NCBI GenBank assembly: GCA_012961935.1
Contig: DTYI01000244.1
Span: 1 to 50,276 of the forward strand
Reading direction: 5' to 3'
Origin: Thiotrichales bacterium
GTDB taxonomy: Bacteria > Pseudomonadota > Gammaproteobacteria > CAZUMV01
DNA: 50,276 nucleotides
In this document: positions 1-50,276 of the stretch, one piece after another
How positions within the stretch are numbered: the first letter of the stretch is position 1
Layout of the letters: each line of letters starts with the position of its first letter
Program-made: the position numbers and the translations under genes
The notes under the pieces: model-generated
What the model was told of the DNA's origin: nothing
The model's database searches: none
What the model saw: the letters and a program-made list of their open reading frames with translations, nothing else

Positions 1-2156
<2,156 letters not shown>

Positions 2157-2224
2157 TGATCCTCCAGTTTAGTCAAAACAACCTGTCGATAAATCTAACT
2201 ATAGAAGCTGTAATTCCAGGTGGA

Positions 2225-2238
2225 TTGATGCGGATCAA
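2225..2238 (-). promoter_or_regulatory. FNR-type box TTGAT-GCGG-ATCAA upstream of nifJ
   Basis: Perfect match to the TTGAT-N4-ATCAA consensus. On the minus strand a TATAGT -10-like hexamer (2198-2203) places the box centre about 41 nt upstream of the implied start site, which is class II geometry. Confidence 0.6.
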
Positions 2239-2497
2239 TAAAAGTTAAGATGTCTTCCAGTTGCCGTGTATTTTAGTCCCGAAACTGCATTGATCGTCTG
2301 GCGAATTCAAAATCAGCATGAACCATTAATCATAAATTCGAGGCCTGCGGGCTTTTTTTTGTGGAAACCCGGTCGTATTTTTATCAAAGTGTACGGTGAT
2401 GAATAATAGGGAGTGATTTCAGAAAGCGACGAAGTCTGGTTCGGCAAAATAAATGAGCAGGTGACTTTCTCGCGTTTCAATAACAATCAGTATTCTC

Positions 2498-4477
2498 ATG
2501 GAAGATAGAAATAATACAATTATTATCGTTTCTATTGGCTTTACGGCTGTCCTGGCGTTAATTGCTGCGCTTGTCCTGTTAACGTTGACGAAGCTTTATT
2601 CGGTCAATGTGGACATGCCCAGGCTTGTTGAAGAAGTTAGTATCAAGACAGGCGCCATACATACCATGCGTGATGCGATCCGCCTTCGCCAGCTTGATAT
2701 CAATAAAGCGCTTCATCTGGATGATATTTTTGCCAGAGATGAAATCAATATGAACCTGCTCCGCTACGCCACACAATATCGGCAGGCTGAACAAGTGCTG
2801 GATGGAATACCAAAAGGACCGCACGAGCAAAAAATTTATGCAGCACTCAAAGACACGACAAAAACGGCTTATTCTTATAATCTCAAGGCCATTGAATTAA
2901 TCATCGCGGGAGACAAAGGGGCATACGTCGAAGAGGTCTTGTCGAAAGCATTATTGCAGCAGGAAAAAGTGTTGGGACTGCTCAATGAGTATGTTGCGCT
3001 TCAGCAGCAGAATGCGGAAGATGCGATTGCAACAAATTACAGAGAGTATAAGAAAACGCGTAACTTGCTGGTAGCGCTTAGTACTATTGTTCTATTGTTA
3101 GCGGGTTTCATTGCCTTTCTGGTTATCAAACGCGCGTCGCGCAGTAATCGTGAAATTGTTCATCAGGCAAGTCACGATGCACTGACAGGTTTGATTAACC
3201 GACGTGAATTTGAACATCGTCTTGCGGATGCCGTCATGCAAGCGAAAACCCAGGATATAGAGCATGCCCTGATCTATCTGGATCTGGATCAGTTTAAAAT
3301 TATTAATGATACCTGTGGCCACATGGCGGGTGATGCTTTATTACAAAGAATTACCGCTGACCTCCAGTCCTATATTCGGCAAAGTGATAGCCTGGCAAGA
3401 TTGGGTGGTGATGAGTTTGCGATTATATTGTTAGATTGCAATCTCGAGGGTGCAGAAGTTATTGCTCAGGGCCTGATTGATGTGGTGAACAATATCCGCT
3501 TCACATGGGAAGAGCATGTTTTCAATGTCAGCGCCAGTGCGGGAGTCGTTCCTATTTCAAAGGATAGTGAGAACAGCGCGGTTGTCATGAGTGCCGCCGA
3601 TGCGGCCTGTTATGAGGCCAAAGATGCGGGGCGAAATGCTGTACGTACCAGTCAAAGTAGTAACCTGGAACCCAGCCAGCAGCAGGGTGATATATGGTGG
3701 GTGTCACGCATTAATCAGGCACTCGAACAAGACCGCTTTGAGCTATATGCCCAGGCAATTATCGCAACAAAAAATGATGAGGATATGTCGGCAGACTATG
3801 AGTTATTGTTACGCATGCGTGATCGGGAAGGAGCCATTGTTTTGCCGGGCGTTTTTATTCCTCCGGCTGAGCGATTTGGCTTGATGGTTAAACTGGATCG
3901 ATGGGTTGTATCGACAGCACTTGACTGGATAAGCGAGCATGGTGACGTACTTGGTGAGGCTTCTTTTTCGATAAATTTATCGGGTTCTTCAATAACCGAC
4001 CAAAGTTTTCAACGGTTTTTATCCGCAGTCATAAAGTCGTCCGATGTTGCGTCGGAGAGGCTACATTTTGAGATTACTGAAACCGCAATGATCGCTAATC
4101 TGGAGCTTGTATCGCAGTTTATTCATAACATGCAACAGATGGGCTGCAAATTTGCGCTGGATGATTTTGGTCGAGGTCTGTCTTCCTTCAGTTACCTTAA
4201 AACACTGCCGGTTGATTATGTGAAAATAGACGGAATGTTTATACGGGATATTGTGGACAACGCGGTTAACTTTGCGTTTGTAAAATCAATCGACGAAATT
4301 GCCAAAGCAATGGGTAAGAAAACCATTGCAGAGTATGTCGAAACCAAAGGCGCCCAAAATAAACTTCGGGATATCGGCGTAGATTATATTCAAGGTTATG
4401 CTATTCATAAGCCTGAACCGATTGATAATCTGTTGCTCAATGCGCCGGCAAGAAAAAAATTGCAGGAACAAAATTAG
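2498..4477 (+). CDS. Membrane-anchored sensor diguanylate cyclase/phosphodiesterase (GGDEF + EAL)
   Basis: 659-aa ORF with two TM segments flanking a helical periplasmic sensor region. It has a GGDEF motif (LARLGGDEFAIIL) with an RxxD I-site (RQSD) at canonical spacing. The EAL domain shows YELLLRMRD, FEITE, ALDDFG and KIDG motifs. Confidence 0.9.
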   Translation: MEDRNNTIIIVSIGFTAVLALIAALVLLTLTKLYSVNVDMPRLVEEVSIKTGAIHTMRDAIRLRQLDINKALHLDDIFARDEINMNLLRYATQYRQAEQVLDGIPKGPHEQKIYAALKDTTKTAYSYNLKAIELIIAGDKGAYVEEVLSKALLQQEKVLGLLNEYVALQQQNAEDAIATNYREYKKTRNLLVALSTIVLLLAGFIAFLVIKRASRSNREIVHQASHDALTGLINRREFEHRLADAVMQAKTQDIEHALIYLDLDQFKIINDTCGHMAGDALLQRITADLQSYIRQSDSLARLGGDEFAIILLDCNLEGAEVIAQGLIDVVNNIRFTWEEHVFNVSASAGVVPISKDSENSAVVMSAADAACYEAKDAGRNAVRTSQSSNLEPSQQQGDIWWVSRINQALEQDRFELYAQAIIATKNDEDMSADYELLLRMRDREGAIVLPGVFIPPAERFGLMVKLDRWVVSTALDWISEHGDVLGEASFSINLSGSSITDQSFQRFLSAVIKSSDVASERLHFEITETAMIANLELVSQFIHNMQQMGCKFALDDFGRGLSSFSYLKTLPVDYVKIDGMFIRDIVDNAVNFAFVKSIDEIAKAMGKKTIAEYVETKGAQNKLRDIGVDYIQGYAIHKPEPIDNLLLNAPARKKLQEQN

Positions 4478-4524
4478 CGTAACAGCTGTACCAGCATTTA
4501 AAGCATCCGGCAGATATACGCCAG

Positions 4525-5667
4525 CTAAAATCTTATTTTAACTTCTTTCTCATGCTCCATGCTTTCTATTGCTTCCTCCAGATCAATTTTCTGGTCGTTC
4601 CCAATTTTTTGTTCAGCCAAAATCTCAAACAGTTCTTTTTGTTCCAGGGTGTAGCTTTCACCAGTTTCTTTCTGGATATAGGCGGCCCAGGGTACAAATT
4701 TGGTGAGCGGAAATATTTGTCCTTCCCGGGGTGAAATGTCTATGTTGATACCGGAGACAAATAGCAGGTTTTTGTTTTGGTAACTGTGCTCCTTTACGAT
4801 GCTGCGGTAGGTTCGGTCGAACTCGATCTGGGTATTGATCTGGGCGGCGAGCAGCATCGGTTCCTTGCTGGTCACGATCCAGGGCATCGGATCAATCAGG
4901 TTGCCTTCCAGATGTGAGAGGCCCTCAATGTCACGTGAAAAGTGACGCTCAAAGTGAAACAGGTCAGCGGTTAGCAAGGAGCCAATCGGTTTTTTGGTCT
5001 CTGGCCATGCGTTGCCTGTGGCGGTGATGAACTCGGCTGAAGCCAGGAATGTTTTGCTCGTGCTTTGAGCGCGAATAAATCTGAAACGGTCATCATTCGC
5101 AACGGCAATCAACTTTTTCAGCGCAAGCATCAGACCTTCATCGCGGTGCGCAGAAAGCAACTGGTTATCCACTGTGATGAGGAAATCATCACCATTACGC
5201 TCGAGAAAAATGTTGTCCTGGGCGTAGTGGTATTCATCCAGATACCATTCGATAGTATGAAATATCTTGCCACAGTTTGCTGTGGCGCACTGGTCTTCTC
5301 TTTGCAGGCGACGGTAGTTGCCGAAGGTTGCATTCTCCGGGTCGTAGCCGACATGACTGGCCTGCACGATCACCATATCCTTGCCGTGGCTGGCATGCGG
5401 CCCATGCCGATCAGTGGCGACGATGCCGCCAACACGGCCATGATTAAAAGGAAAACCACCGAAGTGTTTGGCGAGCAGGATAATCGGATAGCCCTGGCTT
5501 TCGTCAGAACAGAATGCGCGTGATGGGGTGATCTTGCCGGGCTGCATGCCCAGCGAAAGTGCAAAGTTATAAAGCCGCGGTACAAACAGGCTGTAACGCA
5601 TCATCATGCCGTCGAGCTGAAAATTGCCCGGGGTGGTTTGAAGCTGTGAAGAGGCGAATGAATACAT
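4525..5667 (-). CDS. Conserved hypothetical cytoplasmic protein; possible LCIB-like beta-carbonic-anhydrase fold (hypothesis only)
   Basis: 380-aa ORF with no signal peptide or TM segment, lying directly downstream of the DAB-like operon on the same strand. It contains FCSDES (Cys53, Asp55), ASHVGYD (His105) and ANCGK (Cys132). This spacing resembles the Cys-His-Cys Zn site described for LCIB-family proteins. I did not recognise the family outright. Confidence 0.8.
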   Translation of the reverse strand: MYSFASSQLQTTPGNFQLDGMMMRYSLFVPRLYNFALSLGMQPGKITPSRAFCSDESQGYPIILLAKHFGGFPFNHGRVGGIVATDRHGPHASHGKDMVIVQASHVGYDPENATFGNYRRLQREDQCATANCGKIFHTIEWYLDEYHYAQDNIFLERNGDDFLITVDNQLLSAHRDEGLMLALKKLIAVANDDRFRFIRAQSTSKTFLASAEFITATGNAWPETKKPIGSLLTADLFHFERHFSRDIEGLSHLEGNLIDPMPWIVTSKEPMLLAAQINTQIEFDRTYRSIVKEHSYQNKNLLFVSGINIDISPREGQIFPLTKFVPWAAYIQKETGESYTLEQKELFEILAEQKIGNDQKIDLEEAIESMEHEKEVKIRF

Positions 5668-5793
5668 ATAAGCAGTTTATTTAGAATAAAAGCTTATTCT
5701 TTAGGCAAATCCCGGGGATGTCCAGAATTTTACGAAAATCCGGGTTAAGGAGCTTTTGTAGGCAAAGCTTCCGCTCCTGCTCACGCTCCTTAC

Positions 5794-7275
5794 CTACATC
5801 CCTGTAGGCACAATGATTCGCCAGTTACTTTCAGCGCTGGCGATGATGTCGAGGATCGCCTGTGGGTAGAAACCAAATACAAGCACCAGCAGGGAAATCA
5901 GGACCATCATCAATAGCTCTCGATTTTTCAGATCAACTGCGTCAATGACAGCTTCTCTATCAGCCGGGCCTAAAAATGCCCGGCGGTAGGTGTTGAGGAA
6001 ATAAGCCGCGCCCAGCACCATGGCAACAAGCGTGGCAAGCCCCACCCCAATATAAGCTTTAAAGGCGCTGAGGATAATCAGCAGCTCAGCCGGAAAACCG
6101 CTGGTGCCTGGAATGCCCATGCTGGCGAGGCCCAGGAACAGGAAGAAGCTTGTCAACAAAGGCATGCTTTTCGCTACCCCGCCCAGGCTGACGATATCGG
6201 TAGACCCCACACGCTGTTGCAGAAACCCTGTGAGCAGGAAAAGGCCCGAGGCAATCAGCGTAAAATTAAGCAATTGAAAAACAGCGCCCTGTAATCCCTG
6301 CGAGGTGAAGGTCGCCAGTCCAACAACGACCAGCCCAACATGGCTGAGGCTGGCATAGGCCAGCAGTCGCCGCAGGTTTGTTTGACTCAGTGCAGCGACG
6401 GCACCGTAGATTACACCGGCAATACCCAGGCCTGCCAGCAGCCACTGATAACTCAGCGCTGTCTCTGGTAGCAACGGCAGGACAAAACGCAGAATCCCAT
6501 AGGCGCCCAGTTTAAGCCCGACAATCGTGGCGAGTGTTGCCGGATGACCTTCCAGCGCCAGTACAGGCAGCCAGGTATGCATCGGCACCAACGGCGTTTT
6601 GACGCCAAAGCCGATTAGCAGCATGAAAAACACAGCGGTTTGATATCGATTTTCGCCGATGACAGATATGAGTCCCGGGTAGTTAAAAATATAGCTGCCA
6701 TCGGGTTGTATGGCGAGAATGACAAAGGCCAACAATAATGGCAGCCCGCCTGTCATCATGAACAGCACATATTTCGTCCCGGCGTAGCGACGATTGGGCC
6801 CCTGCCCCCAGAGGGTAATCAGGAAATACAGGGGTACCAGCGACAGTTCCCAGAACAGGAAAAACAGCACCGTATCCAGTGAAGTGAATATCCCGATAAC
6901 GACGGCCTGAAACAACAGCAGCAGCGCAAAATATAATTTGCTGAGTGAGTGGATGGCGTTCCAGGAAGCCAGAATGACCAGCAGAAATAGTAGCGATGTG
7001 GCGGGCAGAAAAAGCAAAGAAATACCATCAACGCCGAGCAGATAATGGATATTTAAAGTTGGAATCCAGGGTTTTGATTCGACAAACTGGAAGCCGGAAA
7101 GCTCGCTGTCAAAGCCGATAACGATCAGCAGGGTAACTGCCAGTGCGGTCAATGCTGTAAGCAGTGCAACCCAGCGCGCTTTGCGTGCAGGCGCGAGAGC
7201 CGTCAGACCAGCGCCAGTCAGCAGCAGAAGCATGAGCAAACTTAACCAGGGCAGATTGGATGTGTGCATGTCCAT
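5794..7275 (-). CDS. Complex-I/Mrp antiporter-like subunit (NuoM/NuoN/MrpD class), fifth gene of the DAB-like operon
   Basis: 493 aa and polytopic. Motifs are FLFWELSLVPLYFLI, GFGVKTPLVPMHTWLP, LKLGAYGILRF and RRLLAYASLSHVG. Its start overlaps the upstream stop by 1 nt (TGATG at 7275). Confidence 0.88.
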   Translation of the reverse strand: MDMHTSNLPWLSLLMLLLLTGAGLTALAPARKARWVALLTALTALAVTLLIVIGFDSELSGFQFVESKPWIPTLNIHYLLGVDGISLLFLPATSLLFLLVILASWNAIHSLSKLYFALLLLFQAVVIGIFTSLDTVLFFLFWELSLVPLYFLITLWGQGPNRRYAGTKYVLFMMTGGLPLLLAFVILAIQPDGSYIFNYPGLISVIGENRYQTAVFFMLLIGFGVKTPLVPMHTWLPVLALEGHPATLATIVGLKLGAYGILRFVLPLLPETALSYQWLLAGLGIAGVIYGAVAALSQTNLRRLLAYASLSHVGLVVVGLATFTSQGLQGAVFQLLNFTLIASGLFLLTGFLQQRVGSTDIVSLGGVAKSMPLLTSFFLFLGLASMGIPGTSGFPAELLIILSAFKAYIGVGLATLVAMVLGAAYFLNTYRRAFLGPADREAVIDAVDLKNRELLMMVLISLLVLVFGFYPQAILDIIASAESNWRIIVPTGM

Positions 7276-8777
7276 CAGTGAGCGCGCCCTTCAAAGTGTT
7301 GCGTTAAACCATCCAGTGGTTGTTCCAGCAGATCCAGCCACGGGTCCGAGAAAAAACCGATGCCTAGGATGATTAGAATCATGATGGCTGCCATCAAATT
7401 TTCAGACCATTTTGCTGGCGTCGTGTCCCAGCTTTGCCTGTTTTGTTCTGGCTTACTCAGAAACGCTCGCTGAAAAGCACGCAATAGAAAGGCGGCTGCA
7501 ACAACGTTGCCCAGAGCGGCTGCAATGGTAACCAGCGCGCCAAATTCAACAATCGAAGCTTCAAGTACAAAGTGAACGGCGTCGAATCCTGGCGTGCCCG
7601 GCATGCCGATAATAGCGAGACCAGCTATCAGAAAAGCGATGCCGACCCAGGGAATCGTCTCAAACAGCCCGCCCAGTTTTTGTATCGAAGTTGTTCGGGT
7701 ACGCAGCCAGACCAGTCCGGTCATAAAGATGAGTCCCGAAACCGCCAGGCCAAAATTAATTGACAGCATCAGGCTGCCTTCAAAACCTGCTCGACTCAGG
7801 GTGAACAGACCGATGACGAGAATGCTGGTATGGCTAATGACGGCATAGGCCAGAAGGCGTCGAATGTTATTCTGGCGCATGGCCAGTAAAGCCGCATAAA
7901 AGACACCGGTCACAGCGAATATGACGGCGATTTTATGCCAGTTGGTTACGCTTTCCGGCACGAGCGGGAAAACAAAACGCAACAGACCAAAGACACCAAC
8001 TTTCAGCCCCAGCAGAAAAACCGGCGCGACTGCGATGTTGCCGTGCTGCATGGCGATCGGCAGCCAGCCATGGAATGGAAACACGGGAATGCGTATGCCC
8101 AGACCATAAAAGAGTGAGAAAAAGATCAGCGTTGCGACCGTGGGTTCGATCGGTTTGCCGTCCAGCCGGTAGAGGTCAAAGCTCCAGATGCCGGCGGTAT
8201 TGTCCGCATAATTCCAGCCCAGCATAAACGTGCCGATCAGCAACAGTATGAAGCTCACCGTCATAAACTGTGTGTAGCGTGTGATCATCGGCTGGGCATC
8301 AATAAATGTAGCCCATCGGTACAACAGGTAGCCGACCAACATCATTTCTACACCTGAGGTCAGAACAAACCAGAGCAGATCCAGTGACACGAACTGACTC
8401 ATCAGGCTGGCCTGTATGGCTGCCATCACAGCCATTACGGGTGTGTTGTACAAGCGCCGCAGGATGATAAAGAATACGCCCAGCAAGCCAAATAAAGCAG
8501 TGAGCAGTACAAAGAGGACGGTCATGCCGTCCGCTGCGACATGGTAATTGATAAAGCCTAATAATCTGGAATGTTCAGCAAATTGCATCAGCCTGCTGCT
8601 GGCATCAAAACCATGATAGAGGGTAATTGCCAGTAACATTTCCGTGAGGGCTCCGACAATGGCCACAGCGATTGCCGGCCTCCCGCGAAGACGCCATAAA
8701 ACTGCACTCAGAATTAACGGCAGCAGTTGCAGACTGGTTAGCAGGGGCCAACTGGATTTAATTTCGGCAAATTCCAT
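7275..8777 (-). CDS. Divergent complex-I/Mrp antiporter-like subunit (NuoM/MrpD-like), fourth gene of the operon
   Basis: 500 aa and polytopic. The fold motifs are recognisable but altered: GLGIRIPVFPFHGWLPIAMQHGNIAVAP instead of GF-VK-P..H-WLP-AH-EAP, and SGVEMM instead of FWE. LKVGVFGLLRF and RRLLAYAVISHTS are retained. There is a TAATG overlap at 8777. Confidence 0.85.
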   Translation of the reverse strand: MEFAEIKSSWPLLTSLQLLPLILSAVLWRLRGRPAIAVAIVGALTEMLLAITLYHGFDASSRLMQFAEHSRLLGFINYHVAADGMTVLFVLLTALFGLLGVFFIILRRLYNTPVMAVMAAIQASLMSQFVSLDLLWFVLTSGVEMMLVGYLLYRWATFIDAQPMITRYTQFMTVSFILLLIGTFMLGWNYADNTAGIWSFDLYRLDGKPIEPTVATLIFFSLFYGLGIRIPVFPFHGWLPIAMQHGNIAVAPVFLLGLKVGVFGLLRFVFPLVPESVTNWHKIAVIFAVTGVFYAALLAMRQNNIRRLLAYAVISHTSILVIGLFTLSRAGFEGSLMLSINFGLAVSGLIFMTGLVWLRTRTTSIQKLGGLFETIPWVGIAFLIAGLAIIGMPGTPGFDAVHFVLEASIVEFGALVTIAAALGNVVAAAFLLRAFQRAFLSKPEQNRQSWDTTPAKWSENLMAAIMILIILGIGFFSDPWLDLLEQPLDGLTQHFEGRAH

Positions 8778-10348
8778 TACAACACCACCATGATGGTTGC
8801 CATGATGATGAGCAGTAAATAGCGCGGCTGGGCCAGCAGGTGGTCAATTTTTTCCAGATGACGGCCCAGGTAATTCACCAGTTTCATTAATGCACCACCG
8901 TCGCTCGGCAGGACTAAGCGGTCTTCAAGCCACTGCATTGCTTCGGCCAGCCACTCGAAAATAAACCCGAATAGCCCCCTGCCCTTGCCGACCTCGTTTG
9001 CAACCGTAAAGAGCCCCTGTTTGCTGGCTTCCAGTCGGGACAAGGTCGATAGCATGTTGGCATGTGAGGGGATTCCGATGAGGCGATCCACAACCTGTTC
9101 ATCGAACAACTGTGCTTCATGGGCAAGCGCACGGGTGGGTTTTACCAGCAACCAGTCTGACAGATCATCCAGCCAGAAACGCTGCATGGCAGCGGTATAA
9201 AGCCGGGGGTGTTTGCGTAGCCAGGCAGGCGCAGGTTTTGCCGGTTGTTGAACCTGCTGCATATAAGAAGGCGAGGAAAGAAATTGCCAGCTGCGCCAGA
9301 TCGCGTGCACGACCAGATGCAGCAACGCCAGATCAAACCAGCCCAGCCCGATCCAGACCAGCATCAGACCAACCTGCGTCAGTGTCGCAAACATCAGGGA
9401 TGTTTTGATGTCACTTTGCACCAGCCCGGCAAGCCAGGCGTAGAGGCTGGTCAGCAGTCCAATCATCAGGAGCATTATCATCAGTGCGGGCACCATTGTG
9501 AGCAATGGCTCCATGCGCAGCATCAGGTAAACACCTGCGTGTATCATCAACGCGCCGTAAAAAATGGTGCTGGACGGGGTCGGCCCTTCCAGCGCGCGCG
9601 TGACCCAGGATGAAAAAGGCAACTGTGCAGATTTCGCCAGCGCCGCCAGTAAAAAGCCGCCGATGATCAGGCCAATTTCCAGGGTCGGTATTGCTTTATC
9701 ATTTACGACGGTTGGGATTTCAGACCACTCGACACTGCCCAGCCAGATCAGTGAGAATACCAGCGCCAGCACAAACCCTGCGTCACCAATGCGGTTGGTG
9801 ACAAAGGCGCGCGTTGCATTGGCCGTTGCAGTGTTTCGGTGCCAGGCATAACCAATCAAAAGGTAGGAGCTGACTCCGGCCAGCTCCCAGCCGAAAAATG
9901 TGAATACTGCGCTACCTGCGGTGACGATGAGTAGCATCGCAGCGTTGAACAGGGATAGCACGAGGAAAAACCGCTGGAAGCCAGCTTCTCTGTGCAGATA
10001 GTTCACAGAAAAACGGGTCACCAGCAAACTGATAAAGGCAACCAGTGTCGCCATCACCAACACCAGCCGGTCAAACAGAAAACTCAGGTGAATCTGAATA
10101 CTGCCAATCGTCAGCCAGTCACCGACAATAATCTGCCCGGGAGCGTTGCCGCTCAGCGCGAGCCCGTCCAGAACAAGCAAAAGCAACAATGACAGGCTGA
10201 TGGCACCCAGCGCGACCCAAGCTGTTTCGCGCTCACCCGTCTCGCCCCGATTCCAGCCAAACAGATAGCCGACCGCGATCCATGCCGCTGCGAGTAGTGG
10301 CAGTGTTGGTATGAGCAGCGCAATCCAGGGATGCAGGGATTCAACCAT
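8777..10348 (-). CDS. dabB: NuoL/NdhF-like short antiporter subunit = DabB-type partner of DabA
   Basis: 523 aa. NuoL-type motifs are FFGWELAGVSSYLLIGY, TNRIGDAGF and AKSAQLPFSSWVTRALEGPTPSS..HAGVYLMLR. It lacks the long C-terminal lateral-helix extension of NuoL. It overlaps the dabA stop by 8 nt. Confidence 0.85.
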   Translation of the reverse strand: MVESLHPWIALLIPTLPLLAAAWIAVGYLFGWNRGETGERETAWVALGAISLSLLLLLVLDGLALSGNAPGQIIVGDWLTIGSIQIHLSFLFDRLVLVMATLVAFISLLVTRFSVNYLHREAGFQRFFLVLSLFNAAMLLIVTAGSAVFTFFGWELAGVSSYLLIGYAWHRNTATANATRAFVTNRIGDAGFVLALVFSLIWLGSVEWSEIPTVVNDKAIPTLEIGLIIGGFLLAALAKSAQLPFSSWVTRALEGPTPSSTIFYGALMIHAGVYLMLRMEPLLTMVPALMIMLLMIGLLTSLYAWLAGLVQSDIKTSLMFATLTQVGLMLVWIGLGWFDLALLHLVVHAIWRSWQFLSSPSYMQQVQQPAKPAPAWLRKHPRLYTAAMQRFWLDDLSDWLLVKPTRALAHEAQLFDEQVVDRLIGIPSHANMLSTLSRLEASKQGLFTVANEVGKGRGLFGFIFEWLAEAMQWLEDRLVLPSDGGALMKLVNYLGRHLEKIDHLLAQPRYLLLIIMATIMVVL

Positions 10349-13300
10349 GACTGGCTCGCTTAATCAGGGCTGGCGGCAAGTGATTTCGCTGACCGGCATA
10401 CCAGTCTGCTGAACGCGCTACCGTGGGTATCTGCTCCAGTTGTTCAGCCTGGGGTTGCCAGCGTTGCCAGCCGTGTTCCGGCTCGAAATAGTGAATCGCG
10501 TCCGTGTCTGGATCTTTGGCCGAGAGTAACAACCAGCCGTTTTCGACCAGTTGCCGAATCGGTGCCTGGCGTTTGTAAATTCCAGTCAGGACTTCCGTCG
10601 ATGCCTCGACCATCAGTTGCAGGCGCATCGGTTCGTGTATTGCGATCATTTGCTGGGGCAGGCCTGTGCGCAGGTCACTGGAGCCACCTTCCATGACGCC
10701 GAGCAGACCGGAAAGGTTGTGCATGATTTTTGAGCCGGCGCCATAGTAGTCATTATTAACGGTCGAAAAATAATATTCCAGATTAATGCCAACGCCGACC
10801 GGCCCAACGCTTAATAAAAGGTTTTCCAGCAAGCTACCTTCTGGATCAGTTGATGCGTCATATGAGATCAGGAAACAACGGCGGTCAAAAAAAGCACTGT
10901 GCGTGAAAGCGCGCCGCCCGACAAATCCCACGGCATTGGTGGCATGACCAAGCTCGGGTCTGGCCTGACTGAAATCAACCGCGCGACCGGCGATATGTCT
11001 GGCAGCCTGATCCAGGGAGGGATTGAGCGGCGCGGAGGCCAGTTTGCGGCAACGTTCATGGGCAGAGTGTTTTGCCGCCAGCTTGAGATCGCTAACCAGC
11101 TCGTTAAATCTGTCTCGTAGAGTGGCGGGTATCAGGTCGCGATCTTGCCAGAGAATATCCTCGTTACAGGTGTCGTGTTCAGCGCCCACAAACCAGCAAT
11201 CGTCAGGGATGGTAATGTTCTCTTCAGCCAGACGTTGCCGTACTTCGATATGGTTGGCCATGGCTGCAAAAACGCGTGCATTCGGGCCGCTGTATTTGCC
11301 GCTGCAGGCGCCGCATCCGTATGCGGCGGTATGTGGATTATTTTCGTTTCTGGAATAGTGGCCCATCATCACAACGAAGTGTCCAAAGCCGTTAGTCAGG
11401 CCATTGGTGCGCAGAAAGCCTGCCACAATTTTGGCCTGTTCCGCGATCGTAAAACCGTGCTGGTTGTGAGTGGCTGATCGCTGTTCATCCTCTGCTTCGA
11501 CGGTAAGTTTTAGCCTTGTACTCACATCATTATTAAAGAGCCGACTCAGATTGCTCCATTGCAGCGGCAGTAAAATTTTACTCGCCAGCGTAATCAATGT
11601 GGCAGGCGCTGCTGTTACGATGAGGCCTGCGGCGGTGAGTACAGAACGGCGGGTTTTCTGCATCAGCAGGGTTTTTAGTCGACTTTTGAATTGTTGACGG
11701 CGGCGATGTTTTTCTACGGCATTTTCTGCGCCGGGGCTGGCGACTTCTTCAATCTGATGGGTGGGTGTCTTCACGACTGGGCAAAGCGCCACGGGTTTTT
11801 GTTCATCCAGGCCCTGCCAGTTCATCACGATATCAAAAAAAGCGGCGGCGCCGAGTGTCTCGATGGTTGGGTTTAATGTTTCAAGATGTCTGCGTATGCC
11901 TTCCTCACGGTCATCCATACAAAAGATAACCTGAGCTGCCGGGCGGTCTGTCCGGTCAGCCCATAATCCACGTGCGTGATTTTTGCTGATGGCGGCAAAT
12001 ATCTGCTCACGGTAGTGATGCTCATAAGTCTGAAGCAGAAGAAAACCGGCAGTTTCGGGTTCGAGCCGGTCAATGCAGGCAAATAAAACGTTGATCTGTT
12101 CTGACTGCATGGCCCGGATGTCAGCACCACAAAGCCCCAGGTGCTGTGCCAGCCGGAATAATTTCCAGCCATGCTCGTAAACGTTATATCCCGTTTGTTT
12201 TTTACCGGCCGGGCTTTGCTGCCAGGTCCAGATCATATGCGCCAGTTGATGCCAGGTTTCGGCAGGGTAATTATCGACCGTAGACCGTTCTATTAACTGC
12301 TGGGCAAGTGTAATCAGATATTCCGGTAGCTGCTGGTTATAAAGCGCGTCACGTACCAGAAATTCAGAGTTGTTGCGGCGAAAGTAGCCACGAATATCAG
12401 ACAGGTTGGCGGCGACCAGCCATTTTTCACGGCAGAGCCGGTTGGCAAACAGATGTTCCAGCACCAGCCGTACAGCCAGGTAATCCATTATTTGCGTATT
12501 CGTTTCCAGGCCTTCGTAACCAGGATGGTTATGACGCCAGTAGAACATGCCTGACCAGCCAGGCAAATCCAGCGCCAGCCGTTTGATGTAGCCAGCCCAG
12601 CTGGATTTTGGGAGACCCATGCGCATGAGCTCGGTCATGATCGTATCCAGCGGATCATCGGGCAAGGAATCGATGTGTTCCTCCCAGTCCGGCAGCTGAT
12701 TGAGCATCCAGCTCAGATCAGTTTTTGCGCTGTTTTTCCACGCCCGATAAAAGCCACCTTGTTGATCCGATGCTTGCCAGGCAGCGATGCCCTGATCCAG
12801 CCAGTTGGCAATATAGTGCTGAAAATACGGCAAAATCTCGTCCTGGATATCAGTGCCGGTGAGCTTTTGTAGCAGTCCTCGGAGCGTAAATTTGTTACCC
12901 AGTTGCAAAAAAAGGGCTTCACGCTGTGTTCTGGTTTCCTGTTTGATCAGTCTGTCGATCCGGGCTGTTTTTGTATCCTCACTTTCTTCTGTAAAGAGGT
13001 TGGCAAACAATCGTTGCGCATCGTCTGGCGCCAGATCAACCAGCGCCTCGGGGTGAAGCATTTGCACATCCAGATCCAGCGTTTCCAGACAGGCCGCCCA
13101 AAGATCCTGAATGGCCAAAGATTCAGAGGCAAGCCCTTGCTTGTTTGCGCGTTCCAGTATGCTGGAGCGCGCATCTTCTGACACATCACGCTGTATTTTG
13201 TCCAGCGCATATGCTTCATCAACCTGCCAGTTGAACTGGCAGGGAGAAATACCTTTGAGTGGAAACAGCAACCCGACGCGATAAATATCTCGGCGGAAAA

Positions 13301-13628
13301 TACGGCCAGAGTCCGTTTCAAAAACGGCCTCGTTTGCCTGCAGGGATTTATCTTTATCGAGGACCGTGTCCAGATCGGTGTTGGTTATACGCCCTTGTTT
13401 ATAGTGGTCGCGGAATTGCGCCTGTGACTGGTAACCGTAAGCACCAGTCAGTTCATGTGTGGTTTTTAGTGCATCCTGAAACTTCAGATGCTGAAAGCCA
13501 TGCAGCGTGTTGTGATGGACAAAGTCTTTGATGGGGGCCTGGGCAGGAAGAATATGACTGAACTCATCCAGCAGATCGAGTAATTGTTCCTGAGGGGTTC
13601 TTTGTGTGGATGTATGATCGGCTGCCAT
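10341..13628 (-). CDS. dabA: DabA (DUF2309) inorganic-carbon pump subunit, unusually long (1095 aa)
   Basis: N-terminal PIKDFVHHNTLHGF motif. A beta-CA-like CxDxR motif FCMDDRE (Cys570 codon 11919-11921, Asp572 codon 11913-11915). GHYSRNENNPHTAAYGCGAC has His757 (11358-11360) and Cys772 (11313-11315) 15 residues apart. As I recall, this is the same spacing as the H. neapolitanus DabA2 ligands H524/C539. It is flanked by a NuoL-like gene. Confidence 0.88.
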   Translation of the reverse strand: MAADHTSTQRTPQEQLLDLLDEFSHILPAQAPIKDFVHHNTLHGFQHLKFQDALKTTHELTGAYGYQSQAQFRDHYKQGRITNTDLDTVLDKDKSLQANEAVFETDSGRIFRRDIYRVGLLFPLKGISPCQFNWQVDEAYALDKIQRDVSEDARSSILERANKQGLASESLAIQDLWAACLETLDLDVQMLHPEALVDLAPDDAQRLFANLFTEESEDTKTARIDRLIKQETRTQREALFLQLGNKFTLRGLLQKLTGTDIQDEILPYFQHYIANWLDQGIAAWQASDQQGGFYRAWKNSAKTDLSWMLNQLPDWEEHIDSLPDDPLDTIMTELMRMGLPKSSWAGYIKRLALDLPGWSGMFYWRHNHPGYEGLETNTQIMDYLAVRLVLEHLFANRLCREKWLVAANLSDIRGYFRRNNSEFLVRDALYNQQLPEYLITLAQQLIERSTVDNYPAETWHQLAHMIWTWQQSPAGKKQTGYNVYEHGWKLFRLAQHLGLCGADIRAMQSEQINVLFACIDRLEPETAGFLLLQTYEHHYREQIFAAISKNHARGLWADRTDRPAAQVIFCMDDREEGIRRHLETLNPTIETLGAAAFFDIVMNWQGLDEQKPVALCPVVKTPTHQIEEVASPGAENAVEKHRRRQQFKSRLKTLLMQKTRRSVLTAAGLIVTAAPATLITLASKILLPLQWSNLSRLFNNDVSTRLKLTVEAEDEQRSATHNQHGFTIAEQAKIVAGFLRTNGLTNGFGHFVVMMGHYSRNENNPHTAAYGCGACSGKYSGPNARVFAAMANHIEVRQRLAEENITIPDDCWFVGAEHDTCNEDILWQDRDLIPATLRDRFNELVSDLKLAAKHSAHERCRKLASAPLNPSLDQAARHIAGRAVDFSQARPELGHATNAVGFVGRRAFTHSAFFDRRCFLISYDASTDPEGSLLENLLLSVGPVGVGINLEYYFSTVNNDYYGAGSKIMHNLSGLLGVMEGGSSDLRTGLPQQMIAIHEPMRLQLMVEASTEVLTGIYKRQAPIRQLVENGWLLLSAKDPDTDAIHYFEPEHGWQRWQPQAEQLEQIPTVARSADWYAGQRNHLPPALIKRASHG

Positions 13629-13632
13629 CAGT

Positions 13633-15135
13633 TCAGGCTCCCAAAAGCAGTCGTTGGAATTCGTAAATCGTGGGGTTGATCAGTTGCAGTAATGGCGCCG
13701 GGTAGAAGCCGAGAATAATAATGCCCGCCGTCAGGATAGCAGCGGCAAGCATTTCCTGCGGACGCAGATCCTTGACATCGGCCATGGCTGATTTAGTCGG
13801 GCCGGTAAAAAGATACTTCACCGTCCTGATGCCGTAAGCCACACTGATCAGAATGCCCAGGCTGAGTATCATGATCACCCATCCCCAGGCCTCGAAACCG
13901 CCCAGTAATGCATGCAGTTCAGCAATAAAACCCGCGGTGCCGGGAAAGCCAACTGTTGCGATGAGGGCGATGATAATGAAAAAGGCAAACCGGGGGGTGG
14001 TCTGTAGCAATGATCCGTAATCGTTTACGTCACGGGTGTGGGTTCGTTCATACAGCAGGCCAATCAGCATGAACAGGGCTCCGGCCACCAGACCATGCGC
14101 AACCATTTGATAGACGGCGGCGATCATGCCATTTACGTTTAGCGCGGCGATTCCCAGTAGCACCACACCCATGTGTGAGACTGAGGAGTAAGCGATCATC
14201 TTTTTAAGATCAGTCTGACGCCAGGCAAGCAGGCCACCATAGATAATCCCGATCAGGGCCAGCGCCAGTAAAATTGTCTGCATTGCCTGGGCCGCATGTG
14301 GCAGCATGCCTGTGACACGGATAAGACCATAGGAACCCATTTTGAGCAGGATCCCTGAGAGTAAAATGCTCACCGAACTGGGTGCTTCGACGTGTGCAAT
14401 GGGCAACCAGCCGTGTAACGGAAAGATCGGCATTTTGACGCCGAAACCAATCAGCAGGCCGAGGAAAATCAGGATTTGTTGGCCGCTGTCCAGCAATCTT
14501 GCGCCTTCGGCCATGTTGGCAAATGAGAAGGAGTGTCCGGGTGTGGCGTCGAACAGCACCAGAAGGCTCAATAGCATGAACATCGAACCACCCATGGTGT
14601 AGAGCACAAAATTCAACGAAGCAGATTGGCGCTGTTTGCCGCCCCAGCGATCAATCAGGAAAAACAGCGGGATCAGGGTCAGTTCCCAGAAGACATAAAA
14701 CAAGGCCCAGTCCTGCGCCATGAAAACACCCAGCATGGCTGTTTCCAGTAATAACATCAGTAGGTAATAGCCTTTGGTTTGCCTGGTGATTGAGGCCGAA
14801 GCCAGAATAGCCGCCCAGCAGAGTAGTGCTGCGAGCAAGATCAGAGGATAGGAAAAGCCATCGACCCCGAGCGAGAATGAGGTACCTAACCGGCTGTGCC
14901 AGGTGTGAAAGTAGCTTTGCCACAAGCCTGTTTCAGTGGGTGTCACATCGCCCCAGAGCAGCAGCCAGGTAGCGTAGACCAGTGTCAGGGTTGTAAAAAC
15001 AATTGCGGTATAGCGGAAAAGCCTGGGGTACCTGGCCGGTAGCAGCGCAATCAAAATAGCGCCGCTTAAAGGCAGTAACAGTAAAAACAGTAGTGAGGAT
15101 GACCCCATGTTTTCAGAAAATCCGATCGTAACCAC
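13633..15135 (-). CDS. NuoM/NdhD-like antiporter subunit, first gene of the DAB-like operon
   Basis: 500 aa with a canonical NuoM motif set: FYVFWELTLIPLFFLIDRWGG, GFGVKMPIFPLHGWLPIAHVEAPSSVS, LLKMGSYGLIR and DLKKMIAYSSVSHMG. Its stop is 4 nt before the dabA ATG. The start may be GTG at 15135 or ATG at 15108. Confidence 0.88.
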   Translation of the reverse strand: MVTIGFSENMGSSSLLFLLLLPLSGAILIALLPARYPRLFRYTAIVFTTLTLVYATWLLLWGDVTPTETGLWQSYFHTWHSRLGTSFSLGVDGFSYPLILLAALLCWAAILASASITRQTKGYYLLMLLLETAMLGVFMAQDWALFYVFWELTLIPLFFLIDRWGGKQRQSASLNFVLYTMGGSMFMLLSLLVLFDATPGHSFSFANMAEGARLLDSGQQILIFLGLLIGFGVKMPIFPLHGWLPIAHVEAPSSVSILLSGILLKMGSYGLIRVTGMLPHAAQAMQTILLALALIGIIYGGLLAWRQTDLKKMIAYSSVSHMGVVLLGIAALNVNGMIAAVYQMVAHGLVAGALFMLIGLLYERTHTRDVNDYGSLLQTTPRFAFFIIIALIATVGFPGTAGFIAELHALLGGFEAWGWVIMILSLGILISVAYGIRTVKYLFTGPTKSAMADVKDLRPQEMLAAAILTAGIIILGFYPAPLLQLINPTIYEFQRLLLGA

Positions 15136-15308
15136 CCTGTTTTAATCGGGTGAAAGCTCAGTTGCGCGCAGATAGTTTGTGGCTGCAGCGTTCAGAAAAT
15201 GCTACCAGCCTGATTCAGACTGGTATATTAGCGGGGAATAATACATCTAGAGGCGTGATGAAGCTACTCATAAACCACAAAAATTAACCGTTTTGTGATG
15301 TGCGCAAA

Positions 15309-16493
15309 TTATCCTGGCTGCCCGTCCACCCGAGGACGGATCAGGATCGGGGTGTAGACCCAGAGAAAAATCAGAAACGCCAGTGTCCAGAGTATGCCTG
15401 AGATCAGGATGGCAAAAGTTTCCAGCCCGGATACCAGGGGGAAAAAGACCCGTACCACAGCCGCAATATTAAGCAGTACAAATGACCAGAGCATTACCGG
15501 CTGGAGTACCATTTCCCTGCCGGTGTGACCGATGGAAACGCGCGCCATCATGCCCAGTGTCAGTCCGCCGATGACGCCTGCTGTAAAAGCGTGCATCGCC
15601 AGCATCGGTGAAACAAGACCCGCAACGGCTGCGGCCTTGAGGGCAAAACCAATGACCATCCAGGCATATCCAAATTGCAGCACCCATATCAGTGGTACCG
15701 ATAGCATTTTGTTCGTCCACCACCCAGCCAGGCGGATGCCATGCAGGATCATCAACGCCAAGGACAGGATAACCACCCAGACACCATTAGCAGCAACGCC
15801 ATCGACGACGACCAGCAAAAGCATGCCTGCAATCAGGGCGTACTCAACCACTGGCCAGCTTCGTGTTTTAAATGTCATGCCTAATCCGCGTTCTGTGAAA
15901 AAACCGATCACACGTCCACCGATTATCGTAATCAGCAACAGGATTAAATCTGTTTCTAACAGCATGGCGGTTGAAGCCCATGCCGGTGCAAAATAGACAG
16001 CGGCATGGAGGGCTGCCATTACCAGTAAAAGCGGGATAAAAATCAGGTTGTGGATTTTGCCGGCACGGATGAGTGGTGTCGCAAGCGCGGCTGCGAGCAT
16101 GGGCAAAAAGCTGATGTCCAGCAGAGCAGTCAACCAGACCGGGACAGCGGGAATCAGCAGCGAAAACCGTGGCAACAGAAAAAGTAAAAGTAACGCCGCC
16201 AACCAGAATCCTTTCACTGTTTTGATTCCGGTCCAGTTGGGGACAGCAGTCAGGAGAAAGCCTGCAATGACAGCGACCGAATATCCAAACAACATTTCGT
16301 TGGCGTGCCAGAGCTGGAAGGTAATGGGTCCTTCAACCACGCGGCCAGCCTTATACATCCATAACCACAACGGCATCAGGATGACAGCGACAACCCCGGC
16401 AAACAGGAAAAAAGGTCGGAAGCCTAATTCAAACAGGGCAAACTTGTTTGCTGGGATTTTTGTAGTCGGTTCTTGCAGTGGAATGGTTGCCAT
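15309..16493 (-). CDS. nnrS: NnrS family membrane protein (NO-response heme/copper protein)
   Basis: 394 aa with about 12 TM segments. The N-terminal FALFELGFRPFFLFAG motif is typical of NnrS. A Crp/Fnr regulator is divergent, with an FNR/Dnr-type box between the two genes. Confidence 0.82.
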   Translation of the reverse strand: MATIPLQEPTTKIPANKFALFELGFRPFFLFAGVVAVILMPLWLWMYKAGRVVEGPITFQLWHANEMLFGYSVAVIAGFLLTAVPNWTGIKTVKGFWLAALLLLFLLPRFSLLIPAVPVWLTALLDISFLPMLAAALATPLIRAGKIHNLIFIPLLLVMAALHAAVYFAPAWASTAMLLETDLILLLITIIGGRVIGFFTERGLGMTFKTRSWPVVEYALIAGMLLLVVVDGVAANGVWVVILSLALMILHGIRLAGWWTNKMLSVPLIWVLQFGYAWMVIGFALKAAAVAGLVSPMLAMHAFTAGVIGGLTLGMMARVSIGHTGREMVLQPVMLWSFVLLNIAAVVRVFFPLVSGLETFAILISGILWTLAFLIFLWVYTPILIRPRVDGQPG

Positions 16494-16550
16494 GGTGAAA
16501 ATCTTAGTATTACAGTCGGTTATTATGGTTAGGGATATTGGGCGTTGCCC

Positions 16551-16564
16551 TTGATTTATGTCAA
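16551..16564 (-). promoter_or_regulatory. FNR/Dnr-type box TTGAT-TTAT-GTCAA in the nnrS / crp-fnr divergent region
   Basis: 9 of 10 positions match TTGAT-N4-ATCAA. A minus-strand CATAAT -10-like hexamer (16522-16527) puts the box centre about 42 nt upstream of the implied nnrS start site. Confidence 0.55.
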
Positions 16565-17253
16565 GTCTTCACGGAACATGCGGAATAATGAATAAAGACG
16601 AGATCCGAAAACTTCACCTGTTTGCCGCATTAGACGCGCAACAGTTTGACCATGTTAGTGAAACATCTGTTGCTTCAAAACTGGTTCCTCATCAAAATCT
16701 TTTTTTTCAGGGCGAATCGGCCTCCCATTTCTATCTGTTAGTTTCTGGCCAAATAAAACTCTACCTGTTGTCACCGGAAGGTGAAGAAAAGATTATTGAT
16801 ATTATCCAGCCAGGACAGTTTTTTGCCGAAGCAGTCATGTTTATGGAAGGTCAGCGCTATCCTGTCAACGCGACCGCGCTTGTGGAGTCTGAAGTGCTTG
16901 CTTTTGATAACCATGTTTATCGATCGATCATTGAAAATTCACCCAGGGTTTCGCTGGCAGTACTGTCTGATTTTAGTCGGCGTATGCACTTTATGCTGAA
17001 TGAAATTGACAGATTGGCTTTACATAGCGCCAGCTATCGGTTTGTTTATTATTTGCTGGAGAACGTGAGCGAAGAAGAAAGCCAGATTGACCTGGTGATA
17101 TCAAAACAGACGATTGCTTCCCAGCTCTCGATTAAGCCAGAGACACTTTCGCGGATCCTTAAGCGACTTAGATCAGAAGGCCTGGTGGAAGCGGATGGTC
17201 GACAGATCAAAATTCTGGATCGTGAGGCTTTGCGAGCTGTGTTGTTGAGGTAA
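16558..17253 (+). CDS. Crp/Fnr-family transcription factor, Dnr/NnrR-like (no FNR Cys cluster); the true start is probably ATG 16588
   Basis: Contains a cNMP-binding-like beta-roll plus a C-terminal HTH carrying the FNR-type E--SR recognition motif (PETLSRILKRL). It has no N-terminal Cys cluster. The track start at 16558 lies inside the palindromic box, so MNKDEIRKL at 16588 is more plausible. Confidence 0.85.
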   Translation: MSSLHGTCGIMNKDEIRKLHLFAALDAQQFDHVSETSVASKLVPHQNLFFQGESASHFYLLVSGQIKLYLLSPEGEEKIIDIIQPGQFFAEAVMFMEGQRYPVNATALVESEVLAFDNHVYRSIIENSPRVSLAVLSDFSRRMHFMLNEIDRLALHSASYRFVYYLLENVSEEESQIDLVISKQTIASQLSIKPETLSRILKRLRSEGLVEADGRQIKILDREALRAVLLR

Positions 17254-17402
17254 TTTGTGATGTCAGTCAGAAATCAGCCGGTGAATAGGTCCTTTTGTCG
17301 ACAAAATTAACGCGTATCAGGGAAAAAGTATAAATATCATGTATAACAAACAGAACATTTGTTGAAAACATCTAGAATTTAAAACCTTGTGATGGGGGGC
17401 GT

Positions 17403-17978
17403 ATGAAATTTTGGCTAGCAATAATTTCAGGTTTATGGGCGACTGCCGGGCTGGCGGAAGGCCTTGCCCAGTATGAGATACCCATGGAATCACAAGGCGC
17501 CCGCACATTCTATGTGCAATCAACCATCCCGGGTTGCGGCGAATCAATGTTGCTGGTGGACACAGGCTCAGGCCACAGTGTCATCAATGAAGAAACACTT
17601 GCGAGTCTCATGTCTAACGGCAATGCAGAATTTCTGAAAAACTTGCAGGGCATCATGGCGGATGGCAGCACAAGAATTGTGCCGTTGTACAGGATCTCCG
17701 CCATCACGCTGGGCGGTGGCTGTGTTATCCGCGACGTGGAAGCGGCCGTATTACCTGGTAATGCTCGCCAGATTCTCGGCATCAGTGCGTTGCAAAAAGC
17801 GGCACCTTTCGGATTTTCATTTGAGCCACCCATTTTAAGTCTTAGCAACTGTGAACTACCGGGTGTGCAAACAGCGAACGAAGAAGTTGTGCTGCCTGCA
17901 GAAGCACCTGCTGTGCTACCGGCTGATACTGATCAGAAAACGCCTGTAGAAACACAGGATCTTGCGGCTGCAAGTTAG
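17403..17978 (+). CDS. Secreted retropepsin-like (clan AA) aspartic protease
   Basis: 191 aa with a signal peptide (MKFWLAIISGLWATAGLAEG) and the retropepsin signature LLVDTGSGHSVI. Confidence 0.75.
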   Translation: MKFWLAIISGLWATAGLAEGLAQYEIPMESQGARTFYVQSTIPGCGESMLLVDTGSGHSVINEETLASLMSNGNAEFLKNLQGIMADGSTRIVPLYRISAITLGGGCVIRDVEAAVLPGNARQILGISALQKAAPFGFSFEPPILSLSNCELPGVQTANEEVVLPAEAPAVLPADTDQKTPVETQDLAAAS

Positions 17979-17997
17979 TACACATTGGTAAATAAAG

Positions 17998-18030
17998 AAA
18001 AGCTCCGCTAGTGAACAGCGCGGAGCTTTT
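17998..18030. terminator. Bidirectional Rho-independent terminator between convergent genes
   Basis: An 11-bp stem AAAAGCTCCGC / GCGGAGCTTTT with an 11-nt loop. It is flanked by a T-run on the plus strand (TTTTCCCC) and an A-run upstream, which reads as a U-run on the minus strand. Confidence 0.7.
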
Positions 18031-18105
18031 CCCCATCATCCCTTGATGCTTATGCCGCAGGCAATATGGAGTGTAATATTGCCCGCAATCCTGTAATCGT
18101 TATGA

Positions 18106-18363
18106 TTACTTCTTCTCAGGCATATCCATTGCAGGAGCAGGAATTTCAGAAGTTTCAAACTTTGCAAACTCTTCAACGCTCAGCTCGCCATTTCCATCTG
18201 CATCCAGTGTTTTCCACTGCTCAGTCAGACCTGGCAGTGCAGCAGCTTCAGCTTCACTGATAGAGCCGCTTTTGTCTGCATCCAGCGCAGAGTAAGCATC
18301 ACCAGCAACAGCAACGGTAGAGAAGAGGGCAGCCAGAGTAGCGATCAATAATTTCTTGGACAT
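18106..18363 (-). CDS. Secreted small EF-hand calcium-binding protein (two canonical loops)
   Basis: 85 aa with a signal peptide ending AVA/GD. Two 12-residue EF loops are present: DADKSGSISEAE and DADGNGELSVEE. An AGGAG RBS sits 7 nt upstream of the ATG. Confidence 0.85.
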   Translation of the reverse strand: MSKKLLIATLAALFSTVAVAGDAYSALDADKSGSISEAEAAALPGLTEQWKTLDADGNGELSVEEFAKFETSEIPAPAMDMPEKK

Positions 18364-18430
18364 TTCATATGCTCCTAATTGTTAAGGTTTGAGTTATCAT
18401 AAAATCGCACATGCGATTGCTTTAAGTTAT

Positions 18431-18446
18431 AGCAACCCTTGTGCCA
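18431..18446 (-). promoter_or_regulatory. Sigma54 (-24/-12) promoter driving the EF-hand protein gene
   Basis: The minus strand reads aaaacTGGCACaagggTTGCTataa. This is an exact TGGCAC-N5-TTGCW match with correct GG/GC spacing. The implied start site is near 18420, 57 nt upstream of the ATG. Confidence 0.75.
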
Positions 18447-18521
18447 GTTTTAATAACGGTTAATTATTCAGTGAGTTATATTACAAATCTGATCCGCATG
18501 TTAAAGGAGCCACCCTTATTT

Positions 18522-18539
18522 CGTCGCCAGCAGGCGACA
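18522..18539. promoter_or_regulatory. Candidate enhancer-binding-protein (GlrR-like) site CGTC-N10-GACA
   Basis: CGTCgccagcaggcGACA matches the E. coli GlrR motif TGTC-N10-GACA in 7 of 8 positions. It is centred about 110 nt upstream of the implied sigma54 start site. Confidence 0.5.
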
Positions 18540-18587
18540 CTATTTTTTAAGGATCAGGATGATTGGTATTGCTATCAGGAATTTTGG

Positions 18588-18605
18588 CGTCTCCAAATGG
18601 CGACG
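18588..18605. promoter_or_regulatory. Second candidate GlrR-like site CGTC-N10-GACG
   Basis: CGTCtccaaatggcGACG has the same half-site spacing and sits 66 nt from the first site, about 176 nt upstream of the start site. A degenerate third copy, TGTT-N10-AACA, lies at 18634-18651. Confidence 0.45.
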
Positions 18606-18661
18606 GATTGCATAACGCATTGAAAATTATAGATGTTTCTTGTAAATAACAACAGGCTTTC

Positions 18662-20116
18662 ATGAAGATGCGGTTCTCCAGTTCGATTCGTCAGCTTACC
18701 GTTCTGGGCTTCCTGCTGGTTGTATTACCTTTGATGTTTGCGCTGATCAGCACGGTATTCCAGGTCGACAGGTTGGCAGTCAAAATGCAAAAAACTGTGC
18801 GCGACTCGGCCCAGGCCGTTGAGGCGAGTCGCCTGATCATTGCTCAGGCATTAAGCATGGAGCGTAGTGCGGAGCAGTACGGCGTTTTGCGTGATCCCAT
18901 CCTGCTGGAACGTTATCAGACCCAGCGCGTGCAACTGGCAGAGGCGATTACACGTTTATCAGCTTTACCGCTGGAGCAGGACTTATCATCCCAGATAGAA
19001 AAGTTGGTACAACGAGAACAGGCATTGCATAGTCAATTACTGCAATGGGCCGAACAGGCGGGTAATGATGCGCAGAGACTAGATCCCGAATTAAAACTGG
19101 CCGAACAGATCCGCCCCATACCTCAGGCAGTCACGCAAATGGTCACTGATGACAGTGCCTCCATGACCAAACAAATCGAGCGTGTTCAGCGCATGCTACT
19201 CTGGCAGGTCATTGCCCTGGTGCCTCTGGCACTTTTGCTCGCAGCTGTTTTCAGCGTACTGATTACCCGGCCATTACGGAACATGGGGAAAGTTATCCGA
19301 CGGCTGGGTGCCGGTGACTTTACATCGCCGGTTATTGTTTCGGGTCCGCAGGATGTGCGTGAGCTTGGAGAGCAGCTCGACTGGATGCGCGAGCGGCTGG
19401 CCGAGCTGGATCAACAGAAACTCAGGTTTCTGCAACACATGTCGCATGAGTTGAAAACGCCGTTAACGGCAATTCGCGAAGGCAGTGAATTATTATGTGA
19501 TGAAGTGGTCGGAGAACTCAGCGATGAACAGAAAGAAGTAACAACCATCTTGCGGGAAAACAGCTTACAATTGCAGGCACAGGTTGAGGGGTTACTGAAT
19601 TTCAATCTTGCCCTGGCTCAGGATAAGCCCGCTCAACTAAAGACAGTCGACCTGTCTGTATTAATTCCTGAAGTGATAACCAAACACCAGCTGGCTATGC
19701 GCACCCGAAGTATCCAGGTAAAAACGAACATTAGCCCCGTAGAAATCCAGGGAGAGCCGGAACAGTTGCGGACAGTATTTGATAATTTGCTTTCAAATGC
19801 GATTAAATATTCACCCGATGGCGGCGTAATCAGAGTCGAGCTGGGTGCAGAAAATCAACAGGTCTGTCTGGATGTAATTGATGAGGGCGCAGGCATCAAC
19901 ACTGCAGAGCGACAACATATTTTTGAGCCATTTTTTCAGGGCCAGCAATTACCCAAAGGCCCCGTTAAAGGCAGCGGACTGGGGTTGGCCATTGCGCAAC
20001 GATATGCCCGTCTACACAATGGTAAAATTATGGCGCTGGAAACACAGCAAGGGGCGCACCTCAGGGCTTGTCTGCCTCAGCAACAATCAGCAGATGGAAA
20101 TGATAAAAGGAAATAA
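18662..20116 (+). CDS. glrK: Sensor histidine kinase, GlrK/QseE-like (2 TM, HAMP, HisKA, HATPase)
   Basis: 484 aa with an H-box FLQHMSHELKTPLTAI, an N-box LLSNAIKYSP and G-boxes DEGAGI / GSGLGLAI. It is followed by a lipoprotein gene and a sigma54 response regulator, which is the qseE-qseG-qseF gene order. Confidence 0.8.
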   Translation: MKMRFSSSIRQLTVLGFLLVVLPLMFALISTVFQVDRLAVKMQKTVRDSAQAVEASRLIIAQALSMERSAEQYGVLRDPILLERYQTQRVQLAEAITRLSALPLEQDLSSQIEKLVQREQALHSQLLQWAEQAGNDAQRLDPELKLAEQIRPIPQAVTQMVTDDSASMTKQIERVQRMLLWQVIALVPLALLLAAVFSVLITRPLRNMGKVIRRLGAGDFTSPVIVSGPQDVRELGEQLDWMRERLAELDQQKLRFLQHMSHELKTPLTAIREGSELLCDEVVGELSDEQKEVTTILRENSLQLQAQVEGLLNFNLALAQDKPAQLKTVDLSVLIPEVITKHQLAMRTRSIQVKTNISPVEIQGEPEQLRTVFDNLLSNAIKYSPDGGVIRVELGAENQQVCLDVIDEGAGINTAERQHIFEPFFQGQQLPKGPVKGSGLGLAIAQRYARLHNGKIMALETQQGAHLRACLPQQQSADGNDKRK

Positions 20117-20120
20117 AGAC

Positions 20121-20708
20121 ATGCGGTTTTTAACAGCAGGGCTTTCAGTGATGATGCTACTGACATTGTCAGCCTGTGCGTCGGTCAATAGCGGGAAACA
20201 AAAAGTACAAAAACAGGAGCCGGTGCAGGTAACGCATCATTGTGCCGTGCTGAATTATTATGAAGCGCTAACGGAAATGACCGCAAATGAATTAGCGCAG
20301 GAAAAACAGATGCTGCGCGAGAACCTGAATTACAACCAGAGTAGTTGTTATCAGTTGCGGCTGGTTATGTTGCTGATGTTGCCTGAAGCCGGAGTAAAGG
20401 ACGACAAGGAGGCAGAGCAAATACTGGATGATGTTTTGTATAAAGAAGCCAGTTTATTGCCGCAAGATCGACAAATTGCAAGACTATTATCAGATCAGAT
20501 TCAATGGCGTAAAAAAATTCGAAATAGCCAGCAAGCATTAAAAAAACAATTAAAAAAAGAGCGTGCAGCTTCCTTGAATTTGCTCGAACGCCTGGCTGAT
20601 ACACAATCAAAATTAAATCAACTTAAAAATATAGATAAAAATATTAATCAACGAGAACAGGAAATCAGCACGCCCTCAACAGATAAAATTCCTCATGAAC
20701 CAAAATAA
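20121..20708 (+). CDS. qseG: Lipoprotein with a coiled-coil C-terminus, QseG/YfhG-like by position
   Basis: The track ORF 19878-20708 overlaps the kinase. The internal ATG at 20121 gives MRFLTAGLSVMMLLTLSAC with a lipobox. The protein is 195 aa and its 3' end overlaps the regulator start by 14 nt. Confidence 0.65.
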   Translation: MRFLTAGLSVMMLLTLSACASVNSGKQKVQKQEPVQVTHHCAVLNYYEALTEMTANELAQEKQMLRENLNYNQSSCYQLRLVMLLMLPEAGVKDDKEAEQILDDVLYKEASLLPQDRQIARLLSDQIQWRKKIRNSQQALKKQLKKERAASLNLLERLADTQSKLNQLKNIDKNINQREQEISTPSTDKIPHEPK

Positions 20709-22050
20709 AATACTACTGGTAGACGATGATCCGGGAATATTAAAGCTATTATCACTACGGCTGGAGGCGGCAGGCTTTCTTATTGAAACAGCAAGTAGTG
20801 GCCATCAGGCTTTGGGGAAGCTTGAGGCATTTCATCCGCATTTAATTATTACGGATTTGCGCATGGAAGGCATGGACGGATTAGCACTGTTCAACATTGT
20901 GAATGAAAAATATCCTTCTCTTCCAATTATCATGTTAACCGCGCATGGCACCATTCCTGATGCGGTCGATGCAACGCGAAAAGGTGTGTTCAGTTATTTG
21001 ACCAAACCGTTTGACAGTCAGCAATTAATTCTGAATATCAACACGGCATTAAGTCAGTGCTATCCGGCGAGTGAAACAACAGACGAGCAACATGATTCAA
21101 ATTGGCGACGCGAAATAATCAGCCAAAGCCCGGCAATGGAAGAATTATTGAAACAGGCTCAACGCGTTGCGCAGAGCGAAGTCAGTATTCTTATTCAAAG
21201 TGATAGCGGCACGGGCAAGGAGCTACTCGCAAGAGCGATACACAAAGCCAGCCCGCGAGCAGACAAACCTTTTGTCCCGATTAATTGTGCGGCCATCCCA
21301 GATAACCTGCTTGAGTCTGAATTATTTGGTCACCGCAAAGGCGCGTTCACGGGTGCGGAGCGTAACCACACTGGATTAATTGAAACCGCCCATGAAGGTG
21401 TTTTATTTCTGGATGAAATTGGTGATATGCCACTTGAATTTCAGGCGAAATTATTGCGTGTTTTACAGGATGGAGAAGTACGCCCGGTGGGTGCAACCGA
21501 ATCCATTCCAGTGAATACGCGCCTCATTTCTGCGACGCATTCGGATCTGGATGCGGCGATCAAGGCAGGCACGTTTCGCGAAGACCTGTATTATCGTCTC
21601 AATGTTGTGATGCTGGAATTACCGCCGCTGAGTAAACGTCGCGAGGATATTCAATTGTTAGCCAATCATTTTTTAAACGATTTACGCAAGCGTTCTGAAA
21701 ATTGTGTGGCTAAATCATTTTCTCCAGAAGCGATGGAGGTGCTCATGACCGCACCCTGGCCGGGTAATATTCGTCAGCTTCTCAACGTGGTCGAGCAGGT
21801 TGCTGTGCTGACTGTTTCACCGGTTATTTCAGAGTCGCTGGTGAACAAAGCATTGCGGGGAAAAACGGGTGAAATTTCAGCACTGGCCGATGCCCAGAGT
21901 GACTTTGAAAGAAATTATCTAGTGCAAATATTGCAAATGACACAAGGTAATGTGACACAGGCTGCACGCCTGGCAAAACGCAACCGCACCGAGTTTTATA
22001 AATTACTCAACCGCCACCAGCTCGAGCCCAAAGTTTTTAGGCATGACTGA
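20695..22050 (+). CDS. glrR: Sigma54-dependent response regulator (REC + AAA+ + Fis-type HTH), GlrR/QseF-like
   Basis: 451 aa. The receiver domain has DDD..D and TDLRM. The AAA+ domain has Walker A GDSGTGKE, the GAFTGA sigma54-contact loop and ESELFGH. A C-terminal HTH is present. Confidence 0.85.
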   Translation: MNQNKILLVDDDPGILKLLSLRLEAAGFLIETASSGHQALGKLEAFHPHLIITDLRMEGMDGLALFNIVNEKYPSLPIIMLTAHGTIPDAVDATRKGVFSYLTKPFDSQQLILNINTALSQCYPASETTDEQHDSNWRREIISQSPAMEELLKQAQRVAQSEVSILIQSDSGTGKELLARAIHKASPRADKPFVPINCAAIPDNLLESELFGHRKGAFTGAERNHTGLIETAHEGVLFLDEIGDMPLEFQAKLLRVLQDGEVRPVGATESIPVNTRLISATHSDLDAAIKAGTFREDLYYRLNVVMLELPPLSKRREDIQLLANHFLNDLRKRSENCVAKSFSPEAMEVLMTAPWPGNIRQLLNVVEQVAVLTVSPVISESLVNKALRGKTGEISALADAQSDFERNYLVQILQMTQGNVTQAARLAKRNRTEFYKLLNRHQLEPKVFRHD

Positions 22051-22069
22051 TTTAGTTTGTACGGGTTAA

Positions 22070-22129
22070 TTCACCGCAAAGGCACGCAAAGGTTTTTTAT
22101 TATTAATTCTTTGCGCACTTTGCGGTGAA
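22070..22129. terminator. Long imperfect hairpin / bidirectional terminator between glrR and speE
   Basis: TTCACCGCAAAGGCACGCAAAGG ... CTTTGCGCACTTTGCGGTGAA gives arms of about 20 bp and is followed by AATTTTTT. The inner loop is T-rich. It lies between convergent genes. Confidence 0.65.
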
Positions 22130-22136
22130 AATTTTT

Positions 22137-23006
22137 TCAGCTCGTTGCTTTCATAAATTCAGGCGCCGCGAAAGCAGCGCGGTGAATATCTGAATTATAA
22201 TAATTTGTGCTAATGAGATTGTTTTTACAGTCCTCAGCGCGCGAAAAAGAAATGGATTTTTTCCCGGCCAGGGTCGCTGACCACCAGCCAGAAGGATAAA
22301 CAGGTTGAGGAAAAAACAACGTGTTTATTTCATTAAAGCCCGCAGACGTCATACGTTTTTTCATCGGCTGAATAATGCTTTCATTATGCAGGAGTGGGGA
22401 CTCACTTTGTTGAATGATCAGGCCGTCTCCTCGCAAAGCCTGCGCACAGCTTCGATAAAAACTTTTAGAAAACAATACTTCACCCGGGCCGACTGGGTCG
22501 GTACTGTCAACGATAATCACATCAAGACTGTTGTCTGGTTGCGCCTGCATCCATTTAACGCCGTCGATAAATTTTAATTCTGCGCGTGGGTCGTCGTTTG
22601 ATTCGCACAGTTCTGGAAAGTAAATTTCTGCGATGCGCGTAACGCGTTCATCAATATCAATCTGCATAGCTGTTTTAACGCAGTCATGTTTAAGTACTTC
22701 TCGCAATGAGCCGCAATCACCTCCGCCGATTATCGCAATACGCTCGGGATTGTTATGTGAATAGAGTGCTGGGTGAACCATCATTTCATGGTAGATAAAA
22801 TTATCCCGCTGGCTGAGCATGACAAAGCCATCGATGACCATTAGTTTGCCGAAGTTTGTGGTTTCATAAACTTCTATTTTCTGGAAAGCAGTTTGTTCGT
22901 TGTGAAGTCTTTTATCGTACTTCAATGACAAAGCATAACCATCTTCGTCGGACACTTCGCTAAACCAGTTCTGATCAAGGCGCATAGTTGTATTTGATGA
23001 TGCCAA
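22137..23006 (-). CDS. speE: Spermidine synthase
   Basis: 289 aa with the IIGGGDGG-type motif (IIGGGDCGSLREV) and DVIIVDSTDPVGPG. The track start is TTG at 23006, with an alternative ATG at 22985. Confidence 0.88.
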   Translation of the reverse strand: MASSNTTMRLDQNWFSEVSDEDGYALSLKYDKRLHNEQTAFQKIEVYETTNFGKLMVIDGFVMLSQRDNFIYHEMMVHPALYSHNNPERIAIIGGGDCGSLREVLKHDCVKTAMQIDIDERVTRIAEIYFPELCESNDDPRAELKFIDGVKWMQAQPDNSLDVIIVDSTDPVGPGEVLFSKSFYRSCAQALRGDGLIIQQSESPLLHNESIIQPMKKRMTSAGFNEINTLFFPQPVYPSGWWSATLAGKKSISFSRAEDCKNNLISTNYYNSDIHRAAFAAPEFMKATS

Positions 23007-23049
23007 AAAACGGTATCATAGCTTTTCCAATTCCCATAGAAAACAAATA

Positions 23050-24906
23050 ATGTCTAACTGGTCAATTAATGATGCTCGCAAACTTTACCACCTTGCTGGC
23101 TGGTCTTCGGGCTATTTTGATATCAACCAAAAAGGCCAGCTTGTTATGTCTGCAGGGTGCAATAATGCTGAGCAGGGCCTTGTACTTTCTGATCTGGCGA
23201 AGCACCTGGCGGATACTGATTTAAATTTACCGATTCTGATTCGCTTTGAAGATGTGCTTGAAAAACGGGTTAGCGCAATAATTGATGCATTTAAAAAGGC
23301 TCGACAGCAGTACGGATATCAGGGAGATCATACCGCTGTTTATCCCATTAAGGTGAATCAGCAGCATGCTGTAATTGAACAAATTGTTGCGGACGGTGGT
23401 GAACAGATTGGCCTGGAAGCTGGTAGCAAAGCTGAACTGCTTGTTGTATTGGGCATGTCAAAACCCGGTAGCGTTATTGTCTGCAATGGTTATAAAGATC
23501 GTGAATATATCCAGCTTGCTTTGCTGGGGCAGGTGTTGGGCAAGCGGGTTTATATTGTCATCGAAAAGCCGAACGAATTATTGCGTGTAATCGAGCAGGC
23601 AGAAGCGATGCAGATCAAACCGCTCCTGGGCGTTCGGGTTCGGCTGGCGACAATCGCCAAAGGCAACTGGCAAAATACCGGTGGTGAAAAAGGCAAGTTT
23701 GGACTGACGGCGACAGAAGTGTTGTCACTTATCAAAACGCTGAAAAAAAATAATCAGCTTGATTGTCTTGATTTATTACATTTTCATATGGGCTCGCAAA
23801 TTTCCGATATCAATGATACTAATCGGGGTTTAAAAGAAGCAGCGCAATACTTTGCCGAATTAAAAAACCTGGGCGTGCCACTCAATATTGTGGATGTGGG
23901 TGGCGGGCTGGGTGTTGATTATGAGGGTGTGCGCAGTGAACACTATCATTCCATTAATTATCATTTACAGGATTATGCCGAGTGCGTAATTAAATCTTTC
24001 AAGTTCGTTTGTGATGAACACGGAGTACCACACCCGGCGATCTTCACTGAGAGTGGACGGGCGATGACTGCTCATCATGCGATGGTGATTACGGATGTGG
24101 TGGATACGGAAAACCGTAAAACACTGGCAAAAGTAACAACGCTTTTTACCGATATTATGGAAAATGAAAAAAATGATAAAGACCGTTTTCTTGCTGCAGA
24201 AAAGCGCCTAAAGAAGCAACAGGAAAAATTTAACCATGGCAAAATGCAGTTGGAGGAACGGGCGAAATGGGAGCAGGACTGGTTGGCTTTTTGTCAGCAA
24301 TTATTGGAAACAACAAATAATAAAAAACTGGCGGAACAGATACAGGAAAAAATTGCGGATAAGTTTTTCCTCAACCTGTCCTTTTTTCAATCAATACCGG
24401 ATGTCTGGGGGCTTGATCAGGTGTTCCCTGTTTTACCGCTACAGCGATTAAATGAGCGCCCGGACAGATTGGTTGTTTTACAGGATTTAACCTGTGATTC
24501 TGATGGCCGCATAGATTGTTATGCGCACAGTGGTAGTCTGCATAAAACTTTACCACTCCACCAGGTGCGGCACGAAGAGCAATACTTGCTCGGAATATTT
24601 ATGGTGGGCGCTTATCAGGAAATCCTCGGTGATATGCACAATTTGTTCGGCGATACACATGCTGTGAATGTACGATTGCTGCCGGATGGTGGCTTTGAGC
24701 TGAAAGAAATTGAAGCAGGTGATCAACTGGCTGAAATTCTGCGCTATGTACACCATGAGCCACAACAGCTAATATCACGCTATGAAAAAGCGGTTGCAGC
24801 ATCCGGGTTGCCGGAAAAAACACAACAACAGGCATTGAAGATTCTGAAAATTAGTTTTAAACGTTATTCATATCTGGAGACTGATAAGAGGGGAGGCAAC
24901 GCATGA
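23050..24906 (+). CDS. speA: Biosynthetic arginine decarboxylase
   Basis: 618 aa with the SpeA N-terminus (W.. ..Y.. WG..YF.IN..G) and the PLP-lysine context YPIKVNQQ. GGGLGVDYEG is also present. Confidence 0.9.
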   Translation: MSNWSINDARKLYHLAGWSSGYFDINQKGQLVMSAGCNNAEQGLVLSDLAKHLADTDLNLPILIRFEDVLEKRVSAIIDAFKKARQQYGYQGDHTAVYPIKVNQQHAVIEQIVADGGEQIGLEAGSKAELLVVLGMSKPGSVIVCNGYKDREYIQLALLGQVLGKRVYIVIEKPNELLRVIEQAEAMQIKPLLGVRVRLATIAKGNWQNTGGEKGKFGLTATEVLSLIKTLKKNNQLDCLDLLHFHMGSQISDINDTNRGLKEAAQYFAELKNLGVPLNIVDVGGGLGVDYEGVRSEHYHSINYHLQDYAECVIKSFKFVCDEHGVPHPAIFTESGRAMTAHHAMVITDVVDTENRKTLAKVTTLFTDIMENEKNDKDRFLAAEKRLKKQQEKFNHGKMQLEERAKWEQDWLAFCQQLLETTNNKKLAEQIQEKIADKFFLNLSFFQSIPDVWGLDQVFPVLPLQRLNERPDRLVVLQDLTCDSDGRIDCYAHSGSLHKTLPLHQVRHEEQYLLGIFMVGAYQEILGDMHNLFGDTHAVNVRLLPDGGFELKEIEAGDQLAEILRYVHHEPQQLISRYEKAVAASGLPEKTQQQALKILKISFKRYSYLETDKRGGNA

Positions 24907-25532
24907 TTGTAACGATTGCATTGATTGTCGGGATAGTGCTGATTTTATCGGCGCTGGTTTTGTTGCTGGGCGTTGCATTTAAAACAGATTTTATCTGGGG
25001 GCTGCTGGGGCTATTGATCGTGCCGCTGTTCATTTTCATGCTGGTCTATCCAGGTAAAAGCAAATTCACTATCGCATTATTGCTGATCGGGGCGGTGACT
25101 TCGGGGCTGGCGCTTTGGGGCGGTGCTGATCAGGCGTTAGACTTGAAAACCAAAGCAGAAGCATTAGGCATAGCAGAATTGCCCGGTATTAATCGTTTGC
25201 GTGCGCGACCAGAAGTAAAGCCAGTCCCGCAGGAAGTTGTCGAGGAAGAAACGCTACCGGTAAGCAAACCAGAAAAACAAAAAGCGAACAAAACAAAAAT
25301 AACTAAAACAAAAAAAAGAAAAAACCGCTATCGCGAAGCCAGTGTTGGCGAGTTGAAACATTTAACAGGCGCTCTGTTTAAAGGCACAACTTATGATGGA
25401 AGAACGATTCAGGGTAGAATCTTGCAGGCAAACGAAGATGAAATCACGTTGTCACGCTCGGTATCACAGGGCAGCGCAAGTTTTAATTTCAGGCTGAACG
25501 AATTTAAAGAATTTATGGTCGCGAACCCGTAA
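24903..25532 (+). CDS. Hypothetical membrane protein (3 TM N-terminus, Lys-rich linker, small C-terminal domain)
   Basis: 209-aa ORF whose ATG overlaps the speA stop (ATGA). Confidence 0.65.
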   Translation: MIVTIALIVGIVLILSALVLLLGVAFKTDFIWGLLGLLIVPLFIFMLVYPGKSKFTIALLLIGAVTSGLALWGGADQALDLKTKAEALGIAELPGINRLRARPEVKPVPQEVVEEETLPVSKPEKQKANKTKITKTKKRKNRYREASVGELKHLTGALFKGTTYDGRTIQGRILQANEDEITLSRSVSQGSASFNFRLNEFKEFMVANP

Positions 25533-25543
25533 GGTTTCTTCGT

Positions 25544-25801
25544 ATGAAATGTTTTGTTTACCGCAGTTTGCGCAGAGAAAATACGTATCTTTTCCTGGCA
25601 AAGAAAGATTCTTTCGAAGAAATACCGGAAGCTTTATTACGTGTTTTTGGTCGTCCAGAGTTTTCATTTGAGTTTGAATTAAGCGACGAGAAAAATCTTG
25701 TCAGAGAAAATCCTGCGGACGTAATGAAGAATATTCAGGAGCATGGTTTTCACTTGCAAATGCCCGCTGAAAATAAAGAGCGCTCATTAACTGGCAGCTA
25801 A
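25544..25801 (+). CDS. YcgL-domain protein
   Basis: MKCFVYRSLRRENTYLFLAKKDSFEEIPEALLRVFGRP closely parallels E. coli YcgL, as I recall it ([38 protein letters not shown]). Confidence 0.8.
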   Translation: MKCFVYRSLRRENTYLFLAKKDSFEEIPEALLRVFGRPEFSFEFELSDEKNLVRENPADVMKNIQEHGFHLQMPAENKERSLTGS

Positions 25802-25804
25802 CAC

Positions 25805-26188
25805 ATGACTATAAATCTAATATTAAAATTACACTTACTCACTATTCTGCTATCCGGCGCAGGGTTTTTGTTGCGCGGATTCTGGATGATGACGGACTCG
25901 GAAAAGCTACAGGCCCGTCCGGTAAAAATATTTCCACATATCAACGATACGATATTGCTGGTTTCCGGTATCACCCTGGTCGTGCTAACGGGGCTCTATC
26001 CCTGGCAGCAGTCATGGTTAATGGCGAAAATAATTGCTTTGCTGGTTTATATCTTTCTTGGAACCATTGCGTTAAAGCGTGGGAAAACAAAAAACCAAAA
26101 AATATTGGCATGGCTTTTAGCCATCATTGTTTTTGTCTATATGATTTTCGTCGCAAAAACACATAACCCCGCACCGTTTGGGCTGTAA
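25805..26188 (+). CDS. SirB2-family small membrane protein
   Basis: 127 aa with 4 TM segments. Size and topology are typical of the SirB family, and it lies 3 nt after the ycgL-like stop. Confidence 0.6.
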   Translation: MTINLILKLHLLTILLSGAGFLLRGFWMMTDSEKLQARPVKIFPHINDTILLVSGITLVVLTGLYPWQQSWLMAKIIALLVYIFLGTIALKRGKTKNQKILAWLLAIIVFVYMIFVAKTHNPAPFGL

Positions 26189-26311
26189 ATAGTTTGAACT
26201 TTTTAGTGTGCAGTTGGCAATGATCTGGTTAGATTACTGTACAGGCCATTACCGTATTTTTACTGTAGTTGAGTGGTGTTTTCCTAAAAACTTTAGTCAG
26301 GCTGGTTGCGT

Positions 26312-27007
26312 TTATTTGGCGAGAGCCTGTAAACGTGCCGCGACTTCATTTGGTTTGATGCCGCTGCGCAGCGGTATATTGATTTGAGCGGGATTGAGTG
26401 AATATTCTGCGAGAAAGGTCTTACGCTTTTTTGTTTTCAGCTTGTCTGCGTCTAAAACCTCCCTCGTAATCTTTCCAGCCACAATCAATTCGGCGTCACG
26501 TATTAGAAAGATGCCAGATTGAGCCTTAAGCACCTTCAACCCGCTTCTTTCAATTTTGGTTCTGGTGGTTACACAGGCGTCCTCCTTAAAGCCAGTAATA
26601 TCTTCTTCACCATATTTGATGCAGCCAGAGCGCGTATAACTCAAGCTGTCAGGTGTTAATTCAACCTGGTCTGACTCGATCGCTGTTTTAAAATAGATAA
26701 GATCGCTTTGACTCACCATATTGCCAGCAGGTTGAGTCGTGTCTGTGGTCGGGGTGGTTGTGTCAGTCGTAGATATGGCAGGCGTAACGACTGGTTTTGT
26801 TTGGGCTGGTGCGGGTGAGGTTTTAGTGGGCATTTTCTGCCCCATGACAGGCGCGTTACTACAAAGTCGTACAACCTGCTCATGACTGAATCCTCGCTGC
26901 AGATAAAAATCGATATCAGCTTTGCTACAGACATTTGCCCAGGCAGTTGAAAAGGTGAATAAAAAAGACAGTAAAATCGTGATAGAAAAAAAAGATTTTG
27001 CGCGCAT
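26312..27007 (-). CDS. Secreted hypothetical protein with a Thr/Pro-rich linker
   Basis: 231-aa ORF with a signal peptide (FSTAWA/NV). I recognised no family. Confidence 0.65.
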   Translation of the reverse strand: MRAKSFFSITILLSFLFTFSTAWANVCSKADIDFYLQRGFSHEQVVRLCSNAPVMGQKMPTKTSPAPAQTKPVVTPAISTTDTTTPTTDTTQPAGNMVSQSDLIYFKTAIESDQVELTPDSLSYTRSGCIKYGEEDITGFKEDACVTTRTKIERSGLKVLKAQSGIFLIRDAELIVAGKITREVLDADKLKTKKRKTFLAEYSLNPAQINIPLRSGIKPNEVAARLQALAK

Positions 27008-27093
27008 AGTTACAACTTGCCTGAAAGGATATAGCGTGATTTTATTAAGAGCTTAAATTTAGCATAGCTCGCTATATTGAGAAAGCAGGCAAA

Positions 27094-27486
27094 TTAGCCC
27101 ACTTGATTCCGCATATGGTCAGCCGTTCTGAAAAATGCCTGGTCAAGATGTTGGCGCAGTTGTCCTTGAATGCCAACTTCATCCATCGCCAGTTGCATGC
27201 ACATCAACCACTGGTCACGTTCGCGTTCTCCGATTGCAAATGGTAGATGGCGACGGCGTAGCATGGGGTGACCATATTCCTGTTCATATAATGGTGGGCC
27301 GCCAAGCCAGCCTGATAAGAACTTGAATAGCTTTTCTCTTGCTGAATCCAGACTTTCAGCGTGCAGTTTACGAACCTCATAAGCCTCGGGTAATTCATCC
27401 ATCAAATCATAAAAGCGGTTGACCAGTTGGCGTACTTTTTCTTCGCCGCCGAGCTGTGCATAAGGTGTTTGTTGTGGGTTGAGCAT
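27094..27486 (-). CDS. glbO: Group II truncated hemoglobin
   Basis: 130 aa. YAQLGGEEKVRQLVNRFYDLM, LSGWLGGPPLY and HPMLRRRHLPFAI are characteristic of the 2-on-2 (GlbO/YjbI) globins. Confidence 0.8.
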   Translation of the reverse strand: MLNPQQTPYAQLGGEEKVRQLVNRFYDLMDELPEAYEVRKLHAESLDSAREKLFKFLSGWLGGPPLYEQEYGHPMLRRRHLPFAIGERERDQWLMCMQLAMDEVGIQGQLRQHLDQAFFRTADHMRNQVG

Positions 27487-27551
27487 CTGAATGTTTTTAT
27501 TGCACTGGAATCAGTTAAGATTAACAGAGATGGCCTTGTTGGAGAATTAAA

Positions 27552-27728
27552 ATGCAATCCGAGATTTTAGTCGCACCTTTTATTATTCTTTTTATCGGCA
27601 GCGCGATAGTTTGCAATCAGCTGGCGAAGGCGCGTAAATTAAAAACATCTTTCTGGGCAGCGATGGGTTTATTGTTTGGGCCTTTGGCGATTGTGTTTGT
27701 TTTGCTCACTCGGGGCGACGGTAACTGA
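27552..27728 (+). CDS. Small (58 aa) two-TM membrane protein, below the ORF-track cutoff
   Basis: A GGAGA RBS lies 6 nt upstream of ATG 27552. The translation is MQSEILVAPFIILFIGSAIVCNQLAKARKLKTSFWAAMGLLFGPLAIVFVLLTRGDGN. Its stop overlaps the esterase start (TGATG at 27726-27730). Confidence 0.5.
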   Translation: MQSEILVAPFIILFIGSAIVCNQLAKARKLKTSFWAAMGLLFGPLAIVFVLLTRGDGN

Positions 27729-28372
27729 TGGACGCCGCTGTTGAAGCTATTATCCATGAGCCTGTAGAGCCTGCCGATTCGGCCATTATCTGGCTGCACG
27801 GGTTGGGTGCGGATGCGCATGATTTCGAACCGTTGATGCCCGTGTTAGGTTTGTCTGCTACGCGTTTTATTTTTCCCAATGCGCCGGTTCGGCCGGTGAC
27901 GATTAATGGCGGCATGCGCATGCGTGCCTGGTATGACTTTCTGAGTCAGGATTTTGCAGAAAGTGAAGACTTGCCGCAAATTGAAGAAAGTGTGGCAGCG
28001 ATTAATCGCCTGGTCGATGAGCAAATCGTGCAGGGTATCCCGGCAGACCGAATCGTTCTGGCAGGCTTTTCTCAGGGCGGGGTTATTGCCCTTTTAACGG
28101 CTTTAACCGGGAATAAAAAACTGGCAGGCGTGCTGATGCTTTCTGCATACATCCCTAAGCGCCTGTTGCAGAATTCATGGCCACAGCAGCCACGCGTTTT
28201 ACAATGTCATGGCAGCCATGATCCCATCATCCCGCTTGCGGTTGCGAAAGCGACCTGCCATGCGTTGATGGCATCAGCTGTTCCGGTAAGCTTTAAGGAA
28301 TATCCAATGGCGCATCAGCTCTGTGATGACGAAATTGAAGCGATCAAGCAATCCCTGCGCGAATGGTTATGA
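27728..28372 (+). CDS. Carboxylesterase/phospholipase family alpha/beta hydrolase
   Basis: 214 aa with IIWLHGLGADAHDF and the nucleophile elbow GFSQGG. A C-terminal His (MAHQL) is also present. Confidence 0.85.
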   Translation: MDAAVEAIIHEPVEPADSAIIWLHGLGADAHDFEPLMPVLGLSATRFIFPNAPVRPVTINGGMRMRAWYDFLSQDFAESEDLPQIEESVAAINRLVDEQIVQGIPADRIVLAGFSQGGVIALLTALTGNKKLAGVLMLSAYIPKRLLQNSWPQQPRVLQCHGSHDPIIPLAVAKATCHALMASAVPVSFKEYPMAHQLCDDEIEAIKQSLREWL

Positions 28373-28419
28373 CATTATTTTTTACTTTGTGCAGGTGAAT
28401 TTGGGCTATGCTTTAAGAC

Positions 28420-28779
28420 ATGGGTGAGCTTTCGAATAATTATAAATGGGCGCTTCGAAATACTTCAGGCATTGAGCCGAATACACCCTTGTGGCAGCGT
28501 GTACCCAAAACGGATGACCAGGGTCGTTTATTAAGCGACTTCATGATGTTAATTCCCGGGTTGCGTCATCGCGGCAGGCAACAAATTAAATCTACAGTTG
28601 AGAAGCTTTCAGCTGTGCTGGCAAGGTATCAGCATGTCGTGGTCTTTGCTGATTTGAATTTAAGGCTTAATTTGCTTTGGGTTTCAATACGCACGCAGCC
28701 GGGTTTATGTCTTGAATTACCCGCCGCGATTAAAGAAGCTGTACCTGAGGCTCTGCTGATTGCTAACAATCCGCAATAA
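28420..28779 (+). CDS. Hypothetical protein
   Basis: 119-aa ORF in an otherwise empty gap. I recognised no motif. Confidence 0.5.
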   Translation: MGELSNNYKWALRNTSGIEPNTPLWQRVPKTDDQGRLLSDFMMLIPGLRHRGRQQIKSTVEKLSAVLARYQHVVVFADLNLRLNLLWVSIRTQPGLCLELPAAIKEAVPEALLIANNPQ

Positions 28780-28867
28780 TTACATCAGTAACGTGACCGG
28801 GGTCCATAACAAATACTGATATCTGAATCAGAATAAGCGGCATATAAAACAGGATAAGGGGTTAAGT

Positions 28868-31342
28868 TTGTTTCGACGGTTTCTTTGGGTAAGCTTGCTT
28901 GCTCTGACGGCTTGTGGTGGCGGTGGCGGGAGCCAGCCAGAACCACCTCCGAAGTATTCTCTTTCTGGTCAGGTCACAGCGCTTTCCGGCATGGCCTTTG
29001 ATCAGGATGTGAACGACCCGTCAGCGCCTTACGCCAGCAATGACAGTTTTGCAGAAGCGCAGTTTTTGCCCAGCCCTTTTTCTCTGGGTGGTTATGTGAA
29101 TGTTGCGGGTGCGGGTCAGCCGGGCCGGTCACAGGTCAGCGGGGATCTGGTCGATTTCTACAGGTTACATCTGGTCAGAGATCAGGTTGTTACACTCAAA
29201 ATAATAGTCGGGACTCAGAGTGAGCTGTTTTTGCGTCTGTACAAAGTGAATGATACATCTGCTGTCATTGAAGGCACAGGTAATGCTGTCAGTAAAACCG
29301 TGATTGCTCCCGACAACGGAGAGTACTATTTAACAGTTGGTGCCGTTTCAGGTGCCTCTAGATATACATTAGTTACAGGTCTGGTAGGTGTTTCATCCCA
29401 GGCAGCTGCGAGTATGAATTTTGTGCCTGGCGAGGTGCTGGTTAAATTCAGGCCAGGTACTGAATCTCGTCGGAGTAGCACCCTTGCTGCCGATTTTGAT
29501 CTGGCTATGCGAACAAGCAGTCAGCAGATTTATCGGTATGAGCTTGTTAATGCGGCGATTCAGCGCAGCGCTGGGCATGATGAAATAGTACGCCTGAAAC
29601 AACAAACGCTAGCAGTTATTGCATCTTTGCGTCAGCGCCCTGATGTCATTTTTGCCGAGCCAAACTTTTTAGTCACGGTTTCTTCCACCGAGCCTGATGA
29701 CCTTTTTTATCCTCTGCAGTGGCATTATCCGATTATTAATCTACCTCAGGCCTGGGATCTGGAAACAGGCAGTGAGAATGTGATAGTCGCCACTGTTGAC
29801 ACAGGTGTTTTGATGGATCACCCCGATTTACAGGGCAAGCTGCTTCCGGGATACGATTTTATTTCTGACCTCCAACGGGCTGCAGACGGAGACGGGCTGG
29901 ATCCTGACCCCACCGATCCCGGTGATCCGGCCAACCCTGAGAACAGCGCTGCCTTTCATGGCACGCATGTTGCTGGCACGATCGGCGCAAACAGTGACAA
30001 TGGAGCAGGCGTTAGCGGTGTGGCATGGGGAGTAAAGATCATGCCGCTGCGGGCAGTCGGCGCGATTGATGGTAACGTTGCCGATGTGGCTGAAGCGATA
30101 CGCTATGCGGCCGGTTTACCCAACGTTTCTGGACAGGTTCCTGTTCAAACCGCCGATATCATCAACATGAGCCTGGGCACCACTGATTTCTCACAGACGC
30201 TGGCAGACGCCATATCTGATGCCAGCCAGGCGGACGTTATTTTGCTGGCCGCAGCCGGGAATGAAAGCAGTAATGTCCCGCAGTATCCAGCTGCTTTACC
30301 CGAAGTAATTTCAGTCAGTGCGGTAGACGCGACCCGTCAGCGTGCTGCATATTCCAATTTTGGTCCGAGTATCGATGCGGCAGCTCCCGGTGGTGGTAGC
30401 GATGATATCAACGGTGACGGTTTTCCCGACGCCGTACTGAGTACGCTTGGTGATGGAACAGGTAAACGGGACTATCAGTTCCTGCAGGGCACCTCCATGG
30501 CCTGTGCGCATTTCTCAGGCGTCGTTGCTTTAATGGAATCCATATACAAAAGAAATAATCAGGATCTGACACCCGCCACGCTCAATAACCTTTTATTCAA
30601 TGGTGATTTGACAGAGGACATGGGTGACAGTGGCCGCGATGATATTTATGGCCACGGCCTGTTAGATGCCTACAAAGCAGTTGCGGCTGCGACAGGCGGT
30701 GCAACAGGAACCACGCCTCCCCCAGCGCAGCCTAAGCTGGTTATCTCACCGACAAGTTTGAATCTTGGAACTATGGTGTCAGAAGGCATCATCACGGTTT
30801 CAAATCAGGGCGGGGATGCGCCGGGGTTCGTGATTTTTGAGTTCGGCGCAGACAAACCCTGGCTGCAAGTGACTGAGGTGGCGGGTGAGGTAGATGCTCA
30901 GGGTTTGGGTCAGTATCGTGTGGTTGCAGATCGAAATCATCCTGATCTTGCGACTGACGATCTTTATACCGGGGTGGTTTACTTTAAGGCAAACAATCCG
31001 GCAGTGAATTCCAGCATGTTTGTTAATCTGCAAGTCAGTTCGAAAGTCGGTGCGCCAGATGCGGGACATCTTCATATTGATTTGATTGATGCCTCAACAC
31101 AGAAGGTTATTCAGACAAAAAAGACGAGTCCGCTCGATGGGGTGTACCAATACCAGTTTGACAATGTGCTGGCGGGTGAATACCTGATCACGGCGCATAC
31201 AGATACGGATAATAATCTGCAACCCTGTGAAACAGCTGAGATCTGTGGAGCCTATCCGACTCAGAGCGCAGCAAGTGTTATTGAAGTCGATAAGGATATG
31301 GCCAATCTTGATTTTGCGACCAATCTGTCTCTGAGTTTTTAA
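28868..31342 (+). CDS. Subtilisin-like (S8) serine protease lipoprotein with N-terminal and C-terminal beta-sandwich domains
   Basis: 824 aa with a TTG start and a lipobox LLALTAC followed by a Gly run. The catalytic triad contexts are VATVDTGV, HGTHVAGT and GTSMACAH. Confidence 0.9.
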   Translation: MFRRFLWVSLLALTACGGGGGSQPEPPPKYSLSGQVTALSGMAFDQDVNDPSAPYASNDSFAEAQFLPSPFSLGGYVNVAGAGQPGRSQVSGDLVDFYRLHLVRDQVVTLKIIVGTQSELFLRLYKVNDTSAVIEGTGNAVSKTVIAPDNGEYYLTVGAVSGASRYTLVTGLVGVSSQAAASMNFVPGEVLVKFRPGTESRRSSTLAADFDLAMRTSSQQIYRYELVNAAIQRSAGHDEIVRLKQQTLAVIASLRQRPDVIFAEPNFLVTVSSTEPDDLFYPLQWHYPIINLPQAWDLETGSENVIVATVDTGVLMDHPDLQGKLLPGYDFISDLQRAADGDGLDPDPTDPGDPANPENSAAFHGTHVAGTIGANSDNGAGVSGVAWGVKIMPLRAVGAIDGNVADVAEAIRYAAGLPNVSGQVPVQTADIINMSLGTTDFSQTLADAISDASQADVILLAAAGNESSNVPQYPAALPEVISVSAVDATRQRAAYSNFGPSIDAAAPGGGSDDINGDGFPDAVLSTLGDGTGKRDYQFLQGTSMACAHFSGVVALMESIYKRNNQDLTPATLNNLLFNGDLTEDMGDSGRDDIYGHGLLDAYKAVAAATGGATGTTPPPAQPKLVISPTSLNLGTMVSEGIITVSNQGGDAPGFVIFEFGADKPWLQVTEVAGEVDAQGLGQYRVVADRNHPDLATDDLYTGVVYFKANNPAVNSSMFVNLQVSSKVGAPDAGHLHIDLIDASTQKVIQTKKTSPLDGVYQYQFDNVLAGEYLITAHTDTDNNLQPCETAEICGAYPTQSAASVIEVDKDMANLDFATNLSLSF

Positions 31343-31372
31343 CGGCCATATTTTTTCATTGATCGATTAAAA

Positions 31373-31392
31373 AAGGCCGCTTGCGCGGCCTT
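31373..31392. terminator. Bidirectional Rho-independent terminator
   Basis: AAGGCCGC-ttgc-GCGGCCTT is a perfect 8-bp GC-rich stem, preceded by an A-run and lying between convergent genes. Confidence 0.75.
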
Positions 31393-31421
31393 AAGAGTTT
31401 GTGGATATTTCTTATGATTAT

Positions 31422-32741
31422 TTAGCCATCAGCCCAGGTATCGTTGCTGATGTTGAGTAGCCAGTTTTCAGCGTACAACGCTTCTAGCTGACGATTACCA
31501 TCCATTGGGGTCAGGCCTCCGGACCCTTTAACTTTGCCAACTTTTCCTTCTTTGGTCAGGTTGTAGACCATGGCGACAGAGATCCCATATTGTGGGCCGA
31601 CCAGACTGTAGCAAGTGTTAACCCAGCTGGGGACATGAGGCTCAGGATCCTTGCCTGCCAGCATTGAAGCAACCGCTGCGGCACATATCTTGGCTTCAGA
31701 GTTTGCCGCATAACCGGATTTAGGCAGAGGCGCCTGAATGGCGGAGTCGCCGATCACGTGAACAAAAGGCGCGACCTTGGATTCCCATGTGTGGTGATTT
31801 ACAGGGCACCAGCCAGACTTATCCGTTAACCCGGCAGCATGTGCGAGCTCACCTGCCTTTTGTGCAGGCACTACATTCAGCACGTCGGCTTTAACGGCCT
31901 CTTCCAGTGGGCCAGCGTAAGCCGTTTTGGATTTGACGTCGACTTTGCTGACTTTCCCGTCGGGAGCCGCGACAAACTCGATCATGCTCTTGTCGGTGCC
32001 ATAACCATAAAGATCTTTCCAGCCCTTGACGAACAGTTTTTGCTTGGAAAATTTGGGCTTGGCATCCAGAATCAGGATTTTGGATTTCGGCTTGTGTTTT
32101 TTAAAGTAGTTTGCAATCAGGCTGACCCGCTCATAAGGTCCTGGCGGACAGCGGAACGGGTTTGGCGGCGGCGCAATTACAAAAACACCACCATCACGCA
32201 TGCTGGCAATCTGGTTGCGCAGAACAGTTGTCTGTGAACCCGCTTTCCAGGCGTGAGGTACCATGTTGACATCATTGGCCGTGTAGCCCTCGATTGTGTC
32301 ATAGCGGAAATCAATGCCTGGTGACAAAATCAGCCGGTCATATTCCACCTTGGAGCCAGAGGCAAGGCGGACATTTTTACCGTCTACGTCTATAGCGCTG
32401 ACCCAGTCATGAATAACATTGATGCCGTACTTGTTTATTAGTGCGTCGTAGGAATGCGTAATGGAGTCAATATCGCGCAATCCACCGAGCACCCAGTTAC
32501 TACCTGGACATGTGGTGAAAGTTTTGTTGTATTCAATCAGCGTGACCTGAATACTGGGGTCAAACTTTTTGAGGTACTTGGCTGCGGAAGCACCACCAAA
32601 ACCACCGCCGACCACAACAACTTTTGCGGGGCCTGCTTTTTTGGTGGCCTTGGGTGTCGGGCTACTCGCGCAACCAGTTAAGGCCAGTCCGGTAGACCCG
32701 CCTGCGAGTTTAAGAAAATTACGTCTGTTGAGTTTTGCCAT
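31422..32741 (-). CDS. fccB: Flavocytochrome c sulfide dehydrogenase, flavoprotein subunit
   Basis: 439 aa with a Tat signal (RRNFLKLAGG) and the FAD fold VVVVGGGFGGASAAKY. It lies immediately downstream of a small c-type cytochrome gene. Confidence 0.85.
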   Translation of the reverse strand: MAKLNRRNFLKLAGGSTGLALTGCASSPTPKATKKAGPAKVVVVGGGFGGASAAKYLKKFDPSIQVTLIEYNKTFTTCPGSNWVLGGLRDIDSITHSYDALINKYGINVIHDWVSAIDVDGKNVRLASGSKVEYDRLILSPGIDFRYDTIEGYTANDVNMVPHAWKAGSQTTVLRNQIASMRDGGVFVIAPPPNPFRCPPGPYERVSLIANYFKKHKPKSKILILDAKPKFSKQKLFVKGWKDLYGYGTDKSMIEFVAAPDGKVSKVDVKSKTAYAGPLEEAVKADVLNVVPAQKAGELAHAAGLTDKSGWCPVNHHTWESKVAPFVHVIGDSAIQAPLPKSGYAANSEAKICAAAVASMLAGKDPEPHVPSWVNTCYSLVGPQYGISVAMVYNLTKEGKVGKVKGSGGLTPMDGNRQLEALYAENWLLNISNDTWADG

Positions 32742-32761
32742 TGTTTGAATCCCCCTTATGT

Positions 32762-33064
32762 TTATAGACCGGCAACGAATTTGGCGAGCGCCTTGATCTG
32801 GTCGTCGGTGTAACCCTTGGCGATGCGGTTCATGATCGTGCCGCTACGCTTGCCGCTTTTGAAGTCTGTCATAGCGGTACGGACATGTTCTTCGGACATG
32901 CCTTTCATCGAGGGAACCGCGCCCAGGCTGACGCCATCTGCACCATGACAGCCAAAACAGGTCAGGCCGATGGTGCGGCCTGAATCATGGTCGGCCATCA
33001 GAGGTTGCAGGGAAGCGGCAGCCACCAGCAAGGCTGTGGCCAGGAGTGTTCTGTGTTTCATCAT
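32762..33064 (-). CDS. fccA: Flavocytochrome c cytochrome subunit (monoheme c)
   Basis: The track ORF extends to 33151. An internal ATG at 33064, preceded by GGAGGC, gives MMKHRTLLATALLVAAASLQPLMA as a signal peptide. A single CFGCH heme-binding motif is present. Confidence 0.75.
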   Translation of the reverse strand: MMKHRTLLATALLVAAASLQPLMADHDSGRTIGLTCFGCHGADGVSLGAVPSMKGMSEEHVRTAMTDFKSGKRSGTIMNRIAKGYTDDQIKALAKFVAGL

Positions 33065-33207
33065 TAAAGCCTCCAGTGTGGATTTGGTGTAAGGAGTTAT
33101 TAAAAGTTTTTGTTCCTCACGGGGCTTTATAGCAAAAAAAAACAATCTCACATAATCAGCATATTCTGATTAAGCAGAGTAGATTAAGAGAAGCAATAGG
33201 CAGGACT

Positions 33208-34599
33208 TTACACGCGCTTGAATAACTGGCGTTGTTTTTTTACCTGCTCCAGTACTTGCTGTGGCGCAGTACCACCCAGATGATTGCGGCTGGCAACAGA
33301 ACCTTCGATGGTCAATACATCGTAAACATCTTCTGTGATCACTTTTGAGAAGTGCTGTAATTCTGTCAGTGAGAGGTCGGCCAGATCGCAGCCTTTCTGG
33401 CTACAGGCCTGCACCGCCTTGCCCACGACTTCATGTGCATCACGAAATGGTGTGCCCTTGCGCACAAGATAATCCGCTAAATCCGTAGCAGTAGAAAACC
33501 CCTGTTTTGCTGCATTCAGCATATTTTCCTTGCGGGTTTGAATCGCGGGAATCATGTCTGCGAAAGCACGTAGCGAACCACGCAGGGTATCCACTGTATC
33601 AAACAGTGGTTCCTTATCTTCCTGGTTGTCTTTGTTATAGGCCAGAGGCTGGCCTTTCATCAGCGTTAAAAGCGCAATGAGATTGCCGTTGACCCGGCCG
33701 GATTTTCCCCGCACCAGTTCGGGTACATCCGGGTTTTTTTTCTGCGGCATGATGGAGGAGCCGGTGCAAAAACGATCGGGCAGTTCAATAAAATTAAACT
33801 GGGCTGAAGTCCAGAGCACCAGCTCTTCCGCCATCCGTGACAAATGCGTCATGATCAGTGCGCCCGCTGCGCAAAATTCAATCGCAAAATCGCGGTCGCT
33901 GACGCCGTCCAGTGAATTATTACAGGGGCGTTCAAAACCCAGCAATTCTGCACTGTATTCGCGATCAAGCGGGTAGCTGGTGCCGGCCAGTGCAGCACTG
34001 CCCAACGGCATCACGTTAACCCGTTTGCGACAGTCTTCGAGGCGTTCGGCATCCCGCACCAGCATCTCAAACCAGGCCAGCATGTGGTGGCCGAAACTGA
34101 TCGGCTGGGCAACCTGCAGGTGGGTGAACCCGGGCATGAGCGTGTTGGCCTCACGTTCGGCCAGATCCAGCAACCCGGACTGGAGGCGCGAAAGTTCGGC
34201 CAGCAAGCTGTCGATTTCATCGCGCAGGTAAAGGCGGATGTCGGTAGCAACCTGGTCATTGCGAGAACGCCCGGTATGGAGTTTTTTACCGGCATCGCCC
34301 AGCAGCTCAGTGAGCCGTGCTTCGATGTTCATGTGTACATCTTCGAGGCCGACTGACCAGTCAAATTTACCTTGCTCGACTTCGGTCTGAATTTGCGCCA
34401 GGCCATTGCAGATCTGATCGCATTCGTCAGTCGTTAATACGCCGATTTTCTTCAGCATCTGGGCATGCGCAACTGAGCCCGCAATATCATGCCGATAAAG
34501 TCGTTGGTCGAATTCAACCGAAGCGGTGAAAGTTTCGACAAAAGCATCGGTCGTTTCACTGAAACGACCGCCCCATAATTTACTACCGGATTTGCTCAT
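33208..34599 (-). CDS. argH: Argininosuccinate lyase
   Basis: 463 aa beginning LWGGRF. It has the fumarate-lyase signature [12 protein letters not shown]. Confidence 0.93.
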
Positions 34600-34675
34600 A
34601 AAGTTGCGTATACGTTATAAAAAAACCAGACGCGCAGTATAGCACCGTTGCTGTACATCCTGCGTTGGCCGCGCT

Positions 34676-35767
34676 ATGGTGTGCGGGTTTCTATTTTTAA
34701 CAATTCCGGGCATGGATAAAAATAACCTGCAGGAGCGGCAGGAAACTGAAGTCCTTGAAGGCTTTCTGCCAGATTTCTGCAATAGTCATAATGTGTTTCT
34801 GGTGATCCTCATGGCCGAGTTGCTGGCGTTGATTTTATCGCTGGCGCCCGGGGTAGATGTCGCCCAGTTCTGGACGCGACTGGCGCTTATTTCTCTGTTT
34901 ATACAGTGGATTTCACTTAGCGCAGTATTGCTGCTTTGTTACGCAAGACGCTGGATAAACCAGCATTCTACATGGATAATTGCGACAATCGCCTATGGAA
35001 TTATCCTGTTTATAACGCTGTTGTTTTCACTCCTGTCTATCGAGCTGACGAATATCCTCCAGCTTAAAACTCGACCCGGGTGGGAATGGCCATTTGTTAT
35101 TCGCAACCTGATTATTGCTGCTGTGGTCACGGCGGTAGCGCTGCGCTATTTTTACGTCCAGTTGTTGTGGAAGCGCAATACCGAGACTGAAGCGCTTTCG
35201 CGCATCCAGGCTTTGCAGGCACGTATTCGGCCGCATTTTTTATTCAATAGCATGAATACGATTGCCAGCCTGACGCGCAGTCAGCCTGAGCAGGCCGAAC
35301 AGGCGGTGGAAGATCTGGCTGATTTGTTTCGTGTCTCCCTGGCAGAAAAGAACATGCTATCTTTAAATGAAGAAGTGGAAGTGACCCAGCGCTATTTAAA
35401 TATCGAAAAACACCGGCTGGGTGATCGCCTTCAGGTTGACTGGCAGATTGATCCCGAAGCAGATATGACTGAGGTGATCCCGGCGCTGACCATACAACCA
35501 TTGGTTGAAAACGCGCTTTACCACGGCATTGAGCCACTGACAGAAGGTGGGGTGGTGACGATTAAGCTCGAGAATTTGCCACATACAATCCGGATTACAA
35601 TTGCCAACCCGCTGGGTAAAATATCGAATCAGCGGCAGCACAAAGGAAACAGAATGGCTCTGAATAATATTCGCCAGCGTCTGCAACTGGCGTATGCTCT
35701 GGAAGAACCGCTCAAAGTAGAAGCAACTGAAGATAATTACACTGTGACATTTGATATTCCAAGGTGA
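34676..35767 (+). CDS. algZ: LytS/AlgZ(FimS)-type sensor histidine kinase (alternative start ATG 34712)
   Basis: Polytopic N-terminus. It has the His_kinase (LytS-YehU type) motif IRPHFLFNSMNTIASL and an HATPase region LVENALYHG. It shows the argH / algZ-algR / hemC synteny. Confidence 0.75.
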   Translation: MVCGFLFLTIPGMDKNNLQERQETEVLEGFLPDFCNSHNVFLVILMAELLALILSLAPGVDVAQFWTRLALISLFIQWISLSAVLLLCYARRWINQHSTWIIATIAYGIILFITLLFSLLSIELTNILQLKTRPGWEWPFVIRNLIIAAVVTAVALRYFYVQLLWKRNTETEALSRIQALQARIRPHFLFNSMNTIASLTRSQPEQAEQAVEDLADLFRVSLAEKNMLSLNEEVEVTQRYLNIEKHRLGDRLQVDWQIDPEADMTEVIPALTIQPLVENALYHGIEPLTEGGVVTIKLENLPHTIRITIANPLGKISNQRQHKGNRMALNNIRQRLQLAYALEEPLKVEATEDNYTVTFDIPR

Positions 35768-35770
35768 CCC

Positions 35771-36502
35771 ATGAAAGTAATGATCGTAGATGATGAACGC
35801 CCGGCCTTAATACGTCTGTCAGGCATGCTGGAGGATAACCCGGATTATGAAGTTTGTTGTGAGGCCAGCAACGGCCTTGAAGCGGTAAAGCTTGCCGAAG
35901 AAACACACCCGGATATCGTGCTGCTGGATATTCGCATGCCCGGGATGGATGGGCTGGAAGCGGCGCGTCATCTGGCAGAAATGGACCAGCCACCTGCAGT
36001 GATTTTTACCACGGCTTATGGCGAGCACGCATTAGAGGCGTTCGAAACCCATGCGGTGGCCTATTTGCTGAAGCCGATCCGCCAGGAAAAATTACTCGAA
36101 GCGCTGAAAAAAGCGGCCAAACCCAACAAGGCACAACTCAGCGAAATTGCTGCGGAAACACAAAAGGACAAGCGCACACACATCTGTGCCCGGGTACGTG
36201 GCAACCTCGAACTTATTCCGTTGATTGATATTTACTATTTTTATGCGGATCAGAAATACGTCACCGTGCGGCACAAAAATGGTGAAGTGCTGATCGAGGA
36301 ACCACTGAAAAGTCTGGAAGCTGAATTCGGCGATGAATTTTTGCGCGTACATCGAAATGCGCTGGTAGCAATCGGCCTCGTCTGCGGGATGGACAAAACA
36401 CCCGAAGGCCGCTTCCATGTGCGCCTGAAAGGGATGGACGATACCCTGGAAATCAGCCGTCGTCATGTGCCGCAAGTACGGAGTTTTTTGAAAGGACTTT
36501 AA
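35771..36502 (+). CDS. algR: LytTR-family response regulator
   Basis: 243 aa with a REC domain (IVDDE..DIVLLDIRMPGMDG) and a C-terminal LytTR domain (YFYADQKYVTV...LRVHRNALV). Confidence 0.82.
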   Translation: MKVMIVDDERPALIRLSGMLEDNPDYEVCCEASNGLEAVKLAEETHPDIVLLDIRMPGMDGLEAARHLAEMDQPPAVIFTTAYGEHALEAFETHAVAYLLKPIRQEKLLEALKKAAKPNKAQLSEIAAETQKDKRTHICARVRGNLELIPLIDIYYFYADQKYVTVRHKNGEVLIEEPLKSLEAEFGDEFLRVHRNALVAIGLVCGMDKTPEGRFHVRLKGMDDTLEISRRHVPQVRSFLKGL

Positions 36503-36515
36503 TGGCAGATTTTTA

Positions 36516-37019
36516 TCAGTCTTTTCCTGTTTTACGTAATTGTGCCAGCGCCGCGTCGATCGCGTTATCAAGATAGCCGCCGTAAAAATCCACAGTGGTT
36601 ACACCGACCAGCCGTTCGGCCAGTAGCTCACCTTCCGGTCCAAGCAGAATAATGGTCGGTGTCATGGTCGCACGATACTGGACTGCGAGATTGTCCAGGC
36701 CTATTTGTTCGCCAGAAAATCCTCTGATATTGGTGTAACTGTTAACCTCTGCTTCCCGAATCAGCACCTTGTCTGTGTAGTCACCGCTGAGGATCATGGG
36801 CTTGAGAAATTCATCCTTGATGACTTCGCAGTAGTGACAATAGTCAGCCGTGAAGGCAATCAAGATTGGGAGCTTTTTCGATTTTGACAGCAGGGCGTCC
36901 TGCTGCAGGTCTGATAAGGGTATGATATTGACCTCAGGAATATCATCCGTTGCGGCAATGACATAAGCAGCAACTGAAAAAGATAAAATAAAAAGCAAAA
37001 GAAAATTTTTTACTAACAT
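36516..37019 (-). CDS. Secreted thioredoxin-fold protein (CxxC)
   Basis: The track ORF runs to 37328 and would overlap hemC. An internal ATG at 37019 gives [22 protein letters not shown] as a signal peptide. The motif is [10 protein letters not shown], and the protein is 167 aa. Confidence 0.7.
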
Positions 37020-37088
37020 GTTCCCCTCTTCGTTCCGGTTATAATACACAAGCCTGACCAGAATATTCAAAACAAGACAAGCCCACAC

Positions 37089-38024
37089 ATGACACGACAA
37101 AAAATCCGTATCGCAACCCGTAAAAGCCCGCTCGCTGTATGGCAGGCTGAACACGTAGCCGCTCAGCTTAAACAGCAGCATCCAGGTCTTGAAGTCGAAC
37201 TGGTCAAGCTGGTAACCCAGGGGGACAGGGTGCTGGATAGCCCGCTGGCGAAAATTGGTGGCAAAGGTCTGTTTGTGAAAGAGCTGGAGCAGGGCATGCT
37301 GGCGGGTGATGCGGATATCGCCGTGCATTCGATGAAAGATGTGCCGATGGAATTTCCGGCTGGGTTATATTTACCGGTTATCCTGCAGCGTGAAGACCCG
37401 CACGATGCTTTTGTTTCCAACCAGTATCAATCGCTGGATGACTTACCAGCAGGCGCAAAAGTCGGGACATCCAGCCTGCGTCGCGGTACACAATTACGCG
37501 AGCGGTATCCTTCACTGAAAATTCATGATCTGCGCGGTAACGTTAACACGCGCCTGGCCAAACTCGATGCAGGTGATTATGACGCCATCATTCTCGCTGC
37601 GGCTGGACTCAAGCGGCTTGGTTTTGCCGAGCGTATCACTTCAGAATTATCATCTGACCAAAGCCTGCCTGCGATTGGTCAGGGCGCGATCGGCATTGAG
37701 TGTCGTGAAGGTGATGAAGAAATCCTGCAATTAATTGCGGTTCTGGATGACTCGGAAACGCATATCCGGGTCGAGGCCGAGCGCGCACTAAACCATCGTC
37801 TGCATGGTGGCTGTCAGGTGCCGATTGCCGGCTTTGCAGAATTGCAGGGCGAGGAATTATTTATCCGTGGACTGGTCGGTGAACCGGATGGCTCTGTGAT
37901 TTATCGAGCCGAAGCGCGTGGTTTGAGAAAAGCCGCCGCAGCTCTAGGTGTGCAGGTGGCCGATGATTTGCTCGATCAGGGAGCGGGGGAAATTCTCAAA
38001 CGGCTCGGGATGATGCATGAATGA
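37089..38024 (+). CDS. hemC: Hydroxymethylbilane synthase (porphobilinogen deaminase)
   Basis: 311 aa beginning [18 protein letters not shown]. It contains [11 protein letters not shown] and LRGNVNTRL. Confidence 0.93.
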
Positions 38025-38814
38025 TGACTGTTTGTTGAACGACCTGGCTGTACTGGTCACCCGTCCGCAGCATCAGGCTACACATTTTTGCCAGCTGATC
38101 GAAGCGGCTGGCGGGCGAGCCGTTCGTTTTCCGGTCATCGAGATCGCCGATATCGAAGACCGGGCAAAACTCCAGCAACAAATTGAACAGCTCGAGCGTT
38201 ACGATTATGCCATTTTTATCAGTCCCAACGCTGCCGACAAAGCGATAGAGAACATCATAGGGCAGCGCAATTTCCCGCAACAGGTCAAACGGGTTGCGAT
38301 CGGTAGAAAGACGGCTCAAAAAATGCAGGAACTGGGCTATCCGGCTGAGATTTTTCCAGAGGATGGTTACAACAGTGAAGCCCTGCTGACACTAGCGGAA
38401 ATGCAGCAAGTGACGGGTAAAAAAATCATGATTTTTCGCGGCGGCTCTGGTCGCAAACTGCTGGGCGATACACTTCAATTACGTGGCGCTGAAGTTGAAT
38501 ACGCTGAGGTCTATCGCCGCGTGAAGCCTGCTCCCACCGAGCGGCTTGGCAGCTTGTTGGAGAAGGTGGACGTGGTGGCTGTGACCAGCAACGAAGGTTT
38601 ACAGAACTTGTATTCGATGGCTGATAAAGTGGCGCGAATGCAGTTACGCAAAAAGCCATTATTAGTGGGCAGCAGGCGCGTGGTAGAATTGGCGTCAAAG
38701 CTGGAATTTAACACGGCCATAATAGAGGCGGGTAACCCGAGCGACAGCGGCATGCTGGATGCCCTGTGTCAGTGGGTTCAATCAGGAGAGCACAAAAGTG
38801 TCAGAAAACAATAA
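38017..38814 (+). CDS. hemD: Uroporphyrinogen-III synthase
   Basis: 265 aa. It overlaps the hemC stop by 8 nt and occupies the conserved hemC-hemD-hemX-hemY position. Confidence 0.85.
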
Positions 38815-40168
38815 GACAGAATCGTTTGACGAAGCACCTTCGCTTGAGATTGACGAACAGATCATCGAAGAAGCCCGGCAGGAAAATACCGAGCGCGCCT
38901 CGTCTCGCGGGCGGCGTTCAGGTTCGGCTGCCTTCCTGTCATTTCTCGCTTTGCTGCTGGCAGGTGGCGGCATTGCCGCAGGTTATTACATTTACGATAA
39001 AGAAATCAAACCACTGAGTAAGCTGACTGGTAAGCTAAGTGAGTTGCGCGAATTTACCGCCAGCAAGCAGTCGCTGGGTGATGTGCAACAGCAGTTACAG
39101 GAAATCAAAGAAAGTAACCAGGCACTGCAATCAAATCTGGCCAATACGGGAGGTGATTACCAGTCTCTGGAAGCCAGCCTTAACGAACTTCGCCAGCAGG
39201 TCAGTTTTGGGCAACGGGAGCGGTCGTTGGCTGAGGTGGAGTATTTACTGAACATCGCCAGAGACAGACTGCAATATATGCATGACAGTCATACTGCTGC
39301 CGCAGCGTTACGGGGCGCCTTAAAGCGAATTGATGCCATGGCTGACCCGAGCCTTGGCCTGTTGCGCAAACAGATTGCAGATGATCTGCAGGCGGTTGAG
39401 GCCTATCAGCCAGTTGCTGCGGAACAGGTTTTACAAAACCTGACGGAGGTTGCTTCTGGTCTGCAGCCTTTGCCTGAACCACTCCAAACCAGACAACCAG
39501 AACAACAAGCTTCAAAGCCGCTCAAAGAAAAGGGGTTGAAAGAGCTTTGGTCATCTTTTAAACAGTCATTAGCCGGACGGGTGCGAGTAGTCAAACACGA
39601 CGAGCCTCTGAACGCGCTCAAGCAACAGGGCGTGGCCAGCTATAAAATTGACATCCTGAATTTGCGTATAGAGATTTTGCGTCTGGCTTTGCTGCGAAAT
39701 GATCTGGCCAGATTCAAACAGGAGCTGAAAAGTCTTGTAACGTGGGCAGATTCGTCGCTACCAAAAGAACAGGCAGAATCTATTGCCAGCGAAGTGGTTG
39801 CGTTGGAGCAACTCCAGTTTCCACTTTTGCCACAGATTCAGGCAACCGTTTCTGGTTTGCAGGTTCAGCAAGATTCAGAAGCACATGCTATTCAGCAACC
39901 TGATTTTCAACAACAGGATGCAACGACTGAACCAATAAAAAACCGCGTAACATCAGAACCAACTCCTGTAGAGATTGAACCCGAAACGGATGTTACAGGC
40001 AGGGCTGACGCGCCAGCAGAGCCTTCGACAAACATGCATCCCCAGCAGGCAACTGACGAACCGACAGTTTCAGAAACCATGAGACAGGAAGCCGCACCTG
40101 AAGAACTTATCAAACTGCAGGAAATGCTTGAACAGATTGAGGCCGCAGGAAAACAGGGAGTCCACTGA
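38798..40168 (+). CDS. hemX: HemX-type membrane protein (coiled-coil, single TM)
   Basis: The track ORF begins at 38759 inside hemD. An in-frame GTG at 38798, preceded by AGGAG, is more plausible. The protein has one TM segment (FLSFLALLLAGGGIAAGYYIY) and a long coiled coil. Confidence 0.75.
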   Translation: MSENNKTESFDEAPSLEIDEQIIEEARQENTERASSRGRRSGSAAFLSFLALLLAGGGIAAGYYIYDKEIKPLSKLTGKLSELREFTASKQSLGDVQQQLQEIKESNQALQSNLANTGGDYQSLEASLNELRQQVSFGQRERSLAEVEYLLNIARDRLQYMHDSHTAAAALRGALKRIDAMADPSLGLLRKQIADDLQAVEAYQPVAAEQVLQNLTEVASGLQPLPEPLQTRQPEQQASKPLKEKGLKELWSSFKQSLAGRVRVVKHDEPLNALKQQGVASYKIDILNLRIEILRLALLRNDLARFKQELKSLVTWADSSLPKEQAESIASEVVALEQLQFPLLPQIQATVSGLQVQQDSEAHAIQQPDFQQQDATTEPIKNRVTSEPTPVEIEPETDVTGRADAPAEPSTNMHPQQATDEPTVSETMRQEAAPEELIKLQEMLEQIEAAGKQGVH

Positions 40169-40169
40169 A

Positions 40170-41354
40170 ATGAGAGTCTTATTCATACTCCTCGCTGTTT
40201 TGCTGGTAACGGCAGTTGTGACATTACTTGCCCTGAACAATCCAGGTTACGTCATGCTGGGCTATGGCAAGACCAGTCTGGAAATGCCGCTGATCGATTT
40301 TCTGGTGATCCTTGCGGGCGCGTTTTTGGCATTTTATTTTCTGGTCCGGTTTTTAACTTTAATGAGAAAAACTCCTAAAAAACTGCGCGGCCTGCGGGAG
40401 AAAAAACAAATCAATAAATCCCGAAAAGGACTGACGCATGGCTTGATTGAAATGGCTGAGGGTAACTGGGCCAAAGCCGAGAAGCAGCTTGTCAGCTCAG
40501 CAAAAACAGGTGATACGGCCATGCTAAATTACCTGGCGGCGGCACACAGCGCCGAGCGCCAGAATGCCAGTGATCGGCGTGACGAATATCTGCGGCTGGC
40601 CAGTGAAACCAGTCCGGATGCCAGGGTTGCAGTTGGCCTGACGCAGGCTGAATTGCAGATTCGTCAGAAACAATACGAAGAAGCGCTCGCCAGCTTGCAG
40701 CAGCTTGAAGAAATTGCGCCTAAACATCCACAGGTACAGAAACAACTGGCAAAATTGCTGTATCAATTGCAGGACTGGGACAGGCTCTATGAAATGTTGC
40801 CCGGGCTGAATAAAAACCAGATTATCACCACAGAAGAGTTCAATAAAATTCAAAAAGATGTCGCAACCGGCCTGATTGAACAAACGGGCCAGACGGGAGA
40901 TGCTGCCGGGCTTGATGAGCTCTGGAAGAATCTGCCCAAATCCGCGAAACAAGAGGCGGAAATAATAGCAGCATACACACGGCAGCTTATCCGGGTGGGC
41001 GGGTCAGAACGCGCGGAACCGCTGTTGCGGAAAAGTCTGAATCATCAATGGGACGACAGATTGGCAGCTGTGTACGGATTGTTGCAGCTCAATAACCCCA
41101 AACCGGCACTCAAACAAACCGAAAAATGGTTGCACGATCATTCTGACAGCGCGGATCTACTGATGGCGGCAGCCCGGTTCAGCGCCCAGGCCAAACTGTG
41201 GGGGCAGGCACGCAGCCTGTATCAGGAAAGCCTCAATCTAAAACCACAGCCACGCACCTACGCCTTCATGGGAGAACTGCTGGAAACGATGGGTGAGGCC
41301 GAGGCGGCCAGAACCGCATATCAAACGGGTTTGAAACTGGTAACGCAAGGCTAA
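40170..41354 (+). CDS. hemY: HemY-type TPR membrane protein
   Basis: ATG 40170 lies 1 nt after the hemX stop and is preceded by GGAG. The N-terminus MRVLFILLAVLLVTAVV begins two TM segments, followed by TPR-like repeats. Confidence 0.8.
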   Translation: MRVLFILLAVLLVTAVVTLLALNNPGYVMLGYGKTSLEMPLIDFLVILAGAFLAFYFLVRFLTLMRKTPKKLRGLREKKQINKSRKGLTHGLIEMAEGNWAKAEKQLVSSAKTGDTAMLNYLAAAHSAERQNASDRRDEYLRLASETSPDARVAVGLTQAELQIRQKQYEEALASLQQLEEIAPKHPQVQKQLAKLLYQLQDWDRLYEMLPGLNKNQIITTEEFNKIQKDVATGLIEQTGQTGDAAGLDELWKNLPKSAKQEAEIIAAYTRQLIRVGGSERAEPLLRKSLNHQWDDRLAAVYGLLQLNNPKPALKQTEKWLHDHSDSADLLMAAARFSAQAKLWGQARSLYQESLNLKPQPRTYAFMGELLETMGEAEAARTAYQTGLKLVTQG

Positions 41355-41372
41355 AAAGTCCCTGGCGTTCCG

Positions 41373-41570
41373 TTAACCTAAATTAATCAGTTGGACAGCG
41401 TGTAGAGTGGTTCTGCCAGCTTGATTGGCGTAGCAAAAAAATAAGGGAATGGCCGCTCTACATGCTGTAGCGCCTTCACCGAACAGGTGAGCTTCGGCGT
41501 ATTCGGAAAAGTTAATATGTTCATATACATAACCATAGTCTTTAGCGGTCAACTGATTAATTTAGGTTAA
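41373..41570. repeat. 198-bp element bounded by perfect 21-bp inverted repeats (MITE-like or long structured terminator)
   Basis: TTAACCTAAATTAATCAGTTG (41373-41393) is the exact reverse complement of CAACTGATTAATTTAGGTTAA (41550-41570). A nested imperfect stem pairs 41398-41410 with 41453-41465. The right arm overlaps the last 3 codons of putA. Confidence 0.6.
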
Positions 41571-44500
41571 AGTCAGCAAGCTGACATTTCCGCCCTGCGC
41601 TGTTGTATTAATCGTTGTTACCCGTTCAGTAGCGAAGCGTTGCAAATAGTGTAGGCCACCTGCCTTGGGCCCGGTTCCGGATAAGCCTTCACCGCCAAAA
41701 GGCTGAACACCCACGACCGCACCGATCTGGTTGCGGTTGACATAAATATTACCAACTTTAAGTTTTTTTGTGAGCGATTCAATGGTTGAATTGATGCGAG
41801 AATGTATACCCAGCGTTAAACCATAACCCGATTGATTAATACGATTGATGACCGCGTTGAGTTCGTTTGCAGCATAGCGGACGATGTGCAGGATGGGGCC
41901 GAAAGTTTCGCCTTGCAGTTGTTCAATACCGCTGATTTCAAATACACAGGGCGCAAAAAACAGGCCGTTGTTACAGTTTTTCGGCAGCGTACATTGAAAA
42001 ACCAGTCTGGCGCTCTGCTTGAATTCAGTGAAATGCTTTTCCAGTATGGTAAGCGCATCCTTATCAATAACCGGTCCAATATCCGTGCCGAGTAAACCCG
42101 GATCACCGATGCGCAATTCCTGCATGGCGCCGATTAACATTTCAATGGTTTGATCTGCAATGTCATCCTGCAGATAAAGAACACGCAGCGACGAACAACG
42201 CTGTCCGGCACTTTGAAAAGCAGAGCCCAGGACATCCGTAACCACCTGCTCGGTCAGTGCTGAGGAGTCAACGATCATGGCATTCAGCCCGCCGGTTTCA
42301 GCGATCAGGGGAATGACCGGGCCGGTTCTGTTTGCCAGTTTTTGCGAAATCATTCTGGCCGCATCGAACCCGCCAGTAAAAGCGACTCCGGCTATTTGCG
42401 GCTGCGAGATTAATGCACTGCCCACGCCCGGGCCATCACCCGGTAGCAAATGTAAAACCTGATTCGGGATGCCAGCCTGGTGCATGAGTGTGGTCGCAAA
42501 ATGCGCGACAAGCGAACTTTGTTCCGCTGGTTTTGCAACGACTGAATTGCCTGCTGCCAGTGCAGCTGTAATTTGCCCGGTAAAAATCGCCAGCGGGAAA
42601 TTCCACGGGCTGATGCAGGCGAACACACCACGACCGTGCAGATGGAGTGTGTTGCTTTCGCCAGTTGCGCCGGGGAGGTTCATAGGCGAAGCAAATTCAG
42701 CGCGGCATCGAAATGCATAGTAGCGGCAAAAATCGACGGCTTCACGCACTTCAGCAACGGCATCCGCAATCGTTTTCCCAGTTTCCCTGATCACCAAAGC
42801 CATCAGTTCAGGTGTGTGGCGCTGATAAAGTTCTGCAATACGTTCCAGGTAACGGGCGCGTTTTTCTGCTGCAATTTTGTCCCACCCTGTTGCAGATTCT
42901 GCCGCAACGTTCACGGCTTTAATGATCTCTTCGCGACAGGTATTAACGATGCTTCCAACTATGCGGTTGCTGTTTGCCGGATCATAAATGGATGCTGATT
43001 TGCCAGTAATATTTTCTCCGGCAATGATCGGGGTCGCCTGATAAGGTTGTTTAAACGAGGCCTCCAGATCTTGTTGCAAGGCACGTAAAGTTTGCCGGTC
43101 ACTTAAATCGAGCCCTTTTGAATTTTCACGTTGTGGTTTGAACAATTCGCCTGGCAGGGGAATTTTCGGGTGTGAAATGGTTTTTAATTTGCCAATGGCT
43201 TCAACCGGGTCTTCGACAATTTTTTCAATCGGCAACTTGTCATCCACAATCCGGTTGATAAAAGAGGTGTTGGCGCCGTTCTCCAGTAACCGGCGCACCA
43301 GATAGGGCAGCAAATCACCATGACTGCCAACCGGCGCATAAATGCGGCAACGTGGCGATTTATTTTTACCCACAAGCTGTTCGTATAATGTGGCACCCAT
43401 GCCATGTAGTCGCTGGAATTCATAATCACGCTGGTCGCCGGCCATTTCCATCACCGCAGCTACCGTGTGTGCGTTGTGACTGGCAAATTGCGGGTAGATT
43501 AAACCGTCGGCAGCGAGCAACCGTTGCGCACAGGCAAGATAGGAAACATCGGTATTTATTTTTCGGGTGAATACCGGGTAGCCATCCAGACCAGCCTGTT
43601 GTGCATGTTTGATTTCAGTGTCCCAGTAGGCACCCTTGACCAGACGTACCATCAGATGGCGGTGATTTTTTTTCGTCAGTTGTTCCAGCCATTCAATCGC
43701 AGGGAAAGCGCGTTTTTGGTAAGCCTGCAAAGCCAGTCCCAGGCCATTCCAGCCGTTAAGCGTGTCATCAGCCATGATCGCTTCGAGGATATCAAAAGAC
43801 AGATCCAGCCTGTCGGCTTCCTCGGCATCAAGAGTAAGCGAGATAGCGGCCTGTTTTGCCATCCGCGCCAGCTCAATAATCCGCGGCAACAGTTCGCGCA
43901 TTACCCGTCCATGCTGGCTGAATTCATAGCGCGGATGCAGGGCGGATAATTTAATCGAAATACCGGGTCGGCTTTTTATGTCATCGGCGTGCGTGGCCGC
44001 GCCAATTTTTGTTATCGCATTACGGTAGGCCTGAAAATAAGTCTCTGCATCGGCCGACGTGTGTGCGGCTTCACCGAGCATGTCGAAGGAATAGGAGTAG
44101 CCCTGCTGGATTCTGGTTTGTGCACGCCGCAAGGCTTCATCAATGGTTCGCCCCAGTACAAATTGCCGCGCGATGATGCGCATGCCCTGGGCAACAGACT
44201 GACGAATAAGCGGGTCACCGAGGTTGGCAGAAAGTTTTTTCAAAATAGTGTTGAGCGGTTTATCAGCATAATCCTGAAGATGAATGACCTGACCGGTCAG
44301 CACCAGTGCCCAGGTCGAGGCATTGACGAATACAGAATGGCTTTCGCCCAGGTGTTTTTCCCAGTCTGCACCGCCGATTTTATCAGCGATCAGTTTATCT
44401 GCGGTTGCCAAGTCGGGAATGCGCAAAAACGCTTCAGACAGGCACATCAGCATCACGCCTTCCTCGCTGGAGAGATCATACTCGTGCATGAAAGCATCCA

Positions 44501-44744
44501 GGCTGCCACTCATCGTTCTGCGTCGTCGAATTTCTTTCACCAGTTCGGTTGCGCTGTGTTGAATTTTTGTCTGGCTTTTTTTTGTTAAATGAATTTTTTC
44601 AAGCAGCGATTTGACAACATCTGCTTCATCCGCCCGGTAATTGCGATTAATTTCAGTGCGCAAAGGATCATGGAGAACTGGACGATCAGCAAGAAGCGGG
44701 ACAGAAGGTTCTGCGTTAAATGCGCGTTCGGTTTTAAGCGTCAT
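41562..44744 (-). CDS. putA: Bifunctional proline dehydrogenase / P5C dehydrogenase
   Basis: 1060 aa with a PRODH barrel followed by an ALDH domain (FTGG...ETGGLNAMIVD, GQRCSSLR). I saw no N-terminal ribbon-helix-helix domain. Confidence 0.92.
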   Translation of the reverse strand: MTLKTERAFNAEPSVPLLADRPVLHDPLRTEINRNYRADEADVVKSLLEKIHLTKKSQTKIQHSATELVKEIRRRRTMSGSLDAFMHEYDLSSEEGVMLMCLSEAFLRIPDLATADKLIADKIGGADWEKHLGESHSVFVNASTWALVLTGQVIHLQDYADKPLNTILKKLSANLGDPLIRQSVAQGMRIIARQFVLGRTIDEALRRAQTRIQQGYSYSFDMLGEAAHTSADAETYFQAYRNAITKIGAATHADDIKSRPGISIKLSALHPRYEFSQHGRVMRELLPRIIELARMAKQAAISLTLDAEEADRLDLSFDILEAIMADDTLNGWNGLGLALQAYQKRAFPAIEWLEQLTKKNHRHLMVRLVKGAYWDTEIKHAQQAGLDGYPVFTRKINTDVSYLACAQRLLAADGLIYPQFASHNAHTVAAVMEMAGDQRDYEFQRLHGMGATLYEQLVGKNKSPRCRIYAPVGSHGDLLPYLVRRLLENGANTSFINRIVDDKLPIEKIVEDPVEAIGKLKTISHPKIPLPGELFKPQRENSKGLDLSDRQTLRALQQDLEASFKQPYQATPIIAGENITGKSASIYDPANSNRIVGSIVNTCREEIIKAVNVAAESATGWDKIAAEKRARYLERIAELYQRHTPELMALVIRETGKTIADAVAEVREAVDFCRYYAFRCRAEFASPMNLPGATGESNTLHLHGRGVFACISPWNFPLAIFTGQITAALAAGNSVVAKPAEQSSLVAHFATTLMHQAGIPNQVLHLLPGDGPGVGSALISQPQIAGVAFTGGFDAARMISQKLANRTGPVIPLIAETGGLNAMIVDSSALTEQVVTDVLGSAFQSAGQRCSSLRVLYLQDDIADQTIEMLIGAMQELRIGDPGLLGTDIGPVIDKDALTILEKHFTEFKQSARLVFQCTLPKNCNNGLFFAPCVFEISGIEQLQGETFGPILHIVRYAANELNAVINRINQSGYGLTLGIHSRINSTIESLTKKLKVGNIYVNRNQIGAVVGVQPFGGEGLSGTGPKAGGLHYLQRFATERVTTINTTAQGGNVSLLTLT

Positions 44745-45004
44745 AATGTCTCCGGTTTTCCAGTTTTTTTACTGGGCCAGCAGATAAAAAATTTTATTTG
44801 TCTATTTCAAGAATAGTACAAACCCACCAACCTGAAATTATTCATAAGGGAATCTCTAATCAGTGCATAAACAAGCACCTTGCAGATTTTGAAAGTGTGT
44901 TATTTCAGCGACACAGTTCTACTAATTACCGGACAACGAGCGTGCATATTTTTCTTTCTGCAAGACGTATTTATTACAAGTCTTGCTAAAGAAGGAAGGC
45001 GTAT

Positions 45005-45979
45005 GTGTCTACTTCAATAACACAATTAGCCGCGGCGTTTCCGGACAATGAGAGACCGCATAAAAATACCTCACGGGTTATGGTTACTTTATTGGGTGCG
45101 GCATGGGATCTGGGCGCGCCATCTTTTGGTTCGTCCACCGCAGCAGACATATTTTTCAAGCACTCGCGTTGCCAGGGTTACCCCTGGAAGAAAGTTGGAA
45201 AGCAGCAGGGCTTTTTACGAACTGCCCAGACATTAAAAAATACCGCCGTCGTCCCACAAATAGCGCCTTTGTGTTTACAACTTGCCAGACGGGTAAGTGA
45301 CGCACTGAACCAGCAACGAAAATTTGTGGTAATTGGTGGCGACCATAGTTGTGCAATTGGTACCTGGAATGGTGTTGCTCATGCACTTGGTCAGAAAGGA
45401 AGCTTTGGCCTGATCTGGATCGATGCACATCTCGATTCGCATACTCCAGACACTTCGGCTTCGATGCGGCTTCACGGCATGCCGCTGGCCGTTCTGCTGG
45501 GTTATGGAGATCAACGATTGACCAGGCTGTTGTCAACGAAGCCGGTTATTCACCCCGGCACAGTTTGTGTGGTTGGCGCGCGCAGCTATGAAGCGCCAGA
45601 ACTTGAACTCCTGCAGCGGTTAGGTGTGCGCATTTTCTTTATCTCGGAAATCCAGAAACGGGGGCTGAATAAAGTGATAGCTGAAGCCGTGGACATTGCA
45701 AGTTCAGGCTCGGGAAAGTTTGGCATCAGCATTGACCTTGACGTGTTAAATCCAGAGCAGGCTCCTGGTGTGAACACGCCTGTCGTTTACGGGTTGAATG
45801 CAAAACGTCTTGTGCAAACCCTGCGGCCACTGTCTGAAAACCCGGGTTTGCTCGGGGTGGAAATCGCAGAATTCAATCCCGTGCTGGATCGCAAAAACCG
45901 GACATTAAAAATTATTGAGGCACTGTTGTTCTCACTTTTTCCGCGACTCGAGGAGGTGACTGATGCACAACCTCATTGA
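45005..45979 (+). CDS. rocF: Arginase (ureohydrolase family); GTG start in the track, alternative ATG at 45080
   Basis: The Mn-ligand motifs are GGDHSCAIG, IWIDAHLDSHTP and SIDLDVLNP. The LHGMPLAVLLG motif is arginase-like. An ornithine aminotransferase gene overlaps it downstream. Confidence 0.8.
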   Translation: MSTSITQLAAAFPDNERPHKNTSRVMVTLLGAAWDLGAPSFGSSTAADIFFKHSRCQGYPWKKVGKQQGFLRTAQTLKNTAVVPQIAPLCLQLARRVSDALNQQRKFVVIGGDHSCAIGTWNGVAHALGQKGSFGLIWIDAHLDSHTPDTSASMRLHGMPLAVLLGYGDQRLTRLLSTKPVIHPGTVCVVGARSYEAPELELLQRLGVRIFFISEIQKRGLNKVIAEAVDIASSGSGKFGISIDLDVLNPEQAPGVNTPVVYGLNAKRLVQTLRPLSENPGLLGVEIAEFNPVLDRKNRTLKIIEALLFSLFPRLEEVTDAQPH

Positions 45980-47189
45980 ACTTGAAAGAAAATATTGCGC
46001 CGATAATTATGCGCCCTTACCGTTTGTGTTGACGCGTGGTGACGGTGTTTATGTCTGGGATACCGAAGGCAGGCAATACATGGATATGATGAGCGCTTAC
46101 TCGGCAGTCAGTCACGGGCATGTGCACCCACGACTGATAAAAGCTCTGCGTGAACAGGCAGAACAATTGACTGTCGTCTCGCGCGCATTTCATACGGACA
46201 AGCTCGGTGCTTTTCTTAAAAAAGCCTGTTTGCTGACGAGCATGGACAAAGCCCTGCCTATGAACAGTGGTGCAGAAGCCGTTGAGACAGCATTAAAAGC
46301 TGCTCGTAAATGGGCCTACAAAATAAAAGGAGTGGAAAAAGATAAAGCGAAAATTATTGTCTGCGAAGGAAATTTTCACGGCCGTACGATCAGCATTATT
46401 TCATTTTCATCAGAGCCACAATACCGGGATGGTTTTGGCCCGTTGACACCGGGTTTTAAAATGATTCCCTATGATGATACTGCCGCTCTGGAGGCGTCCA
46501 TCACCGCGAATACCGCTGCTTTTCTGGTCGAACCCATCCAGGGCGAAGGCGGTATTATCGTCCCTGAAACGGGCTATCTATCCCGCTGCGCTGAAATTTG
46601 CAAAGATAATAATGTCCTGTTGCTCTGCGACGAAATCCAGACCGGTCTGGGGCGCACCGGTCGAATGCTCGCCAGTGATCATGAACACGTAAAGCCGGAT
46701 GGTATCATGTTAGGTAAAGCGCTCGGTGGTGGTTTATTGCCTGTTTCTTTGTTCCTCGCGCGTGAAAATCTCATGGATGTTTTCCAGCCCGGCGATCACG
46801 GCAGCACTTTCGGCGGCAACCCACTGGCAGCCGCAGTGGGACTGGAAGCATTAAATACCATCGTCGATGAACATCTGGAGGAACGAGCAGAAACCATGGG
46901 GGATTATTTCATCCGCAAGCTACGTGAAATAAAGAGTCCACTAATCAAGAAAATTCGTGGCAAGGGTCTGCTGATAGGAGTTGAAATTGACACCCGGCAA
47001 GTGAGCGGCGCCCATGCCTGTGCGGTTCTGGCAGAGCACGGTATCCTGACCAAAGACACCCACGAAAATGTGATACGTTTTTCGCCGCCTCTGATTATTA
47101 ATGGTTTTCAGATTGACTGGGCAGTTGAGCAAATAGAAAAAAGCCTGGGGAAGCTGGAAACGCAGGACTGGAAAAAAGCTGCGGGCTAG
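45963..47189 (+). CDS. rocD: Ornithine--oxo-acid aminotransferase
   Basis: 408 aa, class III aminotransferase. Motifs are NYAPLPFVLTRGDGVYVWD, LCDEIQTGLGRTG and LGKALGGG. Confidence 0.85.
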   Translation: MHNLIELERKYCADNYAPLPFVLTRGDGVYVWDTEGRQYMDMMSAYSAVSHGHVHPRLIKALREQAEQLTVVSRAFHTDKLGAFLKKACLLTSMDKALPMNSGAEAVETALKAARKWAYKIKGVEKDKAKIIVCEGNFHGRTISIISFSSEPQYRDGFGPLTPGFKMIPYDDTAALEASITANTAAFLVEPIQGEGGIIVPETGYLSRCAEICKDNNVLLLCDEIQTGLGRTGRMLASDHEHVKPDGIMLGKALGGGLLPVSLFLARENLMDVFQPGDHGSTFGGNPLAAAVGLEALNTIVDEHLEERAETMGDYFIRKLREIKSPLIKKIRGKGLLIGVEIDTRQVSGAHACAVLAEHGILTKDTHENVIRFSPPLIINGFQIDWAVEQIEKSLGKLETQDWKKAAG

Positions 47190-48226
47190 GTTCTGCCGCT
47201 GATTGCTTTGAGTGTGTCTGTGCTGAATTCGAAGCTGTCATAAAACAGATGTTCCTGATCAACGCCGCGTAATGCAAACGCTTTTTTTGCTGCTTCGATC
47301 ATCGGTGGTGGGCCGCACATGTAGACATCGTGTGCGGATAAATCCTTGAAATCATCTGCAACGGCATCGTGCACAAAGCCAGTACGGCCTTGCCAGTTAT
47401 CAACCTCATCGGGTTCGGACAATACTGGAATAAAGTGAATGTGCTCATGTTCCTGCGCCCATTTTTCAACCAGCTCGCGCTGATACAAATCGGCTGTGGC
47501 GCGTACACCCCAATAAAGTGTGATGGGTTGTTGCAGACCCATTTCAATGGCCTGCTCGATCATTCCCTTTGCGGGGGCAAACCCGGTCCCGCCCGCCATC
47601 ATGATGATCGGCCTTTCGCTGTCATCACGGAGGAAAAAGCTGCCCAGCGGACCCTTGATCCGCAGCAGGTCTTTTTCTTTTATGCCGTGAAAAACGCGTT
47701 CGGTAAAATCGCCACCCGGCACTTCACGAATGTGTAATTCCAGAAATTCATCATGGCCAGGCGAATTAGCCAACGAAAAACTACGGGCGCGCCCGTCCTT
47801 GAGCAGAATGTCGATGTACTGCCCGGCCAGAAATTGCAGCCGCTCGCTGGCGGGCAGTTTCAGGTGCAGCATCATGACATCGGGTGCGAGTTTTTCCATT
47901 TTGATGATGCGGGTCGGCAGCGTTTTAACGGCAATATCCTTTGCCGCGCCAATCTCTTTAACCTCAATTTCGAGATCTGACAATGGCCGCGCCTGGCAAA
48001 ACAGCGCCAGTCCTTTTTCGTGGTCTTCTTCACTCAAGCCCAACGGCCATTCATCAGGGTAGGCTACTTTCCCTGCCAGTACTTTTCCGGCACAGGTTGT
48101 ACAGGCACCATCGCGGCAACCATAAGGGAAAGCAAAGCCGTGATGCAGGGCGGCATCAAGGATTTTTTCATTAGCCTCCATTTCGAAAACATGGCCGCTG
48201 GGCTGGATAGTGATTTTAAAACTCAT
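47186..48226 (-). CDS. 2Fe-2S ferredoxin fused to an FAD/NAD(P)H oxidoreductase (family often annotated CDP-6-deoxy-delta-3,4-glucoseen reductase)
   Basis: 346 aa with the N-terminal plant-type ferredoxin motif CRDGACTTCAGKV...C. The FNR-like module has RSFSLAN and MAGGTGFAP. Confidence 0.8.
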   Translation of the reverse strand: MSFKITIQPSGHVFEMEANEKILDAALHHGFAFPYGCRDGACTTCAGKVLAGKVAYPDEWPLGLSEEDHEKGLALFCQARPLSDLEIEVKEIGAAKDIAVKTLPTRIIKMEKLAPDVMMLHLKLPASERLQFLAGQYIDILLKDGRARSFSLANSPGHDEFLELHIREVPGGDFTERVFHGIKEKDLLRIKGPLGSFFLRDDSERPIIMMAGGTGFAPAKGMIEQAIEMGLQQPITLYWGVRATADLYQRELVEKWAQEHEHIHFIPVLSEPDEVDNWQGRTGFVHDAVADDFKDLSAHDVYMCGPPPMIEAAKKAFALRGVDQEHLFYDSFEFSTDTLKAISGRT

Positions 48227-48304
48227 CAGGGGAAAGACTGGATAAACAGCCGCACATTCTCGCTGATTTCGGGCAAAAGAAAAACCGGTAGAAATATGCA
48301 GTTA

Positions 48305-48820
48305 TTACTGGATTCTCCGACCCTGACGGAAATGTCTGCGCCAGTATCCTTTTTCCAGAGAGGAGCGCACCACGCCTTTTTTGCTGGAAACATGAATGAA
48401 AGTGCCATCGCCGAGATAGATGCCAACATGGTTGGGGTAGGTGTCAGGGCGGAAAAAAACCAGGTCACCGGCTTGTAAACGATTGTAACCGATCGCTTTG
48501 CCGCGCTTGCGTTGTGCCCTTGTGGTGCGTGGCAGTTCAATGCCGTACAGTTTGCGATAACCTCGCTGCACATAGGCGGAGCAATCAATACCCCTGCGAC
48601 TGTTACCACCCAGCCGATGCGGTGTACCGACCCAGCCCTGATGCCAGGACAGCCATCTTTGTTTTTGTTGGTCTGAGCTTTTTTTTGTAGTGGGTTTTTC
48701 TGCTGGAGCAGGCTTATCAATTACGGCAGGTTTTTCTGTTGCAGCAGGTTTGTCTGTCGTTGCGCAGCCAGAAAGCAGCAGCAAGCCAGTCAATAGTGAA
48801 TAAAGTATAGGTTGTTTCAT
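48305..48820 (-). CDS. NlpC/P60 (C40) peptidoglycan endopeptidase lipoprotein
   Basis: 171 aa with the lipobox LLLSGC. The catalytic contexts are GIDCSAYV, HVGIYLG and IHVS. Confidence 0.88.
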   Translation of the reverse strand: MKQPILYSLLTGLLLLSGCATTDKPAATEKPAVIDKPAPAEKPTTKKSSDQQKQRWLSWHQGWVGTPHRLGGNSRRGIDCSAYVQRGYRKLYGIELPRTTRAQRKRGKAIGYNRLQAGDLVFFRPDTYPNHVGIYLGDGTFIHVSSKKGVVRSSLEKGYWRRHFRQGRRIQ

Positions 48821-49233
48821 GGATCTATCAACGGTTCGACTTTGGCTTTTTCGCGAATCCAGTTCATCGTGTTGAACACAGCAGGTTGTTTTGCAAACCA
48901 GCGTTCGAGCATGAACTTGCCGGGGAAATCAGTCAGCCCGACACCGACCAGAATGGTCAGAATACCCTGCCCCGGCAGTACCAACATCACAATCCCGGTC
49001 AGGATTAAAATGACTCCAAAACTATTTTTCAGAAGACGAATGATGGAATACATAAAGGGATGAAACCTGCGCAATTTTGAAGGATGGCGTTTTTTGTCGA
49101 CAAAATAATCAGCGGGCAGTTTCACGATCAGCCAGGGGGTCAGTATCAGGGAGGCAATAAAAGTGACAGCCGAAAGGATCGCCAGCCAGGTGATCCATTG
49201 CGTGAGCATCGGGAATTCTCCGAGCCAGCTCAA
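48817..49233 (-). CDS. Small 3-TM membrane protein (LPGQG, PGPGW-like motif)
   Basis: 138-aa ORF with 4-nt overlaps to both neighbours, so it is translationally coupled. Confidence 0.6.
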   Translation of the reverse strand: MSWLGEFPMLTQWITWLAILSAVTFIASLILTPWLIVKLPADYFVDKKRHPSKLRRFHPFMYSIIRLLKNSFGVILILTGIVMLVLPGQGILTILVGVGLTDFPGKFMLERWFAKQPAVFNTMNWIREKAKVEPLIDP

Positions 49234-49817
49234 GTGTTTTTCTCCTTGTGTGATAGCAACAGTAGAATGGCCGCAATGAGGCCGCCGGTGAAGCCATATA
49301 AATGTGCATCGAACAACACATGGCCGCCGATCAGTTTTTCAGTACCCGCCGAGGTGCGCGTAATCTGCTCCCAGGCCAGTTTACCGATGACAATCACCAT
49401 CACCGCGATGGAAAAAGCACGCTCGCGCTGAAAGCTGAAAACCGCTCCCGCAATCAGCAGCCCGTGCAAAATACCCGAAAGCCCGACATACCAGCCAACC
49501 TCCGGCGAAAACCACCACAGGCCAACATCCACAGCCGCCAGGCTGAACAGAAAAACGAACACAAATTTAAGCGTAGACCAATATTGCCAGAACAACGCCA
49601 CGATCAACCCCAGCCCCGCCAGATTCAGCGCCAGATGCACCCAGCCCAGATGCAGCAAATGCCCTGAGAACAACCGCCACCCCTCACCGAGAAGGATTGC
49701 CGCCCGGTCATAACGCACCTGCAATTGAGCTGCTTCAGGCAACGCCTGCAATAGCACGGTTGAGAGTACGAGTAGTAGCAACAGAACCGGCAGCCGCCAG
49801 GAACCGTTTTTTTGCAT
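49230..49817 (-). CDS. rrtA: Rhomboid-family intramembrane serine protease, short form, probable rhombosortase
   Basis: The track ORF runs to 49922. The internal ATG at 49817 (MQKNGSWRLPVLLLLL) gives 195 aa. Motifs are YDRAAILLGEGWRLFSGHLLHLGWVHLALN, GLSGILHG (GxSG) and AHLYGFTGG (His). Size and N-terminal motif fit the rhombosortase subfamily. Confidence 0.65.
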   Translation of the reverse strand: MQKNGSWRLPVLLLLLVLSTVLLQALPEAAQLQVRYDRAAILLGEGWRLFSGHLLHLGWVHLALNLAGLGLIVALFWQYWSTLKFVFVFLFSLAAVDVGLWWFSPEVGWYVGLSGILHGLLIAGAVFSFQRERAFSIAVMVIVIGKLAWEQITRTSAGTEKLIGGHVLFDAHLYGFTGGLIAAILLLLSHKEKNT

Positions 49818-49928
49818 AAAATCCTTGCTGTCAAAAACCAGTGATAATAGTATCAGAACCGGTACGGATCGTTCTGGGAGCAAAACGGGCGATCCGGTGA
49901 AAACAAGGAAAGAGTAAAACAATATTCA

Positions 49929-50276
49929 CTAAGCTTAGCAAAACCTGAGGAACGATTAGGTGTAAAGGAATACATTGCAGAAATCGAGAAGGTGGAAGAT
50001 GAAGAAATACACAGGCAGCTGGAACATTTAATATATACCGTACGTGATATTCTTGAAGGTAATACTGATAGCGATTACTACCTTATCGCTGAAGCCTCAT
50101 CGCTTTTAGAACAACCATTGAAGAATTTAGTTCAAGAACTAAGCGATTGGAAATCTTTCTTGGTTAATAGATCGTACTTGAAGAAATATAGAGAGCTAAT
50201 TAGCGAATTAATAGACTATGAACTAAGATTAGGTGCTTACGTAGCAAAAAATCCAGAAGCTAAAGTAAAAGACATC
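49929..50276 (+). CDS. AT-rich partial ORF of unknown function, open to the window end, with no in-frame ATG
   Basis: The frame is open from 49851 to 50276. The translation is ...LSLAKPEERLGVKEYIAEIEKVEDEEIHRQLEHLIYTVRDILEGNTDSDYYLIAEASS...KNPEAKVKDI. The only canonical start candidate is GTG at 49992. Codon usage (tta, aga, ata) differs from the rest of the window. Confidence 0.35.

Follow-up and report, generated by a model that had tools for sequence, protein, structure and literature searches.

The bacterial CO2 hydratases DAB2 and DAB1 have been established experimentally as energy-coupled, and in the structures of both a hairpin of the catalytic subunit DabA is wedged into the membrane subunit DabB. 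DAB2 of Halothiobacillus neapolitanus (cryo-EM structures 9rd0, 9rd8 and 9rd9) is a heterodimer of DabA2 and DabB2, for which the finger-motif glutamate of DabA2 (E444) is essential. DAB1 (DabA-DabB-DabC; Thermocrinis albus and H. neapolitanus) has a third membrane subunit, DabC, at the place that NuoM occupies beside NuoL. The experimental and cryo-EM work found in the literature covers DabAB and DabABC only. The passage on ybcC (COG3002) in the COGNAT server paper (Biol Direct 2017, PMC5700660), which was published before the function of DabA was discovered and proposes an unknown exergonic reaction, notes that operons with ybcC upstream of a nuoL homolog 'frequently' contain extra COG1008 (NuoM) and COG0659 (SulP) genes. 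Two further systems invite comparison: cyanobacterial NDH-1MS and NDH-1MS' (NdhF3/NdhD3/CupA/CupS and NdhF4/NdhD4/CupB), vectorial CO2 hydratases built on NuoL-type and NuoM-type subunits, and the Mrp (CPA3) antiporters, redox-free assemblies with more than one PF00361 subunit (MrpA and MrpD).

The window (the whole stretch of 50,276 nucleotides that was analysed) contains five tightly coupled genes on the minus strand (5794-15135) in the order M1-DabA-L-M2-M3. M1 (13633-15135; 500 aa from a GTG start, with an equally plausible ATG 27 nt downstream at 15108) is a NuoM-type antiporter-like subunit whose 14 hydrophobic segments are predicted TM helices; DabA (10341-13628; 1095 aa) is the beta-carbonic-anhydrase-like catalytic subunit; L (8777-10348; 523 aa) is a DabB-like, truncated NuoL-type subunit; M2 (7275-8777; 500 aa) and M3 (5794-7275; 493 aa) are NuoM-type subunits with 14 TM helices each, of which M2 is divergent. 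All five open reading frames proposed in the earlier note are present, and the translational coupling that it described was read directly at all four junctions: TGA-ACTG-ATG, a 4-nt gap, between M1 and DabA; ATGGTTGA, an 8-nt overlap, between DabA and L; TAATG between L and M2; and TGATG between M2 and M3. The spacer between nnrS and M1 (15136-15308, minus strand) has a terminator-like hairpin (15225-15203) that is likely the nnrS terminator, and presumably contains the operon promoter; a search of it gave no convincing sigma-70 or sigma-54 consensus.

Profile models from Pfam (PF10070, PF00361, PF00662) and NCBIfam (TIGR01972, curated NuoM cut-off 264 bits) were used to classify the proteins. 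PF00361 is matched by all four membrane proteins and PF00662 by L, and all three proteins of about 500 aa pass the NuoM cut-off; together with a neighbour-joining (NJ) tree, these results uphold the L-M-M-M composition read earlier from the translations. A Pfam scan of the window's 30 larger ORFs revealed none of NuoA/H/J/K, NuoB/D or the small Mrp subunits, in agreement with the previous claim that E-channel, redox and small Mrp subunits are missing. An extra subunit within the operon is excluded because the five genes leave no space, and no conserved additional ORF was found within the operon across the loci surveyed.

DabA matches PF10070 over the full length of the profile (E=5e-231), confirming that the 1095-aa protein belongs to DUF2309, and its match to the solved DabA2 structure is distant (9rd0_A, E=5e-69). 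Residues C570-x-D572-x-R574, H757 and C772 are identical in 66/66 sequences, and the predicted beta-carbonic-anhydrase zinc site, the CxDxR...H...C of DAB2, is kept. The protein is about 270 aa longer than DabA2, with about 230 additional residues located mainly at positions ~90-254 and 396-528, and is long like DabA1 of DAB1 (1046 aa). Its sole hydrophobic segment (663-681) suggests a membrane-inserting hairpin at about 661-690 (LAAPxxL...K/R), comparable to the DabA hairpin inserted into the membrane subunit of DAB2.

L resembles DabB2 (9rd0_B, E=1.6e-35): both are NuoL-like partners of about 520-550 aa with PF00361 and PF00662 matches, and in both TM1-11 correspond to those of NuoL. As in DAB1, dabA lies upstream of the gene for L. 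In L these helices are followed by about 135 residues without TM segments and then a single C-terminal TM helix, and NuoL TM12-14 are missing: PF00361 spans only profile positions 5-223 of 294, the NCBIfam alignment to NuoL covers only residues 10-367 (over which NdhF and NuoL are the closest solved relatives), and NuoL K399/D400 have no equivalent. E155, R186, D189, K239, H344, H348 and R352 are conserved in L, and the TM5 glutamate, which is isoleucine in DabB2, is retained. The core of an AF2 model (residues 1-395) is confidently predicted, with pLDDT <50 for residues 396-523.

In the NJ tree the sister of M1 (PF00361 E=8e-75; TIGR01972 482 bits) is E. coli NuoM. E151, K234, K265, H321, H347 and E406 of M1, equivalent to E144/K234/K265/H322/H348/E407 of E. 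coli NuoM, are shared by 62-63 of the 63 orthologs. M2 and M3 form a clade that is sister to M1 plus NuoM, and no NuoN-type subunit was found in the operon by the tree, there being three M-type subunits instead. M3 (PF00361 E=3e-56; TIGR01972 450 bits) conserves E143, K226, K255, H312 and E397 in 51-53 of 53 orthologs, so that M1 and M3 both hold the NuoM relay residues in >95% of orthologs, except that M3 has Phe at the H348 equivalent. M2 (PF00361 E=1e-33) barely passes the NuoM cut-off with 269 bits, and two of the four canonical charged residues are gone: TM7 has Arg229 instead of Lys in 54/55 orthologs, and the TM12 Glu is Val or Ala inside a conserved GFDAxH motif. K259 of TM8 is retained, and the TM5 Glu is displaced by +2, as in NuoN (E in 38/55 and Q in 14/55 orthologs). 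Because this charge pattern is itself conserved, M2 appears to be under selection and not decaying. These three complete 14-TM NuoM homologs, two with an intact relay, distinguish the operon from heterodimeric DAB2 and also from DAB1, which was compared by description: DabC adjoins the NuoL-like subunit at the NuoM position, but it is half as large as NuoM, falls outside all Pfam families, and carries hydrophobic side chains in place of the NuoM relay.

Our preferred reading, to which we assign a probability of about 0.6, is that the five gene products assemble into a single membrane complex, a vectorial carbonic anhydrase of enlarged DAB type that is driven by an ion gradient and has a four-module membrane arm. 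At a Cys-His-Cys zinc site buried in the protein, DabA would turn cytoplasmic CO2 into bicarbonate, gated by L, into which its hydrophobic hairpin would enter as in the solved DAB2 and DAB1, while ions pass through L down the membrane gradient. Flanking L would be the three full-length NuoM-type subunits, of which M1 and M3 probably conduct ions themselves, because the complex-I proton-relay residues are kept. M2, with its fixed Arg for the TM7 Lys and no TM12 carboxylate, is probably a non-pumping connector that passes on an electrostatic or conformational signal, a role analogous to that of the half-size DabC. The whole would be a redox-free complex-I-style arm run 'backwards' by ion-motive force, holding CO2 hydration far from equilibrium. 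The free-standing arm, and a coupling ratio or coupling ion different from those of two-gene DABs, were proposed previously and are reasonable suppositions; one of the three M subunits, M2, lacks two of its charged residues. By our own calculation one proton per CO2 at 150 mV already gives a ~300-fold disequilibrium, and therefore three extra pumps are not obviously needed.

Several observations count against a five-gene complex: the position of the DabA2 finger glutamate E444 is not conserved in this DabA; L has no confidently predicted lateral-helix clamp in its AF2 model; a few loci (L008, L080, L054 and L009, all MAG contigs) have DabA without the full set; and no Rubisco or carboxysome genes were found within the 50-kb window. 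Operation in the opposite direction, with CO2/bicarbonate chemistry building a membrane potential or ion gradient, is how ybcC operons and Mps ('membrane-potential-generating system') were first proposed to work, and four pump modules would suit a generator. The exergonic reaction in the ybcC passage of PMC5700660 was proposed to drive ion export; near-equilibrium CO2 hydration, however, yields very little free energy on established thermodynamics, and DAB2 and DAB1 have been shown to consume a gradient and not to make one, which leaves this direction highly improbable.

The NuoM-like and NdhF-like affinities of the membrane proteins bear on whether the operon products instead dock onto a host complex I core (NuoA-K and Q/N modules encoded elsewhere) to form a redox-driven CO2-hydrating isoform, like cyanobacterial NdhD3/NdhF3/CupA. 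The M subunits exceed the NuoM family cut-off, with M1 closest to NuoM itself; NdhF subunits of photosynthetic NDH-1 are the best solved relatives of L, and L retains the NuoL-type interface ion pairs E155/R186 and D189/K239. To our knowledge, all host lineages would be expected to carry nuo genes. One M and one L would suffice for docking, yet there are three M-type subunits and no NuoN-type, and L is without TM12-16 and without a confident prediction of the long lateral helix by which NuoL/NdhF are held to the arm. Measured against the NdhF3 family, whose cut-off is 589 bits, L reaches 141; CupA is unrelated to DabA, and NDH-1MS is driven by electron transfer via a full complex I core that the window does not encode. 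Since, in addition, DAB2 and DAB1 function in isolation, uncoupler-sensitive and without redox partners, and the operon moves as a self-contained cassette, docking seems a rather unlikely arrangement.

An alternative use of the same subunits, which we consider unlikely, is that M1-M3 and L form an Mrp-like cation/proton antiporter joined to DabA, serving proton disposal or sodium-gradient drive and not a higher proton stoichiometry. In Mrp, ions are translocated by the PF00361 proteins, and many carriers are marine (Cocleimonas, the Solemya symbiont, Thiodiazotropha), but freshwater and wastewater taxa are also among them. Sodium use has been argued for the S. aureus homolog MpsAB, whereas DAB2 showed no sodium dependence. 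Mrp needs MrpB/C/E/F/G and the long C-terminal domain of MrpA, none of which occurs in the window, and the MrpA and MrpD model scores lie far under the NuoM and NuoL scores, by a wide margin.

The single-complex reading draws further on synteny. The earlier note had implied that this architecture is unusual; instead, M1 lies upstream of DabA in 63/65 evaluable loci and L-M2-M3 downstream in 48/54, with the same gene order present in 48 or more of the 54 species genomes that could be tested, and with median intergenic distances of ~1, -12, 22 and -8 nt (in M1-DabA-L-M2-M3 order). Synteny spans Gamma- and Betaproteobacteria, Magnetococcales and Rhodospirillales, and carriers include Thiothrix, Nitrosomonas, Methylococcaceae, Accumulibacter, Magnetococcales and the Solemya symbiont. 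Conservation in dozens of genera puts the arrangement far outside what chance would produce, and a large clade of DabA proteins of ~1100 aa has this setting as its norm. The 'Clade C' operons in the ybcC passage of PMC5700660 are almost certainly of the same type. The earlier statement that known DAB systems are dabA plus one dabB holds for DAB2 but not for DAB1 with its DabC, nor for the extra NuoM genes of that passage, which had recorded part of the architecture; the fixed M1-A-L-M2-M3 order, the three M orthogroups and the residue patterns are not resolved there.

In a close relative (locus L088), the block corresponding to window positions 5669-15309 (9.6 kb) has been exchanged en bloc for a different cluster, with break points at the nnrS stop codon (15309/15310) and the start codon of X380, the next gene downstream; because this block was swapped cleanly, the operon behaves as one cassette. 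In Thiothrix, only the DabA-L pair has been duplicated within the operon, suggesting that the catalytic head can be exchanged while the M base is shared. The same duplication would also suit two co-transcribed products, an ordinary DabA-L pump and an unrelated M1/M2/M3 membrane assembly, as would the few contigs where DabA is without downstream M genes, contact between the M subunits and DabA-L being something that we infer. Yet in 41 complete loci of several classes dabA and L lie enclosed by M1 and M2, the reading frames overlapping or nearly touching, and the distinctive residues that M2 conserves speak for a dedicated role as a partner. We know of no homo-M assembly that lacks an L/A-type or redox partner, and think two separate products fairly improbable.

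X380 (4525-5667, minus strand, 380 aa), 126 nt downstream of M3, is a soluble LCIB-like protein. It has no Pfam match itself, and 20 of 27 homologs match LCIB_C_CA (PF18599) weakly. Its AF2 model (pLDDT 81.6) finds LCIB, LCIC, PtLCIB4 or 6kfs as all of the top 8 Foldseek PDB hits (E 1e-8 to 6e-5), and C53, D55, H105 and C132 are invariant; the predicted LCIB-like beta-carbonic-anhydrase fold gives substance to the beta-CA-like site suspected earlier. X380 is a recurrent, not obligatory, neighbour of the five-gene operon, beside it in six loci, namely the window and L003, L004, L087, L131 and L134, the latter five with four different arrangements relative to the operon. Homologs of X380 also adjoin an Ehr-type complex-I-like cluster elsewhere. 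SulP transporters flank 16/41 loci, and a homolog of CsoSCA-like carbonic anhydrase follows M3 in 8/41; these neighbours, with X380, indicate a role of the operon in inorganic carbon.

The five-gene operon is thus a widespread and larger relative, as yet untouched by experiment, of the known bacterial CO2 pumps with two or three subunits. If its products form the single complex proposed here, autotrophs, methanotrophs and nitrifiers would obtain bicarbonate through it.

The five coupled minus-strand genes proposed in the earlier note lie at 5794-15135 as described there, and each of the claimed junctions could be read in the sequence: a 4-nt gap (TGA ACTG ATG), an 8-nt overlap (ATGGTTGA), TAATG and TGATG. 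In order of transcription, the products are M1 (NuoM-like, 500 aa), DabA (1095 aa), L (NuoL/DabB-like, 523 aa), M2 (500 aa) and M3 (493 aa). Pfam and NCBIfam searches agreed with the gene assignments of the note, including that of the 1095-aa protein to DUF2309 (PF10070, E=5e-231), and all four of the other proteins match PF00361 (Pfam). A Pfam scan found no NuoH, NuoA, NuoJ, NuoK, NuoB or NuoD in the operon or among the 30 larger ORFs of the window. There are no small ORFs for MrpB, MrpC, MrpE, MrpF or MrpG between or beside the five genes, and no small DabC-like ORF is present inside the operon, either in the window or in 41 related loci where all five ORFs are complete.

Upstream of the operon are nnrS (15309-16493, minus strand), which directly precedes it and encodes a haem-copper membrane protein of the NO response, and a divergent gene for a Crp/Fnr-family regulator (16558-17253, plus strand); downstream are the genes of a 380-aa protein, X380 (4525-5667, minus strand, 126 nt after M3), and of a GGDEF-EAL protein (Pfam). 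The remaining content of the window, a contig of a Thiotrichales MAG, is housekeeping genes and a flavocytochrome-c sulfide dehydrogenase, with no Rubisco, carboxysome, nuo or mrp genes elsewhere in it. Promoter scans yielded sigma-70-like hits no more common than in shuffled sequences, and no sigma-54 consensus was found upstream of M1. A perfect sigma-54 promoter consensus (TGGCACAAGGGTTGCT) was noted at 18431-18446 (minus strand), upstream of an 85-aa ORF (18106-18363, minus strand) and beside a gene pair encoding a HAMP histidine kinase and an NtrC-type activator (18662-22050, plus strand).

The window DabA covers positions 2-747 of the 747 in the PF10070 profile and matches the solved DabA2 of Halothiobacillus neapolitanus (9rd0; E=5e-69), with C570-x-D572-x-R574, H757 and C772 aligned with the zinc and catalytic residues of DabA2 (FCIDVR / GH / DCGAC). 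None of the five varies in an alignment of 28 database homologs, and all are identical in 66 of 66 sequences from related loci, one two-gene DabA included. The window protein has ~230 residues without counterpart in DabA2, mainly at ~90-254 and 396-528, and these insert regions contain invariant positions. Its single hydrophobic segment (663-681) is at the position of the finger/elbow hairpin that enters the membrane subunit in the DAB2 and DAB1 structures. This hairpin has no acidic residue and instead has a conserved P675 and K/R684, in a region where the alignment to DabA2 is weak; as far as this alignment shows, the finger-motif Glu of DabA2 (E444), which is essential in DAB2, seems to have no counterpart in the window DabA. 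In DabA proteins of five-gene operons, LAAPxxL precedes a conserved Lys/Arg; a two-gene DabA of Methylomicrobium lacus (locus L021) has Glu residues there. The Asp preceding the second zinc Cys contacts DabB in DAB1. Its loss was considered as a trait of five-gene DabA proteins and rejected, because Asp is present in 49 of 65; Gly is found at this position only in the subclade of the window DabA.

The L subunit has a PF00662 NuoL-type N-terminal domain in addition to PF00361. Its alignment with the NuoL model is limited to the first ~367 residues and its scores are below every NCBIfam cut-off; the closest solved structures are NdhF and NuoL (residues 10-367), and the match to DabB2 (9rd0_B) has E=1.6e-35. 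Approximately 11 hydrophobic segments extend to residue 365, followed by ~135 residues without transmembrane segments and one C-terminal helix; in the AlphaFold2 model, residues 1-395 are confident and residues 396-523 are predicted as several short helices (pLDDT <50), with no single confident long helix. E155, R186, D189, K239, H344 and H348 are conserved, as is R352 at the K342 position, and there is no equivalent of NuoL TM12 (K399/D400). DabB2 differs from L in having Ile151 in place of the TM5 Glu (E155 of L). This Glu was tried as a marker of L subunits that have a neighbour and was rejected, as the two-gene DabB of L021 retains it.

With 14 hydrophobic segments apiece, M1, M2 and M3 show the NuoM/NuoN topology; they score 482, 269 and 450 bits, respectively, with TIGR01972 (NuoM; curated NCBIfam cut-off 264). 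A neighbour-joining tree with E. coli subunits places M1 as sister to NuoM, M2 and M3 together in the next clade, and NuoN outside, so the L-M-M-M-like composition suggested in the earlier note stands and 'L-M-M-M' is an accurate label. The charged relay residues of TM5, TM7, TM8 and TM12 were compared in an alignment of 237 subunits, drawn from the window and from related loci, with NuoL, NuoM and NuoN of E. coli MG1655. All six NuoM relay positions (E151, K234, K265, H321, H347, E406) are kept in 62-63 of 63 M1 orthologs, and E143, K226, K255, H312 and E397 in 51-53 of 53 M3 orthologs. In M2, Arg has replaced the TM7 Lys in 54 of 55 orthologs, the TM8 Lys is retained, the TM5 Glu lies two positions away, an offset shared with NuoN (Glu in 38 and Gln in 14 of 55), and the TM12 Glu has become Val or Ala inside a conserved GFDAxH motif; this charge pattern differs from that of M1 and M3 but is conserved to an equal degree. 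The relay set of complex I is full in M1 and M3, partial in M2, and present only up to TM11 in L. Judged by these residues, M1 and M3 seem fully capable of transferring ions, and M2, in which the Arg is always charged and TM12 has no carboxylate, resembles a relay or spacer.

One genome per species was scanned with patterns derived from the long-DabA alignment, which gave at least 592 confirmed relatives; the best 80 loci were kept, and the window proteins were mapped onto them with tblastn. Among these best 80 of at least 592 loci, M1 is directly upstream of dabA in 63 of the 65 that have enough flank, and L-M2-M3 is directly downstream in 48 of 54; two further loci have an M2 so divergent that it was scored as M3. 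Carriers among the best 80 include Thiothrix, Cocleimonas, Thiobacillus, Chromatiaceae and Thiodiazotropha, as well as Nitrosomonas, Nitrotoga, Methylobacter, Methylomicrobium, Methylomonas, Accumulibacter, Dechloromonas, Magnetococcales and a Rhodospirillales MAG. The gill symbiont of Solemya pervernicosa is also a carrier, and several carriers are cultured strains. In the 41 loci with all five ORFs complete, the estimated median spacers are ~1, -12, 22 and -8 nt, and no additional conserved ORF is present between the operon genes. Operons with DabA 43-50% identical to that of the window were also noted on contigs binned as Bathyarchaeota, Synechococcaceae, Bdellovibrio and Acidobacteria (L005, L076, L079 and L067), due either to binning contamination or to horizontal transfer.

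Both of the Thiothrix loci with enough downstream sequence (L006, 8514-23111; L048 of Thiothrix fructosivorans, 7490-21386) have the order M1-DabA-L-DabA'-L'-M2-M3, in which the two DabA copies share 51-52% and 42-43% identity with that of the window, and the active site is intact in each. This tandem duplication points to DabA-L as an exchangeable head that works with a shared set of M subunits. Shorter arrangements were seen on MAG contigs: M1-DabA only (L008, 5008-8241; L080, 10001-13177), DabA alone (L054, 4147-7173) and DabA-L only (L009, 1056-5811). They are either real reduced variants or misassemblies; no runs of N were found downstream of dabA in the three contigs checked (L008, L009 and L080). 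Methylomicrobium lacus has, ~700 bp upstream of its five-gene operon and on the opposite strand, a two-gene DAB (L021, 3244-7763, minus strand) consisting of an 871-aa DabA and a ~635-aa DabB with a TM12-like GFPxTxxFxGE motif; thus, the two-gene and five-gene forms coexist side by side in one genome.

The five-gene operon behaves as one cassette. A locus of a close relative (L088) has the same flanks as the window: the aspartic protease gene is present, and protein identities are 81% for Crp, 87% for NnrS, 87% for X380 and 92% for the GGDEF-EAL protein. DNA homology extends over 2306-5668 and 15310-18253 of the window, and breaks exactly at the start codon of X380 and the stop codon of nnrS. 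The intervening 9.64 kb of the window (5669-15309; five genes and both spacers) corresponds to 7.07 kb in L088 that encode a hydrogenase-4-like cluster (HyfB, NuoH-like, HyfE, HyfF, NuoC/D-like and NuoB-like proteins), classified as 'Ehr' type because its large subunit lacks both nickel-iron CxxC motifs. In L088 (3164-11143), this cluster ends 10 nt before the X380 homolog. Because the nnrS and Crp/Fnr pair is kept in L088 whichever cassette follows, it probably has no relation to the operon. In a second relative (L087), the order is M1-DabA-L-M2-M3-X380, and DNA identity to the window is 73%. The operon is richer in G+C (0.52-0.54) than its immediate flanks (0.45-0.48).

X380 of the window is identical to a deposited 380-aa protein (EYP51_11255). 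The window protein has no match to PF18599 (LCIB_C_CA) in Pfam even at E=10, and 20 of 27 X380 homologs match it weakly (E<=0.01, around the 25-bit cut-off). The family profile matched none of the PDB sequences, and the family was identified by fold search only: an AlphaFold2 model of X380 (pLDDT 81.6) has significant Foldseek matches in the PDB only to LCIB, LCIC, PtLCIB4 and a 'CCM related protein' (6kfs), and the top eight PDB hits all belong to the LCIB family (E 1e-8 to 6e-5; target-normalised TM-score 0.72-0.79). As modelled, X380 has the LCIB fold, in line with the beta-CA-like character suspected earlier for this downstream protein. C53, D55, H105 and C132, invariant in 27 sequences, are candidate zinc-site residues.

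The neighbours of X380 homologs were surveyed in 80 metagenomic loci in addition to the earlier loci. Most homologs are stand-alone, and their stand-alone occurrence in three long contigs indicates that X380 is not an obligate part of the operon. X380 adjoins the five-gene operon in six cases (the window, L087, L003, L004, L131 and L134), in four arrangements (downstream, upstream, divergent and convergent), and adjoins an Ehr-type cluster in L088, L089, L091 and L094. It is the fixed last gene of a slot of which the upstream module varies among close relatives (the window and L087 versus L088). More distant homologs (59-60% identity) are also found beside HyfB-like or NuoB-like genes. X380 may be a soluble partner common to two complex-I-like modules, the five-gene operon and the Ehr-type cluster; if so, this pairing would tie the enigmatic LCIB family to energy-coupled membrane machinery, and the alternative pairing of an LCIB-like neighbour with Ehr-type clusters is an additional lead.

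Other flanking genes were counted in the 41 complete loci among the best 80 of at least 592 relatives. SulP-family transporters (PF00916, BicA-type) flank 16 of the 41, mostly upstream and on the same strand (for example, L024, 11030-12616; L028, 6646-8397), and NtrC-type sigma-54 activators flank 13. A 359-aa protein is encoded in eight of the 41 loci. In six of them, all of Nitrosomonas type (L019, 17990-19069; L023, 17038-18120; L024, 9866-10933; L031, 16593-17666; L034, 17978-19054; L038, 12645-13724; all plus strand), its gene is on the strand of M3 and comes next after it, with a spacer of ~55-65 nt in those checked; in L043 and L046 it is close by but on the opposite strand. The profile of the 359-aa protein matches structures of the carboxysomal carbonic anhydrase CsoSCA (8thm_A, E=2e-7; 2fgy_A, E=1e-5), and C45-x-D47-x-R49, H105 and C115 are invariant. 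By these matches it is a putative second, unrelated carbonic anhydrase-like protein recruited to the 3' end of the operon. Kinship between it and X380 was considered and rejected, hhalign having found no detectable relation, which indicates two independent recruitments. The presence around the operon of two unrelated soluble proteins of beta-CA fold and of a bicarbonate-type transporter family supports a role of the operon in inorganic carbon metabolism.

DABs were described as DabA plus DabB, with uncoupler-sensitive uptake of inorganic carbon (Desmarais et al.). Cryo-EM shows DAB2 to be a heterodimer in which the finger of DabA2 completes the proton path of DabB2, without sodium dependence (2026 preprint), and DAB1 to be a heterotrimer with DabC as third subunit; DabC is half as large as NuoM and overlays those NuoM helices that adjoin NuoL (2026 preprint). 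DabC has no proton relay, yet is essential (2026 preprint). The five-gene operon shares with DABs the PF10070 protein, its zinc and catalytic residues, and an adjacent DabB-like subunit (L), but differs from both the DabA:DabB dimer and DabABC, with its small non-Pfam DabC, in having three extra full-length PF00361 genes. It is quite unlikely that two separate complexes are made from this one operon. The COGNAT study of 2017 (PMC5700660) notes that operons with ybcC upstream of nuoL frequently have COG1008 and COG0659 neighbours, the latter in agreement with the SulP neighbours found here, and proposes an unknown energy-converting complex. A search of the openly accessible literature for experiments, structures or transcriptomes of the five-gene form found none, and the COGNAT note is the sole mention found there. 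The five-gene system is a conserved, cassette-like and widespread relative of DABs that has been glimpsed bioinformatically and not studied.

Relay-type NuoL/M/N subunits are common to the operon and complex I, but the E-channel and quinone module of complex I are absent from the operon. One alternative is that the module docks onto the complex I core of the host, as in cyanobacterial NDH-1MS. The likeness lies in antiporter-like subunits combined with a carbonic anhydrase subunit; however, L scores 141.5 bits against the NdhF3 model (TIGR01960; cut-off 588.7), there is no Cup protein, and the carbonic anhydrase subunit is DabA. Docking of this kind is considered improbable. An Mrp-like antiport role of the M subunits is also doubtful: they are antiporter-like proteins, but matches to the MrpA and MrpD models are far below the cut-offs and below the NuoM/NuoL scores, and the small Mrp subunits are absent.

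By homology with DabAB, ion influx through L would be sensed by DabA via the inserted hairpin, and would open and close access to the buried zinc site such that only CO2 hydration proceeds. Operation of the complex in reverse is very improbable. NuoL of complex I faces the TM12 residue of NuoM with its TM5/TM7 side, and in DabB it is the opposite, TM12 side that is bound by DabA (2026 preprints). With DabA on that side, the simplest placement of the M subunits would be in a row along the free TM5 side of L, the site of DabC in DAB1. The apparent competence of M1 and M3, together with the relay-like appearance of M2, favours a five-subunit redox-free arm, which would use more than one ion per CO2, or whose extra modules would supply gating force or an exit for the hydration proton. 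By our own estimate, one proton at 150 mV already allows a ~300-fold disequilibrium. The benefit of the extra modules may be work at a low gradient or low CO2, or kinetics, and not the thermodynamic ceiling. The most far-reaching reading, to which we assign a probability of roughly 35%, is that the operon encodes a self-contained, redox-free complex-I-type arm, in which one L and three M modules on a common charge relay would funnel multi-module ion influx over a long range into gating of the buried carbonic anhydrase site of DabA.

How the antiporter-like subunits of complex I communicate across more than 100 angstroms has long been an open question, and studying it is difficult because the signal originates in a large redox module. 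For this question, a four-module arm would be a minimal system, having a simple and assayable carbonic anhydrase as its only partner; comparison tools are built in, namely the natural 'dead-relay' subunit (M2) and the related two- and three-subunit systems found in nature. For CO2-pump engineering in crops and microbes, it would be useful to learn whether the extra subunits raise concentrating power or alter the coupling ion. In nitrifiers, type I methanotrophs and polyphosphate accumulators, and likewise in magnetotactic bacteria and sulfur-oxidising symbionts, the context in which DabA was found is the five-gene operon rather than dabAB. Many such carriers are not known to have carboxysomes, and the operon may have a role there in bicarbonate supply or CO2 retention. 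If the most far-reaching reading is true, the operon would be the first natural case of the pumping arm of complex I reversed as a motor, with an ion-to-CO2 ratio higher than that of DabAB and with M2 as a built-in non-pumping relay subunit.

Follow-up and report, generated by a model that had tools for sequence, protein, structure and literature searches.

A 380-residue protein encoded by a Thiotrichales bacterium is related to the LCIB (theta-type) carbonic anhydrases (CAs) of algae and has an intact zinc site. Its gene lies in a 50,276-nucleotide stretch of DNA, the whole of which was analysed here and is called the window, immediately downstream of a five-gene cluster for a DAB-type inorganic-carbon pump. 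The protein represents a large and uncharacterised bacterial branch of the LCIB family, found in at least 561 species-level genomes, which has a fully conserved zinc site and is common to several algal lineages. The pairing with DAB is real but facultative, being occasional and lineage-specific, with no fixed partnership.

LCIB is essential to the algal CO2-concentrating mechanism (CCM), and it is debated whether it acts as an active CA in vivo and by what means its reaction could become directional. The literature that we searched treats LCIB as a family of algae, diatoms and hornworts. A bacterial branch that sometimes occurs in operons with energy-coupled CO2-uptake machinery offers tractable genetics for LCIB catalysis and for its interplay with pumps, and bears on the origin of algal LCIB-domain proteins, which may plausibly have passed between bacteria and algae by gene transfer. 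It also provides a candidate CA class for the annotation of sulfur-oxidising and wastewater Gammaproteobacteria, in which such proteins are now labelled hypothetical.

A first-pass annotation of the window had described the open reading frame and three motifs reminiscent of the LCIB zinc site, and had suggested that a soluble LCIB-like protein was linked to a DabA complex. The positions of the reading frame and motifs were reproduced here (Table 1). The motifs FCSDES, SHVGYD and ANCGK begin at residues 52, 104 and 130, respectively, with 52 residues from Cys53 to His105 and 27 from His105 to Cys132; two of the three cysteines in the entire protein are the motif cysteines. A C-x-D...H...C arrangement with comparable spacings is rare in shuffles of the protein sequence (0.6%), yet the invariance of these residues across homologs, described below, is the more telling evidence. 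The protein is predicted to be soluble, as had been supposed (maximum Kyte–Doolittle hydropathy of 0.75 over 19 residues), and it lacks a signal-like N terminus as well as any segment that is amphipathic or could anchor it in a membrane. A public entry for an identical protein, from a Thiotrichales metagenome-assembled genome, is labelled only 'hypothetical protein'.

Table 1 Coordinates of the LCIB-like gene, its predicted functional residues and the adjoining DAB-type cluster in the window.
Feature	Position	Strand	Remarks
Long-form LCIB-family (theta/beta-type) CA-like CDS	4525..5667	-	ATG start, 380 aa
Beta-rich subdomain, ~100 residues (residues ~150-255)	4903..5220, approximate	-	Boundaries inferred
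Cys132 codon TGT	5272..5274	-	Predicted zinc ligand 3; PtLCIB4 Cys126
His105 codon CAT	5353..5355	-	Predicted zinc ligand 2; PtLCIB4 His102
His91 codon	5395..5397	-	PtLCIB4 His88, the residue altered in the deposited H88A mutant
Asp55 codon GAC	5503..5505	-	PtLCIB4 Asp48; predicted to orient or deprotonate zinc-bound water
Cys53 codon TGT	5509..5511	-	Predicted zinc ligand 1; PtLCIB4 Cys46
Spacer, last DAB-cluster gene to LCIB-like gene	5668..5793	-	126 bp, without terminator-like site
Sigma-70-like promoter candidate TGGACA-N17-AAGAAT	5696..5724	-	Scan hit
Five-gene DAB-type cluster	5794..15135	-	Upstream of the LCIB-like gene; Pfam
PF00361 protein	5794-7275	-	DAB-type cluster
PF00361 protein	7275-8777	-	DAB-type cluster
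NuoL-like DabB	8777-10348	-	DAB-type cluster
DabA	10341-13628	-	DAB-type cluster; 1095 aa
PF00361 protein	13633-15135	-	DAB-type cluster

The fold provides the most direct view of the family relationship. Two independent AlphaFold models of the window protein (pLDDT 76.9 and 89.2), searched against the PDB with Foldseek, returned the same eight LCIB-family entries on top (PtLCIB4, CrLCIB, CrLCIC and 6KFS), with a probability of 1.00 and E values down to 1e-8. The target TM-scores of these entries were 0.58–0.75 for one model and 0.69–0.78 for the other, and the next match had an E value of 0.1 or worse, leaving LCIB as the sole credible fold. Phaeodactylum tricornutum PtLCIB4 and PtLCIB3 (5B5Y, 5B5Z and 5B60) share the fold with target TM-scores of 0.76–0.78 (rmsd of 3.6 Å to 5B5Y_A), and Chlamydomonas LCIB and LCIC (5K5W and 5B5X) with scores of 0.69–0.74, whereas sequence identity to the LCIB-family structures over the structural alignment is only 11–13%. 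The structural similarity to LCIB/LCIC that the first-pass annotation had proposed to look for by this route was thus found.

At the sequence level, the window protein alone matched nothing in Pfam (E ≤ 10), NCBIfam or the PDB sequences (phmmer), and a full-length HMM of its close homologs matched none of the PDB sequences; family membership therefore rests on homologs, profiles and fold. Homologs that are 56–61% identical to the window protein match Pfam LCIB_C_CA (PF18599) with 23–30 bits, some of them exceeding the gathering score of 25, and at E ≤ 1e-3 the family is hit by 23 of 38 close homologs and 12 of 16 distant ones (best E value 1.9e-8). The suggested comparison with this Pfam family was accordingly positive for the homologs and negative for the window protein taken singly. 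These matches span profile positions 5–126 of 223, that is, the N-terminal ~125 residues only. Profile–profile alignment with hhalign of a diverse family profile (A3) against diatom LCIBs gave a probability of 86% and an E value of 5.1e-6, replacing an earlier, weak result with a shallower profile (probability 16%, P = 0.0015). The C-terminal half alone did not align significantly with diatom LCIB, and its correspondence to LCIB is one of structural superposition only. Four independent lines, namely fold search, Pfam matches of homologs, profile alignment and residue register, back the LCIB-like identity.

We established the residue register from the phmmer alignment of a homolog (P0117) to 5B5Y_A, carried to the window protein through a family alignment (A1), and calibrated the PtLCIB4 numbering by the names of the deposited S47R and H88A mutants. 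This calibration confirmed the ligand numbers Cys46, His102 and Cys126 given in the first-pass annotation, and hhalign with both profiles reproduced the same ligand register. Window protein and PtLCIB4/PtLCIB3, which is likewise soluble, have the same Cys-Ser-Asp...His...Cys site, with Ser54, between Cys53 and Asp55, corresponding to PtLCIB4 Ser47. Cys53, Asp55, His105 and Cys132 are invariant among 38 homologs of 56–89% identity and in a set of 16 sequences, algal ones included, down to 31% identity. His91 is part of a conserved His-rich loop (His88, His91, His94 and Asp97) and is unvarying among close homologs, but not across the whole subfamily. Lack of similarity to LCIB, variable ligands and lack of linkage to carbon-uptake genes had been named beforehand as observations that would speak against the LCIB proposal; instead, we found similarity, ligands without variation and, in some lineages, linkage.

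Structural comparison also revealed how the window protein differs from characterised LCIB proteins. Relative to PtLCIB4, it has ~100 extra residues between the helix that follows Cys132 and the C-terminal strands, and it is bacterial and cytoplasmic, whereas PtLCIB4 and LCIB are plastid proteins. Both AlphaFold models contain confident strands at residues 153–240, and the Foldseek alignments run to ~330 columns against targets of 198–248 residues. This subdomain, which is absent from the classical LCIB structures of ~240 residues, defines a long-form subfamily. Chlamydomonas LCIB and LCIC are also tied to inorganic-carbon acquisition, with a proposed role in handling CO2 where carbon is used; whereas they assemble as a hetero-complex, which relocates to the area around the pyrenoid, and lack activity in vitro, the window protein is the product of a single gene, has no pyrenoid to associate with and carries Ser rather than a bulkier residue beside the ligand Cys.

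The species genomes that encode long-form LCIB are mostly gammaproteobacterial, and many of the hosts are sulfur oxidisers. The long form is not a bacterial oddity, as several algal lineages carry it. Paulinella micropora, the dinoflagellates Durusdinium, Polarella and Togula, and the cryptophyte Hemiselmis encode proteins with the same full architecture, including the extra subdomain, and the same ligands, at 36–44% identity to the window protein; their N-terminal extensions of 100–175 residues are presumably for targeting. Some of these algal proteins appear in UniRef as 'LCIB/C beta carbonic anhydrase domain-containing protein', and no characterised member among them was found in the literature searched.

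Several other assignments were considered and rejected. Canonical beta-CAs (PF00484; Can/CynT) likewise have Cys2-His zinc coordination, an adjacent Asp and a function in cytoplasmic bicarbonate supply; their genes commonly adjoin those for SulP transporters, and window-type LCIB genes sometimes do so too. The window protein, however, reads C-S-D-E-S instead of C-x-D-x-R, with no Arg at +4, and the 27-residue interval between His105 and Cys132 leaves no HxxC motif. Furthermore, PF00484 (Pro_CA) gave no match at E ≤ 10, and there was no canonical beta-CA among the top 50 fold matches. DabA and the cyanobacterial proteins CupA/CupB hydrate CO2 with the help of zinc and share their gene clusters with complex-I-type antiporter-like subunits, but the analogy is functional only: the window protein matches neither of them in sequence or fold, and DabA has transmembrane 'finger' helices and needs DabB, whereas the window protein is fully soluble and its relatives are usually encoded alone. 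Membership of the CupA/CupB (ChpY/ChpX) family is ruled out by the lack of a Pfam match and of any NDH-1 or Cup structure among the fold matches.

In the window, the LCIB-like gene follows the last gene of the DAB-type cluster on the same strand, as the first-pass annotation had described. The window DabA retains C570-x-D-x-R and His757-x14-Cys772, the zinc-site spacing of DabA2; with these motifs complete, the LCIB-like protein cannot be a stand-in for a defective DabA site. The spacer contains no T-tract terminator (folding z-score −2.2). It does contain a promoter candidate, which is conserved upstream of the orthologs in two further loci (L092 and L093; junction sequences compared by eye, three loci in total); since the region could yield one such match by chance, the evidence lies in its conservation. 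This conserved promoter-like element suggests that the gene can be transcribed separately in the window. By contrast, the gap between membrane module and gene is 40 bp in one locus (L086) and ~9 bp in two others (L084 and L088), which leaves no room for a promoter, and these genes are therefore co-transcribed with the module.

To what extent the linkage is general was judged from the close clade and from distant homologs. In the close clade, a five-gene DAB cluster adjoins the gene in four distinct loci. Among 80 distant species loci, DabA is encoded within 10 kb of the gene in four, against 0.25–0.67 expected (P of about 1e-4 to 5e-3), in three arrangements (same strand upstream, same strand downstream and divergent), and SulP transporters flank the gene in seven, against about one expected. 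The co-occurrence of homologs with DabA across genomes thus exceeds chance, while most homologs are unlinked: about 90% have no inorganic-carbon gene nearby, and most stand alone among unrelated genes. Unbiased clustering of neighbours yielded no dominant partner, and the genes that it returned (MsrA, sensors, ABC and GGDEF-EAL) were unspecific. Reciprocally, three five-gene DAB clusters identified by way of DabA (L089–L091) had no LCIB-like gene in the recovered flanks, two of the three having informative flanks; as the metagenome scan with DabA yielded these three loci only, the reciprocal frequency is poorly sampled. Clusters without the gene exclude an obligate DAB partner. A DAB-complex subunit is likewise excluded, since DabA is nearby in so few species loci and the Pfam search detected no similarity of the window protein to DabA, DabB or PF00361; the DAB complexes described in the literature consist of DabAB or DabABC. 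Of the proposed new CCM pairing, the close-clade linkage and the above-chance recurrence stand, whereas the unlinked majority, the DabA-found clusters without the gene and two relatives with a different module count against it.

In these two close relatives, a complex-I-like (Ehr-type) module takes the place of the DAB cluster. When the window was compared with L084, DNA homology began exactly at the start codon of the LCIB-like gene and resumed at NnrS. We infer that the DAB cluster and the Ehr-type module are alternative cassettes, with the LCIB-like gene as part of the constant backbone. Throughout the close clade (at least 77% identity), the gene lies immediately 3′ of one or the other module, at 9–126 bp, although the two are of unrelated catalytic types. 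The Ehr-type module has no known substrate, because its NuoCD-like subunit lacks the Ni/Fe cysteines, and the lack of CxxC pairs in its large subunit rules out a true [NiFe] hydrogenase or formate hydrogenlyase. A general Ehr/LCIB pairing is also ruled out, as none of four more distant Ehr modules (L094–L097) had an LCIB-like gene nearby.

Judged from sequence and predicted structure, the most likely identity of the window protein is that of a zinc CA, soluble and located in the cytoplasm. Cys53, His105 and Cys132 would bind Zn2+, with water or hydroxide as the fourth ligand, and Asp55 would activate the zinc-bound water or hydroxide, allowing hydroxide to attack CO2 and form bicarbonate, and the reverse; by analogy with LCIB and beta-CAs, the protein is probably active as a dimer. 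The fuller reading, which we consider reasonably probable, is that this long-form LCIB provides rapid CO2/bicarbonate interconversion for inorganic-carbon supply, as an alternative or complement to DAB. DAB systems as well as CAs rescue CA-free E. coli, and both therefore serve the same need. In a minority of lineages, including that of the window, a shared role in the cytoplasmic bicarbonate/CO2 pool would explain why the gene has come to lie next to inorganic-carbon uptake genes, whether the five-gene DAB cluster or those for SulP transporters.

Simple cooperation between the two activities would be awkward. Where a pump builds up bicarbonate, a free cytoplasmic CA should dissipate the pool, so that cooperation with DAB would call for separated expression or the lack of a carboxysome-type CCM; no RuBisCO or carboxysome gene occurs within the window. 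Given its probable own promoter, the protein may substitute for or complement the energy-coupled DAB pump instead of forming part of it. As a complement it might, for example, supply CO2 to, or remove it from, enzymes such as pyruvate:ferredoxin oxidoreductase, whose gene is near the LCIB-like gene in the window and adjoins it in L086.

With about 90% of homologs lacking an inorganic-carbon gene nearby, the association with DAB may be fortuitous, and a less probable though serious reading keeps the same LCIB-type CA while denying any meaning to the adjacency. The gene would then encode a housekeeping CA and lie by chance beside a chromosomal slot for interchangeable membrane-module cassettes. 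The homology break between the window and L084, the stand-alone position of most homologs, the DAB clusters and Ehr modules that lack the gene and the likely conserved promoter all fit this explanation. However, it does not account for the above-chance adjacency to DabA in four distant species and three arrangements, for the enrichment of SulP transporters or for the co-transcription with the membrane module in L086, L084 and L088.

We regard it as improbable that the protein, though retaining the fold and metal site of LCIB, is no CA in vivo, acting as a silent or regulated CO2/bicarbonate binder or as a COS/CS2 hydrolase. Fold and ligands are no guarantee of activity, because recombinant and native Chlamydomonas LCIB/LCIC are inactive in vitro despite an intact site. 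COS and CS2 hydrolases of sulfur oxidisers have a beta-CA fold, the window, like many hosts of the subfamily, has a link to sulfur oxidation in that it encodes a flavocytochrome-c sulfide dehydrogenase, and the extra subdomain has no assigned role. On the other hand, CA activity has been reported for PtLCIB3/4, described as constitutively active, and not for CrLCIB/LCIC, and the window protein resembles PtLCIB4 in having Ser between Cys and Asp, the position altered in the deposited S47R mutant. Moreover, strict conservation of the catalytic-type residues in bacteria and algae fits a conserved enzymatic role, and the genes to which it is linked serve CO2/bicarbonate systems rather than sulfur metabolism.

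About as improbable, in our estimation, is that long-form LCIB is a detachable CO2-hydration module that would dock, in the manner of CupA/CupB on cyanobacterial NDH-1, on ion-translocating complex-I-like machines of the five-gene DAB or Ehr type, which would make the reaction directional. Such docking would show in a bacterium how algal LCIB could trap CO2 in one direction only, and would make energised CO2 handling the first function assigned to an Ehr-type complex; it would suit the position of the gene directly 3′ of a module throughout the close clade, the Ehr-type module without known substrate and the proposal that algal LCIB itself acts directionally, like Cup proteins. It is opposed by the independent DAB clusters (0 of 3) and more distant Ehr modules (0 of 4) without the gene, the ~90% of family members without such a module nearby, the complete zinc site of the window DabA, the absence of a membrane-anchoring or amphipathic segment and the sequence of the protein, which is highly conserved with or without an adjacent module.

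The 380-residue protein encoded downstream of the DAB cluster, a five-gene CO2-uptake cluster, carries the motifs and codon coordinates read from the window by the first-pass annotation, all of which were exact on recheck. The protein contains three cysteines in total, lacks a hydrophobic segment (Kyte–Doolittle maximum of 0.75 in a 19-residue window) and a signal-like N terminus, and has an identical public counterpart, annotated as a 'hypothetical protein', in a Thiotrichales metagenome-assembled genome. That it had not been placed in a familiar family is understandable, as the single sequence has no Pfam or NCBIfam match at E ≤ 10, and its sole match among PDB sequences is to a cupin fragment, at a level expected by chance (E about 1). 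We found 2553 relatives (90%-identity clusters), and many at 56–61% identity have a precomputed match to PF18599 (LCIB_C_CA), which on rescanning scored 23–30 bits (gathering score 25) over residues ~25–145, corresponding to profile positions 5–126 of 223. At E ≤ 1e-3, this profile matches 23 of 38 aligned close homologs and 12 of 16 distant homologs. Profile–profile comparison, weak with a shallow family profile (P 0.0015), reached 86% probability with a diverse profile (E 5.1e-6, residues 71–144), and both gave the ligand register described below; the suspected similarity to LCIB_C_CA is present through the homologs. Because fold, profile, register and conservation all agree, the protein is securely assigned as a divergent long-form member of the LCIB/theta-carbonic anhydrase (CA) family. 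Assignment as a canonical beta-CA was rejected, as the protein fails both the beta-CA motifs and the beta-CA profile.

The predicted fold was compared with the PDB using Foldseek. A first AlphaFold model, built from an alignment of 38 homologs (pLDDT 76.9, pTM 0.80) and with low-confidence ligand loops, had only LCIB-family entries as its top eight matches (probability 1.00, target-normalised TM 0.58–0.75), namely 6KFS, Phaeodactylum tricornutum PtLCIB4 and its S47R and H88A mutants, and Chlamydomonas CrLCIB and CrLCIC, and all later matches had E > 0.4. A more diverse alignment yielded a second, much better model (pLDDT 89.2, pTM 0.88), in which the ligand loops are confident and which returned the same eight entries (E 1e-8 to 8e-5, target TM 0.69–0.78; rmsd 3.6 Å to 5B5Y_A), with a clear drop to the remaining matches. 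Canonical beta-CAs were absent from the top 50 matches. The structural comparison with LCIB and LCIC suggested at first pass gave the same outcome with both models.

The putative zinc site is in register with that of PtLCIB4. A weak phmmer alignment (E 0.26) of a homolog, P0117, to the PtLCIB4 chain 5B5Y_A pairs AFCSDE with SLCSDE, SHVG with SHVG, and sCGk with CCGS. The deposited mutant names anchor Ser47 (chain Ser62) and His88 (chain His103), and thereby fix an offset of 15 between chain index and published numbering. This calibration confirmed the PtLCIB4 numbering used in the first-pass annotation, and C53, S54, D55, H91, H105 and C132 of the window protein correspond to C46, S47, D48, H88, H102 and C126, in agreement with the resemblance to the PtLCIB4 zinc site proposed in the first-pass annotation. 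The motif alone is weak evidence, because 0.6% of shuffled sequences also contain C-x-D...H...C at such spacings; conservation carries the weight. Cys53, Asp55, His105 and Cys132 are invariant among 38 sequences of 56–89% identity, and these residues and Glu56 are invariant among 16 sequences down to 31% identity. As in PtLCIB4, a serine lies between the Cys and the Asp. For PtLCIB3 and PtLCIB4, constitutive activity has been reported, whereas Chlamydomonas LCIB and LCIC are reported to lack in vitro activity despite having the same site. Catalysis is predicted: the ligand set, and the serine that matches Ser47 of PtLCIB4, speak for an active enzyme.

Coordinates of features in the window and in two comparison loci (L084 and L088)
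Feature	Sequence	Coordinates	Strand	Remark
LCIB-like gene	window	4525-5667	(-)	ATG-initiated ORF, 380 residues
Cys53 codon	window	5509-5511	(-)	in FCSDES, starting at residue 52
Asp55 codon	window	5503-5505	(-)	in FCSDES
His105 codon	window	5353-5355	(-)	in SHVGYD, starting at residue 104
Cys132 codon	window	5272-5274	(-)	in ANCGK, starting at residue 130
Promoter-like TGGACA-N17-AAGAAT	window	5696-5724	(-)	in spacer, just before LCIB-like start codon
Five-gene DAB cluster	window	5794-15135	(-)	upstream of LCIB-like gene, same strand; Pfam
NnrS and Crp/Fnr-type regulator pair	window	15309-17253		flanking DAB cluster
GGDEF-EAL gene	window	2498-4477	convergent	downstream of LCIB-like gene
Partial pyruvate:ferredoxin oxidoreductase (PFOR)	window	3-2156	(-)	beyond GGDEF-EAL gene
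Flavocytochrome-c sulfide dehydrogenase flavoprotein	window	31422-32741	(-)	
Ehr-type module	L084	3164-9991		six-gene; fills slot of DAB cluster
Ehr-type module	L088	329-3850		fills slot of DAB cluster

Classical LCIB structures comprise 198–248 residues, whereas the window protein has 380. Since the Foldseek alignments to LCIB entries extend over ~330 columns, and a confident beta-rich block (~153–240) lies between the helix after Cys132 and the C-terminal strands in the models, residues ~150–255 are read as an inserted subdomain, with boundaries that we infer. Taken alone, the C-terminal sequence match to LCIB is not significant. The subdomain (about 4903–5220) may be mirrored by the small C-terminal domain of acetyl-CoA synthetase-type adenylating enzymes, which gave weak matches (~85–110 columns, probability 0.3–0.5) after the LCIB entries in the second fold search.

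When 1.84 billion representatives were searched exhaustively by profile, a compact family emerged, with 471 members at E ≤ 1e-3, 155 of them at E ≤ 1e-30. Relatives occur in at least 561 species-representative genomes, nearly all of Gammaproteobacteria (Competibacteraceae, Chromatiaceae, Sedimenticolaceae, Thiotrichales, Thiohalomonadaceae and others). N-terminally extended members, 36–44% identical to the window protein over the full length, are found in Paulinella micropora, the dinoflagellates Durusdinium, Polarella and Togula, and the cryptophyte Hemiselmis, and some are already named LCIB/C carbonic anhydrase domain proteins in UniRef. The LCIB/theta-CA literature covers green algae, diatoms, haptophytes and hornworts, and our search of it found no description of a bacterial long-form clade or of a DAB link. 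The kind of protein is known, and databases already tag many relatives with PF18599; new are the long-form architecture, the bacterial breadth and the placement in operons with modules for energy-coupled CO2 uptake. Early LCIB work reportedly mentions bacterial homologs. One member, P0144 (486 residues), has a fused C-terminal response-regulator receiver (REC) domain, which may indicate a variant coupled to signalling or a fusion introduced by gene calling.

The DAB cluster of the window encodes a PF00361 antiporter-like protein, a 1095-residue DabA, a NuoL-like DabB and two more PF00361 proteins. This unit, with a 1095-residue DabA, one NuoL-like and three more full-size antiporter-like proteins, resembles a complex-I membrane arm and recurs in L086, L007, L013, L035, L059, L089, L090 and L091, whereas the published DAB descriptions consulted comprise only DabAB (DAB2) and DabABC (DAB1), the latter with a small DabC. 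The window DabA keeps C570-x-D-x-R and His757-x14-Cys772, spaced as in the zinc site of DabA2 (Cys351/Asp353/Arg355/His524/Cys539), and thus needs no surrogate catalytic site; a stand-in role for the LCIB-like protein was rejected. We found no terminator-like site in the 126-bp spacer and no evident Shine–Dalgarno sequence upstream of the LCIB-like gene. Judged by eye, the promoter-like element is conserved in the corresponding spacers of L092 and L093, which suggests that the gene has its own promoter. The −10-like hexamer of L093 ends so close to the ATG (about 6 nt ahead of it) that the transcript would be leaderless or nearly so.

Among close relatives (77–89% identity), the DAB cluster precedes the LCIB-like gene by 40 bp in L086/L087, and by 75 bp in L092 and L093, where the upstream gene is 91–95% identical. 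In L084/L085 and L088, an Ehr-type complex-I-like module (NuoL-like, NuoH, small membrane proteins, NuoM/N-like, NuoCD-like and NuoB-like subunits) lies between the same flanking genes instead, with a gap of about 9 bp between the end of the module and the start of the LCIB-like gene. CxxC pairs are absent from the NuoCD-like subunit, matching the published definition of Ehr complexes. At the DNA level, homology between the window and L084 has one boundary precisely at the start codon of the LCIB-like gene and another at NnrS, where it resumes, which identifies the two modules as alternative cassettes, with the LCIB-like gene in the constant flank. The six-gene module, which includes a ~227-residue membrane protein, a NuoCD-like subunit without Ni/Fe cysteines and a NuoB-like subunit that keeps its cysteines, also occurs in L094–L097 and is widely distributed among gammaproteobacterial sulfur oxidisers (Thioalbus, Thiolapillus). 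In L084, the genes for NuoH and the NuoM/N-like subunit look split, by frameshifts or assembly errors.

We surveyed 80 distant species-representative loci (54–60% identity, about 1.0 Mb of flank). DabA, always of the five-gene type, is present within the recovered flanks in four (L007, L013, L035 and L059, in three different gene arrangements), against an expected 0.25–0.67 (P about 1e-4 to 5e-3), and SulP transporters in seven, against about one. In three loci the SulP gene is the immediate upstream neighbour, with the same orientation as the LCIB-like gene in L003 (8165–9919) and the opposite one in L033 and L042 (~8155–9834); other neighbours are heterogeneous and unspecific. The proposed pairing with DabA therefore holds in part: linkage occurs in four distinct loci of the close clade and exceeds chance in distant loci, but most homologs have no DAB or SulP neighbour, and three five-gene DAB clusters found through DabA lack the LCIB-like gene in the recovered flanks, which hold unrelated genes. 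Statistically, the association with inorganic-carbon uptake is real, yet it is facultative. A SulP/STAS gene (1389–3143) also stands divergently beside the Ehr-type module of L094.

The most economical reading is a cytoplasmic CA that would act on the CO2/bicarbonate pool and is occasionally recruited beside DAB or SulP genes, which would serve the same need; DAB systems and CAs are both reported to rescue CA-free Escherichia coli. A CupA-like docking module for complex-I-like machines is very improbable, given that most family members stand alone and that the three DabA-found clusters, as well as four more distant Ehr-type modules, lack the gene. For the CA reading, the probable promoter may, speculatively, provide regulation separate from or reciprocal to that of the DAB cluster, since a constitutively active cytoplasmic CA is expected to short-circuit a pump-built bicarbonate pool. 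Another speculative possibility is that CA and DAB together supply non-carboxysomal enzymes that use CO2, the nearby PFOR among them.

The 50-kb window contains no RuBisCO or carboxysome genes. Its PFOR is 86% identical in amino acids to that of L086 (10859–14446), which lies directly 3′ of the LCIB-like gene on the same strand after a 125-bp gap, whereas in the window the GGDEF-EAL gene is inserted between the two. The encoded flavocytochrome-c sulfide dehydrogenase indicates a sulfide oxidiser, and the neighbourhood is consistent with a lifestyle of sulfide oxidation, possibly with responses to NO and oxygen. The adjacent DAB cluster could be under the control of the Crp/Fnr-type regulator.

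Follow-up and report, generated by a model that had tools for sequence, protein, structure and literature searches.

Does the GlrK/QseG/GlrR-like operon in this stretch of Thiotrichales DNA act, through a sigma54 promoter, on the divergent gene for a small secreted EF-hand protein rather than on an sRNA? This was the proposal of a preliminary description of the window (the whole stretch of 50,276 nucleotides that was analysed), and it bears on a system whose outputs are few. QseE/QseF has long been studied as an enterobacterial virulence and envelope regulator, its physiological signal is still poorly defined, and the direct QseF targets described in enterobacteria are limited to glmY, glmZ in some species (PMC3045617) and rpoE (PMC6075780). 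In the light of the evidence given below, we consider it probable that the QseE(GlrK)/lipoprotein/QseF(GlrR)-like system next to the EF-hand gene acts directly on it, as a sigma54 target linked in cis. The features on which this reading is built are listed in Table 1.

Table 1. Features of the EF-hand gene, its promoter region and the divergent operon (positions are those of the window)
Feature	Position	Strand	Basis or remark
Bidirectional intrinsic terminator, hairpin AGCTCCGC...GCGGAGCT, flanking A and T runs	18001..18027	both	
Gene for 85-aa secreted EF-hand protein, proposed output gene	18106..18363	minus	ORF list
EF-hand loop 2, DADGNGELSVEE, residues 54-65	18169..18204	minus	read from sequence
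EF-hand loop 1, DADKSGSISEAE, residues 28-39	18247..18282	minus	read from sequence
Ribosome-binding site AGGAG, 8 nt before ATG	18372..18376	minus	read from sequence
Inverted repeat AATCGCACATGCGATT at predicted mRNA 5' end	18403..18418	minus	hairpin prediction
Sigma54 promoter TGGCAC-N5-TTGCT (-24 and -12 elements), TGGCACAAGGGTTGCT	18431..18446	minus	exact match
IHF-like site ATTCAGTGAGTTA, one mismatch to WATCARNNNNTTR	18466..18478	plus	between proximal box and promoter
Candidate proximal GlrR/QseF-type activator site CGTCGCCAGCAGGCGACA	18522..18539		centre 86 bp upstream of -24 GG
Candidate distal GlrR/QseF-type activator site CGTCTCCAAATGGCGACG	18588..18605		centre 152 bp upstream of -24 GG
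GlrK/QseE-like sensor histidine kinase (HAMP, HisKA, HATPase_c)	18662..20116	plus	Pfam
195-aa lipoprotein, lipobox LSAC, QseG position	20121..20708	plus	overlaps regulator start
GlrR/QseF-like sigma54 enhancer-binding response regulator (REC, AAA+, HTH_8)	20695..22050	plus	Pfam

Over 418 residues, the kinase and E. coli GlrK share 37% identity, and it fits the description of a GlrK-type sensor kinase (two transmembrane segments, a helical periplasmic sensor with a conserved Arg, and HAMP, HisKA and HATPase_c domains). Its periplasmic MERS..QY motif reads ALSMERSAEQY, compared with ALEMERSYRQY in E. coli, and its R68 matches QseE R70, a residue whose role is described in PMC12691602, while the counterpart of R73 is E71. 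NCBIfam apparently holds no GlrK model, as E. coli GlrK itself matches CreC best. The same kinase (100% identity) was found as P0034 in a MAG labelled 'Chromatiales bacterium'. The regulator, in which Pfam recognises REC, Sigma54_activat and HTH_8, is 56% identical to E. coli GlrR over its full length, with RNRTEFYKLL in the HTH region unchanged between the two proteins. Among the NCBIfam models GlrR scores best at 603 bits, followed by NtrC at 431 bits, the GlrR equivalog cut-off being 763 bits.

The lipoprotein encoded between them is modelled as all-alpha, with a long C-terminal helix that bears the motif LKNIDKNINQRE (AF2 pLDDT 80), and the kinase-lipoprotein-regulator arrangement was seen in all related loci. 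An hhalign comparison pairs LKNIDKNINQRE with LTDIERQLSTRK of QseG at a probability of only 1.9%, and the motif aligned in this way keeps L168 and R178, the equivalents of the essential QseG residues L209 and R219. The NCBIfam QseG model gave no match to the lipoprotein, BLASTP returned nothing significant with regard to QseG, and a Foldseek search of the AF2 model against the PDB did not place the QseG structures 7x6f, 9m06 and 9m08 among the best 50 matches. A QseG homologue is therefore not supported by NCBIfam, BLASTP, hhalign or Foldseek. The designation GlrK/QseG/GlrR-like thus holds for the likeness of the kinase and the regulator and for the position of the lipoprotein, but not for homology of the latter to QseG.

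The product of the divergent gene was described beforehand as an 85-aa exported protein with two canonical EF-hand loops, and the ORF, the Pfam matches and the loops themselves all agree with this. A Sec-type signal peptide (residues 1-20, MSKKLLIATLAALFSTVAVA, followed by GD) precedes a mature protein of about 65 residues with a single EF pair. Both loops are canonical (D1, D3, S5, G6, I8 and E12 in loop 1; D1, D3, N5, G6, L8 and E12 in loop 2) and both are kept in the EF-hand family alignment A5, where D28, E39, D54 and E65 are invariant, as is the inter-loop segment EA..P.L..Q. All four Pfam models EF-hand_7, EF-hand_1, EF-hand_5 and EF-hand_6 exceed their gathering cut-offs, and the PDB sequence matches are EF-hand proteins, the best with E = 1e-10. 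The AF2 model (core pLDDT 74-83) consists of two helix-loop-helix units with short beta bridges, a predicted secondary structure that fits a paired EF-hand. As ligands occupy loop positions 1, 3, 5 and 12, while position 6 is Gly and position 8 hydrophobic, the protein reads as a paired EF-hand with 12-residue loops and may bind Ca2+. Lanmodulin was considered and rejected, as the LanM model scores 18.3 bits against a cut-off of 135 bits; the protein has two loops only, with Ala at loop position 2, whereas LanM has four EF-hands with Pro at that position.

The exact TGGCAC-N5-TTGCT match upstream of this gene lies where the preliminary description had placed it, and transcription from it is predicted to start near 18421. 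There are two exact sigma54 promoter matches in the whole window. The other one, at 29959-29974, is a coding coincidence since it falls inside an 824-aa ORF (28868-31342), in which it encodes the peptide HGTHVAG. At the EF-hand gene promoter the GG-N10-GC signature is kept, with a score of 9-11 of 11, in 17 related loci and in L028-L031. No overlapping sigma70 promoter was detected in the window. The inverted repeat at the predicted mRNA 5' end is probably a 5' stem-loop, an operator being a possible alternative; folding of each sequence on its own predicts a hairpin at the same place in most of 16 related leaders, and its sequence differs in L020 and L022. The GGAG of the ribosome-binding site is kept in alignment A1. 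At the other end, the bidirectional terminator ends both the EF-hand mRNA and the convergent gene at 17403-17978.

The two boxes upstream of the promoter were also found at the positions first reported for them, with their centres 66 bp apart and at about -110 and -176 from the predicted start. The pattern YGTC-N10-GACR occurs four times in the 50 kb against 2.1 expected, and two of these matches are the ones that fall, 66 bp apart, within the 298-bp intergenic region; by a rough Poisson estimate, a given 300 bp would hold two or more of them with a probability of about 1e-4. GlrR sites have a published consensus of TGTCN10GACA and are accompanied by IHF sites (PMC3045617). The proximal box, CGTCGC-N6-GCGACA, shares a GTCGC-N6-GCGAC core with ABS1 of E. 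coli glmY (TGTCGC-N6-GCGACA), and the distal box, CGTCTC-N6-GCGACG, a GTCTC-N6-GCGAC core with ABS2 (TGTCTC-N6-GCGACA), the spacing being 63 bp in E. coli glmY. It is in these cores and in this spacing that the upstream region copies the glmY promoter, as had been proposed. The family of boxes has the consensus cTGTCgCC-N4-GgCGACAg, and the outer GTC/GAC hardly changes among the 32 boxes compared. As the inner positions vary and their complementarity is not kept, the boxes, judged by their sequence, are protein sites and not RNA hairpins.

Between the proximal box and the promoter, the AT-rich stretch, described beforehand as one that could bend the DNA, was narrowed down to the conserved IHF-like site, where the block TAAgTnnCTGAAT keeps the same distance from the -24 element in locus after locus; both the IHF consensus and the requirement for IHF at glmY are documented (PMC3045617). 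A degenerate third site, TGTT-N10-AACA at 18634-18651, had been put forward as well. It is present in the sequence, but as it is absent from all 17 related promoters we attribute it to chance and not to a functional site. To judge from these motifs and from the comparison of loci, the target promoter combines sigma54 elements with an IHF site and with upstream sites of the TGTC-N10-GACA type.

The promoter and both boxes recur in 17 related loci, with box centres 75-88 and 135-157 bp from the -24 GG, in a comparison set that consists mostly of MAGs with inconsistent taxonomic labels, so that the number of independent lineages is uncertain. In the window and in all but two of these 17 promoters, the distances from the GG are 85-88 bp for one centre and 152-157 bp for the other; the two exceptions, with a different box geometry, are the Colwellia loci. 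In L028 the boxes are at 75 and 141 bp, a shift of 11 bp (about one helical turn) in which the 66-bp spacing is kept. The later box scans used the pattern itself and are partly circular, whereas a MAFFT alignment of five intergenic regions is free of any pattern; its islands of conservation are the two boxes, the IHF-like block, GG-N10-GC, the leader hairpin and the ribosome-binding site. In three loci (L021, L023 and L029) the EF-hand gene lies in tandem upstream of the kinase, and the boxes stay with the sigma54 promoter; in L029 purL is found further upstream, as in the E. coli order purL-glmY-glrK.

Lack of this gene pairing in relatives had been named beforehand as grounds for abandoning the proposal; the pairing proved to be conserved. 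Of 14 GlrK-like genome loci, 13 have the EF-hand gene with its promoter and boxes beside the kinase, and the same pairing was found in all four loci chosen by the kinase alone and in four of five contexts selected by the EF-hand gene, among loci whose flanking genes differ. A secreted EF-hand protein is likewise encoded divergently, and driven by sigma54, in Colwellia-type systems, whose kinases are 34-35% identical. What the sequences display is the elements themselves, their likeness to GlrR sites defined by experiment, and the strictness with which their kind and geometry are kept through many loci and three gene arrangements.

The EF-hand output is not universal, however, as two loci depart from it: in L024 the same promoter and boxes drive a structured unit, about 226 nt long, whose only ORF has 20 codons, and in L017 the EF-hand gene is degenerate. 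The unit of L024 looks non-coding and has no GlmY or GlmZ match in Rfam, at the gathering score or at E up to 10. Neither was a GlmY or GlmZ match found in the window (gathering score, and E up to 10) or in four related loci, and the proposed target in the window is none of GlmY, GlmZ and rpoE P2. The claim of a protein rather than an sRNA output therefore stands for this locus only, where the promoter drives a protein-coding gene. In other clades, genes for EF-hand-BON, glycine-zipper or FeeM-like proteins lie behind the same promoter type, and boxes of the same type with a sigma54 promoter are found downstream of the regulator. Outputs in 80 metagenome loci were classified automatically and crudely, 20 promoters having unclassified ORFs, so the counts are approximate. 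The wider family has several cis-linked outputs that stand in for one another, of which the EF-hand protein is one.

For the window, we propose that the membrane kinase, probably helped by the interposed lipoprotein, phosphorylates the sigma54-dependent regulator, which would bind the two upstream palindromes. A bend of the IHF type at the conserved site would bring the bound regulator to the sigma54-RNA polymerase at the promoter, and ATP hydrolysis would then open it to give a monocistronic mRNA of about 430 nt that runs to the terminator. The product would leave the cytoplasm by the Sec route and, after cleavage of the signal peptide, be a small periplasmic protein with one canonical EF-hand pair. 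Regulator binding, dependence on sigma54 and IHF, and export are what we infer. It is speculative that this protein would bind Ca2+ in the periplasm and act at the envelope as a buffer or reporter of divalent cations.

The wiring just proposed leaves room for another purpose of the EF-hand protein, which might mainly assist sensing or feedback in the signalling system rather than act as an effector: as a Ca2+-dependent periplasmic partner of the lipoprotein or the kinase it would tune the activity of the latter, with sigma54 induction closing an autoregulatory loop. This alternative is compatible with a direct target and differs only in what the protein is for; we regard it as possible but rather doubtful. 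The tight linkage of the EF-hand gene to the kinase through the three gene arrangements speaks for it, as does the tiny size of the protein, a single EF-lobe that suits a regulator better than a bulk buffer, and the invariant inter-loop segment could be an interaction surface. There are precedents in ZraP and CpxP, small periplasmic proteins encoded divergently from the two-component systems that induce them and that they inhibit, and by analogy the EF-hand protein may feed back on its kinase as ZraP does on ZraS and CpxP on CpxA. However, the small envelope proteins behind the same promoter type in other clades are unrelated, and even a FeeM-like enzyme is found there, so that a variable output cassette fits better than a dedicated co-sensor.

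Two further alternatives deny the link between the operon and the EF-hand gene, and we hold both to be very improbable. The boxes could be autoregulatory operators of the divergent kinase operon, or the proximal one a plus-strand intrinsic terminator, the EF-hand connection being incidental. The distal box does end 57 bp before the kinase ATG, but the boxes keep a fixed distance from the sigma54 promoter and not from the kinase start, in the tandem loci they go along with the EF-hand promoter, and in other clades they accompany a sigma54 promoter downstream of the regulator. As to a terminator, GTCGCCAGCAGGCGAC followed by ACTATTTTTT (the proximal box and a T-run) scores as terminator-like on the plus strand, and the A/T run beside the box is kept in alignment A1. 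There is, on the other hand, no upstream plus-strand gene or promoter in need of termination, and we reject this reading because the inner stem shows no covariation and the box tracks the sigma54 promoter. It could also be argued that the promoter is genuine but is activated by an enhancer-binding protein from elsewhere in the genome, the likeness of the boxes to GlrR sites being coincidental. Genomes of this kind encode many NtrC-family activators, one of the XylR_N type lies near the module in L010, and the regulator scores below the curated GlrR cut-off. Against this, the box consensus equals the experimentally defined GlrR consensus, inner bases included, the regulator shares its HTH stretch with E. 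coli GlrR, and the promoter co-occurs with the regulator operon in dozens of loci with differing flanks. Control of the EF-hand gene by the adjacent regulator is thus the reading that we retain.

An EF-hand output, as seen in the window and in many uncultured bacteria of marine and sediment habitats, suggests that the system has a role at the cell envelope or in relation to calcium. Outside the enteric bacteria, one and the same combination of regulator, DNA site and promoter design goes with a secreted EF-hand protein in these relatives and with envelope proteins of the BON or glycine-zipper kind in other clades, from which it can be hypothesized that the system monitors the envelope or its divalent cations. 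More tentatively, QseEGF-type systems could be envelope or divalent-cation circuits both by ancestry and in the majority of lineages, defined by a cis-encoded sigma54 output cassette for a small envelope protein (EF-hand, EF-hand-BON or glycine-zipper), the enterobacterial GlmY being a late replacement at the same purL-proximal position and the EF-hand protein a Ca2+-dependent feedback sensor acting with the kinase and the lipoprotein. We would give this broader scenario less credit than its opposite; if it were true, it would hint at the kind of signal that QseE detects. The family also illustrates clearly how, in a conserved signalling module, the one output gene linked in cis has been exchanged during evolution, a protein giving way to an sRNA or an sRNA to a protein. 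A GlrK-like kinase of this type is present in cultured Colwellia (e.g. strain Arc7-635), and the full module is present in MAG and metagenome loci of the same type; Colwellia strains may therefore offer an experimental entry point.

Among known proteins, Pseudomonas aeruginosa EfhP and lanmodulin are, like the product described here, exported and have canonical 12-residue EF loops. Unlike them, the window protein has a single EF pair in about 65 residues, and it does not have the Pro at loop position 2 of lanmodulin; we know of no protein of the EfhP or lanmodulin type under QseF or sigma54 control. In wiring, a closer parallel is zraP of E. coli and Salmonella, which encodes a small periplasmic metal-binding protein, lies divergently from zraSR, and has a sigma54 promoter activated by its own NtrC-family regulator. 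The divergent layout and the control, proposed for the window, by the system's own sigma54 regulator are alike, whereas ZraP is a zinc-binding protein of the CpxP/Spy family and not an EF-hand protein, and ZraSR has no interposed lipoprotein. The window architecture hence fits a ZraP/CpxP-type layout, and a sequence relationship to ZraP or CpxP is absent.

The wide distribution of qseEGF clusters in Pseudomonadota is already published (mBio 2025, PMC12691602), and these clusters have in common with the window the order of the three genes, the Arg equivalent to QseE R70 (R68) and the counterparts of L209 and R219 (L168 and R178). The window lipoprotein differs from the QseG of those clusters in not being recognisable as such by NCBIfam, BLAST, hhalign or Foldseek. 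That study describes no targets outside glmY and does not mention EF-hand genes, and in the literature outside subscription journals we found no prior report that connects GlrR, QseF or sigma54 with EF-hand or calcium-binding proteins. The glmY/glmZ systems of E. coli, Yersinia and Salmonella, governed by QseE/QseF, sigma54 and IHF, have the same operon order of kinase, lipoprotein and sigma54 regulator. Their target is an sRNA, in contrast to the secreted EF-hand protein gene of the window, where the target is moreover divergent from the kinase. There are three activator sites at glmY and two conserved ones in the window family, and these lie 86 and 152 bp from the -24 GG in the window compared with 100 and 163 bp for ABS2 and ABS1 in E. 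coli. In both systems, sites of the TGTC-N10-GACA type with a GC-rich inner core are found far upstream of the -24/-12 elements with an IHF-type site in between, and in both the target gene adjoins the kinase gene, which in L021, L023 and L029 it precedes on the same strand, just as glmY does.

All elements named in the preliminary description were found in the window sequence where it had placed them. The two boxes, palindromes of the form YGTC-N10-GACR, lie 66 bp apart within a single 298-bp intergenic region and are among the four matches to this pattern in the 50 kb window. Measured upstream from the -24 GG, the box centres fall at 86 and 152 bp; relative to the predicted start this corresponds to the positions of about -110 and -176 given in the preliminary description. 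An IHF-like site (ATTCAGTGAGTTA, 18466-18478) departs from the IHF consensus at one position, and the positions of this block conserved across loci are those fixed by that consensus.

Features of the EF-hand locus and the divergent operon
Feature	Coordinates	Strand or symmetry	Description
EF-hand ORF	18106-18363	minus	85 residues encoded
sigma54 promoter TGGCACAAGGGTTGCT	18446-18431	minus	exact consensus match
Proximal box CGTCGCCAGCAGGCGACA	18522-18539	palindrome	YGTC-N10-GACR match
Distal box CGTCTCCAAATGGCGACG	18588-18605	palindrome	YGTC-N10-GACR match
GlrK-like kinase	18662-20116		HAMP/HisKA/HATPase_c
GlrR-like activator	20695-22050		REC-AAA+-HTH_8

The exact sigma54 consensus has one other match in the window, at 29959-29974 on the plus strand (TGGCACGCATGTTGCT). 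It was rejected as a promoter, since it lies inside an 824-aa ORF (28868-31342) where it codes for HGTHVAG, and is a coding coincidence. This peptide resembles the motif around the catalytic His in proteases of the subtilisin-like (S8) type; if the ORF is such a protease, genes of this kind may yield intragenic sigma54-like matches more widely.

The best-supported reading of the sequence is that the EF-hand gene is activated by the regulator together with sigma54 and an IHF bend. The GlrK/QseE-like kinase would phosphorylate the GlrR/QseF-like regulator, which would then probably bind the two upstream palindromes and, aided by the IHF-type bend, activate sigma54-RNA polymerase at 18431-18446. 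What this computational analysis shows is the sequence elements, their conservation and their agreement with GlrR sites defined by experiment; regulator binding and dependence on both sigma54 and IHF are predicted from these. The transcript would be monocistronic, about 430 nt long, with its end at a bidirectional terminator (18001-18027), and would code for the exported EF-hand protein. An inverted repeat, AATCGCA..TGCGATT (18403-18418, minus strand), is located at the predicted 5′ end of this mRNA. It may be a 5′ stem-loop that stabilises the message, or else an operator that overlaps the start site. A leader hairpin is predicted at the same place in most relatives (L001, L010, L011, L013-L019, L020 and L022 of the comparison loci), with a sequence in L020 and L022 that differs from that of the window.

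The EF-hand homologues, like the comparison loci in general, come mainly from MAGs and metagenome contigs. In four of five contexts the EF-hand gene and the kinase-lipoprotein-regulator operon are divergently arranged, with outer flanks that vary; the fifth, without that divergent operon, holds the weakest homologue. A pattern-free MAFFT alignment of five intergenic regions showed conservation limited to the two boxes, the block TAAnTnAnTGAAT (whose counterpart in the window is the IHF-like site), the GG-N10-GC promoter, the leader repeat and the RBS. A genome scan with the kinase alignment recovered 14 GlrK-like loci, 13 of them with the EF-hand gene, and the gene, promoter and boxes were all present in four further loci picked by kinase similarity alone. 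In the window and in 15 of 17 related loci (all but L025 and L026, both from Colwellia), the sigma54 promoter scored 9-11 of 11 and the GG was separated from the two box centres by 85-88 and 152-157 bp. Systems of the Colwellia type, with kinases at just 34-35% identity, also have a divergent secreted EF-hand gene (101 aa), a sigma54 promoter and one or more good boxes. In L028 the boxes are found at 75 and 141 bp, an 11-bp shift (about one helical turn) that leaves the 66-bp spacing unchanged. The third site of the preliminary description, TGTT-N10-AACA, did not hold up, as it occurs in none of the related promoters compared.

In L021 and L023 the EF-hand gene precedes the kinase gene in the same orientation. 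In L017 (locus position about 1340-1430, upstream of the kinase) it has an early stop, frameshifts and a single remaining loop beside intact boxes and promoter, so that it represents a pseudogene or else an error in the assembly. Near-identical modules (L013-L019 and the kinase matches) are labelled Desulfuromonadaceae, Desulfobulbaceae, Lysobacterales, Xanthomonadales, Chromatiales or Planctomycetia. Such clashing labels on gammaproteobacterial modules suggest binning or naming errors in public records, and given this inconsistency the count of independent lineages is uncertain.

The boxes could alternatively be a terminator, operators serving the kinase operon only, or the site of a different activator, all of which we regard as of low probability. 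The consensus of 32 boxes is cTGTCgCC-N4-GgCGACAg, with an almost invariant outer GTC/GAC, and the inner positions vary without maintained complementarity, which fits a protein-binding palindrome rather than an RNA hairpin. The boxes also move with the sigma54 promoter across three gene arrangements, and they agree with the published consensus of experimentally defined GlrR sites, TGTCN10GACA (PMC3045617).

Over 418 residues, the periplasmic MERS..QY motif among them, the kinase shares 37% identity with E. coli GlrK. Identity between the activator and E. coli GlrR is 56%, with RNRTEFYKLL of the HTH region the same in both, and among NCBIfam models the activator scores best with GlrR (603 bits, short of the 763-bit equivalog cut-off) and next with NtrC (431 bits). 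Between them is encoded a lipoprotein of 195 aa with the lipobox LSAC. No homology to QseG, the lipoprotein of the E. coli system, was detected by the NCBIfam QseG model, BLASTP or hhalign (1.9% probability), and a Foldseek search of its AF2 model (pLDDT 80) against the PDB, QseG structures included, gave no link to QseG. The sole hint of a relationship is the hhalign pairing at that probability, which aligns LKNIDKNINQRE with LTDIERQLSTRK of QseG and retains the counterparts of L209 and R219, two residues required for QseG-QseE complex formation (PMC12691602). The window kinase has the equivalent of the essential QseE residue R70 (PMC12691602).

In the EF-hand protein a Sec-type signal peptide (MSKKLLIATLAALFSTVAVA|GD) accompanies a pair of canonical EF loops, DADKSGSISEAE and DADGNGELSVEE. 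The protein exceeded the gathering thresholds of four Pfam EF-hand models, and its matches among PDB sequences were EF-hand proteins. An AlphaFold model built from 26 homologues shows two helix-loop-helix units with short beta bridges between them (core pLDDT 74-83). Speculatively, the protein could bind Ca2+ and, equally speculatively, buffer cations at the envelope, serve as a reporter or be a feedback partner of the kinase. Its convergent neighbour, a secreted retropepsin-like aspartyl protease (17403-17978, plus strand; Pfam Asp_protease_2), uses the same bidirectional terminator; this neighbour is also found in L004 and L005 and is absent from the other loci.

Scanning metagenomes with the C-terminal DNA-binding region of GlrR yielded 80 loci, for which the output counts are approximate given a crude classifier. 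The kinase-lipoprotein-regulator order is kept, and the window-type lipoprotein profile weakly matches the interposed ORF in 50 of the 52 loci with a detected kinase gene. In about 57 loci GlrR-type boxes accompany a sigma54 promoter at the distances already described (75/141, 76/141 or 86/152 bp), and in many of these the promoter is just downstream of the regulator gene. In the window-like clade this promoter type drives small secreted EF-hand proteins. It also drives EF-hand-BON fusions or other small EF-hand proteins in L062, L063, L082, L090, L099, L103, L104 and L109; the secreted fusions of an EF-hand pair to BON, of about 165 aa (L062 7427-7927, L090 10403-10900, L063, L082, L103, L104, L109), are a second, independent architecture tying QseEGF-like systems to EF-hands. 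L098 (1060-2243) has three tandem, near-identical EF-hand paralogues divergent from the kinase, with two good boxes and a deviant -12 element (TGGCACAGCAATTGAC).

Other outputs were also found. Membrane proteins with a CxxCG motif stand behind this promoter type in about 22 loci; they are of 90-210 aa, with a single transmembrane helix and the motif C..CG(V/I)(V/I)(E/D)SI. Their promoter, with two GlrR-type boxes, is downstream of the regulator in L040, L042, L044, L046, L047, L049, L052, L068, L070, L071, L077, L080, L083, L084, L088, L091, L096, L105 and L107, about 150-250 nt past the regulator stop where the region is present. The L077 protein, the sole representative with a Pfam match, is a glycine-zipper protein (Rick_17kDa_Anti), and for those of L042 and L084 no Pfam match was obtained. 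A FeeM-like N-acyl amino acid synthase directly follows the promoter and boxes in L038, L064 and L106 (after the regulator), and a FeeM-like/Acetyltransf_5 gene comes after the EF-hand gene in L011 (8306-8938) and L012 (762-1394). L024, whose kinase is 53% identical to that of the window, has the same two boxes and a promoter (TGGCACGGTTACTGCA) at 4790-5040 on the minus strand of the locus, driving a unit of about 226 nt in which no EF-hand gene is present. This strongly structured unit (z = -4.4), with several strong hairpins, a terminator and a 20-codon ORF only (MFQITLHKGVETKDRLSDSK), had no match in Rfam, GlmY included, and is a candidate sRNA or micro-protein. The absence of an sRNA output is a statement about the window locus alone, and a GlmY-like sRNA may be encoded elsewhere in the source genome.

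The preliminary description spoke of a widespread three-component system, which is already published: qseEGF clusters are common across Gammaproteobacteria, Betaproteobacteria and Acidithiobacillia, where they are syntenic with purL and glnB (PMC12691602, 2025). That paper, the GlrR promoter paper and a 2025 sigma54-regulon survey contain no link of GlrR/QseF to an EF-hand or calcium-binding target, nor did targeted literature searches covering few subscription journals return one. The signalling module and promoter design are known, and the output gene belongs to a different and apparently undescribed class.

In the E. coli glmY upstream region, the GlrR sites ABS1 (TGTCGCTTTCTGGCGACA) and ABS2 (TGTCTCTTTTTAGCGACA) are spaced 63 bp apart, against 66 bp in the window, and they share the inner cores GTCGC-N6-GCGAC and GTCTC-N6-GCGAC with the two window boxes. 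The glmY sigma54 promoter needs IHF, with IHF sites (WATCARXXXXTTR) near the third GlrR site, ABS3 (PMC3045617). In L029 the EF-hand gene is in tandem with purL upstream, as in the E. coli purL-glmY-glrK order. In architecture, the nearest analogue to the window EF-hand gene and its operon is zraP-zraSR, where a divergent gene for a small periplasmic metal-binding protein has a sigma54 promoter run by its own two-component system.
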